Notes under the pieces: model-generated
What the model saw: only the letters and a program-made list of their open reading frames with translations
Database searches by the model: none
What the model was told of the DNA's origin: nothing
Source: a virus
Taxonomy: Duplodnaviria; Caudoviricetes
Reading direction: 5' to 3' (one strand)
Virus record (IMG/VR): IMGVR_UViG_3300032053_000074
Location: 1 to 60,830 of that record
Length of the DNA stretch: 60,830 nt
Part shown: positions 1 through 60,830 of the stretch, piece by piece
Position numbering within the stretch: the stretch's first letter is position 1
How the letters are laid out: each line of letters begins with the position of its first letter
Made by a program: the position numbers and the translations under genes

Positions 1-46
1 ATGTCAAAAAGCCCGGGAATTTGGGTTAACCTCTGAGAAATCTAAA

Positions 47-559
47 GTGATAACGGAACAACTGGAACTTAAAAAACAGGGGAAGCGAAAGTGTTATAAA
101 TGCAAAAATATCTATCCATATACCGACGAATATTTCAGGTCTAGGTCGTTATGTAGAGTGTGTGGGTCTATTCACCGGAAGGGACGTTATCAGTCTTTGA
201 TGAATAATTTAACTCTTGAGCAACTACTTGATTTGAGATGCAAGCAGGCATATCAGCGTTCGTGTAAAAAAGGATGGGAGTTCAATTTATCACCGGAATA
301 TTTGGCAAATATCTATCGAAAACAGTCCGGTCTATGTTTTTATTCAGGGATAAAAATGGAAATTTCACTGAAAGGATATGCTACAAACAATTATGTATTA
401 TCCATTGATAGAATAGATTCTTCCAAAGGATATATTACCGACAATATTGTATTGTGCTGTGATGCAGTCAATACAATGAAGATGCAGATGGAAAGTGAAG
501 AGTTCATTCGCTTATGTAGAACAATTGCCGATAACAATCTGAATTCGCTGATTAGATAA
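47..559 (+). CDS. Free-standing HNH-like (His-Me finger) endonuclease
   Basis: N-terminal CxxC...CxxC; C-terminal GLCFYSG...LSIDRIDSSKGY..DNIVLCC..VN motif typical of phage HNH-like nucleases; the only substantial plus-strand gene. Confidence 0.7.
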   Translation: MITEQLELKKQGKRKCYKCKNIYPYTDEYFRSRSLCRVCGSIHRKGRYQSLMNNLTLEQLLDLRCKQAYQRSCKKGWEFNLSPEYLANIYRKQSGLCFYSGIKMEISLKGYATNNYVLSIDRIDSSKGYITDNIVLCCDAVNTMKMQMESEEFIRLCRTIADNNLNSLIR

Positions 560-565
560 TGTCAA

Positions 566-1084
566 CTATTTTATTTGTTCAAATGGAGTATCACATAGAA
601 GATCTACATATTTCATTATCTTTGTATGAGTTTCGTCTTCTATTTTAAAATTCCATTTTTTAGTTGCAGTATTATCAATCCATTCACGGAGAGATGTACC
701 AAATTCTTCTGATCGTGCTTTAATATCACAGCAAAACTCAGCCAAATATACATCTGGCATATCTTTAATTCCTCCAGTCCAATTTTCAGGATGGTGTGAA
801 TTAGTCATATTATGTTGATGAATAGCAAGTTTCAACTTTAACTTATTTTCTTCAGATGGATTATTGAGGGATAAATATTCAAATTCTATACCATAGAATT
901 TACTTGCATCATGAACAAACCCATTGGCAATTAACCGTTTACCTAAGTCAATTTCTCCACTCATAATAAGTTTTTCACCTAGTAAAAAACAATTATCTTC
1001 TACATTACGTATGTGCCTTGTAATAGCACGAATCTTCGTCATTGTTAATTCAGCATCTTTTTTAAGACGATCACTTCTCTTCAT
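566..1084 (-). CDS. HD-like/DUF5662-type protein
   Basis: RH...HDASKF...HQH...NSHHPENW...DMP.VYLAE..CD motifs; start moved to ATG 1084, just downstream of a sigma70-like promoter. Confidence 0.6.
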   Translation of the reverse strand: MKRSDRLKKDAELTMTKIRAITRHIRNVEDNCFLLGEKLIMSGEIDLGKRLIANGFVHDASKFYGIEFEYLSLNNPSEENKLKLKLAIHQHNMTNSHHPENWTGGIKDMPDVYLAEFCCDIKARSEEFGTSLREWIDNTATKKWNFKIEDETHTKIMKYVDLLCDTPFEQIK

Positions 1085-1092
1085 ATGTAACA

Positions 1093-1120
1093 ACTATAAC
1101 AGACTCAGTGAAAATGTCAA
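1093..1120 (-). promoter_or_regulatory. Sigma70-like early promoter
   Basis: TTGACA-16nt-TATAGT with TG extension on the minus strand. Confidence 0.65.
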
Positions 1121-1125
1121 GGATA

Positions 1126-1950
1126 TTAACTTCTGTCACCATCACCCATATAATTAGACATATCTGGATCAGGTTGCCGTCTCGATGCACGAGGGTCATG
1201 ATCTAGCTCGATAATGTGATATCCTTGACGTATATATTTTCCAATTTTTTCTGGTGAAATATTAATCTTCCCTCCATTATCTTTATTATCTATCCAATAG
1301 ACATAAGACCCACCCTGTCGGTCTTTATAAATAGTACCAGCGGAATTTTCATCCATTGTTTCATCTTCTTCATAGTCAGGATCAGTTCGCTTATTAAGTC
1401 TTTTCTTATATCCACCTTCTGTTCCTGAACCACCGCAAGATGCACACTTTGTGCCATCATGCATTCCTTCGCCACTTCCATTACAGCTGGAACATACCGT
1501 ACTATTTGATTCATCCATTCCACCAAATAAAGATTCATCTCCCTTCACTGCATCCTGCATTCTTTTACATGCAAGCACTATTTTATCTGCCCATTCTTGA
1601 GAATATGTAGCGGGTAATTTAATAGTTTTTTCTATATGATTACCCGGCATCATGTCAAGACGTTCACTATCATAATATCTTTCTAAAAATACCGTATCTG
1701 ATTCTGTATTTACACTACATCCTACAGTAGCAAATCCACTCATATAATATTCCATAAAATCTCGTGGATCAGTACCTTGTGTATAAAATCTTAATTTTTC
1801 TAATTCAGCATAAATATACTTTTTATATTGTTCACACGCTTCCCCATCATTAGTTTCTTTTATATTGATGTTCGAGGATTTATTTGATAAATTCTCTTTT
1901 AGAATTTCAAATACACATTCTTTAATGAGGGATTTTAAATTAATTTGCAT
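1126..1950 (-). CDS. Putative internal head protein with DnaJ-type CxxCxGxG zinc finger
   Basis: N-terminal LKSLIKECVFEILKE motif; CSSCNGSG...CASCGGSG; lies downstream of the prohead protease. Confidence 0.45.
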   Translation of the reverse strand: MQINLKSLIKECVFEILKENLSNKSSNINIKETNDGEACEQYKKYIYAELEKLRFYTQGTDPRDFMEYYMSGFATVGCSVNTESDTVFLERYYDSERLDMMPGNHIEKTIKLPATYSQEWADKIVLACKRMQDAVKGDESLFGGMDESNSTVCSSCNGSGEGMHDGTKCASCGGSGTEGGYKKRLNKRTDPDYEEDETMDENSAGTIYKDRQGGSYVYWIDNKDNGGKINISPEKIGKYIRQGYHIIELDHDPRASRRQPDPDMSNYMGDGDRS

Positions 1951-2905
1951 ATGCTAATATTTCATATTTTGCCGGTTGTCCTTCTCCTGCTAAATTTTCC
2001 CAATTAAAGGAAATACGGCTATTTTGAATAGTTGGTTTATCTGTAAAAGTATCTTGTCCTGGATCATTCAATCTTCGATATGGAAGTAAAAGACTTCCTT
2101 TAGGAGTATTTAATCCTCCACTTACCATGTTTAACCCAAATCCTACACTTGATAATGCATTAGTAACCGCAGTCAATCCTTGACCAGGAGATTCAAAATC
2201 ACGCTTATTACCATCTGCTCCAGCAGTTTTTAATGCCATTCCAAGTTTCTTTCTTTCACTGTTGGAAACTTTATCAACTGTTATTGCTCCTGCTTCTTTA
2301 GATCTAATAAATGGAGTCCTAGTTTTTACTGCATTTAAAAATCGTTCCTTTTGATTATTCCAATCTTCCCACATCTTAGGTAATTCTGAAGTTGAATAAT
2401 TACCGAAATTTATTTTACCTCCCTTGTTTGACATTGCATTACTAAAAACATACCATGAACGGTCATCTCCATATCTGCTGTCCAATGAAAAATTTCCTAT
2501 GTATCCAAATGAAATTCCAGGATAATCCTTCTTTATATTATTATCTATATCGTTTTGCAAATTTTCATAAGCAGAATTTATTTGTGATTTATTTGATGCA
2601 TCAGTACGTTCTCTAGGCGAAGGTTGAAATTCATCTGATTGTGAATCATATGGTTCTGGTTGAGAAGTTTCTTTTATTTTAGGTGAGCATTTATGTCCAA
2701 TTGACCATTTTCCACCGCACTTTTCACATGGAGTTGGATGATAAACATCTTTATCATTTTTCAAGCTCCACTTATCGGATGGGTTTGATGGTGGTCTTCC
2801 ATCACCATCTTTATAGTCTGGATATTCAAGAGATGGATCACTACGTTCAGTTATTACTTCTGCAATACACTGTTTCACTAATTTTAGAAGTTGATGTTGA
2901 TTCAT
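1940..2905 (-). CDS. Hypothetical protein, putative head-associated
   Basis: 321-aa ORF with N-terminal LLKLVKQCIAEVITE motif; tightly coupled to neighbours. Confidence 0.45.
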   Translation of the reverse strand: MNQHQLLKLVKQCIAEVITERSDPSLEYPDYKDGDGRPPSNPSDKWSLKNDKDVYHPTPCEKCGGKWSIGHKCSPKIKETSQPEPYDSQSDEFQPSPRERTDASNKSQINSAYENLQNDIDNNIKKDYPGISFGYIGNFSLDSRYGDDRSWYVFSNAMSNKGGKINFGNYSTSELPKMWEDWNNQKERFLNAVKTRTPFIRSKEAGAITVDKVSNSERKKLGMALKTAGADGNKRDFESPGQGLTAVTNALSSVGFGLNMVSGGLNTPKGSLLLPYRRLNDPGQDTFTDKPTIQNSRISFNWENLAGEGQPAKYEILAYAN

Positions 2906-2909
2906 ATAA

Positions 2910-3536
2910 TTAACCTAATTCAGATAACACATTATGAATAATTGAATCTGTTTTTTCCCATCTATTAGAAATTGGATTTCTAACCACCCCTTCGGAAAGA
3001 GCAACTTGTCCTGTTTGAAGAGACATAAACGCACCTTGTGTTGAGGGATTTGAAACAAAATCAAATGCAATTAATTCAAAGTCATCTCCGACAATAGCAG
3101 AACTCTCTGATATTTTCTTTAACGAACCCATTCCACGACTGGAAATTCCGAGTTTTATTCCATTTCTAAATAATTCACGGAGAATGTTTCCATTTGGAGT
3201 AGTAAGAACTTCAACTGTTCCCAACAAATCATTTCCATTCCAATGCATTTCTATAACATTATGAGATACATTTTTCAAGTTTACCACAGATGAATCTGGA
3301 TGATCCAATTCGCCCATTGCTCTTCGTTCTTTAATAAACACATTTGCATATTTTTCAGCTTCACGAATAAGAACCTCGTCCGGATAAATTCTTCCATTTT
3401 GATTTTTCCTAGCTTTACGTTGAAGTATTCCCTGTACTCGAAATGGTTGATTTGGATGTTCGGCTGATTCCCGTAACATAACCGGATCTGCCTCAAATGT
3501 TATACATTCCAATAAAAGTTTTTTTTCGTTATTCAT
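2910..3536 (-). CDS. Prohead core protease (T4 gp21-like)
   Basis: NQNGRIYP, GELDHP, NVSH, TPNG, GISSRGMGS, DFVSNPS motifs. Confidence 0.95.
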   Translation of the reverse strand: MNNEKKLLLECITFEADPVMLRESAEHPNQPFRVQGILQRKARKNQNGRIYPDEVLIREAEKYANVFIKERRAMGELDHPDSSVVNLKNVSHNVIEMHWNGNDLLGTVEVLTTPNGNILRELFRNGIKLGISSRGMGSLKKISESSAIVGDDFELIAFDFVSNPSTQGAFMSLQTGQVALSEGVVRNPISNRWEKTDSIIHNVLSELG

Positions 3537-4387
3537 ATGGTTGTGTCCGTCATTGTTTTTTTAATTCTAATTGCCCATTCATCCTTAGTATCATTGGATT
3601 CCATTTTTACTAAATCATAACGAGTTGAAATTGTGCCGTTTTGTGTTAACTTAAAAAGAGCTGCTGCAAGAGAATCTTTAGTTAAACCTGGCTTTAAAGT
3701 ATTAGCAGGTATTTTTAAATCAAATAAAGCAACCGATTTACCATTTCCTAAATTCTTCATCCATCCAATTCCTTTAATAAAATCACGAGGAGTTGTCTCC
3801 GGTTTTATTAGAAAATTTGGCAACCATAATTTAATATCTTGAGTAATTGCGTCAATTGAATATGCATCATAATGTCCAGTTCCTCCTGCTTCTTTTAATG
3901 GCAACTCTTTAGTTGGAATATTACTTACAGGTGCATGTGACATTGGTTGTGATTGTGCTGTATCAGGATTATTTTCCGGCGAAATTGGATTTTCTACTTT
4001 AGTGTTTGGATTATGTCCTTTTTGAGGAGATGGTTGTCCAGTCGCAGGTCCAACAATTTGAATCTTAAATCCAGGTTTTAGAAAATACTCTTTTGGTTTT
4101 GGAGTAGAATTATCATGTGCAATAACAACATAATTATCATAATAATCATCAAGAGTTATTTTAGAAACATCAAATTCATAATCCTTTACATATTGCTTAT
4201 ATCCACGAGATGCACGAGCATGTATGCGCTTTCCATTTAATCTTTCCCCAATTGCTTGTTCAAACTTTTGTTTTATTTGGTCACTATTACCATCAATCGC
4301 TCGTTTAAAATTTGCATAATCTCTCCCTAGATCATAATATTGACCCGTCGCACCTTGTTGCTCTATTATTCTCTTTAAAGAAATCAT
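3533..4387 (-). CDS. Hypothetical protein
   Basis: 284-aa ORF with 4-nt overlap to the protease gene. Confidence 0.6.
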   Translation of the reverse strand: MISLKRIIEQQGATGQYYDLGRDYANFKRAIDGNSDQIKQKFEQAIGERLNGKRIHARASRGYKQYVKDYEFDVSKITLDDYYDNYVVIAHDNSTPKPKEYFLKPGFKIQIVGPATGQPSPQKGHNPNTKVENPISPENNPDTAQSQPMSHAPVSNIPTKELPLKEAGGTGHYDAYSIDAITQDIKLWLPNFLIKPETTPRDFIKGIGWMKNLGNGKSVALFDLKIPANTLKPGLTKDSLAAALFKLTQNGTISTRYDLVKMESNDTKDEWAIRIKKTMTDTTI

Positions 4388-4390
4388 ATT

Positions 4391-5746
4391 TTAATATAAT
4401 TTATCAGCCTTACGTTCCATATCTTCCTCACCTTGAGGAGTGATTTGGAATCCAAGACGTTTAGAAACATCCACTGCTGCTTCACTTCCGCCCCTACTAG
4501 AAAATGCCGCAGGAACATTATACCCACTCACTCCACCTGTATCAGTCATTTCAGATATATTACTATTATCACCAGCCATTATAATATCGCCGGTGTCTGC
4601 TCTCCACGCATGTCCACTATCACAATAATTATAAGGACTTTCTGGTTTATGTTTATATCCCTTATAATTACATATAGGACATAATCTAATTCCATCAGGT
4701 GGAAAATTTAATGGATCAGTGGACATACGCCACCCTTCCATTGTCGTTTTCTTTTTAAAAGCAAATGGTGTAGAAATAGGAGAAACCGCAGAAGTTCCTG
4801 TCTCTTCTTGTACAGGTTCTGATTGAATTGGATTCCATTTCTTAGTCGTCGTGTCAAGTACTTTATAATTCCCAGTCATATCTTTCCATATAAATCTAGT
4901 TCCTCTATTTATACTTGTATCTCTTATTTTATATTGATATACCGTTCCATGTTCTCCAGATTTACTTCTAACAAACCACATATCTTTCCACAATTTCTTA
5001 GCAATAGTATTTGCTGCAAATTCATTATCAGATTTCATTTTGCTAGTAGAAGCATTAGTATAAGAACCAAATCCTTCGCTCACTATTCCTTTAACAATTT
5101 CCTTGATAATTTCTTCTAAAGTAGATTTATTTATGGAATTTTCATTGAGGGGCTTTATTGATTTAACAAATGTCATTAACTTATTACTCTTAAGTTCTTT
5201 TGCTTTGTTATACAAATCAATTATGTCATCGGTTGGAAGTCTAAATCCGTTACCCATTTTTTTCTTAAATTGAGCAATCAAAATATCATCTGGAGCAAGC
5301 GGTTCAGATTTATAATCTGCCGAACGTTCACCAGACCCATCAAATTCAATGTCACTACCACCTTCTCCTCTATCAAGATTTCCATTTACCATTCCAAGAT
5401 AAGTCTTTATAAAATTAGTAGATTTTCCTTCGGGATATTTATCACTACCACTTACCCATTGACTTAAGCTCTTCGCTCCTTTAATCCCTCTTATAATAAT
5501 ACTTGCCCATACCCATATGAACATTGATTGTGGTGCGGAATAATATATCTTTTGATCACCCATGCTGTAATTTTTAGTTATATCAGACCACTCAAATCCA
5601 CCATTGCCTAAAATATCATCAAATTCTTTCGGAGCTCGCTCAGATTGTCCGGAAAATATAAAGTTCTTGATATTTTTATCTTGATCTATAGAAATAGCAG
5701 CATAAACAGAAGATAATTTCTTAAGTACATTAATGTCTAATTTCAT
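4391..5746 (-). CDS. Hypothetical head-module protein
   Basis: 451 aa; internal LEEIIKEIV motif and two E-x-T-x-T...P-x-AF motifs. Confidence 0.5.
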   Translation of the reverse strand: MKLDINVLKKLSSVYAAISIDQDKNIKNFIFSGQSERAPKEFDDILGNGGFEWSDITKNYSMGDQKIYYSAPQSMFIWVWASIIIRGIKGAKSLSQWVSGSDKYPEGKSTNFIKTYLGMVNGNLDRGEGGSDIEFDGSGERSADYKSEPLAPDDILIAQFKKKMGNGFRLPTDDIIDLYNKAKELKSNKLMTFVKSIKPLNENSINKSTLEEIIKEIVKGIVSEGFGSYTNASTSKMKSDNEFAANTIAKKLWKDMWFVRSKSGEHGTVYQYKIRDTSINRGTRFIWKDMTGNYKVLDTTTKKWNPIQSEPVQEETGTSAVSPISTPFAFKKKTTMEGWRMSTDPLNFPPDGIRLCPICNYKGYKHKPESPYNYCDSGHAWRADTGDIIMAGDNSNISEMTDTGGVSGYNVPAAFSSRGGSEAAVDVSKRLGFQITPQGEEDMERKADKLY

Positions 5747-6626
5747 TGTTATCTCCTAGTTGTGTCTTAATCTCTTTCAATAACTCATAAGAAAGCATTA
5801 ATACCATTACGTGACTATCTTTAATCACTTTTCCTGGATTTATTTTGTCCAATTGATTTACAACTTCGTTTATCTTTATCTTGATAACATCCGAATCTTT
5901 AATATTATCAACCAATTCGGTAAGACATACTTTAATCTCCGATACTTTAGTCTTAACAAAAACATCGAAATTATTTGTATTAGCAACATTGCAAATATAT
6001 TCTCTTAAAACTGATTTCTGCTCTTCATCGAGAACACTATCATATTTTTCATTCAATTTCTCAATTAGTAGTTTATAAGTAAGTAACCGTATATCTTCGG
6101 TTTGATATTTATAATAATTTATAAGATCATCACCATTATTTACAATTTTAGGTTTATCGGAAATATGCTCTATTATACAGTTTTTGGATTGGTAAATTTC
6201 ATTTACTTCAAATTTACAATCATCAGATACTATATCTTCGAACACTTTATAAATTGAAGCTAATACTTTGTAATTTCTAATAGGTGCTTGCAACATCTCT
6301 TCAATTGGATATGCGTCCTTTATTTCCTTGATTAACTCATACTTAAGTTGAATAAGTTTTTTGTTATTTAATCTTTTTCTAGCATCACAAACAACTGAAA
6401 AAAAACGTTCGGCATAGGGATTTTCTTTTATTTTTTCATTAATAAGAGTGTTATATAGTTGCCATTCTTTTCCTATCTCCGTATTTTCTCTAAAATATTT
6501 GTAAAGTATGTCTTTGGCTAAAGATGTGTCTCTACCTGCAATTATATCAGCGGTCACTTGCTTTGTTAAGAGTTCAAACAAAATACCGGTATTTCTAAAT
6601 TTAGAATGGCGCATTCTTTTTTGCAT
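5730..6626 (-). CDS. Phage protein downstream of portal (possible prohead core component)
   Basis: HSKFRNTGILFELL N-terminus; helical; synteny with portal and protease. Confidence 0.55.
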   Translation of the reverse strand: MQKRMRHSKFRNTGILFELLTKQVTADIIAGRDTSLAKDILYKYFRENTEIGKEWQLYNTLINEKIKENPYAERFFSVVCDARKRLNNKKLIQLKYELIKEIKDAYPIEEMLQAPIRNYKVLASIYKVFEDIVSDDCKFEVNEIYQSKNCIIEHISDKPKIVNNGDDLINYYKYQTEDIRLLTYKLLIEKLNEKYDSVLDEEQKSVLREYICNVANTNNFDVFVKTKVSEIKVCLTELVDNIKDSDVIKIKINEVVNQLDKINPGKVIKDSHVMVLMLSYELLKEIKTQLGDNNEIRH

Positions 6627-6710
6627 ATTACTAGATTTTACTATTCAACTTGATTATAAATATAAAGATATACTCCTAAACCGTATCTTTATACTATATA
6701 TGGCATCAAT

Positions 6711-9700
6711 TTATTTTGTATTGTGGATAATGTTACTTTCATCCATTAAGGATTTACTTGAATTTTCCGAAATAAGTTCCTGTGTTACATCAGTCTGTGA
6801 TTTCTTTAGAAATACGGATAAATTACTAATTAAATCCTTATTCTCCTTCATAGACACAGTTGATAACCTGTGTTCTTTTAGACTGAACGGCGAGTCATTC
6901 TCGAAATTATGATCGAAATTACTCTTGCGTTTACCTTCACTATTCTTATTTGGAGAAGATAATCTTTCCTTAGAACCTAATGGATCTTCTCCAAATGGAT
7001 GCTGTGCTCTGGCATCATGTTCGCCACTTTGGTCTCGTTTTTGCTTAATTTCCTTAACCAAATCTTCTGGTTCTTCTTTATTTTTAGTTTCTCCAGGTGG
7101 AGTTTCTTCGTCACCCTTCCCATCCTCACCCTCGCCCTCACCGCCCTCACCCTCACCGCCCTCACCCTCACCAGGTTTACCTTCAAGGTCTTCTATATCA
7201 CCCAATCCACCACCACCACCACCACCACCACCACCCAATCCACCACCCAATCCACCACCACCACCAGAATCAGATTTTTCAGATCCGCCACTCTTTCCTA
7301 TGCCAATTTTATTAAACGGCTTAGCTGGATCATCACCATCTTCCTCAATTTTACTGAATCTATATTTCTGTTTCGAATCTTCCACTACCTGATCTTTAAC
7401 TTCTTTAATATCATCATCAGACATGTGGAATATATTTTTATAAACCCATTCATAAGAGAAGAATTTATTCTCGATCATGTCGGTTGATACAGAAACTTTA
7501 TCAGACCAAATCTCAAGTTTTTCCTTTTCAAAAATTGTACTTGGATTAGTTAATTCCAGTTTGAAATCAACTAGACTTTCGTCACGATATCCTTGAGCAT
7601 ATAGATGAACAATTCCGATTTTCTCTAGTTCATTTGCAATAATCCTCTGAATTCTCTGAATAGTACGAGCGAACCTGACATCTTCCGACGCAAGTGTAGC
7701 TTTTCCGGAAATACCTTCTTCATACCCAAGAAATGCTTTTGGGATTTTTAAGGCAGACATGAGTTTATTACGTAGATATTCGATATCTTCGGTACCCGTC
7801 CATTCCATACCACCAAGGGTATCGATTTTTGTGCCACTATCACTACCACGAACTGGAATGTAATAGTCTTCAACCATGTTCTGGAGATTAAAACGAAGAT
7901 TATATTCCCCACTCTGTTCATCCATATAAGGGACTTTCTTCATTTTATCCATCATCTTCTGCATGTAATTATCAACTTCGGCAGGAGGGATATTTCCAAT
8001 ATCAGTATAAAATATACGCTTTTCAGGTGCTCTCATTATACGATGGATTAACATAGCATCTTCCATCAATGATAATTGCTTCCAAACACGTCTTGCCCCT
8101 TCCAACATAGATTTTCCATATGGCATGAAATTACTATCGGACATCAATCGGAAATGTGCCATCTCGTAGTTTTCTAATACTTCTGCTTGTGCCGTATCAG
8201 TTGGACGCAATTGAAATTTAACATAACGTTTATTATTTGGATCAGCATTCTCAATACGCTCAACATTGTAGGAAGAAATTGGTTCAACCATGTAAACCCC
8301 ATATTCAGGAGTAATATACAATTTTAGATAAAAATCACCGTATTTACAATTTTTCACAAATACACCACTATCTTTGGTTATATTTCCATCCAAATCTTTT
8401 CCACACATCGCAAAATTATGTCTATCATGTTCCCCATTTGGACCAACAACAGTCATACAATAAACGTCGGAAGATTCGTTTATAATTTCAACGGTTTTAA
8501 CTTTATGATTTGGTAGAATACCGTTCTTTCTAAGTTCCTTCATTTTTTTACTGGCAGATTCTCGTCTATCAGAAGTCCATCCACTCTTCATATTTTCACA
8601 TGCACGTTCTCTTCGAACTGGGTCTTTCCACATTTCTGTTTTTAATTTAGATCGTATTTTATCCGATCTAAGATATTTGTCAATACTTCTTTTTCTTTTC
8701 TCTATAATTTCTGGAGTATGTAATATACGTTTACAATGATCTGCGTGTAGTCGTCGATGATCAAAAAACTCCATCGGAATTAGATTTGTTGGAGAATTGT
8801 CATATTTATTGAAATTTTTATGATGTAAAATTCTATTAATGCTATCAGTTTTAATTCCATATGACTCAGCCACGTTACGATGTGTAAAATCATATTTATC
8901 AAGTCCAGGATTATATATCATCTCATACTTATTCATCCCTCCTTTTTCAGGACTCAATTTTCTATAGAACGGCATTAGACTATCATTTTCTTTAAGATCC
9001 TCTGCACATCGTTCAATTCCATTTCGTAATATAAATGGATGTTCGGGTGAAGTTTCTACAAATGAATTGTCATCGAATGTTATTTTTACTATTTTGTTCG
9101 CTGTATAATTTTTATCACACCAAACAACCTTACCTGGTACAATTTGATTTGTTCCATCTTGAACCGAATATACCCAAACTCCCTCCCCGTTCTTTATTTT
9201 ATTGGATAAATCATCTATTCTTATATTTTCCCCCGATAATAATGGAATATAAGAATCATATTTTACTGGCATGTTTCTAGTCCATGACCACATGTTAAAT
9301 TGTACATTTAAGATATCATTGTATAAATTTTCCAATATTTCTTTTACATTATTATTGCTAGAATGCACCGTCAGCATTTTTCCCATTTCATTATAAGTGA
9401 GGCATTCATCCGCATAAATGTCGAGAGCACTACTCAAAATTGGATCCATATCCATTGTATTTTTTACGATACAACTATCCGTAGCAAAATTTGCAAACTT
9501 CTCAACTGTAACATCATATACATCTATTTGACCAATAGATTCAATAGAAACTATTGTATGATTCAAGGTGGATTCAACTTCTTTTTTAAATGATTTCCAA
9601 TTTGTAAATTTTTCGGTTAATCTATTTTGAAGGACAGAGTAATCGCATCCAATATCTTTTATAAGATCCCAAGAAATTAATTTTCCATTTTTCTTATAAT

Positions 9701-10784
9701 GTTCTATGGCTTTTAACTTTAATACTTCAATCGTCAAATCATTACGGTATTTTGGATTTTTCTTTCCATTTTGATCTCTATTAACAAACACTTTTTTTAG
9801 AGTTTCTGATCTATTCTCATTAGATTCATCGGAATGTATTTTACCATAAAACGGATTATTTTTTCCCTTACGTTCTCCATTCCATTTATGAAATAATCTA
9901 TTTTTATATCCGTTGGATGACTGTATCTTATCAAGTGTGTTTTGTTTGTTTTCTGGCGACCATAATTTATCAGAGATAATTTTACAGTGATATGCTTTAT
10001 GGTCTGATTCTGTCATTATTTGGAGATTATTTGGCAAATTATTATTCTTATCGAAATTCTTATGATGAACCACTTCATTATATTTCAATGGTCTATCGAA
10101 TTGTTCTGCCACAATTTTATGTTCGGATTGCCATCCCTTACTGAAATTATAAATATGTCTATAACCATGACCATAAAAATCTTTTTGATAAAACGGCATC
10201 ACCGATTCCCCCACCTTCAAATCGACAATTTTCTTATATTCTCCATTTCTCATTAAAAACGGGTGTTTTAGGCTTCCAATAACATATTGTCCGTTATCAA
10301 AAGTCACCTTATAACCCATTCGGGTTCCTTTTTTCTTACGAGGATGAAATGCCTTTCCTAATTTTATTGATTTTGACACATGATCATATGAGAATACCCA
10401 AAATCTCTCTTGAGGTTGGTCTTTGTATTTTTCAGAAAGTTCTCTTATAGTTGGACGATTTCCATCCGGCAATGGAATAATGGTATCTGGTCCAACGCAA
10501 TCATAATCACGAAACAAATCCATTCTTGCAGCTTGATAAGATAATGCAAAATCACGAGAATATGCATTATAAGCAGTTGATCTAATTCGATTGAATCTAT
10601 CACGTAACGAATTTCGGTCAGTGGCAAACATGACATTATTAGTGTCCTTTATCTTAATCTGTTTACCACCAACGTTTCTAACAATTACTTCCGTGGAAAA
10701 TAGACTCTTTAATCTTGAAAATAAAGATTGTTTTTTAACATCTATAATCTCGTCTTCAAATGGTTGTAATGATGGTGTTGGCAT
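6711..10784 (-). CDS. Portal vertex protein (T4 gp20-like) with two inteins
   Basis: Spliced exteins give DYD|TMDMDPILSSALDIYADE, RNM|CKYGDFYL, PYGKSMLE, LMEDAMLIHRIMRAPEKRIFY, EDYYIPVRG, ALKIPKAFL. Confidence 0.95.
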   Translation of the reverse strand: MPTPSLQPFEDEIIDVKKQSLFSRLKSLFSTEVIVRNVGGKQIKIKDTNNVMFATDRNSLRDRFNRIRSTAYNAYSRDFALSYQAARMDLFRDYDCVGPDTIIPLPDGNRPTIRELSEKYKDQPQERFWVFSYDHVSKSIKLGKAFHPRKKKGTRMGYKVTFDNGQYVIGSLKHPFLMRNGEYKKIVDLKVGESVMPFYQKDFYGHGYRHIYNFSKGWQSEHKIVAEQFDRPLKYNEVVHHKNFDKNNNLPNNLQIMTESDHKAYHCKIISDKLWSPENKQNTLDKIQSSNGYKNRLFHKWNGERKGKNNPFYGKIHSDESNENRSETLKKVFVNRDQNGKKNPKYRNDLTIEVLKLKAIEHYKKNGKLISWDLIKDIGCDYSVLQNRLTEKFTNWKSFKKEVESTLNHTIVSIESIGQIDVYDVTVEKFANFATDSCIVKNTMDMDPILSSALDIYADECLTYNEMGKMLTVHSSNNNVKEILENLYNDILNVQFNMWSWTRNMPVKYDSYIPLLSGENIRIDDLSNKIKNGEGVWVYSVQDGTNQIVPGKVVWCDKNYTANKIVKITFDDNSFVETSPEHPFILRNGIERCAEDLKENDSLMPFYRKLSPEKGGMNKYEMIYNPGLDKYDFTHRNVAESYGIKTDSINRILHHKNFNKYDNSPTNLIPMEFFDHRRLHADHCKRILHTPEIIEKRKRSIDKYLRSDKIRSKLKTEMWKDPVRRERACENMKSGWTSDRRESASKKMKELRKNGILPNHKVKTVEIINESSDVYCMTVVGPNGEHDRHNFAMCGKDLDGNITKDSGVFVKNCKYGDFYLKLYITPEYGVYMVEPISSYNVERIENADPNNKRYVKFQLRPTDTAQAEVLENYEMAHFRLMSDSNFMPYGKSMLEGARRVWKQLSLMEDAMLIHRIMRAPEKRIFYTDIGNIPPAEVDNYMQKMMDKMKKVPYMDEQSGEYNLRFNLQNMVEDYYIPVRGSDSGTKIDTLGGMEWTGTEDIEYLRNKLMSALKIPKAFLGYEEGISGKATLASEDVRFARTIQRIQRIIANELEKIGIVHLYAQGYRDESLVDFKLELTNPSTIFEKEKLEIWSDKVSVSTDMIENKFFSYEWVYKNIFHMSDDDIKEVKDQVVEDSKQKYRFSKIEEDGDDPAKPFNKIGIGKSGGSEKSDSGGGGGLGGGLGGGGGGGGGGLGDIEDLEGKPGEGEGGEGEGGEGEGEDGKGDEETPPGETKNKEEPEDLVKEIKQKRDQSGEHDARAQHPFGEDPLGSKERLSSPNKNSEGKRKSNFDHNFENDSPFSLKEHRLSTVSMKENKDLISNLSVFLKKSQTDVTQELISENSSKSLMDESNIIHNTK
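7127..7265 (-). repeat. Gly- and Gly/Glu-rich low-complexity tract in the portal C-terminus
   Basis: (cca)n and ccctcaccg repeats on + encoding GGGGGLGGG and GEGEGG. Confidence 0.85.
8349..9269 (-). mobile_element. Portal intein 2 (307 aa, starts with Pro, class-3-like, HNH endonuclease)
   Basis: M|PVKYDS...TSPEHPF...ILHHKNFNKYDNSPTNL...DVYCMTV...VFVKN|C. Confidence 0.85.
9459..10499 (-). mobile_element. Portal intein 1 (347 aa, HNH + NUMOD3-like)
   Basis: D|CVGPDT...SLKHPF...VVHHKNFDKNNN...GKNNPFYGK...DVYDVTV...CIVKN|T. Confidence 0.9.
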
Positions 10785-10826
10785 TATATTATTTCTGTTA
10801 TAGTTTGTAAATGTGTATGTTCTCTA

Positions 10827-10834
10827 TATAAATA
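10827..10834 (-). promoter_or_regulatory. Putative late promoter motif TATTTATA upstream of portal
   Basis: The same motif precedes many structural genes on the coding strand. Confidence 0.55.
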
Positions 10835-10841
10835 GTATCAA

Positions 10842-13772
10842 TTATGATAATAGCCATCTAATATCCTCGGTATTCTGCTTACCGAATCCTTGACGACCAG
10901 TGTTCATTTCCCATGATTTCTGACCATCTCGGACTTGACCTTGTTTATAAACTGGTACATCTTCAGTTTTGCTCTTGTTTATTTGACTGATTCCAGCACG
11001 AGTTAAATCAATTCCTTCTTGTCTCAATCTTAATGCAGTATCCCGCACCCACAGTCCAATTGCTAATGACATTATTAAATCGTCATTATATGGTTCCATC
11101 GCCTGTGCCTTACCCGCCTTCCATATAAATGTACTTAACTCCATAAGCGTTCTTTTCGAAAATATATCAACTGCGGTGTCCCTAAAATACATTTCCAGAT
11201 TATTTATTATAAGTGGACGAGTCTTCATATTGGTACTAAACCCAGGAACCAATTTCTTTTCTTCCGAATCATACCGATTCGATAATTGTCGCTGAACATC
11301 AACATACTTCAGATCTACTGAACTAAAAAATGTATTCTTGTATTCTCGATCCAAAATTGCTTGAAGAGTCGCCCAACCTACGTTTTCCCGTTCTACAATA
11401 AGAATTGCATTATTATATTCCGTCGCCAAGGCTACTAAGAAATTTCCATAATCTTTAGTTCCCAATGATCCTTTATATTCTGCAACTTGAGTTGGAGTAG
11501 TGCAAGTAATGTCTAATACATGACATGCTGAGAAGTCCATAGCATCTCCTCTGGCAACGTCAGCTGAAACAATATATGAATGAGCATAATCTGGATATTG
11601 CCATACCCATAATCCTTTATCCGCTCCTCTAATATCTACAGGATCTTTCTGTTTATTTTTCTTATAAAATTCTACGATATTTAAATCAATAACGTTATCA
11701 CCAGATGCTAGAAAGTTACAGTCATATTCTTGAGAAGCTTTCTTTGCACTTCCTTGCTTTTCACCCTCAACTCGCCTCCATTCTTCATCACGTTCAGGAT
11801 GTAATTGCCACGGCAAAGAAATAGGATGAAATCCATTTTTACCAATTGTTCCATCATTATTTTCTTCCGCCCCCATCCACATTTGATGAAACCAATTACC
11901 AACTCCTCTAGGCGTAGATAATATGATTGCATTACCACCAGTATTATGGTTGACATATCCTTCACAAACAAACCGCTCCACCAACGGAACTTTCAAATCA
12001 TAACTGAAATCGTTGCAGAGGTATCGAATTGAGATTACCTCGTCAAAAAACTCGGAAGTATCTTTCTCATATTGTTTTTTCAACAACTTGTAATTTTCCG
12101 ATGGATGTAATTTGTTTGAAACATCCAACAAGGATTCGACCGATGTAATACTCAGCCCCTTTCCATTGTACCACAAATATCTATCATAAAAACAGTTGTG
12201 TTTCTTTGAAAAATCTCTAATAGACATTCCACTTTCCAAGATGAGATTCTTTACGAGTGTTTTGTCAGGAAAAATTCGTTTAATGGATTTTCTTGATAAT
12301 TTCCGCCATCCTTCTTGTTTTCTTTTCAATCTAAATCCAACGGTAGAATAAAAAGAATGGGCGTCAAATCCACCAATAAACAACTCAAATCCATAAAATG
12401 TTCGTGTTTTATCTTTGATAACGGTAGATTTTGTTGACTTCCACGTTACATCTCGTATGTAACAATTGATTCCCATATTCAACAATATTGCTCTTACGTT
12501 AGAAAGTAGTTCGTAAGAAACAGAGGTAAGTTTAATTCCCTTCGCCCCCAATGAGCACCCGTCCCCATCAAACAATCCTTGGAGAAATGCTACTTGCTCT
12601 TCTTGTGATGCCGACAAAATTTGAGTAGGAACTCGCTTAGTATGTGCCGTTCCTTCACATCCTATCCATTTCAGAAGTTCTTGAACCCACACAGATTGAA
12701 TGTAATAATGTCGTTCATCACTATTTTTGAATCCAATACTTTTTAACCAATTGATTATTTCCTCATCTGTATTGGTAATACCAACGGTTCCTCTTGAAAA
12801 ATGACCTTCTGCTGTCCACAGTCCGGCTAAATAGCAAGTGTCAGTTGAAGATATGTCATACTTTTTACTATCAACCCGAATATCCGGAACGAATTTAGAA
12901 AAATCTATAGATTTTCCGAATACATTTTGATTATATTTACACAAAACAAAGTCTTTATTTTCTTCTATATTATTTACAGATTTCCAGCCGTTTTTAGTCA
13001 TTAGAGGGTGGTCTTTTGTCGCTATCAATCTCCCGCCACTCTTAAACTGAACTTCGTAGAGATCAGATTTTTCCGACATATAAAAAGAAGACGCATAAAC
13101 TAATTCATCTCCGTCATGAACTCTCAATGTTATATCATTAAATCCAATTTTCGTTTGATTATTTATAAGATGTTCCAATCTCATCAGTCCATTTTCAGTT
13201 AGAATCAGTTGAGATTTATCCAGACACGATAATGTCGGTTGTGCCGAAGTCCACAATTCTGCGGCATCATCGATCAATGCTGCTTCATCGATTATCAACA
13301 ATGAAAGTGCTTGTCCAACACCTGATTTCTTAGTAGTAGAAGCAGCCTTAATCTGAGATCCATTTGCAAATTTAAGTGATAATCTATTATCTTCAAGACA
13401 TTTTACCTTTAACCATGATGGCAAATTCTCATTGGCAAATCTGACCTTTGAAATAATATCTTTTGCATCATCTTGTCTCAATGATATAATAAGGATATTC
13501 TTGTCTTTATTGAATATCATAGTCCACAATGAAAATGCGGATACTAGGGTAGAAATACCCATCTGACGGGATTTTAAAATAATATTAAACTTATAATCAT
13601 GGAATGATTTAAGCGTTTCTTCTTGAAATTGAAATAGGTCGAAATTAATTGTTCCTCTTACAGGATGTTGAATTTTTACATAATGCTTCATGAAATATAC
13701 AGGGGAATCTGCACACTTCGAGTATTGTTGCTTAACTATGTCCTGATAACTTAATTCGGGTTTATCAGACAT
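10842..13772 (-). CDS. terL: Terminase large subunit (T4 gp17-like) with intein
   Basis: KSRQMGIST (Walker A), LLIIDEAA (Walker B), LS|TGG..IILSTPRG, SQEYDC, ADVARG, DDLIMS. Confidence 0.95.
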   Translation of the reverse strand: MSDKPELSYQDIVKQQYSKCADSPVYFMKHYVKIQHPVRGTINFDLFQFQEETLKSFHDYKFNIILKSRQMGISTLVSAFSLWTMIFNKDKNILIISLRQDDAKDIISKVRFANENLPSWLKVKCLEDNRLSLKFANGSQIKAASTTKKSGVGQALSLLIIDEAALIDDAAELWTSAQPTLSCLDKSQLILTENGLMRLEHLINNQTKIGFNDITLRVHDGDELVYASSFYMSEKSDLYEVQFKSGGRLIATKDHPLMTKNGWKSVNNIEENKDFVLCKYNQNVFGKSIDFSKFVPDIRVDSKKYDISSTDTCYLAGLWTAEGHFSRGTVGITNTDEEIINWLKSIGFKNSDERHYYIQSVWVQELLKWIGCEGTAHTKRVPTQILSASQEEQVAFLQGLFDGDGCSLGAKGIKLTSVSYELLSNVRAILLNMGINCYIRDVTWKSTKSTVIKDKTRTFYGFELFIGGFDAHSFYSTVGFRLKRKQEGWRKLSRKSIKRIFPDKTLVKNLILESGMSIRDFSKKHNCFYDRYLWYNGKGLSITSVESLLDVSNKLHPSENYKLLKKQYEKDTSEFFDEVISIRYLCNDFSYDLKVPLVERFVCEGYVNHNTGGNAIILSTPRGVGNWFHQMWMGAEENNDGTIGKNGFHPISLPWQLHPERDEEWRRVEGEKQGSAKKASQEYDCNFLASGDNVIDLNIVEFYKKNKQKDPVDIRGADKGLWVWQYPDYAHSYIVSADVARGDAMDFSACHVLDITCTTPTQVAEYKGSLGTKDYGNFLVALATEYNNAILIVERENVGWATLQAILDREYKNTFFSSVDLKYVDVQRQLSNRYDSEEKKLVPGFSTNMKTRPLIINNLEMYFRDTAVDIFSKRTLMELSTFIWKAGKAQAMEPYNDDLIMSLAIGLWVRDTALRLRQEGIDLTRAGISQINKSKTEDVPVYKQGQVRDGQKSWEMNTGRQGFGKQNTEDIRWLLS
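11943..13226 (-). mobile_element. Terminase intein (428 aa, LAGLIDADG endonuclease)
   Basis: S|CLDKSQ...ATKDHPL...YLAGLWTAEG...FLQGLFDGDG...SYDLKV...YVNHN|T. Confidence 0.92.
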
Positions 13773-14415
13773 ATGATTCTAGTTTATTTTTCTTGGCGAG
13801 TGATAAATATTTCTTCTTTTCAGTATTTTTTATCTTAGAAATTTCAGATATTTTGTCCTCTGCCATCTTAAGATCTTTCCTAGCACTATCTAATATCTCA
13901 TCTTTATTAGTAGTCCTCCATCGTTCAATAAATCCTTCAGAATTACAAATAACTTCTACATCTCCCGAATCATTTGTAAAAAATTTAATGACATCCAGTA
14001 ATTTTGTTTTTATATCATTAAGTATCCCTAATTCATATGATGATAATTTATAAAGTTCGTAGTGTGGATATATTCCCAAAATTCTAAGTTTTGTTTCGTA
14101 ATCTATGAGACAATTTGTACATAATCCAGTACGATTGAATAGTTTCCTATCAGAATTGGTACCCCACTTTATATCTTGTCCACATTTGCATTTTTGGGCG
14201 ATAAGTTCACGGATAAATTCTCCTTGAGTTTTGGTAAGACGAACATTTTTACCGTCCTTTCTCTCCCATTCGATTCCTTTAGTATCCGTCCACTTTTCCC
14301 CGTTTGAACGATGTTTTTTCGCATCCCCTACAAACCCAACTTGTATAAACGGACGCACACCTGCGACGTAATCTTTTAAAATATCAATATTGCTTTTTCC
14401 ATTATATTTTTTCAT
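13765..14415 (-). CDS. Phage hypothetical protein (Cys motifs)
   Basis: GEKWTD.KG.EW..KDG, CKC...CTNC; overlaps the terL start. Confidence 0.6.
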   Translation of the reverse strand: MKKYNGKSNIDILKDYVAGVRPFIQVGFVGDAKKHRSNGEKWTDTKGIEWERKDGKNVRLTKTQGEFIRELIAQKCKCGQDIKWGTNSDRKLFNRTGLCTNCLIDYETKLRILGIYPHYELYKLSSYELGILNDIKTKLLDVIKFFTNDSGDVEVICNSEGFIERWRTTNKDEILDSARKDLKMAEDKISEISKIKNTEKKKYLSLAKKNKLESYV

Positions 14416-14462
14416 AACTTATATCTATATATACTTAAGTATAGTCTCGGAATTATAAAATC

Positions 14463-16718
14463 TTAAGAAAGTTCTGTTTTAGTACCACTCGAATCAATAA
14501 ATATTTTACGCCCATGTCCAGATCCATATTTCGCCGATATAGACCTTCCTACTGTAGTAGTAACTCCAGCTATAGTAGATAGTGAGATGTAGTCTGCCTC
14601 ATTATTGGAATTTACGAAATTCTTAAGTTCTATAATATTTGTATGACAAACTTGTCCATCTGTACCCTGTGGGGGATATCGTGGAGGAGTGTGGGTTGGA
14701 TAATGATATGCTAATAGACGTGTATTTACCGAAGGACATGACGATATATTTGGAAGAAACAAACTTTGGGATACGGTCAAACTTCCTTTTATAAATGATA
14801 AATTTCTTGGATCTAAATTTGGATCTCCTATGAATGTGAATAAACTTACCCCGTCTACATCGAATGTCTGAATAGTCTTTAAATCTGAATATACTAAATT
14901 CGAGTTAATATCAAATAATTCGGATCTAATTTGAAATGGTTCCCCCTTTATATTTATTTGAAATGGTATATTACTAAATAAAACATCGGGGGAGAATCCA
15001 TAATCTCCATATACCTTTAATGATAACTCGGATAATGTTATATTACATTGATATGGTATAATTATTAATGTTCCGTAATAATCATTTACAGGAGTAAAAA
15101 ATATCATTTGCTTTTCTGAAAATACCTTTTTATTTGTTATATCTGGAATGAGAATTTCTCCCATTTTTAACCCATATGGTTCTACGTAGGTTTTTTCCAG
15201 TTTCATTGATGGAATCGATCCTGTAAGGTAGAACGAAACCTTGGCATCAACATTATGCTTATTTTTTTCTGCAACAATATTAGTAGAAATAACATATAAC
15301 GTATCCTTTTTTAAACTTATGAAATTTGAATTATAGGATGAACCTGTAATATTATAAAATGATGCGCTATTATATGGAATATATTTCTCATCATTTATTG
15401 TACCGGCAGAATCCGCTTTAGCAATTATATATTTCGTTCCATCCATGTCTGCATAATTCGGAGAGGCAATTCTAACTGCATTTATATAAGGTGTAGTAGA
15501 ATGTGAGAGTTGTACTGAGTTAGAACTAGTATACCAGTATTTATTAATATGTCTTTGATTATAAAACTCTCCAATTAAATTATATGTTTTATTATTAGTT
15601 ACTGGATCTATTAAAAGTTCTCTTGCTCCAAGAGGTTCGTCCACTACTAATTGAAAATCACCTGGGTATATTAAGCTTTTACGATATAATTTATGACGGG
15701 CTACAAATCCAGAAAATGTACGTATATTTCTATAAACTACTTCAGCGTATGATTGCTTTCCATACACAAGAAGTCCAGTTTCGGAATTAGTATATTTTAA
15801 ATAAGCATCAGATGCCGTATTATATGCTACCCATGTATATGAGGATGTAAGTTCGCCATGATTTATACTAGAGATAATTTGATCTTTTCCATAACTTATA
15901 TAAAGTGGTTCTGCAACTTGGATAGTACTACTGTTTAAAACCTTTTTAATTTTAAATGATTGGGTTATATCTGTAGATGTATCACTATATGAAAATGGAC
16001 TCTGTATTGTATTTACAAATACAGTAATATTCTGTCCTTCCATTTGAGTATTAAATGATGTAGTAGGATATAATGTAGGTTGTGATTGATCGACTGGAGT
16101 GTTAAAAGTTATCCTATAATCAATATCTGTTTTCTTAGAATCAATATTAATCTTATTCTCATCTTTTTTTGGAATTAACGGAAGAGAATAAACACTCCCC
16201 TCAATTGAGATAGTTTTTGTTAATTCACTGGCGGCTTCATTTGTAACAACTGGATATAAAACACCACGACATTCTAGTGATGGTTTATTATAAAATCTAA
16301 CTTTAGAGGTATTTTGTAACGTCTTATCAATCGCTATGTTACCTATCCATCGAACGCTCTCTCCTTTTTTTGTTGTACCAACAAAAATTAATTTACCATT
16401 TCCATTATACGCTTCATTATAGATGTGAATTGATATAATAAAGTTAGAAACATCGGTATATGATACATTTCCCTTTGGTCGTTCTATATACATAGAATTT
16501 CCTTCTGAATCCAAACATTCTATCAGTATCTCACTGCCAGATTTAAGAAGCGAAGAACCATTAAAAGAAACGGGGTTTTTTCCACTAGTTAATACAGAAT
16601 CAAATTCGGATATAACAAAATACTTTGATAAATGAGAAGTATCATTAATATCAACTTTCAGGACATCTAATCCTAGATTAATCCCACGTTTACCGAAACT
16701 TGATAATAATTTTGACAT
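14463..16718 (-). CDS. Putative virion structural protein
   Basis: 751 aa, beta-rich with S/T/Y/N composition. Confidence 0.5.
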   Translation of the reverse strand: MSKLLSSFGKRGINLGLDVLKVDINDTSHLSKYFVISEFDSVLTSGKNPVSFNGSSLLKSGSEILIECLDSEGNSMYIERPKGNVSYTDVSNFIISIHIYNEAYNGNGKLIFVGTTKKGESVRWIGNIAIDKTLQNTSKVRFYNKPSLECRGVLYPVVTNEAASELTKTISIEGSVYSLPLIPKKDENKINIDSKKTDIDYRITFNTPVDQSQPTLYPTTSFNTQMEGQNITVFVNTIQSPFSYSDTSTDITQSFKIKKVLNSSTIQVAEPLYISYGKDQIISSINHGELTSSYTWVAYNTASDAYLKYTNSETGLLVYGKQSYAEVVYRNIRTFSGFVARHKLYRKSLIYPGDFQLVVDEPLGARELLIDPVTNNKTYNLIGEFYNQRHINKYWYTSSNSVQLSHSTTPYINAVRIASPNYADMDGTKYIIAKADSAGTINDEKYIPYNSASFYNITGSSYNSNFISLKKDTLYVISTNIVAEKNKHNVDAKVSFYLTGSIPSMKLEKTYVEPYGLKMGEILIPDITNKKVFSEKQMIFFTPVNDYYGTLIIIPYQCNITLSELSLKVYGDYGFSPDVLFSNIPFQINIKGEPFQIRSELFDINSNLVYSDLKTIQTFDVDGVSLFTFIGDPNLDPRNLSFIKGSLTVSQSLFLPNISSCPSVNTRLLAYHYPTHTPPRYPPQGTDGQVCHTNIIELKNFVNSNNEADYISLSTIAGVTTTVGRSISAKYGSGHGRKIFIDSSGTKTELS

Positions 16719-16757
16719 ATGTATTTATAAGCGTTTGCCTACAAATACATATATGAT

Positions 16758-19700
16758 TCATTCAAAAATAACTTTACTAAAGTTGCCTTCTTGTGTTATT
16801 TCTATGGTTTTATCAACGGAATCTTTCAATGCTTCTAAATGAGATATGACGATAACAAAGTCGAAATAATTCTTTAATAGAGAAAATAGTGTATGCATTG
16901 ACGCAAGATTGTCTGGATCTAAAGTCCCGAACCCCTCATCAATTTGCAAATTGTTGCATTTAGGTAAATTCGAAATTTCTGTCAATGCAACTCGAATTGC
17001 TAACGAAGCAACAAATCTTTCGAACCCCGAAGTCAATTCAATTGGCCAACGTCCGTAGTCATAAACTACATACGGAATAATATTCTTTCCATCTGTTTCG
17101 AATTGGATAGTATAATCTACCACTTGATTTAGAATGGAATTTACCTCCCGTTCTATTTCTGGAACGGTATTACATATAATCTGATATGGAACACCATCTC
17201 TCCCAATAGATTCCAAATAACTCTTATATGAATTAGATTCATTTTCCAAATTAGTAACTTCTTCAATTGTAACAGTAAGATCGTTTATTTTATTTTTTAA
17301 TAATTCTATTTTGACAGATATATCCATCAATAATCTATTCTGCTTCCTAAATTCTATATCTAAATGTGTCAAATTATTTCTATAATTTGAAATTTTAGTG
17401 TTTATTTTTTCATTCTCTTCCACAGAAATTCGGTTTCTATGATAAAGTTCAATGTTTGTATTTTCTATATTTATAGATGATTCCACCTTCTCCAATGCAT
17501 TTGTAATTATAATTATATTATTGTTTAATGATGCACATTCATCTTTTAGTTTACCATACTCACTCAGAAATTTGGTATAAAAACTATAGGATTCTTCAAC
17601 CCATTTATATTTTTCAAAGTCACATTTAAGATTACTTAATTCAGATAACAATTTATCTGCCTCGATCTTATCATTTTCCAACTCTGATTTTGCTTTAGTA
17701 GCATCTTGAACAAATGAGTTGTTATTACAATATTTGCAATTAGGGTCATACTGATGTTTGTCAAGTCTCTCAACTTTCTCAATCTTTCCCTTTACTTGAA
17801 CCTTTTTAATATCAATTTTTTGTTCAACATCTATTATTTTATCATTGAGTATTTTATAGGTCTTATGACTTTCCACTAAATTTGATGATTCTATTTTAGA
17901 AATGCTTTCCCTCACCCTAGATACTAAACCTTCCTTTTCACTTAAAAGTTTCTGTAATCCTTCTAGTTTTGTATTATACTCTTTATAAGAAGTTTCCGAA
18001 GTCTTCTTTCTTAGCTCTAATGCAGGTAAATTTGTAGGGACATTGTTATCTAATTTTATAAGATTTGAAGATTCTGCAATTATTTGCTCATTAACATCTG
18101 AACTTAATTTTATTAAAGATTCTACTTCTTTATTTATATCACTATGTTCGGAAATTGAGTTATCAAGTGAAATCTTAGTATTTTTTATTTCCTCAGTATA
18201 ATTTTTATCCTTATGTAATTTCAACAAAGAATTCAATTCTTTATTTCTATCACCGGCGGATTCATATAATTTATCAAATATATTAAGTCCTATGAATTGA
18301 ACTAAAAGATCTTTCCGTTCACTGTTTCCTATATCAATAAACGAACTATTATTTTTTGCATTTTGAAATGATGCAGATGTTAAAATGAAATCCTCGTATG
18401 TGCCAATATAATCACGTATAATATCATTCGTGTCCCTCCTTGCTGTTCCATGCAATTCTTCCTCAATCCCATCAACAACTTTCCAGAATTTAACATCCAC
18501 TTTAACATTTCCACTTTTGGCAGAAAGTGATCCCTTTCGTTCGATAAAATATCTAACACCTGCTATTTCAAATTCCAGTTTACATTTAAACGATGTCTTC
18601 TGAACATTGAGAACATGTACACCTTTGAATCCTCTATCGAATTTATCAAATAAACAAAATATTATCGCTGACAATATACTGGATTTACCACATCGATTTG
18701 GACCAAATATTCCATAAATTCCATTCATCTGAGTAAAATCTAATACATTATTTTCACCATATGTAAACATATTATCAAATTCAAATCGAATAGGTTTCCA
18801 TTTCAAATTACGAGCAAATTCGTCATGCTTAATTAATGTATTGGTGTGTCTGTTAATTGATAATATACTATCAATTGTAGATTGCTCAGTTATTAATAGT
18901 TTTTTATTGAGAAATTCAGATATAATGCGATTTTGGTAATCTATATTTGTTAAATCGGTAAGTATAATATCAGTGCAAATTGAAATAACATCCTTCTTTT
19001 CCTGTACCTTATCCATCCTCATGTGTACAACTTCTATGACTTGTGTTAGTTCCTTTACCTTAGAAATAACAGACTTTACTTCCGATGCTATACTTTCATA
19101 ACACTTGATACGCAATCTTACTTTATTGGGAAGATTTGATATGTCAGATGTTAAGTGTCCCTTATTAATTTCAATTGTAACATACCCATAATCATTTTTA
19201 ATTTCGTGATGAGTATATGAATGATTAGACAAATCCCATAAACTATATCCATGTCCATTTAATGATTCACCATGATTCTGTTGAATTAGGCTACCCGCAT
19301 ATCTTATACAGGGTTTATTTTCATCAGGAGAATATGATTGCATATCTTGCATTTTATGTATGTCTCCTAATAATGCAATATGATGATTGTCAAATAATGG
19401 ATTCATTATTGAGGGATTGCTTATAGAATATCCACTGTCCAATGACGCATTATCTACTGCCCCATGGAATAGTGCAATGATATGGTCATATTGATTCTTA
19501 TAAATCGCAGGAATATCTTCACCCCTAATGTATTTTTCAGGTGGGTCGAACACACCCATATTATTGAAAAGTATATTTCCAAATCCATATAACCCTGTAG
19601 TCTTCAAGTAATATAAATTGGGATGATTCACCGCATCAACAACTGGAGTAAGACTATCCAATCTGCTTTTGTTAGATAAAGTTGCGTCATGATTTCCTGC

Positions 19701-19967
19701 AATTAAGATGAGTGGACGTAAGTCTGCAATATTCTTAAATAAGTCAGCTGCCATTTGAACACATTCTGGACTTAGATCGGACTTAGAATGAAATATATCT
19801 CCTAATAATGCAATAACAGTTGTTTCTGGACTCTGTTTTATTTGTTCATAAAGAAGTTCAAATACCTCTTTATATTCATCATGACGCTTATTCAATCTTA
19901 TGTGAATATCAGCAACATGAATAATATGCGTGAACTTTTTAATTGAATGATTTAATATATTTATCAT
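16758..19967 (-). CDS. Fused Mre11/SbcD nuclease and Rad50/SbcC ATPase (gp47-gp46-like)
   Basis: ADIH, LGD, GNHD, FHG, LGDIH phosphoesterase motifs; then GPNRCGKS, coiled coil with CKYC hook, TSGFE signature, IDEGFGTLD, ISH. Confidence 0.92.
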   Translation of the reverse strand: MINILNHSIKKFTHIIHVADIHIRLNKRHDEYKEVFELLYEQIKQSPETTVIALLGDIFHSKSDLSPECVQMAADLFKNIADLRPLILIAGNHDATLSNKSRLDSLTPVVDAVNHPNLYYLKTTGLYGFGNILFNNMGVFDPPEKYIRGEDIPAIYKNQYDHIIALFHGAVDNASLDSGYSISNPSIMNPLFDNHHIALLGDIHKMQDMQSYSPDENKPCIRYAGSLIQQNHGESLNGHGYSLWDLSNHSYTHHEIKNDYGYVTIEINKGHLTSDISNLPNKVRLRIKCYESIASEVKSVISKVKELTQVIEVVHMRMDKVQEKKDVISICTDIILTDLTNIDYQNRIISEFLNKKLLITEQSTIDSILSINRHTNTLIKHDEFARNLKWKPIRFEFDNMFTYGENNVLDFTQMNGIYGIFGPNRCGKSSILSAIIFCLFDKFDRGFKGVHVLNVQKTSFKCKLEFEIAGVRYFIERKGSLSAKSGNVKVDVKFWKVVDGIEEELHGTARRDTNDIIRDYIGTYEDFILTSASFQNAKNNSSFIDIGNSERKDLLVQFIGLNIFDKLYESAGDRNKELNSLLKLHKDKNYTEEIKNTKISLDNSISEHSDINKEVESLIKLSSDVNEQIIAESSNLIKLDNNVPTNLPALELRKKTSETSYKEYNTKLEGLQKLLSEKEGLVSRVRESISKIESSNLVESHKTYKILNDKIIDVEQKIDIKKVQVKGKIEKVERLDKHQYDPNCKYCNNNSFVQDATKAKSELENDKIEADKLLSELSNLKCDFEKYKWVEESYSFYTKFLSEYGKLKDECASLNNNIIIITNALEKVESSINIENTNIELYHRNRISVEENEKINTKISNYRNNLTHLDIEFRKQNRLLMDISVKIELLKNKINDLTVTIEEVTNLENESNSYKSYLESIGRDGVPYQIICNTVPEIEREVNSILNQVVDYTIQFETDGKNIIPYVVYDYGRWPIELTSGFERFVASLAIRVALTEISNLPKCNNLQIDEGFGTLDPDNLASMHTLFSLLKNYFDFVIVISHLEALKDSVDKTIEITQEGNFSKVIFE

Positions 19968-20176
19968 AATCCTATTATTAGATGACCGTCACTATTTATA
20001 TCTGTCTGTGCAGAATGAACTGATTTTAAAAACCTTAAACATTCTTGACGAGTTATCTTACACTTAACCGAAGATTTAAAATCTATCCTTACCATAACAT
20101 AAATTGAATTATTAGGATTATTATCTATCCAATTAATAATATCAGATGTCCACATTAATTTAGTATATTCACTCAT
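19964..20176 (-). CDS. Small hypothetical protein
   Basis: 70-aa ORF coupled to the sbcCD-like gene. Confidence 0.5.
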   Translation of the reverse strand: MSEYTKLMWTSDIINWIDNNPNNSIYVMVRIDFKSSVKCKITRQECLRFLKSVHSAQTDINSDGHLIIGL

Positions 20177-20186
20177 AATTTCTTAT

Positions 20187-21119
20187 TCACAGTTTCAATT
20201 CATAATCTATCAATTCATTAAAATCAACTGGTTGAGACTCATTGATAAGTGAATTTATTTTTTCAAATCCCAATATAGATGGATCTTTACCATTTAATCT
20301 AACAAGATGTACATCGATTCCTAGTTTCATTACCATTCTACAATTTTTCACTGCATCACCCAATGCATCATTGTCTAATATCATATTAACTCGTTTAACT
20401 TTATTGAGAATCATGTTTTCTCTAAGTTTGGCGGATGGATATTTTCCAAAAAGTGGAATTGCATTGTTCCGTATCGCAATCGCATCGAAAAATCCTTCAC
20501 ATAAATTGAGTGGTTCGTTCCAATTTATAAATAATTCCAATCCAACAATATTAAGTGATGCTACAGGTTTTTTATGAGGTATTACTCCTTCGGTATTATA
20601 ATATCTTCTTCCCATGAAAAAATTTAATTTTGCATTAGCATCATATGAAGGAATTATTATGTGTTGGTCATAATCTCCATTTTCACAATACCCTATGTTA
20701 TATCTAAGAATATCTTCATGAATAATACCTCGTTTCTTCAAATAAACCATTGCATTTCTATATTCGGGAGTATTCCTTGAACGTGAAAGTGACCTAAAAT
20801 CTTCTGGCAAAGATAATTCGTCAAATACTTTCGGTTTTCTATTCCTTAATACTGTTCGTATATCGCCTGTTAATTTAAAGAGTCTATTATGATAGTTCTT
20901 TGATGCATTAACTTTAAATAAAAATGCTCCTAAATTAGAACCTTTAATATCACATGTCCAACAATGCCATTGAAAAGTTTCTAAATTAAATTCTAGTTTT
21001 CGTTTATAATGATTACAAACCGGACAGAAATAAACTGCTTGACTTCCGCCTTTCCTGAGACGAGCATCTTGATTAAGCAATTCATTTAAGAGAGATACTA
21101 TTTCTGATTGTAATAACAC
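20187..21119 (-). CDS. DNA primase (zinc finger + TOPRIM)
   Basis: CPVC..H...WHCWTC; YLKKRGI; CEGFFDA; LDNDA. Confidence 0.9.
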   Translation of the reverse strand: MLLQSEIVSLLNELLNQDARLRKGGSQAVYFCPVCNHYKRKLEFNLETFQWHCWTCDIKGSNLGAFLFKVNASKNYHNRLFKLTGDIRTVLRNRKPKVFDELSLPEDFRSLSRSRNTPEYRNAMVYLKKRGIIHEDILRYNIGYCENGDYDQHIIIPSYDANAKLNFFMGRRYYNTEGVIPHKKPVASLNIVGLELFINWNEPLNLCEGFFDAIAIRNNAIPLFGKYPSAKLRENMILNKVKRVNMILDNDALGDAVKNCRMVMKLGIDVHLVRLNGKDPSILGFEKINSLINESQPVDFNELIDYELKL

Positions 21120-21160
21120 ATTCCGATAATATCCTAATTCATGCTCAAACTCAACTTATT

Positions 21161-21466
21161 TTAATATTTCTCAGGATCATTATTATAATCATCGAGAGAT
21201 TCGTCTAATCTCACTTTAGAAACTGCCAGTGATACTTCAAACCATTCTTTACGTTGAGATGTAGCAAATCGCTTCATCATTTCCTTAATTTTTTTCTCTG
21301 CTTTATAACAGTCGGGATGAAAAATATAATATTCTACTTTATAACTTCTCTTTGGGTCACCGGTTTGATAAGTGTGTAGTCTAGCATTAATATCTTCGGA
21401 AACTCCTATTTTTAAAAATCCTGGAAATGATGGATTTGATATGATGTATAAAAAACCTGGTTTCAT
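21161..21466 (-). CDS. GIY-YIG / T5orf172-family protein
   Basis: GFLYII...LKIG.S....RL...QTGDP...AE...EWF. Confidence 0.85.
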   Translation of the reverse strand: MKPGFLYIISNPSFPGFLKIGVSEDINARLHTYQTGDPKRSYKVEYYIFHPDCYKAEKKIKEMMKRFATSQRKEWFEVSLAVSKVRLDESLDDYNNDPEKY

Positions 21467-21469
21467 TAA

Positions 21470-21970
21470 TTATATTTCAGGAGAAAAGACGCTTACTACA
21501 ATAGCATCATATACGTCTTCCATTTTTTTATCTGGAACATCATTTCTATTCAGTTTTATCCACGGAGTCATATCATAGAGTTTCTCTATCTGTTCCTTTA
21601 CAAAAACCTTGGGTTTAATTCCTTTTACTCTTGCCTTACCAAATAATTGTTTTCTCATTGTGGTTGCATTTGCAAAATAAAATTTCTTTTTATAATGTTC
21701 TTCTAAAATATAACAAATTACTGCCTTGTTCTTAGCCAACATTAATAATGTCTGCTGTGATGTTTTTCCGAATGAGAATCCGGATAAATTTTCCTCCACA
21801 TTAACAGAATCAAATTCTTTTCCAATTAATCCATCTATAATTAATTGTGCCTTTTCTTTATAAGTCTTAACCTTACTTATATCAAAATATCCACAGTCTA
21901 TGATTTTTTTATCTTCTGTGATAGCAAAACCACAGACTGTGGAACTCAAATCTAATCCTAATTTTTTCAT
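21470..21970 (-). CDS. ruvC: RuvC-like Holliday junction resolvase
   Basis: LGLDLSSTVCGFA, VEE, MRK, K..V, D.YDAIVV. Confidence 0.8.
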   Translation of the reverse strand: MKKLGLDLSSTVCGFAITEDKKIIDCGYFDISKVKTYKEKAQLIIDGLIGKEFDSVNVEENLSGFSFGKTSQQTLLMLAKNKAVICYILEEHYKKKFYFANATTMRKQLFGKARVKGIKPKVFVKEQIEKLYDMTPWIKLNRNDVPDKKMEDVYDAIVVSVFSPEI

Positions 21971-21971
21971 A

Positions 21972-22535
21972 TTAGAATGAACTCAAATATGCTGGCGATA
22001 CTGAACCACTGGAACATAAACTATTTGCATTAGATGCACCGATACTAACATTATTACTATTTCTCATTGTAATATATCCAGTATTACTTGATATAAAGGA
22101 ATCTCTCCATTCCCACTTATTTCTAATATATTTATCAAATTCAGTATTATCCAATTCAATTTCTTTGTCTACACTTAATTCTAATCTACGTATAGTTCCT
22201 ATGTAATCATCGGAATGATCTTCTGGATATTTACTCTTCATATATACGAATGCACCATCTTTATTCTTTTCAGATACCATTAACAATTCTTTTTTAACTT
22301 GTTCCTTTATTGTCTTCTTAAAATTACGAAGACTTTTTCTCATGTTTTTGAGTTGTACTTTATGATTCTTCTCGACATCAGAAATCGAATCCTTTTCGTA
22401 TTTTTTTAATTTAGTTTCCGCATCTAACCAATAACCATCTATCGCATTTGTTAAAATATTATCGTGTTTTTCTTTATTATCTTTAACAATTTTTAAAATT
22501 TCTTCTCTTTCTACCTTGATTTCTTGTAGTGACAT
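21972..22535 (-). CDS. Hypothetical coiled-coil protein
   Basis: P.DHSDDY...IRRLELSVD..IEL...EF..YI...W.W; ATG start at 22535. Confidence 0.6.
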   Translation of the reverse strand: MSLQEIKVEREEILKIVKDNKEKHDNILTNAIDGYWLDAETKLKKYEKDSISDVEKNHKVQLKNMRKSLRNFKKTIKEQVKKELLMVSEKNKDGAFVYMKSKYPEDHSDDYIGTIRRLELSVDKEIELDNTEFDKYIRNKWEWRDSFISSNTGYITMRNSNNVSIGASNANSLCSSGSVSPAYLSSF

Positions 22536-22655
22536 AACTTTTCTATCCTTTATATTTAATTTTATAAGCAAATGTTATCATTGCTATAAACATATATAGT
22601 AATTTATTTACATAAACCATTAAATATATCACTTCAATGAATTATTTTAAATAAT

Positions 22656-22681
22656 AAAAAACCCCCGCATACAGCGAGGGT
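22656..22681 (-). terminator. Rho-independent terminator
   Basis: ACCCTCGC-TGTAT-GCGGGGGT followed by a T run on the minus strand. Confidence 0.85.
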
Positions 22682-22706
22682 CTAATTTAGATTTATTAAT
22701 TATAGA

Positions 22707-23009
22707 TTAAGGTTTATATTTATTTGAATTAAATCCTTTGATATATCTCGAAAGTTCTTTTGATTTAGGAGATGGTGATGAATTAGCTTCTTGAGTATCT
22801 AAAAATTCACTTTGACCGATAATTTGCTTGACTGCAAAATCATCCACCGAGTATAGTTTTTCATTGCCATCAATTGGCATTCTATCACCAGTCTTAGGCG
22901 ATGATCCCGGTGATTTTAAACGTTGCTTAACTTCAAATGCTCCACCCGCATGTTGTGTAGCATAACGAGATTCTAAATTTTTTGTAAGAGATGGTCTATT
23001 GTTTGGCAT
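22707..23009 (-). CDS. Hypothetical protein
   Basis: 100 aa, between a late motif and a terminator. Confidence 0.65.
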   Translation of the reverse strand: MPNNRPSLTKNLESRYATQHAGGAFEVKQRLKSPGSSPKTGDRMPIDGNEKLYSVDDFAVKQIIGQSEFLDTQEANSSPSPKSKELSRYIKGFNSNKYKP

Positions 23010-23048
23010 ATATATTATTCTTTCATATTATAAATATACAGAAATATA

Positions 23049-25418
23049 TTAATAATCCATTTTTACAGAAAAGTTAATAGGTAATTCTGGAATAATTTTT
23101 ATAGGAGTTCCTAATTTTGCAACCGAAACTAGATCCAATCCACTATACAATCCAATTGTTGTTGCCATTGGTGCTAAGAATGAACCTGTTTTATCTGATG
23201 CGGTTAATCTTTCATAATCAAAAAATGCTGTATTAATATTAGGAGAAGTATTTTTTCTAGTTGTTAAGTCCATATACTCAATAATATCACTAAATAATCG
23301 CTTATTACATGAAGGTGTAATATAGTTTGTATAATTCTCTTGTGTTAATCGGTTAGTGAAATATTTCCACAATATATTCATATCGTTTAAATCGATCCGA
23401 TTATCGTCATTAAAATCTATGATATCTTGCATCCATGTATCAGTAAACTCCCATCGTAAAATACTTTCGCTAGTTATTCTGGCGATATCTTCGGTATTAT
23501 AACTATCCTGTTCTTGATAATAATTCAATAAACTGATTTCATCATCAGACTTAACAATCGAAGAACTCCAATCAGTTGAATATACTGCACCAAATATGGA
23601 AGTATTTTTATATTGCATATAACGCAATATTACATCCATATCTTTAAAATCGAATGTTCCATTTTTATTAATATCCAACGAAGATGTATTTTTTGTTATA
23701 GAACTTGGATTAGTACTTACATTAAACTCTCCGGGATTAACTGTGCAAATAACTTGTTTTTCGAAAATCGTATGTTGTCCTTTTAATTGTATATCATACT
23801 CGTAAAGGTGAGTATTCACTGGATTTAGAAATAGTCCACTGAATATTGACCCAGATGACATTAATACAATCTTTCCATTTCTATAAAATACATTTCCGAT
23901 ATGAAACTTCTCTCTTAAATTTGCTAAATTATAAATGTATGATTTACCTGCAATATCATCCAATTCAATCTCACCACTTCGAGTTGTAAATACATCTATC
24001 TCTCGACTACTGCCCGTTAAATTTAAAGGTGCTCCAACAACCATAGATCTATTTGCTATAGATACATCATTTCCAAAAGCACGATATGGACTTAAAAATT
24101 TCTTTTTTCTCTGATAAACATTCGTAATTTCCCAATCTAACGATGAGGTGTTTTTCTGAAGAAGCATCGCTTGTCCACTGAGAAAATGTTCTAAATCTCC
24201 ATTACATTGGTGAAGTTGGTTAATTGTGCCTCCCATATAACAAGCAGTCATAGTCTGATTGTTAATCTTCGGCACACCAACAATAATATTATTTTGGAAT
24301 ATATCTACCGAATACCCCATCCTATTGTTTTTTAAAGTAAGCGGTGTGCCGTAAGTTTTCAATACCAACTCAAATAATGTACGTGAACCAGGACACTTTT
24401 CAAATATATAAGTTGAACCTTGTTGATACAATGATGATCCACTAAATTCATATGTTGTCCTGTCCATCGGCGCACCTATGACAACCGTATTTCCAAATGT
24501 AGATACAGCATATCCAAAACTACTGGAATAACTCATAGTTGGGTGATATGGAGTATAACCACCAAATGTCAATGGAAGTATATCTCTCGTTGGTAAAAAG
24601 TTAAAGGTTTGTGTCCAACTTCCTGATACAAATTCAAAATAATATGCTTGATTATTATGATTATTCCCACATCCTACAACCATACTTTGACTTATCGAAC
24701 CACTTTGCTTGTTAAGTTTTAAATCCCATCCAAACGAAGAACTACTAACTGAACCAGATGATTCTAATTTTTGAAAAAATGACCAACTATAATTGCTTCC
24801 AGTGGAAATATTTTTATACATGTAAACCATTCCTTTGGAAGAACTGACAGACGGAGATCCAACAGCAATCCACGTACTATTTATACTAACAGATTTTCCG
24901 AATGATTCAGTTATATTTGAATCTGGATTATAAAGAGATACTACATAACTACTTTGACTTAATGGAATAAATTCGGTTCTTGCAAAATCATGAACCTCAA
25001 CTGATGATACAGATGCACTAAAAATACTTGCACTGGTTATTACAATTTGCGTTGAATATGGATTTCCAATGACAAGTAATTTATCATACATGTCAAGTGA
25101 AGTTCCGAATCCATTATCAATAGATTCAGTATAATTGTTTTTATCAATTAACAACTCTATGGTGGTCTCGGTAGTAATATCTATTGATGCTTCTGTCGCC
25201 AAAATTACATCAATTTCATCATATGATTTATAAATAGTATTGATATAATCATGTTCATCTGTACTTCTATTATATCTAAAATAATCAACTGACCCAGTAT
25301 AATATACACTAGACGAGAGAGCAGTCCATCGTAGAACATCTAAATTAGACACAACTACATAATCACCATAAGTGGCAACCGAACTACCGTAATTTTGATT
25401 TTTTACTTTTACAAACAT
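23049..25418 (-). CDS. Virion structural protein with FG-GAP-like propeller repeats
   Basis: Repeated FG.SV.I....VVGAP; LDINKNG.FDFKD EF-hand/dockerin-like motifs; C-terminal TTIGLY....LVSVAKL..P...KMDY. Confidence 0.7.
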   Translation of the reverse strand: MFVKVKNQNYGSSVATYGDYVVVSNLDVLRWTALSSSVYYTGSVDYFRYNRSTDEHDYINTIYKSYDEIDVILATEASIDITTETTIELLIDKNNYTESIDNGFGTSLDMYDKLLVIGNPYSTQIVITSASIFSASVSSVEVHDFARTEFIPLSQSSYVVSLYNPDSNITESFGKSVSINSTWIAVGSPSVSSSKGMVYMYKNISTGSNYSWSFFQKLESSGSVSSSSFGWDLKLNKQSGSISQSMVVGCGNNHNNQAYYFEFVSGSWTQTFNFLPTRDILPLTFGGYTPYHPTMSYSSSFGYAVSTFGNTVVIGAPMDRTTYEFSGSSLYQQGSTYIFEKCPGSRTLFELVLKTYGTPLTLKNNRMGYSVDIFQNNIIVGVPKINNQTMTACYMGGTINQLHQCNGDLEHFLSGQAMLLQKNTSSLDWEITNVYQRKKKFLSPYRAFGNDVSIANRSMVVGAPLNLTGSSREIDVFTTRSGEIELDDIAGKSYIYNLANLREKFHIGNVFYRNGKIVLMSSGSIFSGLFLNPVNTHLYEYDIQLKGQHTIFEKQVICTVNPGEFNVSTNPSSITKNTSSLDINKNGTFDFKDMDVILRYMQYKNTSIFGAVYSTDWSSSIVKSDDEISLLNYYQEQDSYNTEDIARITSESILRWEFTDTWMQDIIDFNDDNRIDLNDMNILWKYFTNRLTQENYTNYITPSCNKRLFSDIIEYMDLTTRKNTSPNINTAFFDYERLTASDKTGSFLAPMATTIGLYSGLDLVSVAKLGTPIKIIPELPINFSVKMDY

Positions 25419-25424
25419 ATAAGT

Positions 25425-26762
25425 TTAACTATCTATATCCCATCCTCTTGATATTAATATATTTTTATTTATTATTCCAGCAGCAGTTGGACTTCCTACA
25501 TTTGCATATATCCAACAAAGTCCATTGGTCTTATTATGATTTACTAAATTAAGTAAAATATCATCTATTGCATCGGATGATAATAAATTATTAGGACACT
25601 GCAATCTTATTAATGCAGGATTATTACTTATGTCCAATGTGGTTAATGAATTAAAATCAACCTCCAATCTTATTAATGCAGGATTATTACTTACGTCCAA
25701 AGTGGTTAATGAATTATTAAAGCAATAGAGAATTGTTAATGCAGGATTATTACTTACGTCTAAACTGGTTAATGAATTATGATGGCAAGGCAGTTCCTTT
25801 AATGCTGCATTACCACTTACGTCTAAACTGGTTAATGAATTATGATAGCAAGACAAATATTCTAATGCAGCATTACTACTTACGTCTAAACTGGTTAATA
25901 AATTATAGGTTACGTCTAAAATGGTTAATAAAGGACTATTACTTACATCGAACACAGTTAATAAATTATTATTACTGTATAACTCAGTTAAATTTTGACA
26001 CGTATATCCATGAACTTCTTTCCATGTGCCTCCAGATTGATCTATAGCTCCAACCGGATGTGATATTGTAAGTTCGGATCCTGAGAAATAAAGTATATCA
26101 TAATATATATTATAAGAAGGACAACCATTACTTGATGTTCCTTCAAACAAGATATTTCCTAAATGTCTAACTTCTTGAACCTTGGAGAATAAGTTATCAC
26201 CGGCAATTAAATTTCCATATGAATCATCCACTATCTCAACATTATCATCCAAGTTTGTATCATACATTTGAATAGATCCCTCAAGTAATCTATCGCCCAT
26301 CACTTTTCTAGGAATCGAAAACATCAAGAAGTGATTTGCCAAATATCTATTTGTCTGACTCAGTGGGAAATCAATATTTTCCATTCCGAGTATTTGAAGT
26401 GGATTGCGGTAATTATTATAAAACGACAGTTTCATCTGGTCGTGGATGAGACGCTTATAAGACCCTCTTGGATTAGTATCTTCTGTATCTGGATAGAAAA
26501 TTCCACTTCCACTATTTCCTTCTTCATAAACTGCTAAATCATCTTCTTGTTGTTCAAGAGCAATATTACATTCACGATTTATAATAGGATTGCCGGAATA
26601 ATCTATATAATCTTGAGCGACAAATGTTCCTAATATATTAACACTTGCAGAGAATTCTTCTAATAATACTAAGTCATCATTCTGTACATTGAATAATTCC
26701 CATGCCTTTACAGCTACGAATGGTGTTGTAGAAATAGAATGGCGACTTATATTTTTGATCAT
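25425..26762 (-). CDS. Structural protein with C-terminal leucine-rich repeats
   Basis: N-terminal SIPRK.MG...DDSYGNL structural domain; 21-aa LRRs; start moved to ATG 26762. Confidence 0.7.
   Translation of the reverse strand: MIKNISRHSISTTPFVAVKAWELFNVQNDDLVLLEEFSASVNILGTFVAQDYIDYSGNPIINRECNIALEQQEDDLAVYEEGNSGSGIFYPDTEDTNPRGSYKRLIHDQMKLSFYNNYRNPLQILGMENIDFPLSQTNRYLANHFLMFSIPRKVMGDRLLEGSIQMYDTNLDDNVEIVDDSYGNLIAGDNLFSKVQEVRHLGNILFEGTSSNGCPSYNIYYDILYFSGSELTISHPVGAIDQSGGTWKEVHGYTCQNLTELYSNNNLLTVFDVSNSPLLTILDVTYNLLTSLDVSSNAALEYLSCYHNSLTSLDVSGNAALKELPCHHNSLTSLDVSNNPALTILYCFNNSLTTLDVSNNPALIRLEVDFNSLTTLDISNNPALIRLQCPNNLLSSDAIDDILLNLVNHNKTNGLCWIYANVGSPTAAGIINKNILISRGWDIDS
25600..25960 (-). repeat. 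63-bp tandem LRR-coding repeats
   Basis: Near-identical LTSLDVSxNxALxxLxCxxNx units, about 5-6 copies. Confidence 0.85.
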
Positions 26763-26781
26763 ATCACAATAATAAGTATCA

Positions 26782-26871
26782 TCACCCAATACAATTTAGA
26801 ATAATAGATGGATCTTTCTTAATATCAGATTCCCATAAGCGAATAACTTTAATTCCTCTCCTCAATGCCAT
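26782..26871 (-). pseudogene. C-terminal remnant of a Vsr/DUF559-like endonuclease
   Basis: Translates to MALRRGIKVIRLWESDIKKDPSIILNCIG*. Confidence 0.6.
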
Positions 26872-26920
26872 AAAGTAGCAAACAACATTCTCAAACCTAA
26901 GTTTTATTCGTGGTTCTTGG

Positions 26921-28081
26921 TCAAAAGTCGAGGCGAACTTTCAATAATAACTCCGAAGAAAAGTCTTTTATAGCAGGTCTACTTAATTTTGCTACAGCCA
27001 CTAATTCATTGCTATCATTATATAATCCAACTGTGGTGATATAAGTCTTAGGATCAGTTATGAAATCAGTATTTCGTATTGTTCCCTTAGCATGAGTTCC
27101 GTCAGTTCCATCATATATGTAAGTTGGATTATTACTATAATTAAAATCACGGTTCATTACACGTATAAAATAGTGTCGGGCTGGTACATATTCACTTTTA
27201 CGAACCTTCATTGTATCTGTACATAATTGTATTGATTTTGCCAACATTTTGTGATTATATGTAAATGCCCTACTTGTAGCAGTCCCCGCTTCATATATCC
27301 ATCCACCAGTTGTACTAGGACCACCTTCATCAGAACCTAATCCTGCCTGTGCAATAGTGGTTGCATAATTTAATTTTTGGGCTAATAGAGAAGCATTTAA
27401 AATTACAATTCCATCTGAAGGATATAAAAGTCCAAGTCCTTCATAAACAGGTGTTGTAGGCGGATTATCAAGTGTTCCTGCTATAATTTGATATACAGAT
27501 TGATTTTGATTAACATATTGAGAATTATCTATAAAAGAAAACTTAGTTGGATTTCCACCAATATGAGAACCACTTAGAGTTAATTCAAAAAGTCCTTCAT
27601 CAATACGGTCTTTCATTTTATAAGATGAAAAATTTATAATCCAAATTTCAGGAGCATTAACGGTAGTACTTCCACTTTGCATTGTAAATAATCCATCCGC
27701 ATCAGATGTTCCTAACAGTACATTTTTATACTGAGTATAGATAGCTTTTGCAGGGGATGCTTTAATACTCGCAGATTCTATAGTAAATGAACCACTTCCA
27801 ATATCACCGGCAATACTTCCGTACGAAATTGAAAAATATGGGTCATTATTAATCATAACATCTGCCCCAGGAAACATATTTAAATAATACATTGTTCTGC
27901 GAACATCATATGTAGATGTTCCGTAAGAAGGAGTTCCTGCCGATCCGGTTAATGACCAAAAATCATCTACCATTGAGCTTTGACTAAAATTAGTCAACCC
28001 AGATGGCCACAATCCACTGGCAACTCGTGTAGTACGACCGGATACTACGTCTTTATTTTGGTCAAAAGTATTGAATATCAT
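26921..28081 (-). CDS. Virion structural (baseplate/tail) protein
   Basis: YFIRV.N.DFNYSNNPT...PKTYITTVGLYND.NELVAVAKLSRP..K...VRLDF; paralogous C-terminus with 23049-25418. Confidence 0.7.
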   Translation of the reverse strand: MIFNTFDQNKDVVSGRTTRVASGLWPSGLTNFSQSSMVDDFWSLTGSAGTPSYGTSTYDVRRTMYYLNMFPGADVMINNDPYFSISYGSIAGDIGSGSFTIESASIKASPAKAIYTQYKNVLLGTSDADGLFTMQSGSTTVNAPEIWIINFSSYKMKDRIDEGLFELTLSGSHIGGNPTKFSFIDNSQYVNQNQSVYQIIAGTLDNPPTTPVYEGLGLLYPSDGIVILNASLLAQKLNYATTIAQAGLGSDEGGPSTTGGWIYEAGTATSRAFTYNHKMLAKSIQLCTDTMKVRKSEYVPARHYFIRVMNRDFNYSNNPTYIYDGTDGTHAKGTIRNTDFITDPKTYITTVGLYNDSNELVAVAKLSRPAIKDFSSELLLKVRLDF

Positions 28082-28095
28082 ATTATTTATTTTTG

Positions 28096-28740
28096 TTATG
28101 AATTGCTTGTAGGTACAGTAACGGTTACTTCAATTGAAACATTCCCGCCTGACTCGTTTCCAACAATTGTTAGATTGGTTGTAGTTGTTTTTCCAAGAGT
28201 GCTATTTGGAATAAATCTAAATGTATTTCCAACCGCAACTTGAGCACTTGTTATATTAACATCACCCGAAAATGTTGGTATAGTATTTGATATAGAATTT
28301 ATTGAATTTGTTTGTTGAACAATTAAAGTACCGACATTTTTATTACCTAAAATAAGAGTATATCCAGCCTGAAGATTATATGCCGGATTTGTAGATGGAC
28401 TGATTATAATTTCACCCGTATAGTCTCGTGTAATAAGAATCTTATCTTGAGCAATAGTAATCACCGGAATTGCGGTTACTCCTTGATTAAGCGTGACTAA
28501 TTTATATTTCATAGTTTGCGTTTCATCCGTAAGCGGCTCGAAAACTGGCGTATTACGCAATGCTATATCATAAAATGCGCTTCCATTTGGATGATTTGAT
28601 TGATAAAGGGTATAATCAATTTCGTCATCTGCCAAAGCAAATGATGTTATATTAAGATTCCCAGTTTTAGCAAGAATTTCTCGGCCCTTCTTCGTTAAGA
28701 CTGCATCGACTGTTATGGTTTGGTTATCTATATACGCCAT
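28096..28740 (-). CDS. Virion structural protein
   Basis: DAVLTKKGREILA...ITSFALADDEIDYTLY...MKYKLVTL. Confidence 0.7.
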   Translation of the reverse strand: MAYIDNQTITVDAVLTKKGREILAKTGNLNITSFALADDEIDYTLYQSNHPNGSAFYDIALRNTPVFEPLTDETQTMKYKLVTLNQGVTAIPVITIAQDKILITRDYTGEIIISPSTNPAYNLQAGYTLILGNKNVGTLIVQQTNSINSISNTIPTFSGDVNITSAQVAVGNTFRFIPNSTLGKTTTTNLTIVGNESGGNVSIEVTVTVPTSNS

Positions 28741-28820
28741 ATATTTCCTATTTTTTTCTGTTTTATTATAATACGTTAATTAAAAGGTATTCATTTAATA
28801 AGTATCATCAACAAGTTGTT

Positions 28821-29492
28821 TTATTTGTTTATTACATTATCACCTTGAATTAAATTGAGATTTCCAACCTGAGTAGATTGGACTGGTGATGATCCGTCCT
28901 CTAATCCATCTTCTCCTACAGTTGTACTAATCAATTGTCTACATCGTTTATAATATCCATTTACGATTTCACCATCTACTTTATCATAAGTAGGTGTACT
29001 AAATAATGAAAATAACGATCTTTTATGTGTAAGGTGATTTCGTGGATATCCACCTACAACTTCAAAATATTCTCCACTATCAGTTTGAATTGATGGAAGT
29101 TTGTACACATTTCTCATATAAATTGCAGAATCTAAAGCATTATATGTTAGTAAATAATTATTTGAAGTAGCATTTGGACTTCCTATGAATGTATTCATAT
29201 TATGTCTCCATGAATTAGGGAATACTTCTGACCCTCTATCAGCAGGAATAGTATTGATAACAGTATCTTCATGAACTACACTATGAAACCATTCTCGTGA
29301 AACTGCCACATAATCGTAGAGATATATAGAATTTGTAGAATATAAATTTTGCGAAATATTATCAGTGCGGTTATGTGAACCGCTTTTTGCGTAAATAGAA
29401 TATTTTTTCCATCTTTTAAGTATGAATTGTGAGGCAGAACCTGTCGGTTTAACCTCGGCATTCATATTAAATACTATTTCTCCATATCTCAT
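28821..29492 (-). CDS. Hypothetical structural protein
   Basis: AAGGA upstream of ATG 29492; GYPRNH...RQ..TT..DGL.DG..PV. Confidence 0.55.
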   Translation of the reverse strand: MRYGEIVFNMNAEVKPTGSASQFILKRWKKYSIYAKSGSHNRTDNISQNLYSTNSIYLYDYVAVSREWFHSVVHEDTVINTIPADRGSEVFPNSWRHNMNTFIGSPNATSNNYLLTYNALDSAIYMRNVYKLPSIQTDSGEYFEVVGGYPRNHLTHKRSLFSLFSTPTYDKVDGEIVNGYYKRCRQLISTTVGEDGLEDGSSPVQSTQVGNLNLIQGDNVINK

Positions 29493-29500
29493 AATTTTCC

Positions 29501-32500
29501 TTATATTGGACAACCTAGAGTAAAGCTCCATGCATCGCTTGAAGCTGGCGAGTACACATAAACTGTTGCATATCTATTGCTCGTGGTTTTTATAAAATCA
29601 CCAGTTCCTGATGGTGGTTCATAAATAGTTTCTGGAGGCAACCCTCGTAGCCTCAATGCATTATTCAATGCGGTTTGATAACTGGAAAGTCCTCTATATC
29701 CAGTATCAATCACGGTAACTCCATCATATACTACTATAAATTTATTTGGGATACTAATTGCCTCGAATGTTAATTCGACATATCCAGTCCCGGTACCTAA
29801 GTCAATTATATATGTTCCTGGGAAAAGATTACCAACACCGCTTATCAAAGTCCCACATGGATATGATATTACCGCAATTACAGACACAAATCCTACTTTA
29901 ATTTCGGTATCTGTATTAATGCCATTAATAGCTACTAAAGTTACTGTAAATGTTCCGTTTGTAGTATAGGTATGAGTTGGATTTGTGTCTGTACTAGTGT
30001 TTCCATCACCAAAATCCCATTGATATGAAATAGCATTGGTGCTTAAGTTTGTAAAGATTACTACAAGAGGAGATTCTCCGGTTAATATATTTGCTGAAAA
30101 ATCAGCATTTGGAAGTGTTGGATCTATTGGAACAATTGGTTCCATTGGCGCATAAGTTACACCATTTCCTGGGAAATGTCCAAGTTGAAAATCATCCATT
30201 ATATCTGGAATATAGTTTGGATTTGGCAAGTAATTAACAGGATAGTCACAAGTCGGGAGATTGATATATGAAACATTAAGTCCAATTTGGTTATTAATTG
30301 GAAGGGTTGATGTATCAAAATTACTAATAGAACTAGTATCAGTTCCAAAATCGCCATACAATAGAGATTGAGTCATTCTCATTAATGTTGTATTGGAATC
30401 ATGGGAATAGTGAGCCACTGTAAAATCATAAAAGAATACTGACCCGGTATTTACTTCACTATATATAGGTTTTACAGGATATTTTGGTCTTTCCAGAATA
30501 GATGGTTCAATCAATACCCCTACTAAAGCATTGTTACGTGCAGGTAGAACATTCTTTATTGAATCAAATACAGAACGATTGAAATATAATTTGTATAAAG
30601 TTATCAATTCATTAAATAATGTTCTGCTTCCACTTCCTTCATTTAATGATGTAGCATATTCTTTTCGATATATGTTTAATGATTGATAACTGTCCGCATA
30701 TTGATTATATGGATTGCCAATAATATCCATGAAATCTTGATTTCCGAAATATCTTACTACATCTTTGTTTTTAAAATCTTGTGGGTCTGCAAAAAATCCA
30801 ATTTGATTTGAATCGGGCGAGGTATTATTTCTTGGAGTATATGTAGAACGGGACTTGTCATCCAATCTAGTAGATATTGATTGGGTCACATAATGAACTT
30901 TCTCATTATTAAATTTATTTGGTCCATATTTAGAAATACCCCAAGTGCTAGGATAATCAATTATTTTGAATTGATATGGATAACATGATTGTGATACATT
31001 ACGACATGATGAAGTATTATATACCAACTCTTGTGATCCACTCCATGCTCCTTGATTTACCATCATATCCATATTAGCTGGATATGATTGATCTAAATAC
31101 TTGACCTGATTATTAAATGAATTAGAAGAATAAAATGGATTTGCATTTTGCCACTTACCAATCCAAGCAGTGGATGTTCCACTTAATCCATTATATCCAG
31201 GTGGGATTGTCCCTGGAGGAACCTGATGCATATCAAATGGATAATCTGTATGCATACGATAAATTAATGATTGATGTGCGGGGCGAGATCCACTGAAACT
31301 ATAAGCATTTATACTATTGACATAATCTTCATAATTACTATCTGTAATAGAATCATTCCATACCTGAAGTTTGTCCATCGCTCCAGTAAACCCCTGTCCA
31401 TTATGATACGAGAACCATCCTCCAAGCATCAAATATGAACCAGATGCTACAGTAGAAAATAAATAGTTAGTACTATAATCATACGAAACCTTGCTTGATG
31501 TTGACTGGATAATTTGACGCCCAAATTCGTTTCTTTGAACATATAAATCAAACTTACTTGGTACCGCATCTTGATTTATGTTATATTGAAATCCATCAGG
31601 GAATATATTCCTCCTGACCATGATGCTGTAAATATTACCGTCAAATAACGGAAATGCAGAACTAGTCATTTGAAATATTGCATTATCTATATGGCCAATT
31701 CTAAAGAAAATCTTGGCCATATTATGACCATTTTCACGAATAAATCCAACTGACCACTCTCCAGAACCAGAGATAGTATTATAAGCAGCACTACCACTAA
31801 CTAGTCCCATCAGTATTTGTTCTTTTCCATGAGTGTATACGGTAGCATCATCTACACAAACTTTGAGCAAAAATGTTTTACAATCAGATGAAAGATTTGT
31901 TCTGAAATAATCAAATACAGATGAGGTGTCCCATTGATACATATATGCTCTTTCATATGTTGTATATGCAGCTGTATCATCAGTATAATTAACTCCACCA
32001 TATTCACGTATACTCAATAAACTAGATGGAATACCATAACATGAGAGAATTGTTCGAACAGATTCCTCAGTTCCTTTTGTTTTATAAATTCTAGGTAAAT
32101 TTAAAAGAATACGATTACGAACTTCTTTCAATCGTTCTTCATCCGACATTTCCTTCAATCCATACTGTTGATTGGAAGTTAAATAATTTCCTATAAGTGT
32201 AGATTGCTCTATTGAATCTCCAAGATTCCACCCGAATGTTTCCAACATGTAATCTATAATACGCCGTGTAAATGCTTCAGTCGAGTTATGTCCAACTCTA
32301 CTTTCACCTGGCATACTCTTGATATAAATGTAAATCTCATCAAAGAAATGTCCTATCATAGATAAGAACGTAATATACTCGTCATTTGACGGATCTAATA
32401 AAATATGAGATGGGCAATTGTTGATCAAACTATCACGGTTATTCCTATCATAATAACTCGCTGAAGAATCCATTTCTGCAATATAACTCGAACTTATGAA

Positions 32501-34180
32501 TTGTCCATTAGTATAATTATAGTTTCCAGTTCTATACAGATATGATTCATATCCATCAAATGAATCTACAATATCATTTAATTGACTTTGGGCAGATTCA
32601 TATTCCTGTGTATAAAATGGGTATATGCTTGAACTTGCGGATATGAAATTCGTATTTTTTTGATTTAATACTTGAATAGATGCACTCAATGCCGACGAGT
32701 TTATTATCTTATTTTTGAATATCTTAATCCGAATTTCTGCGGACGAAAACACTACAAAGTTATTAAAATTTGTATAATCCAAATTTAATTCCGTTATATT
32801 TTTACTTACAACAACTTCTCTCTCCGTGGTACTATCGTTTAGTAAGTCGTTTGCGGTATATGATAAGTTTGTATTTGTCAAACTAGCATTAGGAATTGGG
32901 ATTGAAAAATCGGGAGGTCCAATAGTATGGACTATATTATTAATCGGATTCTTAATAATAGCATTGACAACATAGGGTGTAAATGATATGTTAGAAACCC
33001 AGCACAAACTCTGTATTGAAAAATTAATAGGCAACTCTGAATTTAATTTTACTAATAAGGTAAGTGGATCTTCCGGATTAACCCGCTCATCCATCATTCC
33101 GTGTGTGACAATAGGGAGTAATAGGTTATCTCCAAAATTCAAGGCATTTTTTAATGGAGAAAGGTATTTTTCTTTATATGATGTTCTTAATATATCTGAA
33201 GTTAACTGATAATAATATTTAGTAAAGAAATCGTATACAAATGCCTTTGCCTTAACATATGGGGGTAATGGATGAAGTCCAACTGGACTGAATTTTCTTT
33301 CTATTGATGCGGACACATATCCATTAAATGTATTATCTAAATCCGAAAAATCGACGATATTATCTGAATTGGATAATAGATAATTTTCAAAATAGGTATG
33401 AATACCTTGAATTCTAAATCCACTTCCACTATTATTTATTAATACCCCATTTTTAATTACAGGATTACTTATATGAATAATACTATCAGTATATAATGAC
33501 TGTAAAAACGTAACTACTTCTCCATCTGTAGTTAAGAAAAATATGGTCTTAATAATATTAATCTCATCTTTATATAACGGACTTATTCTATTGTAAATTT
33601 GATTACATAAACAATTTTGTACTGCGGATTGGTATAGTGGAGAAACATCTTTGAGTAACACTTTCTTATTTACGAATGCATCATAAGATTTGTTATGTCC
33701 ACTAATAGGGATCAATTTAATTTCCCGTCTTGATGGTGAAATATCTTTAATTACAAGAGGACTTGCAAAATTTCCGGCCATGTCTCGTGTAAAGTTATAA
33801 ACTAGAAAATAACTCCCATCAACAATTCCAAATGAAGATGATATTTGGTCATTTGGATTTACAAGTATCTTATCATTTTTATATAAAATAAAGTCACTTT
33901 GTAATTCTGTATAAGAATATGGAACTGAAATATCTACTGTATTCAAATAAGAAAGTTGAACGTCAATATATTTATTGGACTGAGTTATTACATTCCATCC
34001 AATAAAATTATTTGAACGATCCCATACCGAAAGTTCGATTGCATCATTAGGAGAATATCCATACCACAAGTCAGATGTGAATCCATTTACTAATAAGGAA
34101 TGCTCAGTACGATTCAAGTATGATGCCGTATTCAAACTAGAAGTATTGTCAGATACCATTTGATATGATGTAAATTCCAT
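29501..34180 (-). CDS. Large baseplate/tail structural protein with C-terminal PKD domain
   Basis: DYTNFNNFVVFSSAE.R, MIGHFFD, RILLNLP.IYKTKGT, CYGIP...L.IREYGG; PKD ADFS...SYQWDFGDG..S...NPTHTY. Confidence 0.8.
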   Translation of the reverse strand: MEFTSYQMVSDNTSSLNTASYLNRTEHSLLVNGFTSDLWYGYSPNDAIELSVWDRSNNFIGWNVITQSNKYIDVQLSYLNTVDISVPYSYTELQSDFILYKNDKILVNPNDQISSSFGIVDGSYFLVYNFTRDMAGNFASPLVIKDISPSRREIKLIPISGHNKSYDAFVNKKVLLKDVSPLYQSAVQNCLCNQIYNRISPLYKDEINIIKTIFFLTTDGEVVTFLQSLYTDSIIHISNPVIKNGVLINNSGSGFRIQGIHTYFENYLLSNSDNIVDFSDLDNTFNGYVSASIERKFSPVGLHPLPPYVKAKAFVYDFFTKYYYQLTSDILRTSYKEKYLSPLKNALNFGDNLLLPIVTHGMMDERVNPEDPLTLLVKLNSELPINFSIQSLCWVSNISFTPYVVNAIIKNPINNIVHTIGPPDFSIPIPNASLTNTNLSYTANDLLNDSTTEREVVVSKNITELNLDYTNFNNFVVFSSAEIRIKIFKNKIINSSALSASIQVLNQKNTNFISASSSIYPFYTQEYESAQSQLNDIVDSFDGYESYLYRTGNYNYTNGQFISSSYIAEMDSSASYYDRNNRDSLINNCPSHILLDPSNDEYITFLSMIGHFFDEIYIYIKSMPGESRVGHNSTEAFTRRIIDYMLETFGWNLGDSIEQSTLIGNYLTSNQQYGLKEMSDEERLKEVRNRILLNLPRIYKTKGTEESVRTILSCYGIPSSLLSIREYGGVNYTDDTAAYTTYERAYMYQWDTSSVFDYFRTNLSSDCKTFLLKVCVDDATVYTHGKEQILMGLVSGSAAYNTISGSGEWSVGFIRENGHNMAKIFFRIGHIDNAIFQMTSSAFPLFDGNIYSIMVRRNIFPDGFQYNINQDAVPSKFDLYVQRNEFGRQIIQSTSSKVSYDYSTNYLFSTVASGSYLMLGGWFSYHNGQGFTGAMDKLQVWNDSITDSNYEDYVNSINAYSFSGSRPAHQSLIYRMHTDYPFDMHQVPPGTIPPGYNGLSGTSTAWIGKWQNANPFYSSNSFNNQVKYLDQSYPANMDMMVNQGAWSGSQELVYNTSSCRNVSQSCYPYQFKIIDYPSTWGISKYGPNKFNNEKVHYVTQSISTRLDDKSRSTYTPRNNTSPDSNQIGFFADPQDFKNKDVVRYFGNQDFMDIIGNPYNQYADSYQSLNIYRKEYATSLNEGSGSRTLFNELITLYKLYFNRSVFDSIKNVLPARNNALVGVLIEPSILERPKYPVKPIYSEVNTGSVFFYDFTVAHYSHDSNTTLMRMTQSLLYGDFGTDTSSISNFDTSTLPINNQIGLNVSYINLPTCDYPVNYLPNPNYIPDIMDDFQLGHFPGNGVTYAPMEPIVPIDPTLPNADFSANILTGESPLVVIFTNLSTNAISYQWDFGDGNTSTDTNPTHTYTTNGTFTVTLVAINGINTDTEIKVGFVSVIAVISYPCGTLISGVGNLFPGTYIIDLGTGTGYVELTFEAISIPNKFIVVYDGVTVIDTGYRGLSSYQTALNNALRLRGLPPETIYEPPSGTGDFIKTTSNRYATVYVYSPASSDAWSFTLGCPI

Positions 34181-34181
34181 A

Positions 34182-34649
34182 TTAAATATTATCCTTTCTA
34201 ATAGGAGTGTATGGGAAAGATTCTGAAAAATCTGAATCTACTCTTCCCTGTCCTATTGTTTTACGAAGTTCTAATATAACTTCCTTTACTGCCATCTTAT
34301 CTGCTTCGGAGCTGGTGCTCTCACTAATGGAAATAATAGAATCTAATTGTGCTTTTAATGTTGTATTTTCTTCTTGTACAATATCCAACTTTGTTTGAAT
34401 ATTAGACTCCGCAACATTATCAACTACAGTGGATTCAATAATTTGTGGTATAAATTCTTCGAATTCAGTATTATATATCGTATTTATTTTGGAATCACCA
34501 TATATAATATTTCTAAGAGGAAATGCTATATACACTTGATTAAACTTAATAGATGAACTATCAAATGTAATATTCCCAACATTATCGAACTTATATACAT
34601 AAGTCCCATATTTTTGAAAATTATTTATTTCTTTTGAAAAATCGCTCAT
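34182..34649 (-). CDS. Hypothetical structural protein
   Basis: 155 aa, tightly packed in the operon. Confidence 0.6.
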   Translation of the reverse strand: MSDFSKEINNFQKYGTYVYKFDNVGNITFDSSSIKFNQVYIAFPLRNIIYGDSKINTIYNTEFEEFIPQIIESTVVDNVAESNIQTKLDIVQEENTTLKAQLDSIISISESTSSEADKMAVKEVILELRKTIGQGRVDSDFSESFPYTPIRKDNI

Positions 34650-34652
34650 ATT

Positions 34653-36884
34653 TTATCTAACAACTTTAAATGTTTTTCCGCAATCAATTGTATAAATTGA
34701 TGTCCCGTCTTCCACACGAATCAATACTTTATAATACCTATCTTGAGGAAGACTAGTTGTGTCGATAAAGAAATAATTTCCATATGGATATTCACATGAT
34801 ATCTTCGTGTATTCATCAAAATCCATTACTATTTCATCAGTCTCATTCTCTTTTAATGCATAATAAGATGATGTAGGTAGATATTCGGGTATAAGATATT
34901 GCACTTGCTGTGTGCTTTTTCCAAATTCTTTTAATGGAAATTGTTTTCTACCAAATACACCAATTTTAGCAATGTCACCTGCTTTATAAGTAGGGTTTGA
35001 ATTCTGTAAAGCAATACTAAATGGTCTTTGAGTATCCATTGGATAAATTATACTTGATGTAAAATCTACACTGCTAGTATAATCATATGATGACGTAGAT
35101 ACACTTCCTGTAATTTGAATGAGAAACGAATTTCCTACCAAATTTCCATTTATAAATTGACCGAAATAACTGGCACTTCCAGGTCCATCTAACGTGTAAG
35201 TTCCCAATGCTTTTCCGTTTACATAAGGACCCGTAATATATGCATAACCATATGTTCCAAAAATAGGAGGGAATGGTATTGTAACAAAAGAACCGGAAAA
35301 GGCATTAGATGTCCAAGGTCCATAAAGAAATGCATTCTCAAATTTAAAGTCTACATAATATGCAGTAAATACACTGCTGCTAAAAGGACCATTATAAAAT
35401 GACCCAGTTGCAGTTTGTGCAACGAACGAGTTTCCGCATAGTCCGGTCACAGTTGAGGATGATAAAGATACGGATGCAGATATAAGACCAAAAACAGGAA
35501 CTCCTATAATGTTACCACTCAAACCAAACCCATCTACAAATCCACTTGCAGATAAGTCTGATAACAATACACTCGCAGAGTAATTGTTATTAAGTATTAG
35601 AAATGCACTGGCAGAAAAATATCCGGCAACATATCCACTTCCATTATTAATTCCATTTCCGTTTAATCCTCCACTACCACTATCGTTAGCAGCATTACTG
35701 CTTGTGAAAAATACAGAAGACCCACTCACAATCATTGCATTATTTATTCCTGCAGTTACGTGTCCAAATGTTACACTTGACGTAACTATACTTCCGGTGG
35801 AAAGTGTGGAATCCGACCACATTACATCTAAATACGGAGAATAAATTGTATTGGTATCTCGTCCAAAGAAATTTAAAATATATCCAGACCCAGTAGGTAT
35901 TAATTCATCTGAACTAATAAAAATTATTCCTTCATTAGGAATACTACCACTCAACCATTTCATAACCATTGTAGTTATGTCCATGTCAATATCAGATGAT
36001 TCATAGTCGAAACTCTGTGAACACCAACTAGAAGTATACCACGTTCCTCCACCATATCCAAATACAGTAGTTAATAAAGATGGATCACTAATAAAATCTA
36101 TACCACTACGACTACTACTCAAAGATCCGGTGTACCATTGAGTTCCATAATTATTATCACGATATGTCCAACTTACTCCTGAATCAGACCCTCCATTTAC
36201 ACAATATCCATTTCCCATATTCCAACTTTGACTTATTGGGAATGCATATATCTTATAAGTTATCGGGAGATCATAATCATTACATGATTTCAGTTTAATT
36301 TCAAATTTAGGATTTACTATTGTTCCACTTGATATAGACGCTGATATAGCAGATAAGTCAAATTTTAGAAGTGCTCTATCAATAAATTGTGTATCAGTAG
36401 TCGTCCATATTTGTTCATTTCTTGTATCTGTTCCAGAACCAGTCCCTGTTAAGCAACCATCTGAACCTGTTAGTTGTCCGGTAAATATTCCAATATTATT
36501 AGAATTTATGATTGAACCTGATATGTATCCTATAATAAAGCTAGATGATACGCTCCCTACACTTCCACTCCCAATTAATGGAACTCCATCCACAGAACCA
36601 GAAAAATAAGATGCGGTAAATCCTAAATTACTTCCGGAAATACTTCCACTTGAAAAAACAATGTTGCCATCAAATGAACCGGTAAATATTCCAGTAAAAT
36701 ATGTTAGTCCCTGCCCTTGGAAAATAGCATCTACATAAACATAATCTCTGGTTGGACTCAACACTCGTTGTGGCACATTCTTGGTACCTACCTGAAGAAG
36801 TTCATCAATTCCAAAATTTTTGTCATCAAATCCACTTCTATTTGTTATGTAAGTATCTTTTGTAGGGAAAATGAAATGGTGCAT
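34653..36884 (-). CDS. Virion structural protein (DNRLRE-like scaffold with G/S-rich inserts)
   Basis: FPTKDTYI, RALLKFD, PISQSW.MG.G, TNTIYSPYL; long SGS-rich segments. Confidence 0.6.
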   Translation of the reverse strand: MHHFIFPTKDTYITNRSGFDDKNFGIDELLQVGTKNVPQRVLSPTRDYVYVDAIFQGQGLTYFTGIFTGSFDGNIVFSSGSISGSNLGFTASYFSGSVDGVPLIGSGSVGSVSSSFIIGYISGSIINSNNIGIFTGQLTGSDGCLTGTGSGTDTRNEQIWTTTDTQFIDRALLKFDLSAISASISSGTIVNPKFEIKLKSCNDYDLPITYKIYAFPISQSWNMGNGYCVNGGSDSGVSWTYRDNNYGTQWYTGSLSSSRSGIDFISDPSLLTTVFGYGGGTWYTSSWCSQSFDYESSDIDMDITTMVMKWLSGSIPNEGIIFISSDELIPTGSGYILNFFGRDTNTIYSPYLDVMWSDSTLSTGSIVTSSVTFGHVTAGINNAMIVSGSSVFFTSSNAANDSGSGGLNGNGINNGSGYVAGYFSASAFLILNNNYSASVLLSDLSASGFVDGFGLSGNIIGVPVFGLISASVSLSSSTVTGLCGNSFVAQTATGSFYNGPFSSSVFTAYYVDFKFENAFLYGPWTSNAFSGSFVTIPFPPIFGTYGYAYITGPYVNGKALGTYTLDGPGSASYFGQFINGNLVGNSFLIQITGSVSTSSYDYTSSVDFTSSIIYPMDTQRPFSIALQNSNPTYKAGDIAKIGVFGRKQFPLKEFGKSTQQVQYLIPEYLPTSSYYALKENETDEIVMDFDEYTKISCEYPYGNYFFIDTTSLPQDRYYKVLIRVEDGTSIYTIDCGKTFKVVR

Positions 36885-36898
36885 ATTTTTTATTTTTG

Positions 36899-38878
36899 TT
36901 AAATCGACGATCCACGTATATCACTATCAGGATATTTTATTTCCCAACAACTTGGGTCTACTGATGGATATATAATACCATTTTTAGTTGCAGATTCTAT
37001 ATCATATTCTACTGAAGAATAATTTCCATCTAGTGCAGTCTTATTATATACTGTTACATCTACAATTGATTGAACTCCATCCACCTTTGCAATTTCAAGA
37101 TTTAATTGACTTAAATTTATTGGCTGTGAAAAGCTCCAATTGTCAATATTAAAAAAATCTTGTACCGCTTTGATGCATGATGATAATGTCTCCTTTTTGT
37201 TAAATCCTTTGTAAATAGTAATTGTAAAATTAACCCCTAAATTAATGATATATCCATCTATTACATTAACGCCATCGGTAAGCATACGGAATTGCTTCAA
37301 GTGTGTTATAAGATTGGTTATTAATGCATTATTTGGACGAGTGAGATTTTTAGATGAATCATACGCAAGTGCATATATATTAATCGCAAAGGGATTTGTA
37401 GAATCATATGCAATATGTCTAAAATAGTTGGAATTGCTATTATCGACTACTGTAGCATTGTTATTCTGGTCAATAGTTCCGAGTAACATTTTATTAACAC
37501 CCACCTGTAAATTTGTATTTGTTACAACTTGAGATTTAGCAATTGAACCAAATCTTGATGGAAGAGAATGAATTCTGACTAAATAATCGTTTTGCGTAAC
37601 TGCTCTACTTTGAGCTGCAAAATTTGCCATGGAATTTAATTTTATTTCTTCATCTGTTTCCGCATCCTTTCCTCCAGTGCAAGGTGAAATATTAGATACC
37701 TTCAATGAATTTTTTACAGTATTTAATAAACTTATTTGCTCAGGCAATAATCCTTCGGATGAATTTTCAAACTCCGCACTTACAATTGTTCTAATCTCGT
37801 CTGCTTGACAATTACTTACCAATCCTCCTCCTACTAAATATCGAATAGTTAAAGTTGTATTAGCTGGTGCTCTCCCATAATTTTCATTTTTTAAAAATGA
37901 AGATGGATCAAGTGGAACATTAACATTACTCAAGTTTGTTAATCCAACATTAATAAGATTAGAATCAAATGTAACGATTTCATCATCAGTTCCATTAATT
38001 CCTGCTCCAAATTGAATTTTTGTTACATTATTTTCATTAACCATAGTAATGAATCTTCGGGAAGTTTTTAAAAACTTTAAAATATATGGTACTGAATCCT
38101 TATACTTGCTAAGTGTCCCCTCAAATTGTGAATCATTTGGAATAGCAATTGGAACCAACTCTTGTGCTAAATAATCAGACTCATACCATTTGTTATTGTC
38201 AGAGTCAACTATATCAAGTATTCCAATAACATTGTCTTCATCTAAATTTATTTCATAGAATAAAGAAGGTTCGGCTACAACGACTTGTTTAGTATAAACT
38301 TGACCAGCACTTACGCTACCTTGCTTTTGAAGCAGGAAAAATTGTGGAGTTCCATCTGGATTACGTGAATAAACAGTATCAACTCTTGTTGAGATAGATG
38401 AACTTATTGAAAAATCAATGCCTTGTGAAAGAATATAATATGACCCTCCATTACTAGATAGTTGACTATTTTCCTTTACTGAAAGCATATAGTCTGGGTC
38501 TGGATAATAATCACCGTAACCATCATCTGTGGAGGGACATAGTTGAAACATATTAACTTCACCCACGGATGGTCTACTTGGTTTTACTTTATATCCAAGA
38601 TATCCTGCTAAATTTATGATATTTTTTCGTTCAGTTGCACTTAATATCAATCCTTCTTTAAAAGCATAATCCGTATAATAACTTAAAATATCACCTACAT
38701 ACGCCACTTGTTCCATAAACATCATACCAGGAGATGCCGCCGAAAAATCGGTATATGTATTTGGGTAATACGTCTTACTGAAATTAATAAGAGATTCACG
38801 TAATTGTGAAAAATCACGATTTATGTAGCGAATTTCTTTACTGTTTGGTAAAAAGCTCTTCTGGATATTGCTGCTCAT
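36899..38878 (-). CDS. Baseplate wedge protein (T4 gp6 / baseplate J-like)
   Basis: YINRDF, SPGMMFME..AYVGDILSYY, IQFG.G, GG.D.ET.EEI, Q.RAVT..DY. Confidence 0.88.
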   Translation of the reverse strand: MSSNIQKSFLPNSKEIRYINRDFSQLRESLINFSKTYYPNTYTDFSAASPGMMFMEQVAYVGDILSYYTDYAFKEGLILSATERKNIINLAGYLGYKVKPSRPSVGEVNMFQLCPSTDDGYGDYYPDPDYMLSVKENSQLSSNGGSYYILSQGIDFSISSSISTRVDTVYSRNPDGTPQFFLLQKQGSVSAGQVYTKQVVVAEPSLFYEINLDEDNVIGILDIVDSDNNKWYESDYLAQELVPIAIPNDSQFEGTLSKYKDSVPYILKFLKTSRRFITMVNENNVTKIQFGAGINGTDDEIVTFDSNLINVGLTNLSNVNVPLDPSSFLKNENYGRAPANTTLTIRYLVGGGLVSNCQADEIRTIVSAEFENSSEGLLPEQISLLNTVKNSLKVSNISPCTGGKDAETDEEIKLNSMANFAAQSRAVTQNDYLVRIHSLPSRFGSIAKSQVVTNTNLQVGVNKMLLGTIDQNNNATVVDNSNSNYFRHIAYDSTNPFAINIYALAYDSSKNLTRPNNALITNLITHLKQFRMLTDGVNVIDGYIINLGVNFTITIYKGFNKKETLSSCIKAVQDFFNIDNWSFSQPINLSQLNLEIAKVDGVQSIVDVTVYNKTALDGNYSSVEYDIESATKNGIIYPSVDPSCWEIKYPDSDIRGSSI

Positions 38879-38967
38879 GTCTATAAATATCAATACATTT
38901 GTATTTTATCACAACGATATAACAAGAACTTTTTATATACTAAAAACAAAGAGAGTTTCTATCAATC

Positions 38968-39390
38968 CTATACTTTATTATTATTCATCATAATCTCAAC
39001 GACATCGGACTGATTTATTGAATCAATGGTGAATTTAACTATAATGTATAACTTATAGATATCTCTCAGGTTGGTGCTCGTATCATCTTCTAGGTATTTA
39101 ACTTCAACCGAATTTACGGATACACCTGGTATCCATTTAGATATATCTTCTCTAACTATATTCCCAACTTTATCAGAGATGAAATCGTCATTAGGTTCAA
39201 ATACAAGATTCCATAAGCGACATCCAAATGTAGGATTCATTCTTCTTTCCCCAGGAACAGTTCGTATAAGATTAATAATATTCATCCTATATGCAGTAAA
39301 ACTATCAGTGGATTGATCGAAATATCCACTAACATTTCCACTTTGTATAGGAAGATTTAATCCTATAGGGGTGTTCTTGATTATAGGCAT
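38968..39390 (-). CDS. Baseplate wedge subunit (gp25/GPW family)
   Basis: NIINL..T..GERRMNPTFGC.L..LVFEP...I..WIP.V. Confidence 0.9.
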   Translation of the reverse strand: MPIIKNTPIGLNLPIQSGNVSGYFDQSTDSFTAYRMNIINLIRTVPGERRMNPTFGCRLWNLVFEPNDDFISDKVGNIVREDISKWIPGVSVNSVEVKYLEDDTSTNLRDIYKLYIIVKFTIDSINQSDVVEIMMNNNKV

Positions 39391-39391
39391 C

Positions 39392-40051
39392 TTATATTTT
39401 CCCTCGTTTTTTATCAATAAGCTTAAGCATTTGAGAATAATTTCTGGTTAAAGCATGTTTTAATGCTGGAGGTGCTTGTACTTGATTTACTATATCTAAA
39501 GCAGAAACTCCTTCGTTAAGCATTGGCATTGGGGCATGATTACTTTCTTCTCCATCAACCAATCTCTTAGGTTTACTTATTGGAATTGATGGAGTATTTT
39601 TCATGAATGAAGATTCTTCCACTGCTTCACTAGCAACCATTGGACTCATACTTACTGATGGAGAATATCCCCCTTGATATGCCGCTGCGCCCACCAATCT
39701 TTCACGAGAACCAAGATCCGAAGTTGTTTCATTTAAAATTTGGTTAAGTATTGGATTTTTAGTAAAATGTCTAGGTGCTCTAGGTTGAGAAACCTCAGAT
39801 GGTTCCTTCATGACAGGAGTTCCGGCAAATAATTCTCTTAAAGATGTCTTTAAATTTATTGGATCATCAATAGATTCATCTATTTTCTTAATATGTGGAT
39901 TTTCCGCAACATTTCGTTGTTCTGTTACAACAGATTTCCCCATCATATTCTGAAAGGTTTCTGCTATTATAGAAGGAAGTTTTTTTCGAACTTCTCGTTC
40001 TACCAAATGTTCAATTATCTGTGTGAGTTGTGTGAGTTCTGATTTCTTCAT
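39392..40051 (-). CDS. Hypothetical protein
   Basis: MKK.EL...I..LV..EV, LNQILNET, ALTRNYS.MLK. Confidence 0.6.
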   Translation of the reverse strand: MKKSELTQLTQIIEHLVEREVRKKLPSIIAETFQNMMGKSVVTEQRNVAENPHIKKIDESIDDPINLKTSLRELFAGTPVMKEPSEVSQPRAPRHFTKNPILNQILNETTSDLGSRERLVGAAAYQGGYSPSVSMSPMVASEAVEESSFMKNTPSIPISKPKRLVDGEESNHAPMPMLNEGVSALDIVNQVQAPPALKHALTRNYSQMLKLIDKKRGKI

Positions 40052-40068
40052 ATATATAAATATGGTTA

Positions 40069-41658
40069 TTAATTTCGTTTATTCTTACCTTTCCAATCTC
40101 CAGGAACACCTGAACCATTTCCCACGCTTATTTTTACAGGTGGTGTTCCTTCAGGTATAGACTCTCCATTCTGCCCAGGTGCTAATCCACCTCCAGTTAA
40201 AAATACTCGTCTACTCATTAATGTATGTAATTTATCACGCAATGAAATCAATTGTTGAACTTGTACTGGGAGTTGTGTTATTGATGGTGATTCTTCACCT
40301 GCATCTTCATGTGAATGTATATACCAATGAGTATGTGCTAACATCCAATTACAAAGATCATATAACCAACTTACGGTAGTCTGCCCAAGTAATGCAGGTT
40401 CATTTGTATTATCATATTCGCCGAGATATATCGCAGGCGAATTTATAACTGTTTTAGTATTAGTTGTAAGAACAATTTGCTGATGTGCATCTATTGTAAA
40501 TTCATTGTCAGTTACTACCGAAAATCGTTTTTTGGAAAACTGCATCATTTCACCATATCTAGCAGATAAAATCATTCTATCAGTATTAATAATAATCTGA
40601 TCTCCATTTAATACAGGATATTTAAAACTGCTTTTACCTGCAAATTTAGATACTTCTTCACCCACTCCAAATTGTTTTTTGTAACATGTTGTTACCCACT
40701 TACTTATCGTCTGTCCACATGTTATATGAATGGAAGACCCATCGTGATTTATATCTTCTTCTATAAATCCCCCCACATTTTTTTCAAATTTAGTACCGAT
40801 TATAGTTGCTTTATTAGGACTGTGTTGTAAAGATAATATCTGTCCATTTTTTAATAGTGGACGTTGCCTATTCCGAATCATAATCATCGGATTGCCGCCA
40901 TTCTTATAATCTTTATTTTTAGGGTCTCCTATATCATGACTTCTAACTGTATCATATGCAGTCATATGAATAGTTTGCCCATGACGACTCTCAAATAATA
41001 AATCCCCCTCGAATCTCTTAACAGTACGTATCTTATTATTGGCTACAAAATATTTTCCAGCATATCCGTTATATCCAGTAACTTGTTTTTTAGGATCAGG
41101 GTTTGGAGCTTTAATAACCGATTCTATAGCACCCGAAAATAAAGTATTCGTATATAAGTTTGTATTGGGTTTTCCAGAACATGCGGTATTAATTGCAAAA
41201 TCAAGATTATTATTTATCCAGTTATGATGATTGACTTTTCTAGTATAAAAAAGTTTTCCATCAAATGTTGCTAATACTACCAATTCATTTACGAGTGGAT
41301 ATTCGGAAATATTATTTTCCATTGGATATGCCCATGCTAATTGATCTTTATTAGTCAACTTCTCAGAAATTAAAGGACGAACTAATATTCTGCCTATCCA
41401 TGTATAATCTATATCAGTAGATGAATCTGCCATTTTATCAGACAAATCCACCGGCCACCTGTCAGCATCAATTTTATTTTGTAATTTATTTGTAGTAGTA
41501 AAAACTGGGTGCGTCTCGTCTAATACGATATCCAGTACTACTCCAAGTTCTAATTCATAAAATTCTGATAATCCATTTGATTTAGAGTTACCATTGTTAT
41601 ATAAATTGAAATTATCAGATGTTCTAGTATTTTGTGAGGTTAAATTCCAATAAGACAT
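40069..41658 (-). CDS. Baseplate hub/spike protein (gp5/gpV-like)
   Basis: YPLVNELV, FEGD...ESRHGQTI, GDQIIINTDR..LSA, EPALLG, C-terminal HTHWYIHSH; near gp25. Confidence 0.65.
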   Translation of the reverse strand: MSYWNLTSQNTRTSDNFNLYNNGNSKSNGLSEFYELELGVVLDIVLDETHPVFTTTNKLQNKIDADRWPVDLSDKMADSSTDIDYTWIGRILVRPLISEKLTNKDQLAWAYPMENNISEYPLVNELVVLATFDGKLFYTRKVNHHNWINNNLDFAINTACSGKPNTNLYTNTLFSGAIESVIKAPNPDPKKQVTGYNGYAGKYFVANNKIRTVKRFEGDLLFESRHGQTIHMTAYDTVRSHDIGDPKNKDYKNGGNPMIMIRNRQRPLLKNGQILSLQHSPNKATIIGTKFEKNVGGFIEEDINHDGSSIHITCGQTISKWVTTCYKKQFGVGEEVSKFAGKSSFKYPVLNGDQIIINTDRMILSARYGEMMQFSKKRFSVVTDNEFTIDAHQQIVLTTNTKTVINSPAIYLGEYDNTNEPALLGQTTVSWLYDLCNWMLAHTHWYIHSHEDAGEESPSITQLPVQVQQLISLRDKLHTLMSRRVFLTGGGLAPGQNGESIPEGTPPVKISVGNGSGVPGDWKGKNKRN

Positions 41659-41661
41659 AAA

Positions 41662-42069
41662 TTACTTTATAGAGGATGTTAATGGTAATACTGCTGATTT
41701 AAGTTCTGTCTTTATCTTATTAAGTTTGTCAGCAGATAAATTTTGAATAAGTTGTTCCTTCTCTTCATCAGTCAATCCAACAGGTTCTCCACCAGATACA
41801 TCTATTTGTGTAGATTGTAATCTTTGAAGAACTGCCGCTAATTTAATCAATTGCTCGTCATTTTTAATACCAGAATCAATGAACTCTTTAATCTGCGGAA
41901 GAAATACTTGGGCATCATTTACATTTTTTATATAACTTCTCACATCTGTAAACAAAGAATCTAATTGATTTTTCTTAGTCTGCGATCTATTTATGACATC
42001 CGCACACAAATCACGAAAAGTCGTTCCATCACACACCTCAAAATCCATATTAGACACTTGATTATTCAT
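41662..42069 (-). CDS. Hypothetical protein
   Basis: P.IKEF.D.G.KNDEQL.KLA...QR. Confidence 0.6.
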   Translation of the reverse strand: MNNQVSNMDFEVCDGTTFRDLCADVINRSQTKKNQLDSLFTDVRSYIKNVNDAQVFLPQIKEFIDSGIKNDEQLIKLAAVLQRLQSTQIDVSGGEPVGLTDEEKEQLIQNLSADKLNKIKTELKSAVLPLTSSIK

Positions 42070-42133
42070 TTATGTACATAAATAGAGTCATACGTATACT
42101 TTTATACGTATGATCATAAATTAGTTTCCCATT

Positions 42134-43075
42134 TTATGTCGCAGTATATCGATTAGTATTAATGTCACCATCTTCTATATAAGAACGATTAATATTTTCA
42201 TGATATTGTTTCATTCTATTAATAACTTTAGTGATTTGCTGAGTCTTGCACATAGCCATCTCTCTAATATAAAGGTACAGTGCCTTTTTATTATATGCAT
42301 CTATTCTATCGGACTTACGAAAAAGCTCAATAACAGCATTTGCAATATTTAAATCTCGTTGCTTTAGAAATATTTTATCAACATTTTTTTCCCAAAATTC
42401 CACAATTAACCTAATAAAATCTGACATTTCTTGTTGAGCATAATATTTGTCATTTGCCTGAAGCTGAATAGTATGGTCATCTCGATCTTCACTTATTTCT
42501 ACATTTTGATTGAATTTTTTATAATTAGTATTATTTAATAAAATGAGATAATGCTTTGCTATTATTGAAAAATATGAATATGCCTTTGCCTTCTTATTGG
42601 GATCAGTCTTACTTAATCTACTTGGGTCAAACTTATGCATATTAGCAACAAGATGTGATAAACATTCTCGTTGCACATCTTGAGGACCTGTTTCGAAATA
42701 AGAAAATTTAAATGTATTGAAGACATTTTCTACTAATTTCTGAAATGCTTCGTATATAGAATCTCTAAATATTTTTTCACGAATAGATATATCTTCCTGA
42801 AGATTATATGCCACAATTGCATCTTCCGTTTCTTGAGTAAAATACATGCGAGATGTCCCGTTTTTACTCCTCCGTTTTCGTGGATTCTTAACCATTGCTA
42901 TCAATGGTTCTAATTCAGTTGAAATTTTTATAAGTGGTATTTTTAAGACTAATGGTTTAGATTTTAAAAAATTCTTTTTTTTCTTTTTGTTTTTCTTAAA
43001 TGTAATCTTTTTGGATGTAGTCTTTTTAAATGTAATCTTCTTCTTCTTAGATGTAACTTTTTTATGTTTTGTCAT
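42134..43075 (-). CDS. Late transcription sigma-like factor (gp55-like)
   Basis: YFTQETEDAI..YN, KLVEN, KFDP...KAYSYFSIIAK.YLI (sigma region-2-like); Lys-rich N-terminus. Confidence 0.6.
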   Translation of the reverse strand: MTKHKKVTSKKKKITFKKTTSKKITFKKNKKKKKNFLKSKPLVLKIPLIKISTELEPLIAMVKNPRKRRSKNGTSRMYFTQETEDAIVAYNLQEDISIREKIFRDSIYEAFQKLVENVFNTFKFSYFETGPQDVQRECLSHLVANMHKFDPSRLSKTDPNKKAKAYSYFSIIAKHYLILLNNTNYKKFNQNVEISEDRDDHTIQLQANDKYYAQQEMSDFIRLIVEFWEKNVDKIFLKQRDLNIANAVIELFRKSDRIDAYNKKALYLYIREMAMCKTQQITKVINRMKQYHENINRSYIEDGDINTNRYTAT

Positions 43076-43077
43076 AG

Positions 43078-43365
43078 TTATTGTATTTTAACATTTAATT
43101 CTTCCATAACATTTAACAATTCCTTAAATATTTGCCCAACCTGATCGTCGGATTCAAATACTCCCTTATCATTCACTGATGTAGCAAATGTTCCCTTATT
43201 ATCAATCTCACGCATTATATCAAGTGTATTTTCTACATCTTTCTTAAAATTAACTATCCATTGTTCATAAACATTAATTTTAAATCGCAAGATTTTTATA
43301 AGTCTAAACATAAATACCGTAAGTAATAAGAGTAACGAAATAATTAAAATTAATGTGAATATCAT
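43078..43365 (-). CDS. Small membrane-anchored protein
   Basis: Hydrophobic N-terminus; FESDDQVG..F. Confidence 0.6.
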   Translation of the reverse strand: MIFTLILIISLLLLLTVFMFRLIKILRFKINVYEQWIVNFKKDVENTLDIMREIDNKGTFATSVNDKGVFESDDQVGQIFKELLNVMEELNVKIQ

Positions 43366-43367
43366 AT

Positions 43368-43505
43368 TTATTGTTCATCGCCATGATGTTTGGAGTCTAA
43401 AAATTCTCTCAGAACCTCCTTCGCTTCATCAACGATATCCCAATCTCTATCTGTTGTTGCATTTTTTAAAAGTTCAATAACATATTTAATATCAGATTGA
43501 TCCAT
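43368..43505 (-). CDS. Small hypothetical protein (45 aa, not in ORF track)
   Basis: MDQSDIKYVIELLKNATTDRDWDIVDEAKEVLREFLDSKHHGDEQ; abuts the next gene. Confidence 0.5.
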   Translation of the reverse strand: MDQSDIKYVIELLKNATTDRDWDIVDEAKEVLREFLDSKHHGDEQ

Positions 43506-43625
43506 AATTTATAAGCCTTAGTTTAAGTTTCATAACTCATATATATAGGAAACTAATCGTAATACAAATATTTATTTAATTTTATATATGCAATAGTATA
43601 TTAATATAGCATATTTGTCAACTTA

Positions 43626-44672
43626 TTATAACTTAAACATTCGCCTCATATCCGCATCTATAGCTGAAGATAGATCGGGTTTAGGTGGAGATTCTACAAT
43701 AGGGGAAGTATCATTATCTAAAATTAATTGCTTTGTAGGAGATAATACAGGTTCTACAGTAGGATTCACCAACGGTTCTACAATAGGGGAAGTATCATTA
43801 TCTAAAATTAATTGCTTTGTAGGAGATAGTACAGGTTCTTTAGATGGAGTAGGAATAGAAATAACACTATTCTCTGGTTTATAAACAACTACATTATATG
43901 CAAGTATTAAAGCAATTGCCAATGGATCGAAAACAAATATAATTACGAGAATAAACCATTTGGCTACATTATCTAAAGTAGTTCCAAATTGATCTGCTAC
44001 AAATTTGAAAGTTTGGATGTCCTTCTTCCCGGCTGAATCAAATTTCATATGATTTATTTGATCATTGATTTCCATAATCTTAACTTGATTTTCTTTTATT
44101 TTAATATCTTCCGATTTTATTTCCGAATTCGATTCATTGATAAGTGCAATAGTTTGGTCTTGTAATTCTTTTAATTGTAATGGATTTCTACTTAAAAATG
44201 CGTTGGTTATTCCTTCTGAAAGACGTGATTCTTGTACCACTCTCATTTCAGATAACATTTTTATTCTTAATTCTGACTTGGCAATTGTATTTGTGTAAAA
44301 TCCTTTGTTTGATTCTACCATAGCAATCTTATCTTGAGTAGACTTAAATTCAATCGAAGACTTTTGATAAGCGGAACTTAAATATCCAAAAATTCCAATT
44401 GAAGTAACTAGCATAAGAACTACTGAAGCAATGCTTAAATATGTCTTCAATAACTTATTTATTTTATTCCAATACCTGTATAAAAATGTAACCGCAACTA
44501 ATTTTCCTATTTCTAATGATGCTGCCATTATTGCAGTCAATACAAATGCACCTGCAAATAATGTCGCAATTCCATACACAGAGAAGAATGCAGAAACAAA
44601 GGCAATTGTTATAGCGGTTAATCCAAGTAGTTTATCGAATTTAATAATATGATTGGATATGAAGTCTTTCAT
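43626..44672 (-). CDS. Multi-pass membrane protein with coiled coil
   Basis: SAFFSVYG...FAGA...M...LEIGKLV, TS.GIFGYLS.AY, IIFVFDPLAI. Confidence 0.75.
   Translation of the reverse strand: MKDFISNHIIKFDKLLGLTAITIAFVSAFFSVYGIATLFAGAFVLTAIMAASLEIGKLVAVTFLYRYWNKINKLLKTYLSIASVVLMLVTSIGIFGYLSSAYQKSSIEFKSTQDKIAMVESNKGFYTNTIAKSELRIKMLSEMRVVQESRLSEGITNAFLSRNPLQLKELQDQTIALINESNSEIKSEDIKIKENQVKIMEINDQINHMKFDSAGKKDIQTFKFVADQFGTTLDNVAKWFILVIIFVFDPLAIALILAYNVVVYKPENSVISIPTPSKEPVLSPTKQLILDNDTSPIVEPLVNPTVEPVLSPTKQLILDNDTSPIVESPPKPDLSSAIDADMRRMFKL
43692..43839 (-). repeat. 64-bp direct duplication (EPVLSPTKQLILDNDTSPIVE x2)
   Basis: Copies at 43692-43755 and 43776-43839. Confidence 0.9.
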
Positions 44673-44689
44673 TAATATCAGTAATTAAA

Positions 44690-46366
44690 TTATACCACAC
44701 TAACCAATATCCCGCCTTTAAAAGTACATGTCTTAATACCAGGAGTAACATCAGTAGCAGATCCACTCAAAATACGAAATACTCCGTCAATTCCACCTGA
44801 ACCAGAGCAGAAATATTTTTCAGTTGCATTGATTGAACCACTTACATTTAATGAATATGGATTTACCATAGATGCAAATGTGGCGGCACTTCCTGTTCTA
44901 TCATTTACTGTAGGCCAAATTGTAACTGGATTCCCATGAATATTATAATTTCTAGGAGAAGAATTCGAATTACCATAAACTCCAGGTTCCGGTGGGAATA
45001 TTAAATAAGGACCTTCAGCTGAGGATGAACCAAAACTACCGGTATCTTTAAACACAGGAGGGTCAACATTAATTTCACGCAAAAATTTAATACTTCCATA
45101 TGAATTTAGTCTAAGAGTTACAGTTTCGTCAGGTAGTAATAGTCCATCAATATATAAATCTATAGTAAAGAATGGGTCATTTATCGAATATCCACCACTT
45201 CCGTTCTGTAAAAAAGGTCGCCATTGTGATACACGAATATATCTAATAATATCATATCCATACAGTGGAGCATAATTGACTCTGGCATATATTGCTTTAT
45301 TCATATATTGTTGATTGTAAATATCTACATCAATATATTGGGTTACATTACTTTGAAATGGTGGTGAAGGTCTATTATTACTAGTATTAAGAGTTATAGT
45401 TATTCTTCCTATATATCCCCCGCAAGTTGAAAATCCAGCATTTGTCTCGCCTTTGGCATAATCAGGAGAAAGAACTGCTCCACCACCGCTATAATCAAAT
45501 AGACTATCACATGCTATTCGTACCCATTTCTTATTAAAAGACTGACTTATGCTACCTTCGGAAGTTCCTATTGTCGCATATGATCCATCAGCTCCGCTTC
45601 CAGACCAAAACATATTTGTTAATCCATTAGTTGCATCAACACTTCCGCTAAATCTATGTGTTATAAAATCAGTTCCAATAAACGAAGGACTCACTATATT
45701 GCCAGCCGAATACATTCCAACAGAAGCTCCCGTAGTTCCAGTTCCTAGATTTGTATTGGATTTATAATCAAATCCAAATTGACGACTATAACCTGGCCAA
45801 TTTACCGGGTCAATTTGAGGATCATATCCATCTGCCGCTGCGTATGGTGGATATACTAGAACGACATTTGGAGTAAGTCCAGTACTCCCTGTTACAGACA
45901 AAGGTCCGTCAATTCTTAAATTTCCATTCACGCCACTTCCTGTCCATGAAGGAATATATTTAATTGTTCCATTTAAACTTACATTATCCGCAAAAAGCGC
46001 ATGAGATGCAGAAATTGATTGTGTAGCAAATAATGATTGTGTAGCAAATAATGATTGTGTAGCAAATAATGATTGTGTAGCAAATCGAGATTGTGTAGCA
46101 AATAATGATTGACTTGCAAATAGAGATTGTGTAGCAAATAATGATTGACTTGCAAATAGAGATCCACTTGCAAATAGAGATCCACTTGCAAATAGAGATC
46201 CACTTGCAAATATAGACCCAGATGAATATGTACTTGCCGACAGACTGCTTTTTATAGAATCCAGAGATACTCGATATGTAGTTAACGAACTACTATCTAC
46301 TAATGGAAAGAAATCTTCTCCTAAAATTGCGGCGAAAGAATCTAATTGACTTATTTTTATGCTCAT
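44690..46366 (-). CDS. Putative tail fibre/appendage protein
   Basis: KISQL N-terminus, hexapeptide repeats, C-terminal F.GGILV. Confidence 0.6.
46016..46221 (-). repeat. 18-bp tandem repeat ([18 protein letters not shown])
   Basis: About 11 units of gattgtgtagcaaataat / gatccacttgcaaataga. Confidence 0.9.
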
Positions 46367-46374
46367 ATTTTATA

Positions 46375-48273
46375 TTAAATGATAACAGTCCATGCGTTAG
46401 ATTTCAGTGTATTAATATTGGTTTCTATACTTGATGAATATATCGATCCGACTATTGGTTGACTACCGGTTATATTTAAATATCCATTAGTAAGTCCATA
46501 TCCTGCAAGATCGGAACATATATTTGCTTGAGATGCAGGATTTAAATTTGGAGAATTATTAAATGTGAATAATTTCAATGAAGTAGGTAGCGTGGAAGTC
46601 CATGCGGATAATAATGAACTACTATCGAACGACATAGAAACTATACTATTTGGAAATGTAGTTGATACACTTGTTAAATTTGTATTACTACAATAAAATT
46701 TTGTCAATCCATATGGAAGTGCTGCTGGCAATGATGTTAATGGATTGAATGAACAACTTATATATGACATAGTTCTAGCTAAATCAGGAAGTCTAGTTAA
46801 TACATTAGATGAACAAATTAGAATTGATGCAGATGTATATGTAAGTGGTGCTAATGACATAATACTGTTATCATTAATAGACATTGTAACTATAGAATTA
46901 GGCATTCCACCTATATCTTGCATAAGTGGATTACTTGTACAAGTGAATTTTACTAAATTAGGTAATGTCCATACATATCTAATTCCAGTAACAGATGATG
47001 CATCGATAGAATACATATCAGAGGAGGATGTGGCAATATTTGCCGCAGTATTTACTGCAGGTCCTCCAAGAGATGATGAAAATGTAAGAGTTTCATAAGA
47101 GTAATTAGTCATTAATCGTAAAGATTCTCCTGCGCCAAATGTTATATTATTAGAAGGACTTACCACACCAAATCTTACTGACCTAGTTGTATTTAAGTAT
47201 ATATTATTAGAAGAACTAACATATAATACATAAGAACCACTTAATAACGCTTCTCCTCCTAATGAAAATGGGATGTTAAGTGTACCGGACGTAGTAGATG
47301 TTCCGCCAATATTTACATTAACATCAGCAGAATCAATGGATGCGGTTATCCCTGACCATCTATTTAAAGCAATAAGAGTTATATACTCATTTCGAATTGT
47401 GGAAGAAGTATATGGAACAATCAAATTTCCCCATGCTTGAATATCCGTAGTTTCTGGGATTGATGTAGGCGAACTTATATTAACCAAATCTATAGATGCG
47501 CTTGAAATTGATTTTGTAATTGCATTTTTAATACCCCAATTTATAGGAATACCTGAATTAAGTCCCGCTACTGCTAATGCATATGATGCAGTCCCATTTG
47601 GGACTCCAGTATAACTCAAATTTGCTGCTGTTAGAGCATATGAAGCGGTTCTTGCATTTGCTGCTGTTAGAGCATATGAAGCGGTTCTTGCATTTGATGC
47701 TGTTCCATTATTTATGCCAGGTGTATAAATTAAATATGATGCACTGTCTGCTAAATCTGCCAAGTCTGAATTTGTGACAGATTGATATGAAGTTGATATA
47801 GCATATGATGCTGTGAAAGCATACGATGCTGTTCCATTTGGAATCCCTGTATAAAGCAAGTATGACGCTGTTTGTGAATATGTAGCAAATGCCGCAGAAT
47901 TTACAGTTTCACATGAACATGATAATGCATAAGATGCTGTAAGAGAATATGATGCAGATAAGGCATAAGATGCTGAAATAGCATGAAGGATATAAGATGC
48001 TGTAAGAGAATTCCATGACCAACTCGAAGTGGCAGCGTAACTAGCAGAGGGACAACATGGAGCCCATGAAGCAGATAACGCTTGTAATGCATAACTCGCA
48101 GTGCCGTTGAATGACCCAGTTATATTCCCGCCATTTAAGATATACGAGCGTAAGTCTACTATCTTTAATTTTTTAGATTCAAACTCCGATACATCTGCCA
48201 ATAGAAATAAGTCATCTACTGCTAATTCTATTACACTTATCGGAGCTAATTCTGTTACACGTTTATTTGCCAT
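46375..48273 (-). CDS. Putative fibre protein with ASYA repeats and C-terminal LRRs
   Basis: KRVTEL N-terminus; many TASYA units; LT.LP.L LRRs; start moved to ATG 48273. Confidence 0.65.
   Translation of the reverse strand: MANKRVTELAPISVIELAVDDLFLLADVSEFESKKLKIVDLRSYILNGGNITGSFNGTASYALQALSASWAPCCPSASYAATSSWSWNSLTASYILHAISASYALSASYSLTASYALSCSCETVNSAAFATYSQTASYLLYTGIPNGTASYAFTASYAISTSYQSVTNSDLADLADSASYLIYTPGINNGTASNARTASYALTAANARTASYALTAANLSYTGVPNGTASYALAVAGLNSGIPINWGIKNAITKSISSASIDLVNISSPTSIPETTDIQAWGNLIVPYTSSTIRNEYITLIALNRWSGITASIDSADVNVNIGGTSTTSGTLNIPFSLGGEALLSGSYVLYVSSSNNIYLNTTRSVRFGVVSPSNNITFGAGESLRLMTNYSYETLTFSSSLGGPAVNTAANIATSSSDMYSIDASSVTGIRYVWTLPNLVKFTCTSNPLMQDIGGMPNSIVTMSINDNSIMSLAPLTYTSASILICSSNVLTRLPDLARTMSYISCSFNPLTSLPAALPYGLTKFYCSNTNLTSVSTTFPNSIVSMSFDSSSLLSAWTSTLPTSLKLFTFNNSPNLNPASQANICSDLAGYGLTNGYLNITGSQPIVGSIYSSSIETNINTLKSNAWTVII
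47621..47692 (-). repeat. Perfect 36-bp tandem duplication
   Basis: ARTASYALTAAN x2. Confidence 0.9.
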
Positions 48274-48288
48274 GCTAATAAATAGCAA

Positions 48289-50157
48289 TCACAGAGCCTT
48301 TTTTACTTTCTTAATGATAAATCGTACAAGTCCACTTCGAACTATATCGTCTTCTGTAAATCTAAAAACATGAATTCCGTTTTGACGACTCTCTTCATCA
48401 TCAAAACTTCCAATCATTTTCACAAATCCACTCTTTCCATTTATATCACTTTGCTCTGGATCGCCTAATATAAATACTTTTGAAAACTCCCCAGTGCGTG
48501 TAATAAGTGTAAATAGTTCTTTAAATGTCATATTTTGTGCTTCATCAGCTATAATAACTTTAGCATTCCAATTCAAACCACGTAGAAATCCAACCGGAAC
48601 ACCCGATACTCGCTCTTCTTTCAATAAAATATCAATATCCGATTTTGGCAGCATTTCCGCCATTTTATCAAGAAGTGGTTGAATATATGGTGCTAATTTA
48701 TCAGTCGCTTCACCAGGAAGAAATCCAATTTTAGCATCAGAACTCTCCACAGCACTTCTTATATAAATCAAATCACTAACCCGCTTATCATTAATCATAT
48801 TAAGAGCATGATATATGGAAAGAAATGTATTATGAGTAACTATAAAGTTATTAGTTAAATATAAATGAGAAGGATTGTCAACTAATATACATTGACATTC
48901 CTTTCTTCCAATAAATTCTACATTTGTTATGTATCTTGTTGGAACATATTTAGATTTAGGAATTATTTTAATAGATTTTCTTTCCAGCCAACAGGGATTG
49001 ATGGATGGATGCATCGCTATACACACTGAATATGAATTCAACCCCTGCCGTTTTTGTTCTAAATAAGTATAAAAATTTTCACGAATTGATACATGACAAA
49101 CTCCTCCTAAAGATTCGACTATAAATCTAATATCATTTGCTAAATTCTTAGAAGTGGTAGTAAATATCACAGAACTTGATTTTGAACAAACATGTCCGTC
49201 ACTATCCATCAACCCTCGTAATAATTCGATTCTATTTTCTATAGAATCGAATAAATATTCATGTGGAATAAATTTATTCTCGGATTTTAACATATCCAAT
49301 TTTAATTTTATGATCTCATTTTTTATAAGATTTCCATTGTTATAGGCAATTGATTTCTTTTTGTGGATAATCGAATATTCATATTTTGCCGATGGCAATT
49401 TATTTATTTTAACTTCATGTGGAAGTTCTTTATTCATTTTCAATATAATAGATTCGTCCGAAGTTGTAAATGTGACATTTCCTTTTCGGCGAAAACATCC
49501 ATCACCAAGTAAAAACCCCATTATGTATGGAGAAATTATATGGGATTGGTGCTTAAATTTAATTGGCAATGTTATTGGTATAGAATGATTAATTCTATTT
49601 TGTCTAACGTATAATGTATCTTTAATTTCCGATGTCGTTTTTGTAGTTCCTTCTCTTGAGGTTGTCCATTCTCTATGTCGCTTTCCATTGATAGTTGGCA
49701 ACCATCTTCGTTGATTTCTATCATTGGAAGTTTGAGTTTTCCACAAATGATCCTCCGTGCATTCAGTAAATGTTCCATCTGAAAATGATACTTTGCAAAT
49801 TTCCTTTTCTCCTTGTGGATGTAACGATAAAACCGACCACAAATTTCCATCTTCTCCAAATATTTTATCCCCTACTTTAATGTTTCCCATTTTTATCCAT
49901 CCATTTTCTCCTAAAATTATGGAATCTAATGGTTGTGCCTTGCTTGTTCCAGCAGGACCAGAAACAAATACAAGACTTACGTCTTTATTAGATGCTAACT
50001 CTAAAAACTGTTTCTGCTTATCATTTAATTTTCTGTTATATATTTTGAGATTTCCTTTGAATTTAGATCTCTGAGGAACATCTGGACTATAATCTTTTAC
50101 GATGGATTCATGTGGGTTTATCAGGGTTTGATTTATCCGTTTTTTCTTTTTCATCAT
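48289..50157 (-). CDS. phoH: PhoH-family ATPase with intein
   Basis: GPAGTSK|T, RSAVE..GFLPG, FLRGL, ADEAQN, LITR.G, GDPEQSD, DIVRSGLV. Confidence 0.93.
   Translation of the reverse strand: MMKKKKRINQTLINPHESIVKDYSPDVPQRSKFKGNLKIYNRKLNDKQKQFLELASNKDVSLVFVSGPAGTSKAQPLDSIILGENGWIKMGNIKVGDKIFGEDGNLWSVLSLHPQGEKEICKVSFSDGTFTECTEDHLWKTQTSNDRNQRRWLPTINGKRHREWTTSREGTTKTTSEIKDTLYVRQNRINHSIPITLPIKFKHQSHIISPYIMGFLLGDGCFRRKGNVTFTTSDESIILKMNKELPHEVKINKLPSAKYEYSIIHKKKSIAYNNGNLIKNEIIKLKLDMLKSENKFIPHEYLFDSIENRIELLRGLMDSDGHVCSKSSSVIFTTTSKNLANDIRFIVESLGGVCHVSIRENFYTYLEQKRQGLNSYSVCIAMHPSINPCWLERKSIKIIPKSKYVPTRYITNVEFIGRKECQCILVDNPSHLYLTNNFIVTHNTFLSIYHALNMINDKRVSDLIYIRSAVESSDAKIGFLPGEATDKLAPYIQPLLDKMAEMLPKSDIDILLKEERVSGVPVGFLRGLNWNAKVIIADEAQNMTFKELFTLITRTGEFSKVFILGDPEQSDINGKSGFVKMIGSFDDEESRQNGIHVFRFTEDDIVRSGLVRFIIKKVKKAL
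48829..49938 (-). mobile_element. Class-3 intein (370 aa, LAGLIDADG) in the PhoH P-loop
   Basis: K|AQPLDS...CTEDHLW...MGFLLGDG...LLRGLMDSDG...ECQCILV...IVTHN|T; WCT triad present. Confidence 0.9.
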
Positions 50158-50479
50158 GTTTATATTTTAATAGTTTATGCAGTTCATCTACTCGTGGACA
50201 TAATTCATAAATTTCATTTTTTTTATAAAAATTACTTATATGAATTAAATTGGGAATATATTCTCTTTCGCAAATAGTCACGACAAAGGATGTGTTATTA
50301 AATTGAAATACTTCTACTAGATTAAGATTATTTTTGTGGGCAAATTTTATGGAAGAAATTACATGTTCCATCATATCAACTCGAAATTTGGAAATGAATT
50401 CTCGCATTTCATCATTGGTTGATGGTAAAAGATATGGTTCATTTTCGGAGACTTCAATCTTTTTATTTTTATTAACCAT
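50108..50479 (-). CDS. Hypothetical protein
   Basis: L..I..FY...E.YELC; start moved to ATG 50479. Confidence 0.6.
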   Translation of the reverse strand: MVNKNKKIEVSENEPYLLPSTNDEMREFISKFRVDMMEHVISSIKFAHKNNLNLVEVFQFNNTSFVVTICEREYIPNLIHISNFYKKNEIYELCPRVDELHKLLKYKHDEKEKTDKSNPDKPT

Positions 50480-50529
50480 GTTAATAAATATCATCTGCCA
50501 ATATAATAGTACAAATTATAATTGTGTAC

Positions 50530-50566
50530 AAAAAAAAGGCAAGACCGTTTGGTCTTGCCTTTTTTT
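50530..50566. terminator. Bidirectional intrinsic terminator at the early/late boundary
   Basis: A8-GGCAAGACC-GTTT-GGTCTTGCC-T7. Confidence 0.9.
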
Positions 50567-50579
50567 ATTTTATTTTAAA

Positions 50580-50828
50580 TTACCATACCCGATGTAATCT
50601 TGAGTCGTATTGAACTATTTCTACGGGTTCTCCATGAGAATGCTTTTTTGAAATAAGCTTCCAAAAATCTTTTTCTAAGATTGCATTTGTGTCCGTAGAA
50701 GTAGAATAATCTCTACTTGATACCCGATTCCCATCTCTAATTACTACATATGAAATATTCTTTTCAGAAATATTTTGTTCTACATTACTAATTACCGTAT
50801 TTTGTATTTCAACGTTATTTGTTTTCAT
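50580..50828 (-). CDS. Hypothetical protein
   Basis: 82-aa ORF upstream of the terminator. Confidence 0.6.
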   Translation of the reverse strand: MKTNNVEIQNTVISNVEQNISEKNISYVVIRDGNRVSSRDYSTSTDTNAILEKDFWKLISKKHSHGEPVEIVQYDSRLHRVW

Positions 50829-51111
50829 TATATTCTTCTTTAGGAAGATTTTCTAATATGAATTTAGCAACTCCACGAGCATCATTGTTTGTTGCGATGA
50901 TGCAGTCTGCCCATGGATTACCAGTTTTTATTATATTCCAACACCATCGAAATTTTTCTTTCCATCCACGAATTTTAGAACCATTGCGGGAATAATTCCA
51001 AATTGTAAAGTTGAATCCATTATCGTGTTCATCATAATTATAGCGTTCAACTTCAAGAACATGACAGGTACACTCACATTTAATAAAGTGTGATTTATTT
51101 TCCATATTCAT
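50815..51111 (-). CDS. Hypothetical protein
   Basis: FIKCEC..H.L; W....W..IK.G; start at MNMENK. Confidence 0.55.
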   Translation of the reverse strand: MNMENKSHFIKCECTCHVLEVERYNYDEHDNGFNFTIWNYSRNGSKIRGWKEKFRWCWNIIKTGNPWADCIIATNNDARGVAKFILENLPKEEYNENK

Positions 51112-51271
51112 AAAATTTTGAATTAAAAAATGATAAAATAAAATACATCGCACACCATGTCGTTATATTAATAGGTATTTCTAATTTGAATAATGTATTC
51201 AATGCCCATATAATAACTATTGGTGTAACTACTAAAGGTACACATAACCATATAACTCTTAGTAAACTCAT
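51095..51271 (-). CDS. Small membrane protein (58 aa, not in ORF track)
   Basis: MSLLRVIWLCVPLVVTPIVIIWALNTLFKLEIPINITTWCAMYFIL...; TTGACA-16-TATATT promoter directly upstream. Confidence 0.55.
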   Translation of the reverse strand: MSLLRVIWLCVPLVVTPIVIIWALNTLFKLEIPINITTWCAMYFILSFFNSKFYEYGK

Positions 51272-51496
51272 GTGAACAATATACCATAGATTAACAATTT
51301 GTCAATGTTTATTTTCATTATTCAAACTGATATTTATAATAAGTGAAGAGAGAATTTGATTTACAACATCTGAATTTGCATTTTAAATGTATGTATAAAC
51401 TTATATTTAAAACTTATCCAAATAAAAATTCACCGAGAAAAATATTCTTTTATTTGAGAGGGATGTTAAGAAGTATAGGAATTATTAAAAATTAAA

Positions 51497-51585
51497 TGGC
51501 GGATAACTGAGTAATCGAAACCCACCCCTGTTAAGGAGCAATCTGTTTTCGAGGCAGTTCTAGTACCCTGACTAGTTAATTATCC
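51497..51585 (-). tRNA. tRNA-Ser(CGA), atypical (U53-A61, weak anticodon stem)
   Basis: Cloverleaf with long variable arm, loop CTCGAAA, GCCA end. Confidence 0.8.
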
Positions 51586-51592
51586 ATTAAAT

Positions 51593-51613
51593 TTGGCGGA
51601 AGTGGAGAGAATC
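51593..51613 (-). pseudogene. 3' fragment of a tRNA-Ser-like gene
   Basis: CGATTCTCTCCACTTCCGCCA without a 5' half. Confidence 0.4.
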
Positions 51614-51638
51614 GGAAAAGAACAATAAATCTTTAGTA

Positions 51639-51714
51639 TGGTGGAGATCCCGGGCTTCGCTCCCGGCACCTACTGATTGCAAATCAGTCGCTCTACTAAA
51701 TGAGCTAGATCCCC
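51639..51714 (-). tRNA. tRNA-Ala(TGC), atypical T-loop
   Basis: G3:U70; ACTGA-TTTGCAA-TCAGT; T-loop AGCGAAG; D-loop lacks GG; ACCA end. Confidence 0.88.
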
Positions 51715-51729
51715 ATTATTATAATAAAT

Positions 51730-51802
51730 TGGTTGCGGTCGCCAGAATTAAACTGGTCCAATACCTTATGAGAGTATTATGCTATCATTACACCTCCCCG
51801 CA
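51730..51802 (-). tRNA. tRNA with CAT anticodon (Met or Ile2), degenerate
   Basis: ATACT-CTCATAA-GGTAT; mismatched acceptor stem; T-loop TTTAATT; ACCA end. Confidence 0.6.
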
Positions 51803-51850
51803 ATAAAATTCAACCATCTACTTATAACTATATCACAAAACTATTAAATG

Positions 51851-52348
51851 TCAAGAAATTTCTTCTATTGGAAGACTATACCATTTATCAGGAAAGAATT
51901 TTTCATTATTTTGTTCAACAAAATATTCATTTCCGCTTCTATAAATAACAGAAAATCTATTTCCATTATAACCTAATACACTTTCAAATTCTTTTGGTGT
52001 ATGTATAAATATATTGTAAGATATATATTCTTTTCTGCATTTATCACAATATGCTTCAAAATAATATTCTCCACTCTTATACTTTCCCGATTTTCCACAT
52101 CTAATACATGATTCAGAAATCCATTCATCATGGTCTATTTTAATTTCTTTGTATTGTGTTGGTATAGGTTCCATTTTAGAAATAATATTATTTCCAACAA
52201 TTATCTCGTCAAATATGTATTGTCCATATCCAGATTTTACACAATAAACTTGTTTGAATTCAGTAATAATTTTCCCAATTTGAATATCTTTACTTCTATG
52301 AGAATTATACTTGATTATATCACCGACTTTTAAATTATTTATATTCAT
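51851..52348 (-). CDS. Hypothetical protein (zinc ribbon)
   Basis: CIRCG...CDKC. Confidence 0.55.
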   Translation of the reverse strand: MNINNLKVGDIIKYNSHRSKDIQIGKIITEFKQVYCVKSGYGQYIFDEIIVGNNIISKMEPIPTQYKEIKIDHDEWISESCIRCGKSGKYKSGEYYFEAYCDKCRKEYISYNIFIHTPKEFESVLGYNGNRFSVIYRSGNEYFVEQNNEKFFPDKWYSLPIEEIS

Positions 52349-52365
52349 AAAATTAGTTTATTGGT

Positions 52366-52761
52366 TTACCAACCTAAATTGTGAAAATACTTTGTAAATA
52401 ATTCCATTCCTTCTTTATATTTTAAATATGCATCATCATAATCTGATTTTATTTTTATTTCAGACCATTTGTCCATAGTCAATGTGAATTTAAAAGCAAA
52501 TATCATTTTATCTAAAATATGATTCCATGCTTCTTCCGATACTTCTCCACCAGGATATGCATTAGTTACTCCTTTAAATCTAATCAATCTTGGAAGAATA
52601 AATTCTGCGATTACTTTATCAAGACACCAAGTTTCAGTATCGGAAAATCCGTTTGACTTCAATTGCTTCATATGCCTATTATAATGTTTATCATTCTTTT
52701 TAATATAGAGCGGCATTTTAATAGACCATTTACTAATTAAATTCTTTGATATTTTTTTCAT
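52366..52761 (-). CDS. Phage hypothetical protein
   Basis: ETWCLD..IA.FILPRL..FK...YP...W..ILDKMI.AF...G.ELF.KYF..L. Confidence 0.65.
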   Translation of the reverse strand: MKKISKNLISKWSIKMPLYIKKNDKHYNRHMKQLKSNGFSDTETWCLDKVIAEFILPRLIRFKGVTNAYPGGEVSEEAWNHILDKMIFAFKFTLTMDKWSEIKIKSDYDDAYLKYKEGMELFTKYFHNLGW

Positions 52762-52786
52762 AGCTTCTTATTTTTAATTCTAAGTT

Positions 52787-52822
52787 GTTTCAATCAACTC
52801 ATCACCCCAAAGGGTGATGAAA
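52787..52822 (-). CRISPR. Solitary CRISPR-repeat-like unit (no array)
   Basis: TTTCATCACCCTTTGGGGTGATGAGTTGATTGAAAC: 9-bp hairpin plus GTTGATTGAAAC tail, flanked by a 17-bp direct repeat. Confidence 0.55.
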
Positions 52823-52948
52823 ATTTTTAATTCTAAGTTTACGAGCATCATCCAATAATTTCTGCTTCAACTTAGCATCTAATATAAATTGCCTAAAACT
52901 TCCTTTCGGACAACCGCATACTTCATCAATTGTAATTTTCTTATTCAT
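52802..52948 (-). CDS. Small protein (48 aa) whose 3' end is interrupted by the repeat unit
   Basis: MNKKITIDEVCGCPKGSF...KLRIKNFHHPLG*; overlaps the stop of the upstream gene. Confidence 0.5.
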   Translation of the reverse strand: MNKKITIDEVCGCPKGSFRQFILDAKLKQKLLDDARKLRIKNFHHPLG

Positions 52949-53552
52949 AAGGATTTGCTAATATAGATTCTAATGTTCCCCTTGGCATATCGTCCAAAGT
53001 CTTTACAAAATCACGTAATAATCTGAAACTATTTGGAATCAATTCATCTGGAATATCAGTTGTATCCGTCACAAATGGTTTTATTAATTGTGCAGCATGA
53101 ACAGCTTTTAAATGAGTACGTGCCATTAATTTATCATGAGATTCAGGAGTAAATCTCTCCCATGTCTTATCCATCATTTGATTATTATCAAAGATGTTAG
53201 ACACCTTACCAAATTTATCTATAAATTCCTTTTCTGAATCATAACCACATTCGTAAGTGAGAATGGAATTTCTTTTTAATTCAGGTGTTCTCTTTCCGAA
53301 AAGAGGATGAATACTTGTTACTTCCGAAGTATGTCTTAACAAGATATTAGTACTTGATTCTTGTACTGAACACACGTTGATCAAATGCATTTTTTTTGTA
53401 AAACACAATTCATGTGCCACACTTTCATAAGCAGAAATGGGGACTGCTAAAATAACGCTGTAGGCATCATTTGTAATATTAAATCCATGCACTGGTAACA
53501 ATTCTTTTAAAAATTTACCAAAAGATCCATCTCCTATAATATTAATTTTCAT
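52941..53552 (-). CDS. Prephenate/arogenate dehydrogenase-like protein (TyrA family)
   Basis: IIGDGSFG Rossmann motif, VILAVPI, NVCSV, HPLFG, TPESHDKLMA..H. Confidence 0.7.
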   Translation of the reverse strand: MKINIIGDGSFGKFLKELLPVHGFNITNDAYSVILAVPISAYESVAHELCFTKKMHLINVCSVQESSTNILLRHTSEVTSIHPLFGKRTPELKRNSILTYECGYDSEKEFIDKFGKVSNIFDNNQMMDKTWERFTPESHDKLMARTHLKAVHAAQLIKPFVTDTTDIPDELIPNSFRLLRDFVKTLDDMPRGTLESILANPYE

Positions 53553-53629
53553 ACTAAGGAGTATATACTAGATACATAATATGTCAAGTGTAAAGTTCAC
53601 TTGATTTTACAGGTAGATAACACTTAGAA

Positions 53630-53733
53630 TTTGGACAAATAGTGCATATTATTTCATGACCAACTTTCATTGGTGCGATGCGGCACTTGCGCCCAATCCC
53701 TTACGGAATACTCCTTTCGGGAATTTGTCCAAA
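53630..53733 (-). ncRNA. Unknown 104-nt multi-hairpin RNA (RNase P S-domain-like)
   Basis: 11-bp closing stem TTTGGACAAAT/ATTTGTCCAAA; internal GAAA, GTAA and GAAA hairpins; AGTGC/GCACT stem; TGAAA in an internal loop. Confidence 0.6.
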
Positions 53734-53734
53734 A

Positions 53735-53990
53735 TTTTTGTTGCTGCCGTAGCCGATGTTCTGTTTTATCTCTACATTAATCTCAATATTTCTATTGGCC
53801 AAACTTTATGTTCAGCTGCTCCAACCTTGACTTAATAACGTGTAGAACTACACTCAGTCACTTTAGGATTACTTCTAATATGTGGTTATATCGAATATAG
53901 AGTTAACGCTCCAATTCTCCCAATCATCTTCTATGAAGCATCGAACTTCCTCTAACCTTTCGGTCAGCGTAGAGTCGCATACAACAAAAT
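53735..53990 (-). ncRNA. rnpB: RNase P RNA (compact, divergent S domain)
   Basis: P1, P2 (CTCTAC/GTAGAG), P3, CR-I GAGGAAGTTCGATGC pairing with CR-V ACAGAACATCGGCTA (P4, bulged U), P5, P15, P18 GAAA, CR-IV AGATTAATG. Confidence 0.85.
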
Positions 53991-54006
53991 TCAAATAACT
54001 GACAAT

Positions 54007-54035
54007 ATCCTACACTGAAGGAGGAACATTGTCAA
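54007..54035 (-). promoter_or_regulatory. Sigma70-like promoter for the RNase P RNA
   Basis: TTGACA-17nt-TAGGAT ending about 17 nt before P1. Confidence 0.55.
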
Positions 54036-54390
54036 TCTTTTTATCTTCAGGTTTCGGAACAATTTCCAATTCGGTTTTAGCTGATTGTAATTGTGCCATC
54101 TGAAAATCATAATTTAATTGTGATTCATTATCCTTACTCTCAGCAAATCTCTGAACTGGTTTCATTAGACTAAATGCAACGAGTATATATACCCATTCTT
54201 TTGGAGGAACGACTAATGCCCCCGATGACATTGATAGATAGGATACTATTGTCATAAATGTTGCAATAACAATAAATCCAATTATGCGTGAATATGAAAA
54301 TGATGGAGGATCGGTTGCATCAAGAAACATTGACCATATAGGTGGTGCTTTTGGCTTTGCCGGGGTTAAACTTTTTATTTCTTTACTCAT
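54010..54390 (-). CDS. Two-TM membrane protein (holin-like)
   Basis: S.SRIIGFIVIATFMTIV and WVYILVAFSL hydrophobic segments; charged C-terminus. Confidence 0.5.
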   Translation of the reverse strand: MSKEIKSLTPAKPKAPPIWSMFLDATDPPSFSYSRIIGFIVIATFMTIVSYLSMSSGALVVPPKEWVYILVAFSLMKPVQRFAESKDNESQLNYDFQMAQLQSAKTELEIVPKPEDKKIDNVPPSV

Positions 54391-54406
54391 ATCTATTCAA
54401 CATAAC

Positions 54407-54754
54407 TTAAATACTTTTTGGTCTATTTTCTTCGATGGATTTCTTCAATCCTTCAAGATCATCCCGATACATCATGATCATATAAGTAAATCCAGGTTTA
54501 TCATTATCTTCGACCATTTCCATTATGAAATTTTTAATATCAATGTCCGATGGTTTCCAATCAAATTCTTCACAAATTGCAACTACCGATTCTCCTAATG
54601 GAGATATATTAAATGCACATTCTACCACTTTCATTTTTGCAAGTTTATCGAGATAACTTATAATCATCATCATCGAAATATATTCTGGCTGAATAACCAG
54701 ACCATCAATTTTCGTACGCTCTATAATTGCACTGAACTTTTCATCATTTGTCAT
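54407..54754 (-). CDS. Hypothetical protein
   Basis: 115-aa ORF preceded by TACTTATA. Confidence 0.6.
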   Translation of the reverse strand: MTNDEKFSAIIERTKIDGLVIQPEYISMMMIISYLDKLAKMKVVECAFNISPLGESVVAICEEFDWKPSDIDIKNFIMEMVEDNDKPGFTYMIMMYRDDLEGLKKSIEENRPKSI

Positions 54755-54784
54755 AGTTTATAAGTATACCTTTTTAGTTAAGAA

Positions 54785-54863
54785 TGGTCCGCCCGGTCAG
54801 ATTTGAACTGACATTATTCCTGACCCCAAATCAGGTGCCATAACCAAGTTAGGCGACGGACGG
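54785..54863 (-). tRNA. tRNA-Pro(TGG)
   Basis: CCTGA-TTTGGGG-TCAGG; GTTCAAATC; ACCA. Confidence 0.93.
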
Positions 54864-55031
54864 ATATTTATGTTATTTCTTTTTAGAAATTAAAGTTTTT
54901 AATAGATTTAGGAACATCTTCAAAGAATTTATTGATTTCGGCTTTGACTTAACCAATTTCTTTTCCTTGCACTTCGCTTTAGGAACGTGTTTTTTTCTCA
55001 TTTATAATTGAATTACTAATCTCCCATATCT

Positions 55032-55418
55032 TTATTCTATGAATGTCAATGGAACTTGTTTCAATTGTCCCTTACTCAATATGCTAAGATCAAGTATTCT
55101 AACTTCATATGTGGACCTTCTAGTTACTATTAACTGATTACCAACACCTATAGGAAATGCAATGGTATTCCAATTTGTTTTAATAAAACCATTGGTATCA
55201 ATGTATGTATAATATCCTTCAAAATATCCATTATAACCATTATATAAATTATAAGTATGTCCTGGAACAATGTTAAAGTAAGAATCTGAATATGAGACAT
55301 CATATGATGTTGGCTGAACACTGTATGGATGAATATAATAAAATGTGAATCCTGCAATTGTTGATACGCATATTGCAAAACATATAATACTGACTAATAT
55401 TGTCTTTAGAATTTTCAT
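55032..55418 (-). CDS. Secreted or membrane-anchored hypothetical protein
   Basis: Signal-like MKILKTILVSIICFAICV; the track start overlaps a tRNA, so moved to 55418. Confidence 0.55.
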   Translation of the reverse strand: MKILKTILVSIICFAICVSTIAGFTFYYIHPYSVQPTSYDVSYSDSYFNIVPGHTYNLYNGYNGYFEGYYTYIDTNGFIKTNWNTIAFPIGVGNQLIVTRRSTYEVRILDLSILSKGQLKQVPLTFIE

Positions 55419-55427
55419 ATTTTTAGA

Positions 55428-55517
55428 TGGCGGAAAGCACAGAGCACGATTCTGATGCACACTTAAGGCACGAAGAGTTTAGCAAACTCTCATGGCACCC
55501 CGGCCATTTTACTTTCC
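55428..55517 (-). tRNA. tRNA-Ser(GCT), atypical
   Basis: AGAGT-TTGCTAA-ACTCT; long variable arm; T-loop ATCGTGC; A8; GCCA. Confidence 0.82.
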
Positions 55518-55588
55518 ATTGTGTATAACTATAACACATATTTTCAAAATGTCAATAAATATTATAACGAACATTATAGATAATAAAT

Positions 55589-55662
55589 TGGTAGGAGATA
55601 GTGGAATCGAACCACTCACTGATGGATGTAAACCAACTGTTATACCGATTAACTAATCTCCC
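55589..55662 (-). tRNA. tRNA-Val(TAC)
   Basis: Loop TTTACAT; GGTTCGATTCC; ACCA. Confidence 0.93.
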
Positions 55663-55670
55663 ATAAATTG

Positions 55671-55781
55671 TTTTCCGATTGCAGATTTAAACCTGCCCTA
55701 AGTGTTGACCACACACTCGCTTTATTATTGGTTACAACCTTCTTATTTTAAATAAGATCTTGACCAGAATCTATCGGAAAA
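55671..55781 (-). ncRNA. tRNA-like RNA with an enlarged first arm
   Basis: TTTTCCGAT/ATCGGAAAA closing stem; AGTGT-7nt-ACACT arm; GCAG-GTTTAAAT-CTGC T-like arm; no CCA. Confidence 0.4.
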
Positions 55782-55783
55782 AA

Positions 55784-55872
55784 TGGCGGATGACTGAGTA
55801 TTCGAAACCCACCCCTGTTAAGGGGCAATCCGATTTCAAGTCGGTTCCAGTACCCTGACTGGTTAATCATCC
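55784..55872 (-). tRNA. tRNA-Ser(TGA), U53-A61
   Basis: CCGA-CTTGAAA-TCGG; long variable arm; GCCA; paralog of Ser(CGA). Confidence 0.88.
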
Positions 55873-55903
55873 ATATAATAACTATAAGTTAATATTCTCA
55901 AAA

Positions 55904-55979
55904 TGGTGCTCCCATACGGAGTTGAACCGTAATCTTCGATTTAGGAAATCGTAGCTCTATCCATTTGAGCTATAGGAGC
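55904..55979 (-). tRNA. tRNA-Arg(CCT)
   Basis: CGAT-TTCCTAA-ATCG; GGTTCAACTCC; ACCA. Confidence 0.93.
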
Positions 55980-55984
55980 ATAAA

Positions 55985-56146
55985 TTATTTCAATATTTTC
56001 AATACCAATTTTGCTTTCTTTAACTTCTGTTCCGTCAACTCATATTCTTTAGGAGTTGCTTTTCTTTTAAAATTAGGACTACGTAATCTATTCTCAAGAA
56101 ATAAAATGTAATCCTGTTCGTGTTTTAGTCGTTTATTCTTCGTCAT
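55985..56146 (-). CDS. Small basic protein (53 aa, not in ORF track)
   Basis: MTKNKRLKHEQDYILFLENRLRSPNFK...KLVLKILK. Confidence 0.5.
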   Translation of the reverse strand: MTKNKRLKHEQDYILFLENRLRSPNFKRKATPKEYELTEQKLKKAKLVLKILK

Positions 56147-56154
56147 AAATAAAA

Positions 56155-56796
56155 TTATATATCCATATCAGTTTTAATATTTGTCATATCGTCTTTATCT
56201 TTAAATAAGAAAAAATGATTATTCGCTTCTAACAAATAATAATTACTTATCTTACAAAGTTTTTTAGCCATATAAGAATATACTTTGCTTCTTCTACCTT
56301 CATCATAATCTTTAAATGATATTCCTCGTGGAGAATGACGATTAATAAAAGTAAGCATAATGCTTTGTAACTTCTTCAATACTCGTATCGGAGAATTAGA
56401 ATTTGTCAACCCATATTCAAATTCATCAAGTTCCTTAGAAAATGTCTTGGTATCATTACCAATTAATAATGGCTTTTTAATATATTGAGATGATATACGC
56501 TTAAAAGAAAAGCGATAGAATCCAACAAGAACTCTTGAAATATCACATTCCACTTCAAAAATATCTCCATCTATATTTATATTTTTTCTTAATGTATTTT
56601 TATCCAGTTTAAAAATATTATGTTCGTCTGAATCTTCCGGGTCTAATAATTCTGAAAAATATTTTTTCATTATATCTTTTTTATTATCTACAAAATAATT
56701 TTCGGTTATAAATATTTTACCAATTTTATCAGCATACCAATCTTTCGCTAAACTTTCAGTAATTACATTCTTCTTAGATGTTATCTTACATTTCAT
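56155..56796 (-). CDS. Hypothetical protein
   Basis: 213 aa; P.GISF......RSKVY..M. Confidence 0.6.
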   Translation of the reverse strand: MKCKITSKKNVITESLAKDWYADKIGKIFITENYFVDNKKDIMKKYFSELLDPEDSDEHNIFKLDKNTLRKNINIDGDIFEVECDISRVLVGFYRFSFKRISSQYIKKPLLIGNDTKTFSKELDEFEYGLTNSNSPIRVLKKLQSIMLTFINRHSPRGISFKDYDEGRRSKVYSYMAKKLCKISNYYLLEANNHFFLFKDKDDMTNIKTDMDI

Positions 56797-56880
56797 ATTT
56801 TAATTATTTATCATAAATCGTCAGAAATATTATCTTCAATATTTACGGTTCCGTTAAGGTTCCTATTGAATGATTAACAA

Positions 56881-57114
56881 TCAATACCAAGCATTCCCAA
56901 ATATAATGTCACCTTGTAAGGATTTATGCATTAAAGAAGTCATTCTTTCTATCTGTCTTCCATATGTATCCGTTTTATTTGCATCATCTGATACAAAAAT
57001 TATGTTTATACATGTAGGACTCCAAACTGCACTTACCAATGCTCGATGTTCATTTCTTAGAGAATCAATAAATGTTACTGAATCACCTATTTTTACTATT
57101 GCTGTTTCGTTCAT
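56881..57114 (-). CDS. Hypothetical protein
   Basis: IGD.V.F.D.....ALV.AVW...CIN..FVS.D....D.YGRQIER.TS. Confidence 0.6.
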   Translation of the reverse strand: MNETAIVKIGDSVTFIDSLRNEHRALVSAVWSPTCINIIFVSDDANKTDTYGRQIERMTSLMHKSLQGDIIFGNAWY

Positions 57115-57176
57115 ATTTCTGTCTTTCTTTTTACTCTAAATACATAATTATATTTAGAAAACAGAAGTTCTAAAAA

Positions 57177-57253
57177 TGGTGCAGTCGGAGGGACTCGAAC
57201 CCTCAACCTTACGGGTAGAAACCGTTTGCGCTATCCAATTGCGCCACGCCTGC
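57177..57253 (-). tRNA. tRNA-Arg(TCT)
   Basis: ACGG-TTTCTAC-CCGT; GGTTCGAGTCC; ACCA. Confidence 0.93.
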
Positions 57254-57259
57254 ATAAAT

Positions 57260-57344
57260 TGGTGCTGGTAGAGGGAGTCGAACCCACACGCCTTTCGGCA
57301 AAAGATCCTAAATCTTTCGTGGCTGCCAATTACACCATACCAGC
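57260..57344 (-). tRNA. tRNA-Leu(TAG)
   Basis: AAAGA-TTTAGGA-TCTTT; variable arm GCC-GAAA-GGC; ACCA. Confidence 0.95.
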
Positions 57345-57348
57345 AAAA

Positions 57349-57573
57349 TCATTTTTTCTTTTCATCGGGACACGATGATTCAAGTTCAAATTCAAATTGT
57401 TTTTCTGAGGGAAATGGTCTTAACATTGCACTCAATTTTTTTGGAAAATCAAAAAACACACAAAGTGAATCAGTACCTACATAAACTGTATTTCCAGTTT
57501 GACGCTTGATTGCTTTTTCAAAAGTCTTCATAGACTCGAAATCTGCATCTTCGAATTTAAGATTTAATTTCAT
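57349..57573 (-). CDS. Hypothetical protein
   Basis: ATG start at 57573 (MKLNL). Confidence 0.5.
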   Translation of the reverse strand: MKLNLKFEDADFESMKTFEKAIKRQTGNTVYVGTDSLCVFFDFPKKLSAMLRPFPSEKQFEFELESSCPDEKKK

Positions 57574-57574
57574 A

Positions 57575-57706
57575 TTAATGTTTCCAAGGGTCTGGTGTTG
57601 GTAAAGTCCAAGTTGATTTTTCTGGTTCACCTATGGGATGATCATTAAAAAATGTCGTACATCCACTTAGCAGTATTAATATGATTGAACCTAAAAATAA
57701 TTTCAT
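57575..57706 (-). CDS. Small lipoprotein (43 aa, not in ORF track)
   Basis: MKLFLGSIILILLSG|C lipobox; TTGACA-16-TATAGT promoter upstream. Confidence 0.6.
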   Translation of the reverse strand: MKLFLGSIILILLSGCTTFFNDHPIGEPEKSTWTLPTPDPWKH

Positions 57707-57841
57707 AATTCATTAACTATACAGTAGATTAAGATAATGTCAACTAAATTCTTATAGCTGCTACTAATATTTCATCATGATAAAACACGTTTGCCTTATT
57801 TAACTCATCCTATGAGCACTATAATATTTACGTAATTATTT

Positions 57842-58267
57842 TTAATAAATCAACTTACTATCAAATAGTGTAGATTCTAATTTGGAAATCTGTAATGTTA
57901 TAAATTCTCTAAGTTCCTCATCATGACAAATATAAGAAATTCTAAATCTAATACCACCCATTTTTAATTTAATCTGATGAATTTCAAATCCTTCTATTTT
58001 AGAGTTCTTTTGAAAACTAACTAAATATTCAAGAAATTCATCTATAATTAAATACCATAAATGATGAAATGGCTCTCCGAAACTCATTCCATACCATCCA
58101 ATAGGAACATATTCCCGCCATTTACTTAATAATTTTCTCTCCTCTTCAAAACAACCTTCACTGTATTTTGCTTTAATTTCACTATTAATATAGAGATTAA
58201 TATCCGTTACTTCAGGAAACCAATAATTTCTATATCCATCATATTTACTCAAGATTGTTGTTATCAT
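57842..58267 (-). CDS. Phage hypothetical protein
   Basis: GW...W..II; QIKLKMGGIRF. Confidence 0.6.
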   Translation of the reverse strand: MITTILSKYDGYRNYWFPEVTDINLYINSEIKAKYSEGCFEEERKLLSKWREYVPIGWYGMSFGEPFHHLWYLIIDEFLEYLVSFQKNSKIEGFEIHQIKLKMGGIRFRISYICHDEELREFITLQISKLESTLFDSKLIY

Positions 58268-58320
58268 AAAACACATGATACACTGTATTTACGGAATGTC
58301 AATAATATTTTATTGGAAAT

Positions 58321-58397
58321 TGGTGCGCCTGGAGGTAGTTGAAACCTCATCATATCCGGTTAAAAGCCGGGTGCCGATCCACTGTAGCATCAAACGC
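58321..58397 (-). tRNA. tRNA-Lys(TTT), atypical (A8, U53-A61)
   Basis: CCGG-CTTTTAA-CCGG; GAGGT-TTCAACT-ACCTC; ACCA. Confidence 0.85.
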
Positions 58398-58406
58398 ATT
58401 GAAAAC

Positions 58407-58519
58407 TAGATACCATTTTTTTGGTCTGCTGTCTTACCACTTGACCATATCATTCGAAAATGATAAATGGAATCGAACCATTGTATGCAGATTGAGTTTT
58501 ATTATGCTGTTAGTATCTA
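58407..58519 (-). ncRNA. Circularly permuted tRNA mimic (YrlA/Y-RNA-like)
   Basis: Order T-arm, closed acceptor hairpin (UUCG), D-arm; TCTGC/GCAGA stem; outer TAGATACTA/TGGTATCTA stem. Confidence 0.7.
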
Positions 58520-58528
58520 AATTATAAA

Positions 58529-58602
58529 TGGAGCCGGATGACAGAATCGAACTGTCATTCTCTGTTTACAAAACAGTAGTTCTACCATTGAACTAAACCG
58601 GC
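58529..58602 (-). tRNA. tRNA-Thr(TGT)
   Basis: CTGT-TTTGTAA-ACAG; GTTCGATTC; TCCA. Confidence 0.93.
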
Positions 58603-59289
58603 TTAAATCTTTTTAAATTCTATTCCATTTTCTGTCAATAATGCATAATCACCATCTTTACTTAGTCTTCCTATGCATATTAATTTTATGAGGAAATTAT
58701 TATATTCTACTACAAAGTTTCTATGATTATGCCCAATTAAAACCGCTTTTGTTTTATTATTCCATGGATAGGTTTTAATAAATTCATCTTTAGTAAATGT
58801 TTCTTCTGTAAAAGACCATAAATCATTAGGACGATTATGAAAACAGATATAATTACTTTCATCTGGTAAAATCAACTTAAATCCTCTTGGCAATCCCTTT
58901 AGATAATCAATATGTTGTTGAGTTAAATCATAAATATCCGACTCAGCTAAAACTGATTCTCCCTCATTATATTTCGGTAAAACCTTAACAAAACTGTCGC
59001 CGGTACTACAACCTAAAATATGGGATTCATGATTTCCTTCCAAACATGGAATCTGGTTGTCTATGAAATATTGAATTGATTTTTCATTCCACTTTTCTTT
59101 CACTTTAGAAAATAAAAAGGTAATATCACCCAAACAAATAAACTTATTATTCGAATAAATTTCTTTTAATTTTCTAATATTTGTAATATTAGTATGAGTA
59201 TCTGTAATTATAACTAACGGAAATTCTTTAACTTCAATTTCTTGAAGATTAGGTTTATTGTCGTATGACTTAGTTAGTATTAATTCCAT
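58603..59289 (-). CDS. Calcineurin-like metallophosphoesterase
   Basis: TDTH.N, CLGD, GNHE, CFH, GHNH motifs. Confidence 0.85.
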   Translation of the reverse strand: MELILTKSYDNKPNLQEIEVKEFPLVIITDTHTNITNIRKLKEIYSNNKFICLGDITFLFSKVKEKWNEKSIQYFIDNQIPCLEGNHESHILGCSTGDSFVKVLPKYNEGESVLAESDIYDLTQQHIDYLKGLPRGFKLILPDESNYICFHNRPNDLWSFTEETFTKDEFIKTYPWNNKTKAVLIGHNHRNFVVEYNNFLIKLICIGRLSKDGDYALLTENGIEFKKI

Positions 59290-59347
59290 ATCGTAACATA
59301 ATATCATATCCCTTGATTAGAGTCAAGTAATTAAGTTGGCATTATAA

Positions 59348-59396
59348 TGTCCGATATATGCGGTCTTATACTAGAATATTGTCCGATATATGCGGT
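59348..59396. repeat. 17-bp direct repeat TGTCCGATATATGCGGT x2 (32-bp period)
   Basis: Copies at 59348-59364 and 59380-59396. Confidence 0.85.
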
Positions 59397-59403
59397 TTTA
59401 AAT

Positions 59404-59479
59404 TGGTACCTCCAGCGAGACTCGAACTCGCAAACTCAGTTTCGAAGACTGTTATGATATCCAATTTCATCACAGAGGC
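59404..59479 (-). tRNA. tRNA-Arg(TCG)
   Basis: CAGT-CTTCGAA-ACTG; GTTCGAGTC; ACCA. Confidence 0.92.
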
Positions 59480-59492
59480 ATCTTAAATTAAT

Positions 59493-59629
59493 AGGTACTC
59501 GCAGTGCGAATACCCAACTCCTTCCACCGTTGGTGGATGAGATATTTTGCAACCAGAGCACTCAGAAATCCCACTTCGTTATTTCGCCTGTGCTAGGCTG
59601 GAAGCAGTACAATCCTGAACTGGTGCAAA
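59493..59629 (-). ncRNA. Unknown structured GC-rich RNA
   Basis: Long interrupted hairpin 59546-59629 plus hairpins at 59523-59537 and 59493-59515; G-U pairs favour the minus strand. Confidence 0.45.
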
Positions 59630-59634
59630 TTGTT

Positions 59635-60420
59635 TTATCCTAGAGATACTGTCCAAAAATCCCATGAAAGGTTTTGGTTTGCAATATACTCATAAGGCAT
59701 GGTAAAATATCCTTGGAGATTTCCATCTTTTATCCCCCAATTTTTTCCCCATGAATTTCTAATTAAAAATCGTTGTGTGGCATCGTCATATCCAATTGCC
59801 ATTACCGCATGACCACCAAGTAAACGTTCATTTTGGGTTGGCATATTTAATATTCCTGTATCTTGCATACTTTTAGATTCAAATCCATCATAAACTAGAA
59901 ACCCAAATACAAAACATTGTCCAGCCGCCAAACATGCTTTCATATCATTTAATGTATTTAAAGAATAATAACTATGAATTTTATTAGAGATAGCGTTAGC
60001 ATAGCATGAATCATATGGTTTAGTTGTAAACTTGTTAATAATATATTTCCATTCTCCCTCATTACACACTCCCTCGGTTGCTAATGTCTTTGCACCACTT
60101 CGTAATTCTGCCCCAGAATCTTCATTAACATTACCTTCCATAACTCGCTCATTATAATAAACAAATAAACGACTGACATCTCGATATAGTTTTCCACCAA
60201 AACCATTTTTACATTTGTTATATTGAACAAGACCTGCCCAAGCATTTGCTGTACAAGAACCTAAACTCCCTTGATCTTCGATATATGAACAATACTTTCT
60301 ATTGCTAACTGAAGATGGCAATGAAGTTGTAGAAATTGCTTTAAGTGTTGATAACTTTTTAAAAGTATAATCTCGTGGATCATTCTTCTGCTTTTTGACA
60401 TGGTATTTTCGTTTATTCAT
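59635..60420 (-). CDS. Papain-like (C1) cysteine peptidase
   Basis: DQGSLGSCTANA, SRLFVYYNER, GGHAV, IRNSWG. Confidence 0.92.
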   Translation of the reverse strand: MNKRKYHVKKQKNDPRDYTFKKLSTLKAISTTSLPSSVSNRKYCSYIEDQGSLGSCTANAWAGLVQYNKCKNGFGGKLYRDVSRLFVYYNERVMEGNVNEDSGAELRSGAKTLATEGVCNEGEWKYIINKFTTKPYDSCYANAISNKIHSYYSLNTLNDMKACLAAGQCFVFGFLVYDGFESKSMQDTGILNMPTQNERLLGGHAVMAIGYDDATQRFLIRNSWGKNWGIKDGNLQGYFTMPYEYIANQNLSWDFWTVSLG

Positions 60421-60459
60421 ATATTATAAATATGATGAATAAGAAGAATCGTATTATAA

Positions 60460-60747
60460 TTAAGCAGGAACTAATACATTTCCATTGGCAGAATCATCCC
60501 CATGTCTAAATGATTTCCATGCTTTGTGAAGCACTTCAGCTGCTAAATTCAATGATTTGAATTTATTTTTTTGACTTTGATTTATAGACTGATTTCTATG
60601 AGGAGTCGATATTAAACTTATAATATATCCATCTGGTTTAGCTATTAAAGTTCCTAAAAATATACTTCCGTATTTTACATCAATTGGATAATTAAACCCA
60701 TCCGATGTTGCTAATTCCTTAAATGTCTCAAACTCATATTTATTCAT
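60460..60747 (-). CDS. Hypothetical protein
   Basis: 95-aa ORF. Confidence 0.55.
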   Translation of the reverse strand: MNKYEFETFKELATSDGFNYPIDVKYGSIFLGTLIAKPDGYIISLISTPHRNQSINQSQKNKFKSLNLAAEVLHKAWKSFRHGDDSANGNVLVPA

Positions 60748-60830
60748 GTATGTATATATATTATTGAATTAATTTAATAATGAGAAAATTTATGGATCTA
60801 ATGTTACATAAGTTTTCTCAAAATCTTAAA

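Follow-up and report, generated by a model that had tools for sequence, protein, structure and literature searches.

The closest described counterparts of several tRNA genes in this locus are the (8/4) tRNA-Ser genes, or allo-tRNAs, which were published for phages by Mukai (2017, NAR, PMC5389517). As described there, their 12-bp acceptor branch is divided 8/4, their D stem is long and ends in a short loop, and they possess a long variable arm, G73 and Ser anticodons; they were reported from tRNA gene clusters in uncultured phages, which is also the setting found here. According to a review, related allo-tRNAs can be used by E. coli translation (PMC7609411). Two further systems provide precedents for altered tRNAs of other kinds. 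In metazoan mitochondria, changes in the tRNA elbow are described together with loss of the docking module, such that elbow-less tRNAs are found alongside RNase P and L1 regions devoid of interdigitated T-loops (Zhang and Ferre-D'Amare 2016, PMC4810234). In addition, phage-encoded tRNAs that escape anticodon nucleases are described as differing from those of the host at conserved positions, which has been proposed to be adaptive (van den Berg 2023, eLife, PMC10264068).

The window, i.e., the whole 60,830-nt stretch of DNA that was analyzed, is an IMG/VR fragment of a huge sediment phage with a G+C content of 32.1%. Its completeness is 17% (CheckV), from which the full phage genome is estimated by extrapolation at ~350 kb. 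With its default setting, ARAGORN reported 10 tRNAs, which fall within 51639 to 59479 and are all encoded on the minus strand. Lowering the threshold raised this to 42 candidates, of which 13 lie past position 51400 on that strand and end in CCA, the three gained being Ser(cga), Met-like(cat) and Ser(gct). The array also contains an RNase P RNA gene in its middle. All features lie on the minus strand, as follows.

51497..51585, minus: tRNA-Ser(CGA), putative 8/4 type (ARAGORN 93.9, lowered threshold; no Rfam tRNA match)
51639..51714, minus: tRNA-Ala(UGC), odd elbow (ARAGORN default; 55 bits)
51730..51802, minus: CAU-anticodon tRNA, Met or Ile2-like, odd elbow (ARAGORN 85.9; Rfam 28.5 bits)
53735..53990, ends approximate, minus: putative divergent RNase P RNA (nhmmer homologues; P4/P5 covariation; a homologue matches RF00010)
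54785..54863, minus: tRNA-Pro(UGG), canonical elbow (ARAGORN default)
55428..55517, minus: tRNA-Ser(GCU), putative 8/4 type (ARAGORN 86.8, lowered threshold; no Rfam tRNA match)
55589..55662, minus: tRNA-Val(UAC), canonical elbow (ARAGORN default)
55784..55872, minus: tRNA-Ser(UGA), putative 8/4 type (ARAGORN 103.2; no Rfam tRNA match)
55904..55979, minus: tRNA-Arg(CCU), canonical elbow (ARAGORN default)
57177..57253, minus: tRNA-Arg(UCU), canonical elbow (ARAGORN default)
57260..57344, minus: tRNA-Leu(UAG), canonical elbow (ARAGORN default)
58321..58397, minus: tRNA-Lys(UUU), odd elbow (ARAGORN 102.4; Rfam 29.8 bits)
58529..58602, minus: tRNA-Thr(UGU), canonical elbow, beyond the span of the earlier note (ARAGORN default)
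59404..59479, minus: tRNA-Arg(UCG), canonical elbow, beyond the span of the earlier note (ARAGORN default)

The parsed T and D arms confirmed that the array carries odd elbows, as the earlier note had proposed, and that the elbow deviates in six of the 13 tRNAs: Ser(CGA), Ser(UGA), Ser(GCU), Lys(UUU), Ala(UGC) and the CAU tRNA. The claim that CCA is encoded in the odd tRNAs was likewise borne out, as it is in all 13 co-oriented genes, while the claim that their stems stay paired holds with two exceptions, since ARAGORN finds three standard pairs in the Ser(cga) anticodon stem and two acceptor mismatches in the CAU tRNA. None of the three Ser genes matched the Rfam tRNA model, even at E<=5, and the scores of the Lys and CAU tRNAs fall near its cut-off of 29 bits. 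The reading that we favor, and consider reasonably probable, is that of a huge-phage tRNA array in which these six tRNAs are members of variant classes that recur and are phage-borne, with elbows recoded under compensation, the RNase P RNA being a general aid rather than a specific partner.

Inspection of the Ser genes revealed T53-A61 together with normal T-loops in Ser(cga) and Ser(tga) (TTCGATT and TTCGAAT, respectively), and A53-T61 with the T-loop ATCGTGC in Ser(gct), all as previously claimed. The extended 5-bp D stem can also be formed in each of the three (ctagt/actag, ccagt/actgg and atggc/gccat) around a 6-nt loop, and its fifth pair covaries, being T-A in two genes and C-G in one. 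The A8 of Ser(gct), which had been listed as a deviant residue, is better read as part of the eighth pair of an 8-bp acceptor stem: its 8:65 pair (A-U) is intact and 49:65 is broken, while A54/U58 in the T-loop is a swap of the U54-A58 pair. Among the 50 rows that passed the Ser family filter, which include a few canonical or non-Ser ones, position 8:65 is T-A in 39, A-T in three and G-C in two, and position 49 is still T in all five A-T/G-C rows. This would leave a mismatch in a 7/5 fold and thus favors the 8/4 reading. Compensation is also evident between relatives, as Ser(UGA) is a paralogue of Ser(CGA) differing by compensatory changes, and the acceptor and D-stem differences between Ser(cga) and its orthologue in contig L018 are compensated pairs. 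A Ser tRNA of another phage, G005, has the T arm agga ATCGTGT tctt, similar to that of Ser(GCU).

Judged by sequence, the three Ser genes fit the class described in PMC5389517. They would combine an acceptor stem of 8 bp with a T stem of 4 bp and a connector of 2 nt, the D stem being long and its loop short (CAGGGU in Ser(CGA)), and would also carry a long variable arm and G73; the pair closing the T stem in this class would usually be U-A or A-U, rather than G-C. Membership of the class would account for the long D stem, the A8 and the odd T stem alike. Compared with the text description of that class, the window genes differ in having D loops of 6 nt instead of a tetraloop. What the present analysis contributes is that one T-arm variant is widespread and nearly missing from bacterial genomes. 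The exact Ser-family T-arm pattern occurs in 51 contigs (8 viral and 43 metagenome), and a search across 185,579 species, each represented by a single genome, gave seven matches, of which just one is a real tRNA; the family appears to be phage-borne and nearly absent from bacterial genomes. This tRNA comes from a MAG, where it sits on a tRNA-array contig of 1.8 kb.

The remaining odd tRNAs also have relatives in other phages. Lys(ttt) has the reported T53-A61 with a normal T-loop (TTCAACT), as well as an unusual junction between the acceptor and the D arm. Its D region and T arm recur in L121, L122 and L125, where the acceptor stems are fully compensated, so that the family presents four differing acceptor stems, each fully paired. 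Lys(UUU) would thus be a member of a conserved family of phage tRNA-Lys genes characterized by U53-A61 and an odd D-arm junction. For Ala(tgc), the T-loop AGCGAAG, the D-loop ATTTAGTA without GG and G3:T70 are all present as claimed. Ala(UGC) combines A54 and G55 in its T-loop with the D-loop AUUUAGUA and a retained G53-C61, its T arm is also found in the Ala tRNAs of L126 and L128, and it probably belongs to a class in which T-loop G55 is paired with a D-loop AG in place of GG (read as A18). The CAU tRNA, absent from the earlier note, has the T-loop TTTAATT (U56) and the D-loop AATGATA without GG; its orthologue in L018 has TTCAATT, a GG D-loop and two compensatory anticodon-stem pairs. It would fall within a class pairing U56 with GA instead of GG, read as A19-U56 replacing G19-C56.

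In a reference sample of 36 neutrally seeded phage tRNA arrays comprising 391 tRNAs, G53-C61 was present in 385, versus 9 of 13 in the window (Fisher p = 1.2e-4), and 341 were fully canonical, versus 7 of 13 in the window (Fisher p = 4.3e-3). The odd tRNAs of the window exceed chance expectation. Covariation was examined in ~1,360 distinct phage tRNAs whose T-loop has 7 nt, with positions 18/19 taken from dinucleotides in the ARAGORN D-loops rather than from a structural alignment. When positions 55-56 are UC, 1216 of 1251 tRNAs carry GG in the D-loop. When they are GC, GG falls to 10/69 and AG accounts for 58/69 (Fisher p = 8e-67), and when they are UU, the corresponding values are 5/26 for GG and 20/26 for GA (Fisher p = 3e-26). 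Positions 54-58 are UA in 1283 and AU in 46, A54 being found in 46 of the 48 tRNAs with U58. Elbow partners therefore covary: G55 with A18, U56 with A19 and A54 with U58. Because each odd type is found again in other phage contigs, accompanied by compensatory changes, the forms are not products of decay, in agreement with the earlier proposal of selection. In each variant class, the elbow sequence would have changed while compensating changes preserved its architecture, and the odd tRNAs are probably working decoders that remain L-shaped.

The RNase P RNA gene (~250 nt) is real, as indicated by covariation in P4 and by the RF00010 match of a homologue. Homologues were recovered with nhmmer, and P5 covaries as well. 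The window RNA itself was not detected by Rfam, whereas its homologue in G002 (L002) gives a 44.1-bit match to RF00010 (E 1.3e-12), with the elbow-docking S-domain model positions unmatched (gaps) in the alignment. The window RNA resembles class A RNAs of RF00010 in its P4 with a bulged U, P1-P3, P5 and a P15-like helix with an invariant GGU, and its motifs GAGGAAG..UUCG and ACAGAAC....GGCUA agree with the consensus CR blocks. It is unlike them in its failure to match the model, in its relative's lack of aligned S-domain consensus positions, in its length (~250 nt versus a 367-position model) and in being phage-encoded within tRNA arrays. The insert lying between its P5 strands, counted as far as the ACCACA motif, measures only 56 nt. 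The RNA appears to be a divergent RNase P RNA with a class A-like catalytic domain and a much reduced S-like insert. No gene for the RnpA protein (PF00825) was found in five phage records.

Given an RNase P RNA inside the array with so little of the usual S domain, the elbows might have coevolved with it, the odd pre-tRNAs needing or strongly preferring the phage enzyme for 5' maturation, as the earlier note supposed. Odd tRNAs are indeed enriched near the RNA, making up 68/281 (24%) in arrays with it versus 50/391 (13%) in the 36 neutral arrays, for which "no RNA" applies to the 1-15 kb of sequence retrieved at each array (per-array Mann-Whitney p = 0.032, relatedness ignored). Arrays with ≥20% odd tRNAs number 11/22 with the RNA and 8/36 without it in the fetched locus (p = 0.044, relatedness ignored), and in G000, G005, G006, G007 and G010 the RNA occurs together with 23-46% odd tRNAs. 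A shorter S-like insert tends to accompany more odd tRNAs, which is non-significant (Spearman -0.49, p = 0.087; n = 13, one genome counted twice). Counterexamples exist in both directions, however. The relative G002, complete at 365 kb, has the RNA together with 53/55 canonical tRNAs, L244 has it with 1/28 odd, and odd tRNAs are absent from 7/22 RNA-bearing arrays (zero in L183, L181, L198, L254, L238 and L272). G007 carries a full-scoring class A RNA (191 bits) and still has 13/34 odd tRNAs, so loss of the S domain is unnecessary. Conversely, the complete G001 (345 kb with terminal repeats) has 8/4-type Ser tRNAs with C53-G61 and U53-A61 and no RNase P RNA by nhmmer, P4 motif scan, RF00010 or RF00011, though a form missed by profile and Rfam is possible, and G003 (79% complete) has 8/4-type Ser tRNAs with no RNase P RNA detected. 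Moreover, as described in PMC4810234, RNase P docks on the elbow chiefly through stacking against a flat tertiary pair, and the covarying changes keep that pair; unlike the mitochondrial tRNAs described there, the phage tRNAs retain the elbow through covariation, and their link to an RNase P RNA is weak rather than obligatory. That link is weakly supported. The suggested correlation across phages thus stands as an enrichment, while a need for the phage enzyme is not supported and the presence of the RNA is no predictor of odd tRNAs, G002 and G001 being counterexamples, and we regard such coevolution as unlikely. The interpretation in the earlier note as a whole is partly supported. Under the favored reading of recoded but compensated elbows, the RNA would most likely assist 5' processing in general across a large array of tRNA genes that encode CCA; the odd tRNAs would not specifically need it, any association being weak at most.

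In the odd tRNAs, the customary U54, U55 or G18 is missing and the fold is retained; these are residues on which the T-arm and D-loop modification enzymes of the host would act. Recoded elbows might consequently hide phage tRNAs from a factor that reads their sequence, be it a host tRNA-directed defense or toxin, a phage nuclease directed against host tRNAs, or the host T-arm/D-loop modification enzymes themselves. The variant families are common in phage contigs and essentially absent from bacterial genomes, Lys(UUU), a classical anti-phage tRNase target, is among them, and mutation is reported to let phage tRNAs escape such nucleases (PMC10264068; PMC13056530). In the accounts cited, however, those escaping tRNAs are mutated in the anticodon loop, whereas the window tRNAs differ at the elbow and T stem, and none of the nucleases described with such systems reads these positions. 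PrrC, PARIS AriB, PtuAB, Schlafen and OLD are all described as cutting the anticodon arm or loop, and no elbow-reading defense was found among the anti-phage tRNases named in this literature. A scan of 10 window ORFs against Pfam identified no candidate tRNA-directed nuclease gene. We consider evasion of this kind quite improbable.

Finally, a relaxed selection in which tRNAs are used briefly and AT-biased mutation erodes G18, G19, C56 and G53-C61, leaving decaying or marginal low-scoring genes, would suit the low G+C of the window, several G or C to A or T substitutions, the low ARAGORN and Rfam scores and the mismatches in the Ser(cga) anticodon and CAU acceptor stems, but it is very improbable given that the elbow changes occur as compensating pairs, distant contigs conserve the same forms with compensated stems, every gene retains its CCA and the change from U55 to G55 runs counter to AT pressure.

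The window represents a whole IMG/VR virus record of 60,830 bases, with a G+C content of 32.1% and a CheckV completeness of 17%, which implies a full phage genome of ~350 kb. Several sediment metagenome runs contain DNA nearly identical to it, with no RNA run among those listed, and the contigs of four sediment DNA runs proved to be near-identical copies in other samples, with no informative variation in the unusual tRNAs. A blastn search of GenBank phages using positions 51400-58700 as the query returned short tRNA matches only and no relative. At default settings, ARAGORN called 10 tRNA genes between 51639 and 59479, every one in minus orientation; a lowered threshold gave 42 candidates, 13 of which are minus-strand genes past 51400 with a terminal CCA. 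The genes gained are Ser(cga), Ser(gct), and a CAU tRNA. The Rfam tRNA model (RF00005, gathering cut-off 29 bits) identified nine genes at or above its cut-off as well as a sub-cut-off match of 28.5 bits at 51734-51801, which is the CAU tRNA, and it had no match on any of the three Ser genes, even at E≤5. When the 13 genes were inspected for G53-C61, a UUCRANY T-loop, and a D-loop GG, seven were fully canonical and six were missing at least one of these features, namely the three Ser tRNAs, Lys(ttt), Ala(tgc), and the CAU tRNA. Among these odd tRNAs, the three Ser genes and the CAU tRNA fail the RF00005 cut-off, Lys is borderline at just 29.8 bits, and Ala passes at 55 bits.

Parsing of the tRNA arms bore out most of what the earlier note had read from these genes, including U53-A61 in Ser(cga), Ser(tga), and Lys(ttt), A53-U61 and the T-loop AUCGUGC in Ser(gct), the T-loop AGCGAAG, GG-less D-loop, and G3:U70 pair of Ala(tgc), and an encoded CCA in every one of the 13 genes. 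Its description of the stems as paired was overstated, as the anticodon stem of Ser(cga) contains just three standard pairs and two mismatches fall within the acceptor stem of the CAU tRNA. Likewise, the nucleotide that it reported as A8 of Ser(gct) is present, but belongs to the eighth acceptor pair of an 8/4 arrangement. The CAU tRNA, which has U56 and a D-loop without GG, had been missed. Overall, the sequence observation is confirmed and extended, while the interpretation placed upon it is partly supported. For comparison, we assembled a neutral sample from viral contigs seeded by a common D-arm motif, excluding the seeded tRNA itself, which comprised 36 deduplicated arrays of at least five tRNAs each (391 tRNAs). 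G53-C61 was present in 385/391 of these tRNAs versus 9/13 in the window (Fisher p = 1.2e-4), and G53-C61 combined with a UUCRANN T-loop in 341/391 versus 7/13 (Fisher p = 4.3e-3).

The Ser part of the window is of a known kind. An exact search for the Ser T arm located it in 8 viral and 43 metagenome contigs, and at 40 of the 51 loci the motif falls inside a tRNA called by ARAGORN, nearly all of them Ser with UGA, CGA, GCU, or GGA anticodons. A host-derived origin of this family was rejected following a search of 185,579 prokaryote species, each represented by one genome, in which the T-arm pattern occurred in 7 places and in only 1 real tRNA, itself on a 1.8-kb tRNA-array contig of a metagenome-assembled genome; the family is therefore phage-borne. 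That the genes are decaying pseudogenes was likewise considered and rejected. In the 50 rows kept by the family filter, the pair formed by position 8 (just after the seventh acceptor base) and position 65 is T-A in 39, A-T in 3, and G-C in 2. Position 49 remains T in all five A-T and G-C rows, including the Ser(gct) of the window, and a 7/5 fold is therefore mismatched in them. The Ser genes thus have the 8/4 arrangement, in which an acceptor stem of 8 bp and a T stem of 4 bp add up to 12 bp. Among 8/4-type Ser genes outside the T-arm pattern, the closing T-stem pair is mostly U-A or A-U, with one C-G and two G-C. Mukai et al. (PMC5389517) described 8/4 tRNA-Ser as one of the allo-tRNAs, encoded in tRNA clusters of phages; its D stem and variable arm are both long, and position 73 is G or U. 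The three window genes share with this class the acceptor/T split, a long variable arm (here a hairpin), G73, and Ser anticodons (CGA, UGA, and GCU). For the D arm, the published class combines a long stem, similar to that of tRNA-Sec, with a tetraloop, and the window Ser genes have the 5-bp stems stated in the earlier note and a 6-nt loop; the fifth pair covaries T-A/C-G, and other family members have 4-5 bp. According to a review (PMC7609411), the E. coli translation system uses allo-tRNAs. In two phage arrays, we also encountered tRNAs (L201 2258-2339 and L244 6782-6864) that score best against Rfam tRNA-Sec (41.3 and 42.9 bits, cut-off 47), as expected from an 8/4 or long-D-stem tRNA.

The remaining odd tRNAs recur in other phages as well. 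Three other viral contigs share the T arm of Lys together with its unusual D region, on acceptor stems that are all different and all fully paired, and two other viral contigs have Ala tRNAs with the AGCGAAG T arm. In a closer, syntenic relative (L018), the Ser(cga) orthologue shows compensated changes, and the CAU orthologue combines a normal T-loop (UUCAAUU) with a D-loop that contains GG; relative to this orthologue, the window CAU tRNA has changed at both partners of the 19-56 pair. Covariation was evaluated in a pool of 1,362 distinct phage tRNAs drawn from all of the DNA retrieved, which is partly pattern-selected and hence biased for 53-61 counts, with positions 18 and 19 assigned from the dinucleotides in ARAGORN D-loops. 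With UC at 55-56, the D-loop had GG in 1216/1251 tRNAs. With GC, GG was present in just 10/69 and AG in 58/69 (Fisher p = 8e-67), and with UU, GG was present in 5/26 and GA in 20/26 (Fisher p = 3e-26). The 54-58 pair was UA 1283 times and AU 46 times, and a U at 58 was accompanied by A at 54 in 46 of 48 cases. The window contributes Ala (G55/AG), CAU (U56/GA), and Ser(gct) (A54/U58) to these classes. Since both 55-56 with the D-loop and 54 with 58 covary, the elbow is retained and its letters are swapped. Thus, the odd elbow variants are conserved and compensated, and as far as our searches reach, such systematic recoding of the elbow is new to the literature. Separately, three related contigs (L009, L010, and L011) carry at 2836-2910 a tRNA with an amber-reading CTA anticodon and A53-T61, which is the sole one without G53-C61 among the 48 distinct tRNAs of these relatives and may point to stop-codon recoding in that phage.

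The earlier note had also credited the phage with its own divergent RNase P. At all settings tried, Rfam detected no RNase P in the window, with the RF00010 gathering score of 100 bits not being reached. However, the non-coding segment 53735-53990 (minus strand) has homologues in related viral contigs, every time within tRNA arrays, and RNAalifold predicted a long-range helix that contains a bulged U and in which many pairs are compensated. Across nine RNase P-like sequences, 90.8% of cells in the structure are paired compared to 71.1% after shuffling, with 0/500 shuffles matching the observed value, and slid-partner controls are 26-48% paired. As in the P4 of class A RNA, the long-range helix with its bulged U is flanked by CR-I and CR-V; its 8 pairs are 97.2% paired over the nine sequences and 5/8 have changed on both sides. 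The homologue in a complete 365-kb genome (contig L002, genome G002) aligns to RF00010 over the whole model at 44.1 bits (E 1.3e-12), with P1, P3, the GAGGAA block, P15 with GGU, and the ACAGAAC..GGCUA block all matching. Together, P4 covariation and this match uphold the claim, and judging from sequence, the window RNA has the catalytic-domain hallmarks of RNase P. In the same alignment, the S-domain positions are gapped, including the J11/12-J12/13 interdigitated T-loops responsible for elbow docking. In the window, the insert up to the ACCACA motif measures 56 nt, and the lack of matches at the S-domain positions is read from the alignment of the G002 homologue. Other phage RNAs are readily recognized, as contigs L203 (145.4 bits) and L239 (124.4 bits) exceed the Rfam RNase P cut-off together with the two listed here.

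RNA genes in two of the compared phage sequences
G007 (complete 168-kb genome), 158741-159070: RNase P RNA, Rfam 191.1 bits
L244 (viral contig), 3489-3836 and 8239-8603: RNase P RNA (124.4 bits) and, in the same tRNA array, a tmRNA (99.8 bits)

A CR-I motif scan of viral contigs, which includes many chance matches, led to at least 117 fetched loci, with an nhmmer match in at least 36 (not deduplicated). RNase P RNA genes are common inside phage tRNA arrays, some passing Rfam and others, such as that of the window, being invisible to it. Phrase searches of the literature found no description of a phage-encoded RNase P RNA, and as far as those searches reach, these widespread RNAs have not been described previously. 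The protein subunit RnpA (PF00825) was not found in five of the compared phage records (G000, G001, G002, G003, and G005). At 11812-11977 of contig L008 there is a very small RNase P-like RNA of ~166 nt with almost no S-like insert, in which the P4 strands are still complementary (CGCGT/ACGCG). Directly downstream of the window RNA, at 53600-53735 (minus strand), are two conserved hairpins, CCCGAAAGGAGTATTCCGTAAGGG and GGCGCAAGTGCC. This block also follows the RNA in L020, L174, L180, L192, L221, L227, and L249, and may represent either a longer 3' end of the RNase P-like RNA or a small RNA in its own right.

It had further been proposed that the odd elbows co-evolved with the phage RNase P and may need it for maturation. 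Odd tRNAs accounted for 68/281 in 22 arrays having the RNA and for 50/391 in the 36 neutral arrays (Mann-Whitney p = 0.032), with both samples deduplicated but phylogenetically non-independent and the RNA scored as absent from neutral arrays within the fetched locus only. Similarly, 11/22 arrays with the RNA and 8/36 neutral arrays had ≥20% odd tRNAs (p = 0.044). The proposed correlation between atypical T arms and the RNA thus amounts to a weak association, in a comparison that ignores kinship. In five records that have the RNA (G000, G005, G006, G007, and G010), 23-46% of the tRNAs are odd. A shorter S-like insert tended to accompany more odd tRNAs, as a trend only (rho -0.49, p = 0.087, n = 13), and CCA encoding was marginally more common in arrays with the RNA (mean 0.83 vs 0.64, p = 0.05), to which we give little weight. 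Counter-examples exist in both directions. G002 has the RNA and 53/55 canonical tRNAs, and 7/22 arrays with the RNA have no odd tRNA at all. Conversely, G001, a complete 345-kb genome with terminal repeats, carries 8/4-type Ser tRNAs with C53-G61 and U53-A61, and searches by nhmmer profiles, P4 motif scan, RF00010, and RF00011 found no RNase P RNA in it; G003 (79% complete) resembles it. G007 has a full-scoring class A RNA, yet 13/34 of its tRNAs are odd. The evidence for a link is therefore weak, and that against dependence is clear.

PMC4810234 describes RNase P as docking the elbow mainly by stacking of its interdigitated T-loops on the flat 19-56 pair, and compensated elbows should therefore remain acceptable to the host enzyme. 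We would expect the six odd tRNAs to be working decoders with an intact L shape that no longer present U54, U55, or G18 to the enzymes and factors that read those residues. The phage RNA most likely serves as a general maturation aid for a large CCA-encoding tRNA array, and it probably partners the host protein subunit. The recoding might hide the tRNAs from a host defence, as the earlier note suggested, or from a nuclease made by the phage itself; the anti-phage tRNases in the literature surveyed all cleave the anticodon arm or loop. A more ambitious reading, which we regard as improbable, is that some huge phages possess a semi-orthogonal tRNA supply line, in which a recoded CCA-encoding array (8/4 Ser, A18/G55, A19-U56, and A54/U58) would evade host readers of the T- and D-loops and an RNase P RNA with a stripped S domain would mature it without reading the elbow. 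If true, such a supply line would sustain phage translation while host tRNAs or tRNA processing are disabled. The tRNA elbow ranks among the most conserved RNA structures, and its readers include the ribosome, RNase P, T-boxes, and many enzymes. The ~1,360 phage tRNAs constitute a natural data set of coordinated change at 18-55, 19-56, 54-58, and 53-61, which shows the elbow replacements that are tolerated and supplies variants for probing the needs of each reader. The question of a matched pair of phage tRNAs and phage RNase P can now be taken to the bench with defined substrates and counter-examples.

Several further elements lie in or near the array. Between tRNA-Thr and tRNA-Lys, at 58420-58521 (minus strand), is a permuted tRNA-like module with a 10-bp closing stem, a canonical T arm (UUCGAUU loop), a D-arm-like hairpin, and a 7-bp acceptor-like hairpin with a UUCG cap (MFE -24.8 kcal/mol, z = -2.58). 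It has no Rfam match and no homologue in the fetched loci, and in layout it is similar to the tRNA-like domain of bacterial Y RNAs (YrlA); a search of the window for a Ro/TROVE domain was negative. Neither ARAGORN nor Rfam calls a 126-nt tRNA- or tmRNA-like element at 55665-55790 (minus strand), in which TTCCGAT and ATCGGAA form an acceptor-like stem, GATTCTGGTCAAGATC is a D-like segment, and GCAG..CTGC makes a 3' hairpin; CCA is not encoded. Two loci that have the RNase P RNA, L198 (E 3.7e-9) and L206 (E 1e-3), conserve this element, and its acceptor stem shows compensatory changes. Lastly, the PhoH-like ATPase gene at 48289-50157 (minus strand; E 9.9e-42) contains LAGLIDADG and Hom_end homing-endonuclease domains mid-gene, which suggests that it carries an intein.

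Follow-up and report, generated by a model that had tools for sequence, protein, structure and literature searches.

A compact type-A RNase P RNA-like gene family in phage genomes

Introduction

RNase P, an RNA enzyme, removes the extra 5′ sequence of precursor tRNAs; its RNA is regarded as a cellular housekeeping ribozyme. Structures of the holoenzyme show the protein subunit, RnpA, in contact with P3, CR-I, CR-IV and CR-V of the RNA. Genes for tRNAs and tmRNA are known from phages, some of which also encode tRNA-modifying or repair enzymes. Several RNase P RNAs of reduced size have been described. Type-T RNA, an archaeal form, functions with archaeal proteins and lacks a P15–P17/GGU arm; that of Thermoproteaceae (Pyrobaculum) is reported to be a natural RNA of ~200 nt in which the specificity domain is all but absent (PMC3579882, PMC13462272). 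RNase P RNAs that lack P12, P13, P14 and P18 are reported from some Candidate Phyla Radiation (CPR) genomes, where they too were found only below Rfam cut-offs (PMC8172020). A type-A catalytic domain stripped of its specificity (S) domain is active, less efficiently, and a P6-like interaction matters for it, as stated in PMC5839562.

Here we describe an RNase P RNA-like gene on the minus strand of a viral DNA stretch of 60,830 nt, analysed whole and called the window below. The RNA shares with type-A RNase P RNA (RF00010, E. coli M1 RNA) the order and pairing of P1–P6, P15–P17 and P18, the CR-I/IV/V blocks, the bulged U in P4, an A-rich J5/15 and GGU in L15. It differs from that model in being ~256 rather than 367 nt long, in missing P8, P9, P13, P14 and CR-II/CR-III, in a P4 one pair shorter, in an extra hairpin between P15 and P18, in being phage-encoded and in staying below the Rfam gathering score. 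Like the reduced RNAs of Mycoplasma fermentans and some CPR genomes, it is a natural RNA of bacterial type that has lost S-domain helices; theirs, however, is the cell's sole essential copy, in some cases without GGU/UGG, whereas the phage RNA keeps GGU and the P15–P17 arm, has an S domain reduced further and is a virus gene beside a presumably normal host enzyme. Unlike type T, it is clearly of bacterial type A. The engineered Eco CP RPR also consists of a type-A catalytic domain without an S domain, the phage family keeping P6 and having P18 as an option, but that RNA is a laboratory construct and the phage RNA is natural, conserved and equipped with a short invariant S stub. A camelpox virus relative of RNase P/MRP RNA is likewise virus-encoded; it is of eukaryotic type, comes from an animal virus, has no sequence kinship with the phage RNA and is reported to be devoid of pre-tRNA processing activity (PMC3001073). 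The phage tRNA arrays, tmRNA and GOLLD RNA share the genomic setting, but are other RNA families with other roles. Our literature search found no earlier report of a phage-encoded RNase P RNA.

Results

The gene lies inside a phage tRNA island, as the original prediction had it; genes for a portal, a large terminase and a baseplate wedge assign the window to a tailed phage. The locus is intergenic, the overlapping open reading frames (ORFs) being merely 30–59 aa long, and a profile hidden Markov model (HMM) of the family matched positions 53732–53993 with an E value of 2.8e-70. Folding gave a minimum free energy of −62 kcal/mol (z −2.6), with 1 of 200 shuffles equally low. The gene and the signals flanking it are as follows.

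53735–53990, minus strand: whole RNase P RNA-like gene, 256 nt, bounded by the two strands of P1 (sequence, family profile and helix map)
54007–54035, minus strand: sigma-70-like promoter TTGACA-17-TAGGAT, promoter-like by sequence (10 of 12 consensus matches)
53584–53604, minus strand: terminator-like hairpin that would close the transcription unit (1 found against 0.4 expected in shuffles; T tail weak)

The gene had been credited with a promoter of its own, and a promoter-like site is indeed present at 54035–54007; its −10 hexamer overlaps the stop codon of the upstream ORF. Half of the family (15 of 30 members) has a site with at least 10 of 12 matches shortly before the gene, a raw count that carries no shuffle control. 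Among the sequencing runs listed with the RNA-gene stretch none was of RNA, and the DNA runs were sediment metagenomes, some of them possibly the source sample.

The core helices and conserved blocks were placed by sequence, by covariation among homologues and by alignment to RF00010.

53981–53989 and 53736–53744, minus strand: P1, UUUUGUUGU/GCAACAAAA (sequence and covariation)
53977–53979 and 53745–53747, minus strand: 3-bp extension of P1 (5′ side within 53976–53989)
53969–53974 and 53770–53775, minus strand: P2, CUCUAC/GUAGAG (100% paired, compensatory changes in 6 of 6 pairs)
53952–53967, minus strand: P3 hairpin CUGACC-GAAA-GGUUAG (99.4% paired, double changes in 4 of 6 pairs)
53939–53952, minus strand: CR-I block GAGGAAGUUCGAUG (aligned to the RF00010 consensus GAGGAAAGUCCGG via homologue L118)
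53939–53947 and 53751–53758, minus strand: P4 pseudoknot, AGUUCGAUG/CAUCGGCU, with U53945 bulged
53935–53938 and 53872–53875, minus strand: P5, CUUC/GAAG (100% paired, 3 of 4 pairs covary)
53929–53933 and 53843–53847, minus strand: P6 pseudoknot, UAGAA/UUCUA, its second strand in the P17 loop (100% paired)
53775–53783, minus strand: CR-IV/J18-2, AGAUUAAUG (aligns to CuAGAugAAUG; invariant or nearly so in the family)
53759–53764, minus strand: CR-V, ACAGAA (sequence, and alignment to RF00010 via L118)

CR-I, CR-IV and CR-V are all present and in the correct order. CR-I holds the P4 5′ strand with the bulged U, AGAUUAAUG supplies a AGAUGAAUG-like block just 5′ of the P2 3′ strand, and CR-V is found together with the long-range P4 pseudoknot; the block 53751–53783 (minus strand) thereby comprises CR-IV/J18-2, the P2 3′ strand, the ACAGAA of CR-V and the P4 3′ strand CAUCGGCU. 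The original prediction of a universal RNase P core stood for CR-I/IV/V and for P1–P4: its P1, P2, P3, P4 with the bulged U and J18/2 were all recovered at the positions it gave and are kept in 30 homologues. It failed at P5, and it had wrongly called P6, P16, P17 and the GGU of P15 absent. Relative to the RF00010 consensus, the CR-I block GAGGAAGUUCGAUG has one A fewer and P4 is one A–U pair shorter. The C–G pair of P4 that adjoins the bulged U is U–G in 29 of 30 members, and P3 carries inserts of up to ~80 nt in relatives.

Homologues were detected and helices supported by profile HMM and pair counts. Across 30 distinct homologues 92.1% of cells were paired, against 72.2% in shuffles (0 of 500 reached the observed value) and 31–44% with the partner strand slid, in a MAFFT alignment of related sequences from which the structure itself was derived, so that the shuffle figures are not probabilities. 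Changes on both sides were seen in 53 of 71 pairs, and compensatory changes back P1–P6 and P15–P17, the P4 and P6 pseudoknots included. P1 with its extension had changes on both sides in 12 of 12 pairs and 79.2% of cells paired in an alignment that is ragged at the 3′ end (30 homologues). P4 was 99.2% paired with 5 of 8 pairs covarying (30 homologues), and its four variable base pairs were complementary in 37 of 39 further distinct sequences, which use 16 different strand pairs. At P6 the window alone has A53930/U53846 and all 29 others have C/G, a clean compensatory pair. The window agrees with 88 of the 92 columns common to at least 90% of the other sequences, and two of its four departures are one P6 compensatory pair. 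Covariation had been proposed as the check on P2, P4 and P5; it upheld the first two and, at P5, supported CUUC/GAAG instead of the predicted GCUUCA/UGGAGC, which was paired in 75.0% of cells against 76.8% in shuffles (491 of 500 as high). The pattern of changes indicates that the structure is under selection.

The next group of elements comprises the P15–P17 arm and two hairpins that follow it.

53820–53871, minus strand: J5/15 (UAA) and the P15–P16–P17 arm (cmscan alignment of L118 to RF00010, transferred through the family alignment)
53866–53868 and 53820–53822, minus strand: P15, UCC/GGA (96.7% paired, 3 of 3 pairs covary)
53856–53860 and 53828–53832, minus strand: P16, UGACU/AGUCA (77.1% paired, 5 of 5 covary)
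53851–53853 and 53840–53842, minus strand: P17, GUG/CAC (100% paired, 2 of 3 covary)
53824–53826, minus strand: GGU, the CCA-binding motif by homology
53799–53815, minus strand: extra hairpin CUGAAC-AUAAA-GUUUGG between P15 and P18 (81.5% paired, 5 of 6 covary)
53784–53797, minus strand: P18-like hairpin CAAUA-GAAA-UAUUG (covariation set)

The type-A hallmarks, a P15–P16–P17 arm with GGU and the P6 pseudoknot, are thus all found. P6, P16 and P17, which had been reported missing, are present and covary, and P15, described as short and devoid of GGU, covaries and has the motif; the stem taken for that short P15 is in fact the extra hairpin, which is missing in L118, L142 and L192–L194. The predicted P18 with a GAAA loop was recovered. 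Most members have GAAA or GCAA as its loop, and the hairpin is missing in 5 of 30. CCA is encoded by all 10 tRNA genes of the window, which fits the retained GGU. Type-B RNase P RNA, which has P5.1, P10.1 and P15.1 and in which P6, P16 and P17 are absent, was considered and ruled out by the presence of the latter three helices; the resemblance of the extra hairpin at 53799–53815 to P15.1 is positional only.

The ~110 nt that the original prediction placed between its P5 strands are in fact the P15–P17 arm and a short S-domain stub.

53876–53926, minus strand: specificity-domain stub, 51 nt (sequence, alignment and covariation)
53923–53926 and 53876–53879, minus strand: P7-like helix in the stub, UGAU/AUUA
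53893–53917, minus strand: stub hairpin GAAU-U-GGAG-CGUUAA-CUCU-AU-AUUC

This 51-nt stub is all that stands in place of a canonical specificity domain, in agreement with the absence of one that had been claimed. P8–P14 and the CR-II/CR-III T-loop modules were not found, and the corresponding model positions are empty in the cmscan alignment of L118; reading the 51 nt of the stub likewise revealed neither CR-II (ACAGRNA) nor CR-III (UGAAA), as predicted. The stub has an invariant UUGGGAG and a conserved GAUAUAACCACAU, and its blocks UUGGGAG and GUUAAUACCAC are conserved to the same degree as the catalytic core. Its hairpin varies from ~15 to ~170 nt in relatives, and L137 and L150 are identical over the compared stretches save for a ~104-nt insert in this S hairpin. 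The S-hairpin inserts of L131, L137 and L142 may correspond to a true P10–P12 with CR-II/CR-III, although their motifs AGUGAAAG and AAACAGG do not follow the order expected of one. By comparison with type A, the specificity domain of the phage RNA is strongly reduced and the catalytic domain essentially whole. Loss of the module that reads the T loop through CR-II/III is expected to weaken tRNA recognition.

A search with the Rfam RNase P models had been suggested as a check, and its outcome was divided. The window gave no RNase P match at the gathering score, at E values up to 10 on 901 nt, or in a genome search with RF00010, and the models matched 5 of 27 homologous loci (1 of 7, 4 of 19 and 0 of 1) with E values from 1e-4 to 1e-11. 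Neither the window nor any homologue reached the gathering threshold, the homologue matches scoring 29–47 bits against the required 84–100. RF00010 matched L118 with 44.1 bits (E 2e-10, and 9.7e-13 in a second search) and L211 with 47.4 bits (E 1.6e-11), although L211 submitted alone as 276 nt gave no Rfam match, which contradicts the latter score; RF00373 matched L142, L192 and L194 with 36.4, 30.8 and 29.4 bits. RNaseP_bact_a and RNaseP_arch were the sole Rfam ribozyme families to match the homologues. No match to RF00011 (type B) was listed for any sequence searched, in output that hides overlapping matches of the same clan. Homology of the phage gene to bacterial type-A RNase P RNA is, on the combined alignment and helix evidence, near certain.

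The family is wide and phage-borne and numbers roughly 80 distinct sequences. Of the hits of pattern searches, all 22 viral ones and 28 of the 36 from metagenomes proved to be real members, and a broader motif scan yielded 64 real loci out of 84, all of them additional phage loci and 12 on contigs of at least 250 kb. The cultured Stenotrophomonas phage DLP6 has a further, unannotated copy, as does a phage of 735 kb; the DLP6 copy, at about 105770–106024 of KU682439.2, had no Rfam match, and RNase P RNA is not mentioned in the DLP6 genome paper, supplementary tables aside. Across 185,579 species genomes the pattern occurred in seven stretches, none of them real and none matching the profile or Rfam; four of the seven, read individually, resemble coding DNA. 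An initial motif scan (AGATNAATG..ACAGAAC) returned 117 stretches with L055 as the sole family member, and blastn with the RNA of the window as query found no match among 50,697 phage records. tmRNA adjoins the RNase P-like gene in L138, L136, L206 and L190, and GOLLD RNA adjoins it in L194. One relative has a GIY-YIG endonuclease ORF inside its RNA gene, and endonuclease insertions are typical of conserved, functional genes.

Downstream of the gene the window has another structured segment.

53625–53729, minus strand: second structured element, 105 nt, 5 nt after P1 (z −2.2)

The element is closed by an 8-bp stem (GGACAAAU/AUUUGUCC), contains CCCGAAAG-hairpin-GUAAGGG and has double changes in 6 of 16 pairs among three sequences. 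It is not a recognised tRNA, and its place is taken in 12 of 30 relatives by a tRNA gene within a few nucleotides of P1 (10 Ala, 1 Leu and 1 Val). A tRNA-Arg follows the DLP6 copy, a stem-closed element occupies the same place in the window and three relatives, and the copy of the 735-kb phage, which is equipped with a terminator of its own, lacks any tRNA within 1250 nt.

As predicted, no rnpA was seen: PF00825, which in a control was found in 10 of 14 bacterial genomes, was detected in none of eight phage records. These eight included the complete DLP6 genome and two records with completeness ratings, one of 365 kb (100%) and one of 148 kb (95%). The neighbouring ORFs are mostly without a family match. 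A 203-aa Rossmann-like neighbour had no match in the phage collection and hence none in DLP6 or the 735-kb phage; a helicase/PhoH-like protein had distant matches alone (<35% identity).

Discussion

We consider it reasonably probable that the phage gene encodes a working RNase P ribozyme subunit, derived from type A, that uses the RnpA of its host; transcription, RnpA binding and catalysis are here read from the gene's sequence and conservation. The sigma-70-like promoter inside the tRNA island would drive transcription of the phage RNA on its own. The RNA would bind host RnpA, since the phage has no rnpA, and the resulting enzyme would cleave the 5′ leaders of the phage's own CCA-carrying pre-tRNAs. 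In relatives with a tRNA a few nucleotides after P1, the RNase P cut at that tRNA would also make the 3′ end of the ribozyme.

The partner of such a ribozyme might instead be an unrecognised phage protein, or there might be none. The stub blocks UUGGGAG and GUUAAUACCAC, as conserved as the core and with no assigned partner, would suit this view, as would the scarcity of family matches among the neighbouring ORFs; we nonetheless think it unlikely, as no conserved protein gene stands out nearby, the 203-aa neighbour is unmatched in the phage collection, and the regions that contact RnpA (P3, CR-I, CR-IV and CR-V) are the best-kept parts of the RNA. Another alternative is a non-catalytic decoy that would soak up host RnpA or pre-tRNA and so starve or redirect host tRNA maturation. 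A viral precedent is the camelpox RNase P-like RNA, which is reported to have no processing activity (PMC3001073), and a loss of function could be what the smaller S domain and the shortened P4 reflect. We give such a decoy little weight: selection keeps not just the elements for protein binding but also those for substrate and catalysis (the P6 pseudoknot, the bulged U, L15 GGU, J5/15 and ACAGAA), and the phage's own 10 tRNAs need RNase P as well.

The tRNA genes and stem-closed elements next to P1 (a tRNA in 12 of 30 members, tRNA-Arg in DLP6, the element in the window and three relatives) raise the idea of a mainly cis-acting RNA, a ribozyme–tRNA tandem transcript that would cut itself where the tRNA or tRNA-like element adjoins it, with the processing of that one transcript as its role. 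This seems to us improbable, given that 18 of 30 members have no tRNA there, that the 735-kb copy has a terminator and no tRNA within 1250 nt, and that 3–8 nt is a very short spacer if a tRNA is to enter the active site of the RNA that carries it. Short length compared with bacterial RNase P RNAs and low Rfam scores are what a functionless, decaying relic of a captured host rnpB, or an attachment-site fragment, might show. Decay is very hard to reconcile with compensatory changes that affect all core helices in a set of at least 30 distinct sequences plus 39 further ones, with the 88 of 92 conserved columns kept by the window, or with a full-length P1-to-P1 gene that has a promoter-like site and, in one relative, a GIY-YIG ORF inside it; the gene's full length and its divergence led us to reject an attachment-site fragment.

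Beyond the preferred reading of a ribozyme subunit working with host RnpA, we tentatively put forward a wider one, which is possible rather than probable: that large tailed phages (~150 kb to 735 kb) commonly carry a private mini RNase P that takes over RnpA. Its elbow-reading modules would have been swapped for the stub UUGGGAG...GUUAAUACCAC, giving a relaxed or re-targeted enzyme that would mature the tRNA array together with tRNA-like elements, the 105-nt one among them, and would cut its own 3′ end at an abutting tRNA.

Because they score below the Rfam thresholds, dozens of such genes stand unannotated in public phage genomes, and the family exposes this blind spot of annotation. If the RNA is active, phages would also supply the catalyst of tRNA 5′ maturation, and the family would amount to a natural 'minimal type-A RNase P' experiment, in which P8–P14, CR-II/III and sometimes P18 can be lost and P6, GGU and a short invariant stub cannot. 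DLP6 on S. maltophilia offers a culturable system in which to ask why a virus needs its own copy. Should these phages indeed take over RnpA, their RNAs would be among the smallest natural RNase P RNAs of bacterial type and would represent the capture, at the RNA level, of an essential host ribonucleoprotein.

An RNA gene of a large tailed phage and its homologues

The window (an IMG/VR virus record of 60,830 bases, ~17% complete by CheckV) carries genes for a portal protein, a large terminase and a baseplate wedge protein, together with 10 tRNA genes on the minus strand at 51.6–59.5 kb; this content marks it as part of the genome of a large tailed phage. The portal ORF (1,357 aa, with an HNH-endonuclease-like insert at residues ~193–299) and the large terminase ORF (976 aa) occupy 6711–10784 and 10842–13772 (minus strand); both are unusually long and may contain inteins or fused endonucleases. 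The RNA gene lies among the tRNA genes, as originally predicted, within an interval (53553–54009, minus) flanked by ORFs of 126 aa (54010–54390) and 203 aa (52941–53552) and overlapped only by ORFs of 30–59 aa. Its predicted fold reaches −62 kcal/mol (z −2.6; 1 of 200 shuffles equally low).

Features of the RNA gene locus
53735–53990, minus: RNase P-like RNA
ending at 54007, minus: promoter-like TTGACA-17-TAGGAT, ~17 nt ahead of P1 (motif match)
53604–53584, minus: terminator-like hairpin (computed)

The collection of homologues started from a relative of the adjacent 203-aa protein, which gave access to 16 loci; a single-sequence nhmmer search located the RNA in several of these and in a further locus, L055. 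Two family motifs retrieved 22 viral stretches, every one of which hit the family profile; another 36 stretches added one locus (L164), and a metagenome scan contributed 28 profile-confirmed stretches out of 36. Among 185,579 prokaryote species (one genome each), the family pattern occurred in 7 stretches, none of which matched the profile or Rfam; the four that were read resemble coding DNA. Thirty distinct full-length sequences, including the window, were aligned with MAFFT and are 56–74% identical to the window. A promoter-like site with at least 10 of 12 matches, counted without a shuffle control, stands directly upstream in 15 of these 30 members. Many relatives (for example L137, L147, L152, L164 and L118) carry a conserved leader, AGUUCUUUGA, between this site and P1; the window counterpart (53991–54000) is AGUUAUUUGA, and in L206 and L196 the GUUCUUU string of the leader is instead the 5′ strand of P2.

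The RNA is a homologue of RNase P RNA

The RNA reads, in order, GAGGAAGUUCGAUG ... AGAUUAAUG-GUAGAG-AUAAAACAGAACAUCGGCUAC, which matches the order and nearly the sequence of the conserved blocks CR-I, CR-IV and CR-V of bacterial RNase P RNA, a resemblance checked against the consensus line of RF00010, the bacterial type-A family. Rfam returned no RNase P match for the window at the gathering score, at E up to 10 (901 nt searched) or in a genome search with RF00010. In E-value mode, the only ribozyme families matching the homologues were those of RNase P: RF00010 matched L118 (44.1 bits, E 2e-10; 9.7e-13 in a repeat run) and L211 (47.4 bits, E 1.6e-11, 19 loci searched together), and the archaeal family RF00373 matched L142 (36.4 bits), L192 (30.8 bits) and L194 (29.4 bits). 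These scores are all far under the gathering thresholds (100 and 84 bits), and the match rates per run were 1/7, 4/19 and 0/1. The L211 match disappeared when positions 300–575 (276 nt) were searched alone, a behaviour suggestive of a filter or envelope effect. The Rfam check of the original prediction gave matches for some homologues but not for the window itself. Measured against RF00010, the RNA lacks a specificity domain with CR-II/III and a gathering-level score, and has each catalytic-domain feature that was checked.

The helix map was taken from the cmscan alignment of L118 to RF00010 and transferred to the window through the 30-sequence alignment.

Revised helices of the window RNA (all minus strand)
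53935–53938 / 53872–53875: P5, CUUC/GAAG, 4 bp, directly after P4
3′ of the P5 3′ strand: J5/15 UAA, then P15 UCC/GGA, P16 UGACU/AGUCA and P17 GUG/CAC
53824–53826: GGU, in the 3′ half of the P15 loop
53929–53933 / 53843–53847: P6, UAGAA/UUCUA, the latter in the P17 loop; type-A P6 pseudoknot
53799–53815: extra hairpin between P15 and J18/2
53784–53797: P18-like hairpin with a GAAA loop, between P15 and J18/2

Across 71 pairs in 14 helices (2,031 cells), standard pairs filled 92.1% of cells against 72.2% in shuffles, and 53 pairs changed on both sides against 38.2; none of 500 shuffles reached the observed pairing, although these counts are not probabilities because the structure was derived from the same sequences, the rows are related and the alignment is from MAFFT. 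The compensatory changes are nonetheless many and varied, and sliding the 3′ partner by 1–3 columns lowered pairing to 31–44%.

Pairing and covariation by helix (cells paired; pairs that covary)
P2: 100%; 6/6
P3: 99.4%; 4/6
P4: 99.2%; 5/8
P5: 100%; 3/4
P6: 100%; 3/5
P15: 96.7%; 3/3
P16: 77.1%; 5/5
P17: 100%; 2/3

P7 is invariant and therefore uninformative. Among 39 further distinct sequences, 37 keep complementarity at the four variable P4 pairs, with 16 different strand pairs. Of the 92 columns conserved in 90% or more of the other 29 sequences, the window matches 88; among its four mismatches, A53930 and U53846 face each other in a single P6 pair that is C and G in all others. This lineage-specific compensatory change argues that this copy is under selection for the pseudoknot.

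The original prediction held for the identity of the RNA, through its conserved blocks, covariation and the Rfam matches of relatives, and homologues bear out P2, P4 and the P5 of the revised map by double changes. Several of its helices were wrong: the cmscan-derived map differs in P5, the P15–P17 arm and P6, and the P5 first drawn (GCUUCA/UGGAGC) paired in 75.0% of cells versus 76.8% in shuffles, 491 of 500 of which were as high. It is close to certain that the RNA is truly homologous to RNase P RNA and under selection.

The specificity domain is reduced to a stub

The P7 strands (53926–53876) lie only 51 nt apart, and the sequence of this stub contains neither ACAGRNA nor UGAAA, the CR-II and CR-III motifs; in the cmscan alignment of L118, the CR-II/CR-III model positions are empty. 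The predicted lack of a canonical specificity domain is thus upheld for the window, and it is a trait of the whole phage family. The stub consists of a P7-like UGAU/AUUA, an invariant UUGGGAG, a hairpin (GAAU-U-GGAG-CGUUAA-CUCU-AU-AUUC) and a conserved GAUAUAACCACAU. In relatives the hairpin ranges from ~15 to ~170 nt, and the bases read there covary (GAAUG/CAUUC, GAACGG/CCGUUC, GAACAUC/GAUGUUC, GAAUCA/UGAUUC); L137 and L150 appear identical by eye over the printed stretches except for a ~104-nt insert in this hairpin. As a guess, the UUGGGAG and GUUAAUACCAC blocks might form an asymmetric internal loop replacing part of the elbow-binding surface, or might bind a protein.

The family extends to cultured and very large phages

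A looser motif of CR-IV and CR-V found 90 viral stretches. Two motif scans gave 84 new loci, of which 64 (50 distinct sequences) matched the family profile at E ≤ 1e-3, 46 of them near full length; 12 newly scanned loci lie on contigs of 250–501 kb. The CR-I to CR-V spacing is ~150–260 nt in 38 of the 39 distinct sequences having both blocks, so that whole RNAs would measure roughly 200–310 nt. The exception, L263/L270, contains an inserted ORF: the gene (L263 12880–13790, minus) is broken at the P18 position by ~650 nt that include an ORF of 206 aa whose product has a GIY-YIG endonuclease domain (PF22945, E 1.4e-9); this insert may represent an intron or the insertion of a homing-endonuclease gene. 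Partial tandem duplications were seen in L194, where a 3′ fragment (1–100) directly precedes the full copy (100–404), and in L197, where a 5′ fragment (983–1100; P1–P3 and GAGGAA) precedes the full gene.

Two unannotated copies came from a blastn search of 50,697 GenBank phage records with family members as queries. One (~255 nt; profile E 1.4e-12) is in the cultured Stenotrophomonas phage vB_SmaS-DLP_6 (KU682439.2, ~105770–106024; L220 1298–1552), inside a 30-tRNA region and directly upstream of tRNA-Arg. The other (~220 nt; E 9.5e-21) is in an uncultured phage of 735,411 bp (LR756501.1, ~181.3–181.5 kb, minus; L221 435–655); a strong terminator-like hairpin follows it, and no tRNA lies within 1,250 nt. 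By eye, both keep P1–P6, P15–P16 and GGU.

tRNA genes, RnpA and adjoining elements

In bacterial RNase P, the GGU motif pairs with the tRNA CCA. The retained GGU fits the encoding of 3′-CCA by all 10 window tRNA genes (51639–59479, minus). AUUUAU immediately precedes nucleotide +1 in 5 of these genes, an A/U-only stretch ending in U precedes 9, and AUUU or UUUU follows the encoded CCA in 7.

In 12 of the 30 members a tRNA gene (10 Ala, 1 Leu, 1 Val) begins within a few nucleotides downstream, and RNase P cleavage at that point would also set the 3′ end of the RNA itself. The window has another element at the place of the relatives' tRNA-Ala:

53625–53729, minus: ~105-nt stem-closed element, 5 nt after the RNase P-like RNA

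It has an 8-bp closing stem, holds CCCGAAAG-hairpin-GUAAGGG and recurs in L144 (5886–5985), L145 (11060–11152, minus) and L138; the L145 version has a tRNA-like ACCA end. ARAGORN and Rfam did not recognise the element as a tRNA. In related phage contigs, tmRNA genes (L138 5523–5903; L136 9098–9482, minus; L206 6873–7283, minus; L190 612–1000) and a GOLLD RNA (L194 851–1315; 152 bits, above gathering) occur near RNase P-like genes.

The RnpA family PF00825 was absent from all eight phage records searched (the window; contigs of 365 kb (100% complete), 148 kb (95%), 123 kb, 18 kb and 50 kb; the complete DLP6 genome; and the 735-kb phage), with 10 of 14 control bacteria positive in the same search, in line with the original prediction for the window, where no rnpA was visible.

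Discussion

Together, these results establish that phage tRNA islands contain a homologue of the type-A catalytic domain that is conserved and under structural constraint, with no rnpA in the phage records searched. PMC5839562 reports that a type-A catalytic domain lacking the specificity domain still cleaves substrates, and that it needs a P6-like pairing and not P18; this agrees with the phage family, which keeps P6 and can lose P18 (missing in 5 of 30 members). The nearest natural parallels are reduced bacterial RNAs (according to PMC8172020, M. fermentans, Thermoproteaceae and some CPR are the only ones to lack P12), archaeal type-T RNA, and the RNase P-like RNA of camelpox virus, which is virus-borne, of eukaryotic type and reported inactive in PMC3001073. 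Full-text searches, covering few subscription journals and main texts only, yielded no description of an RNase P RNA encoded by a phage, and 'RNase P' does not occur in the main text of the DLP6 paper.

We propose that the RNA would be made during infection, bind host RnpA and mature phage CCA-bearing pre-tRNAs. It seems rather probable that it works as the catalytic subunit with host RnpA, and dependence on the tRNA elbow may be relaxed. Possible reasons for carrying a phage copy are more capacity for a large tRNA array, independence from host RNA synthesis after shut-off, or the processing of phage-specific tRNA-like elements.
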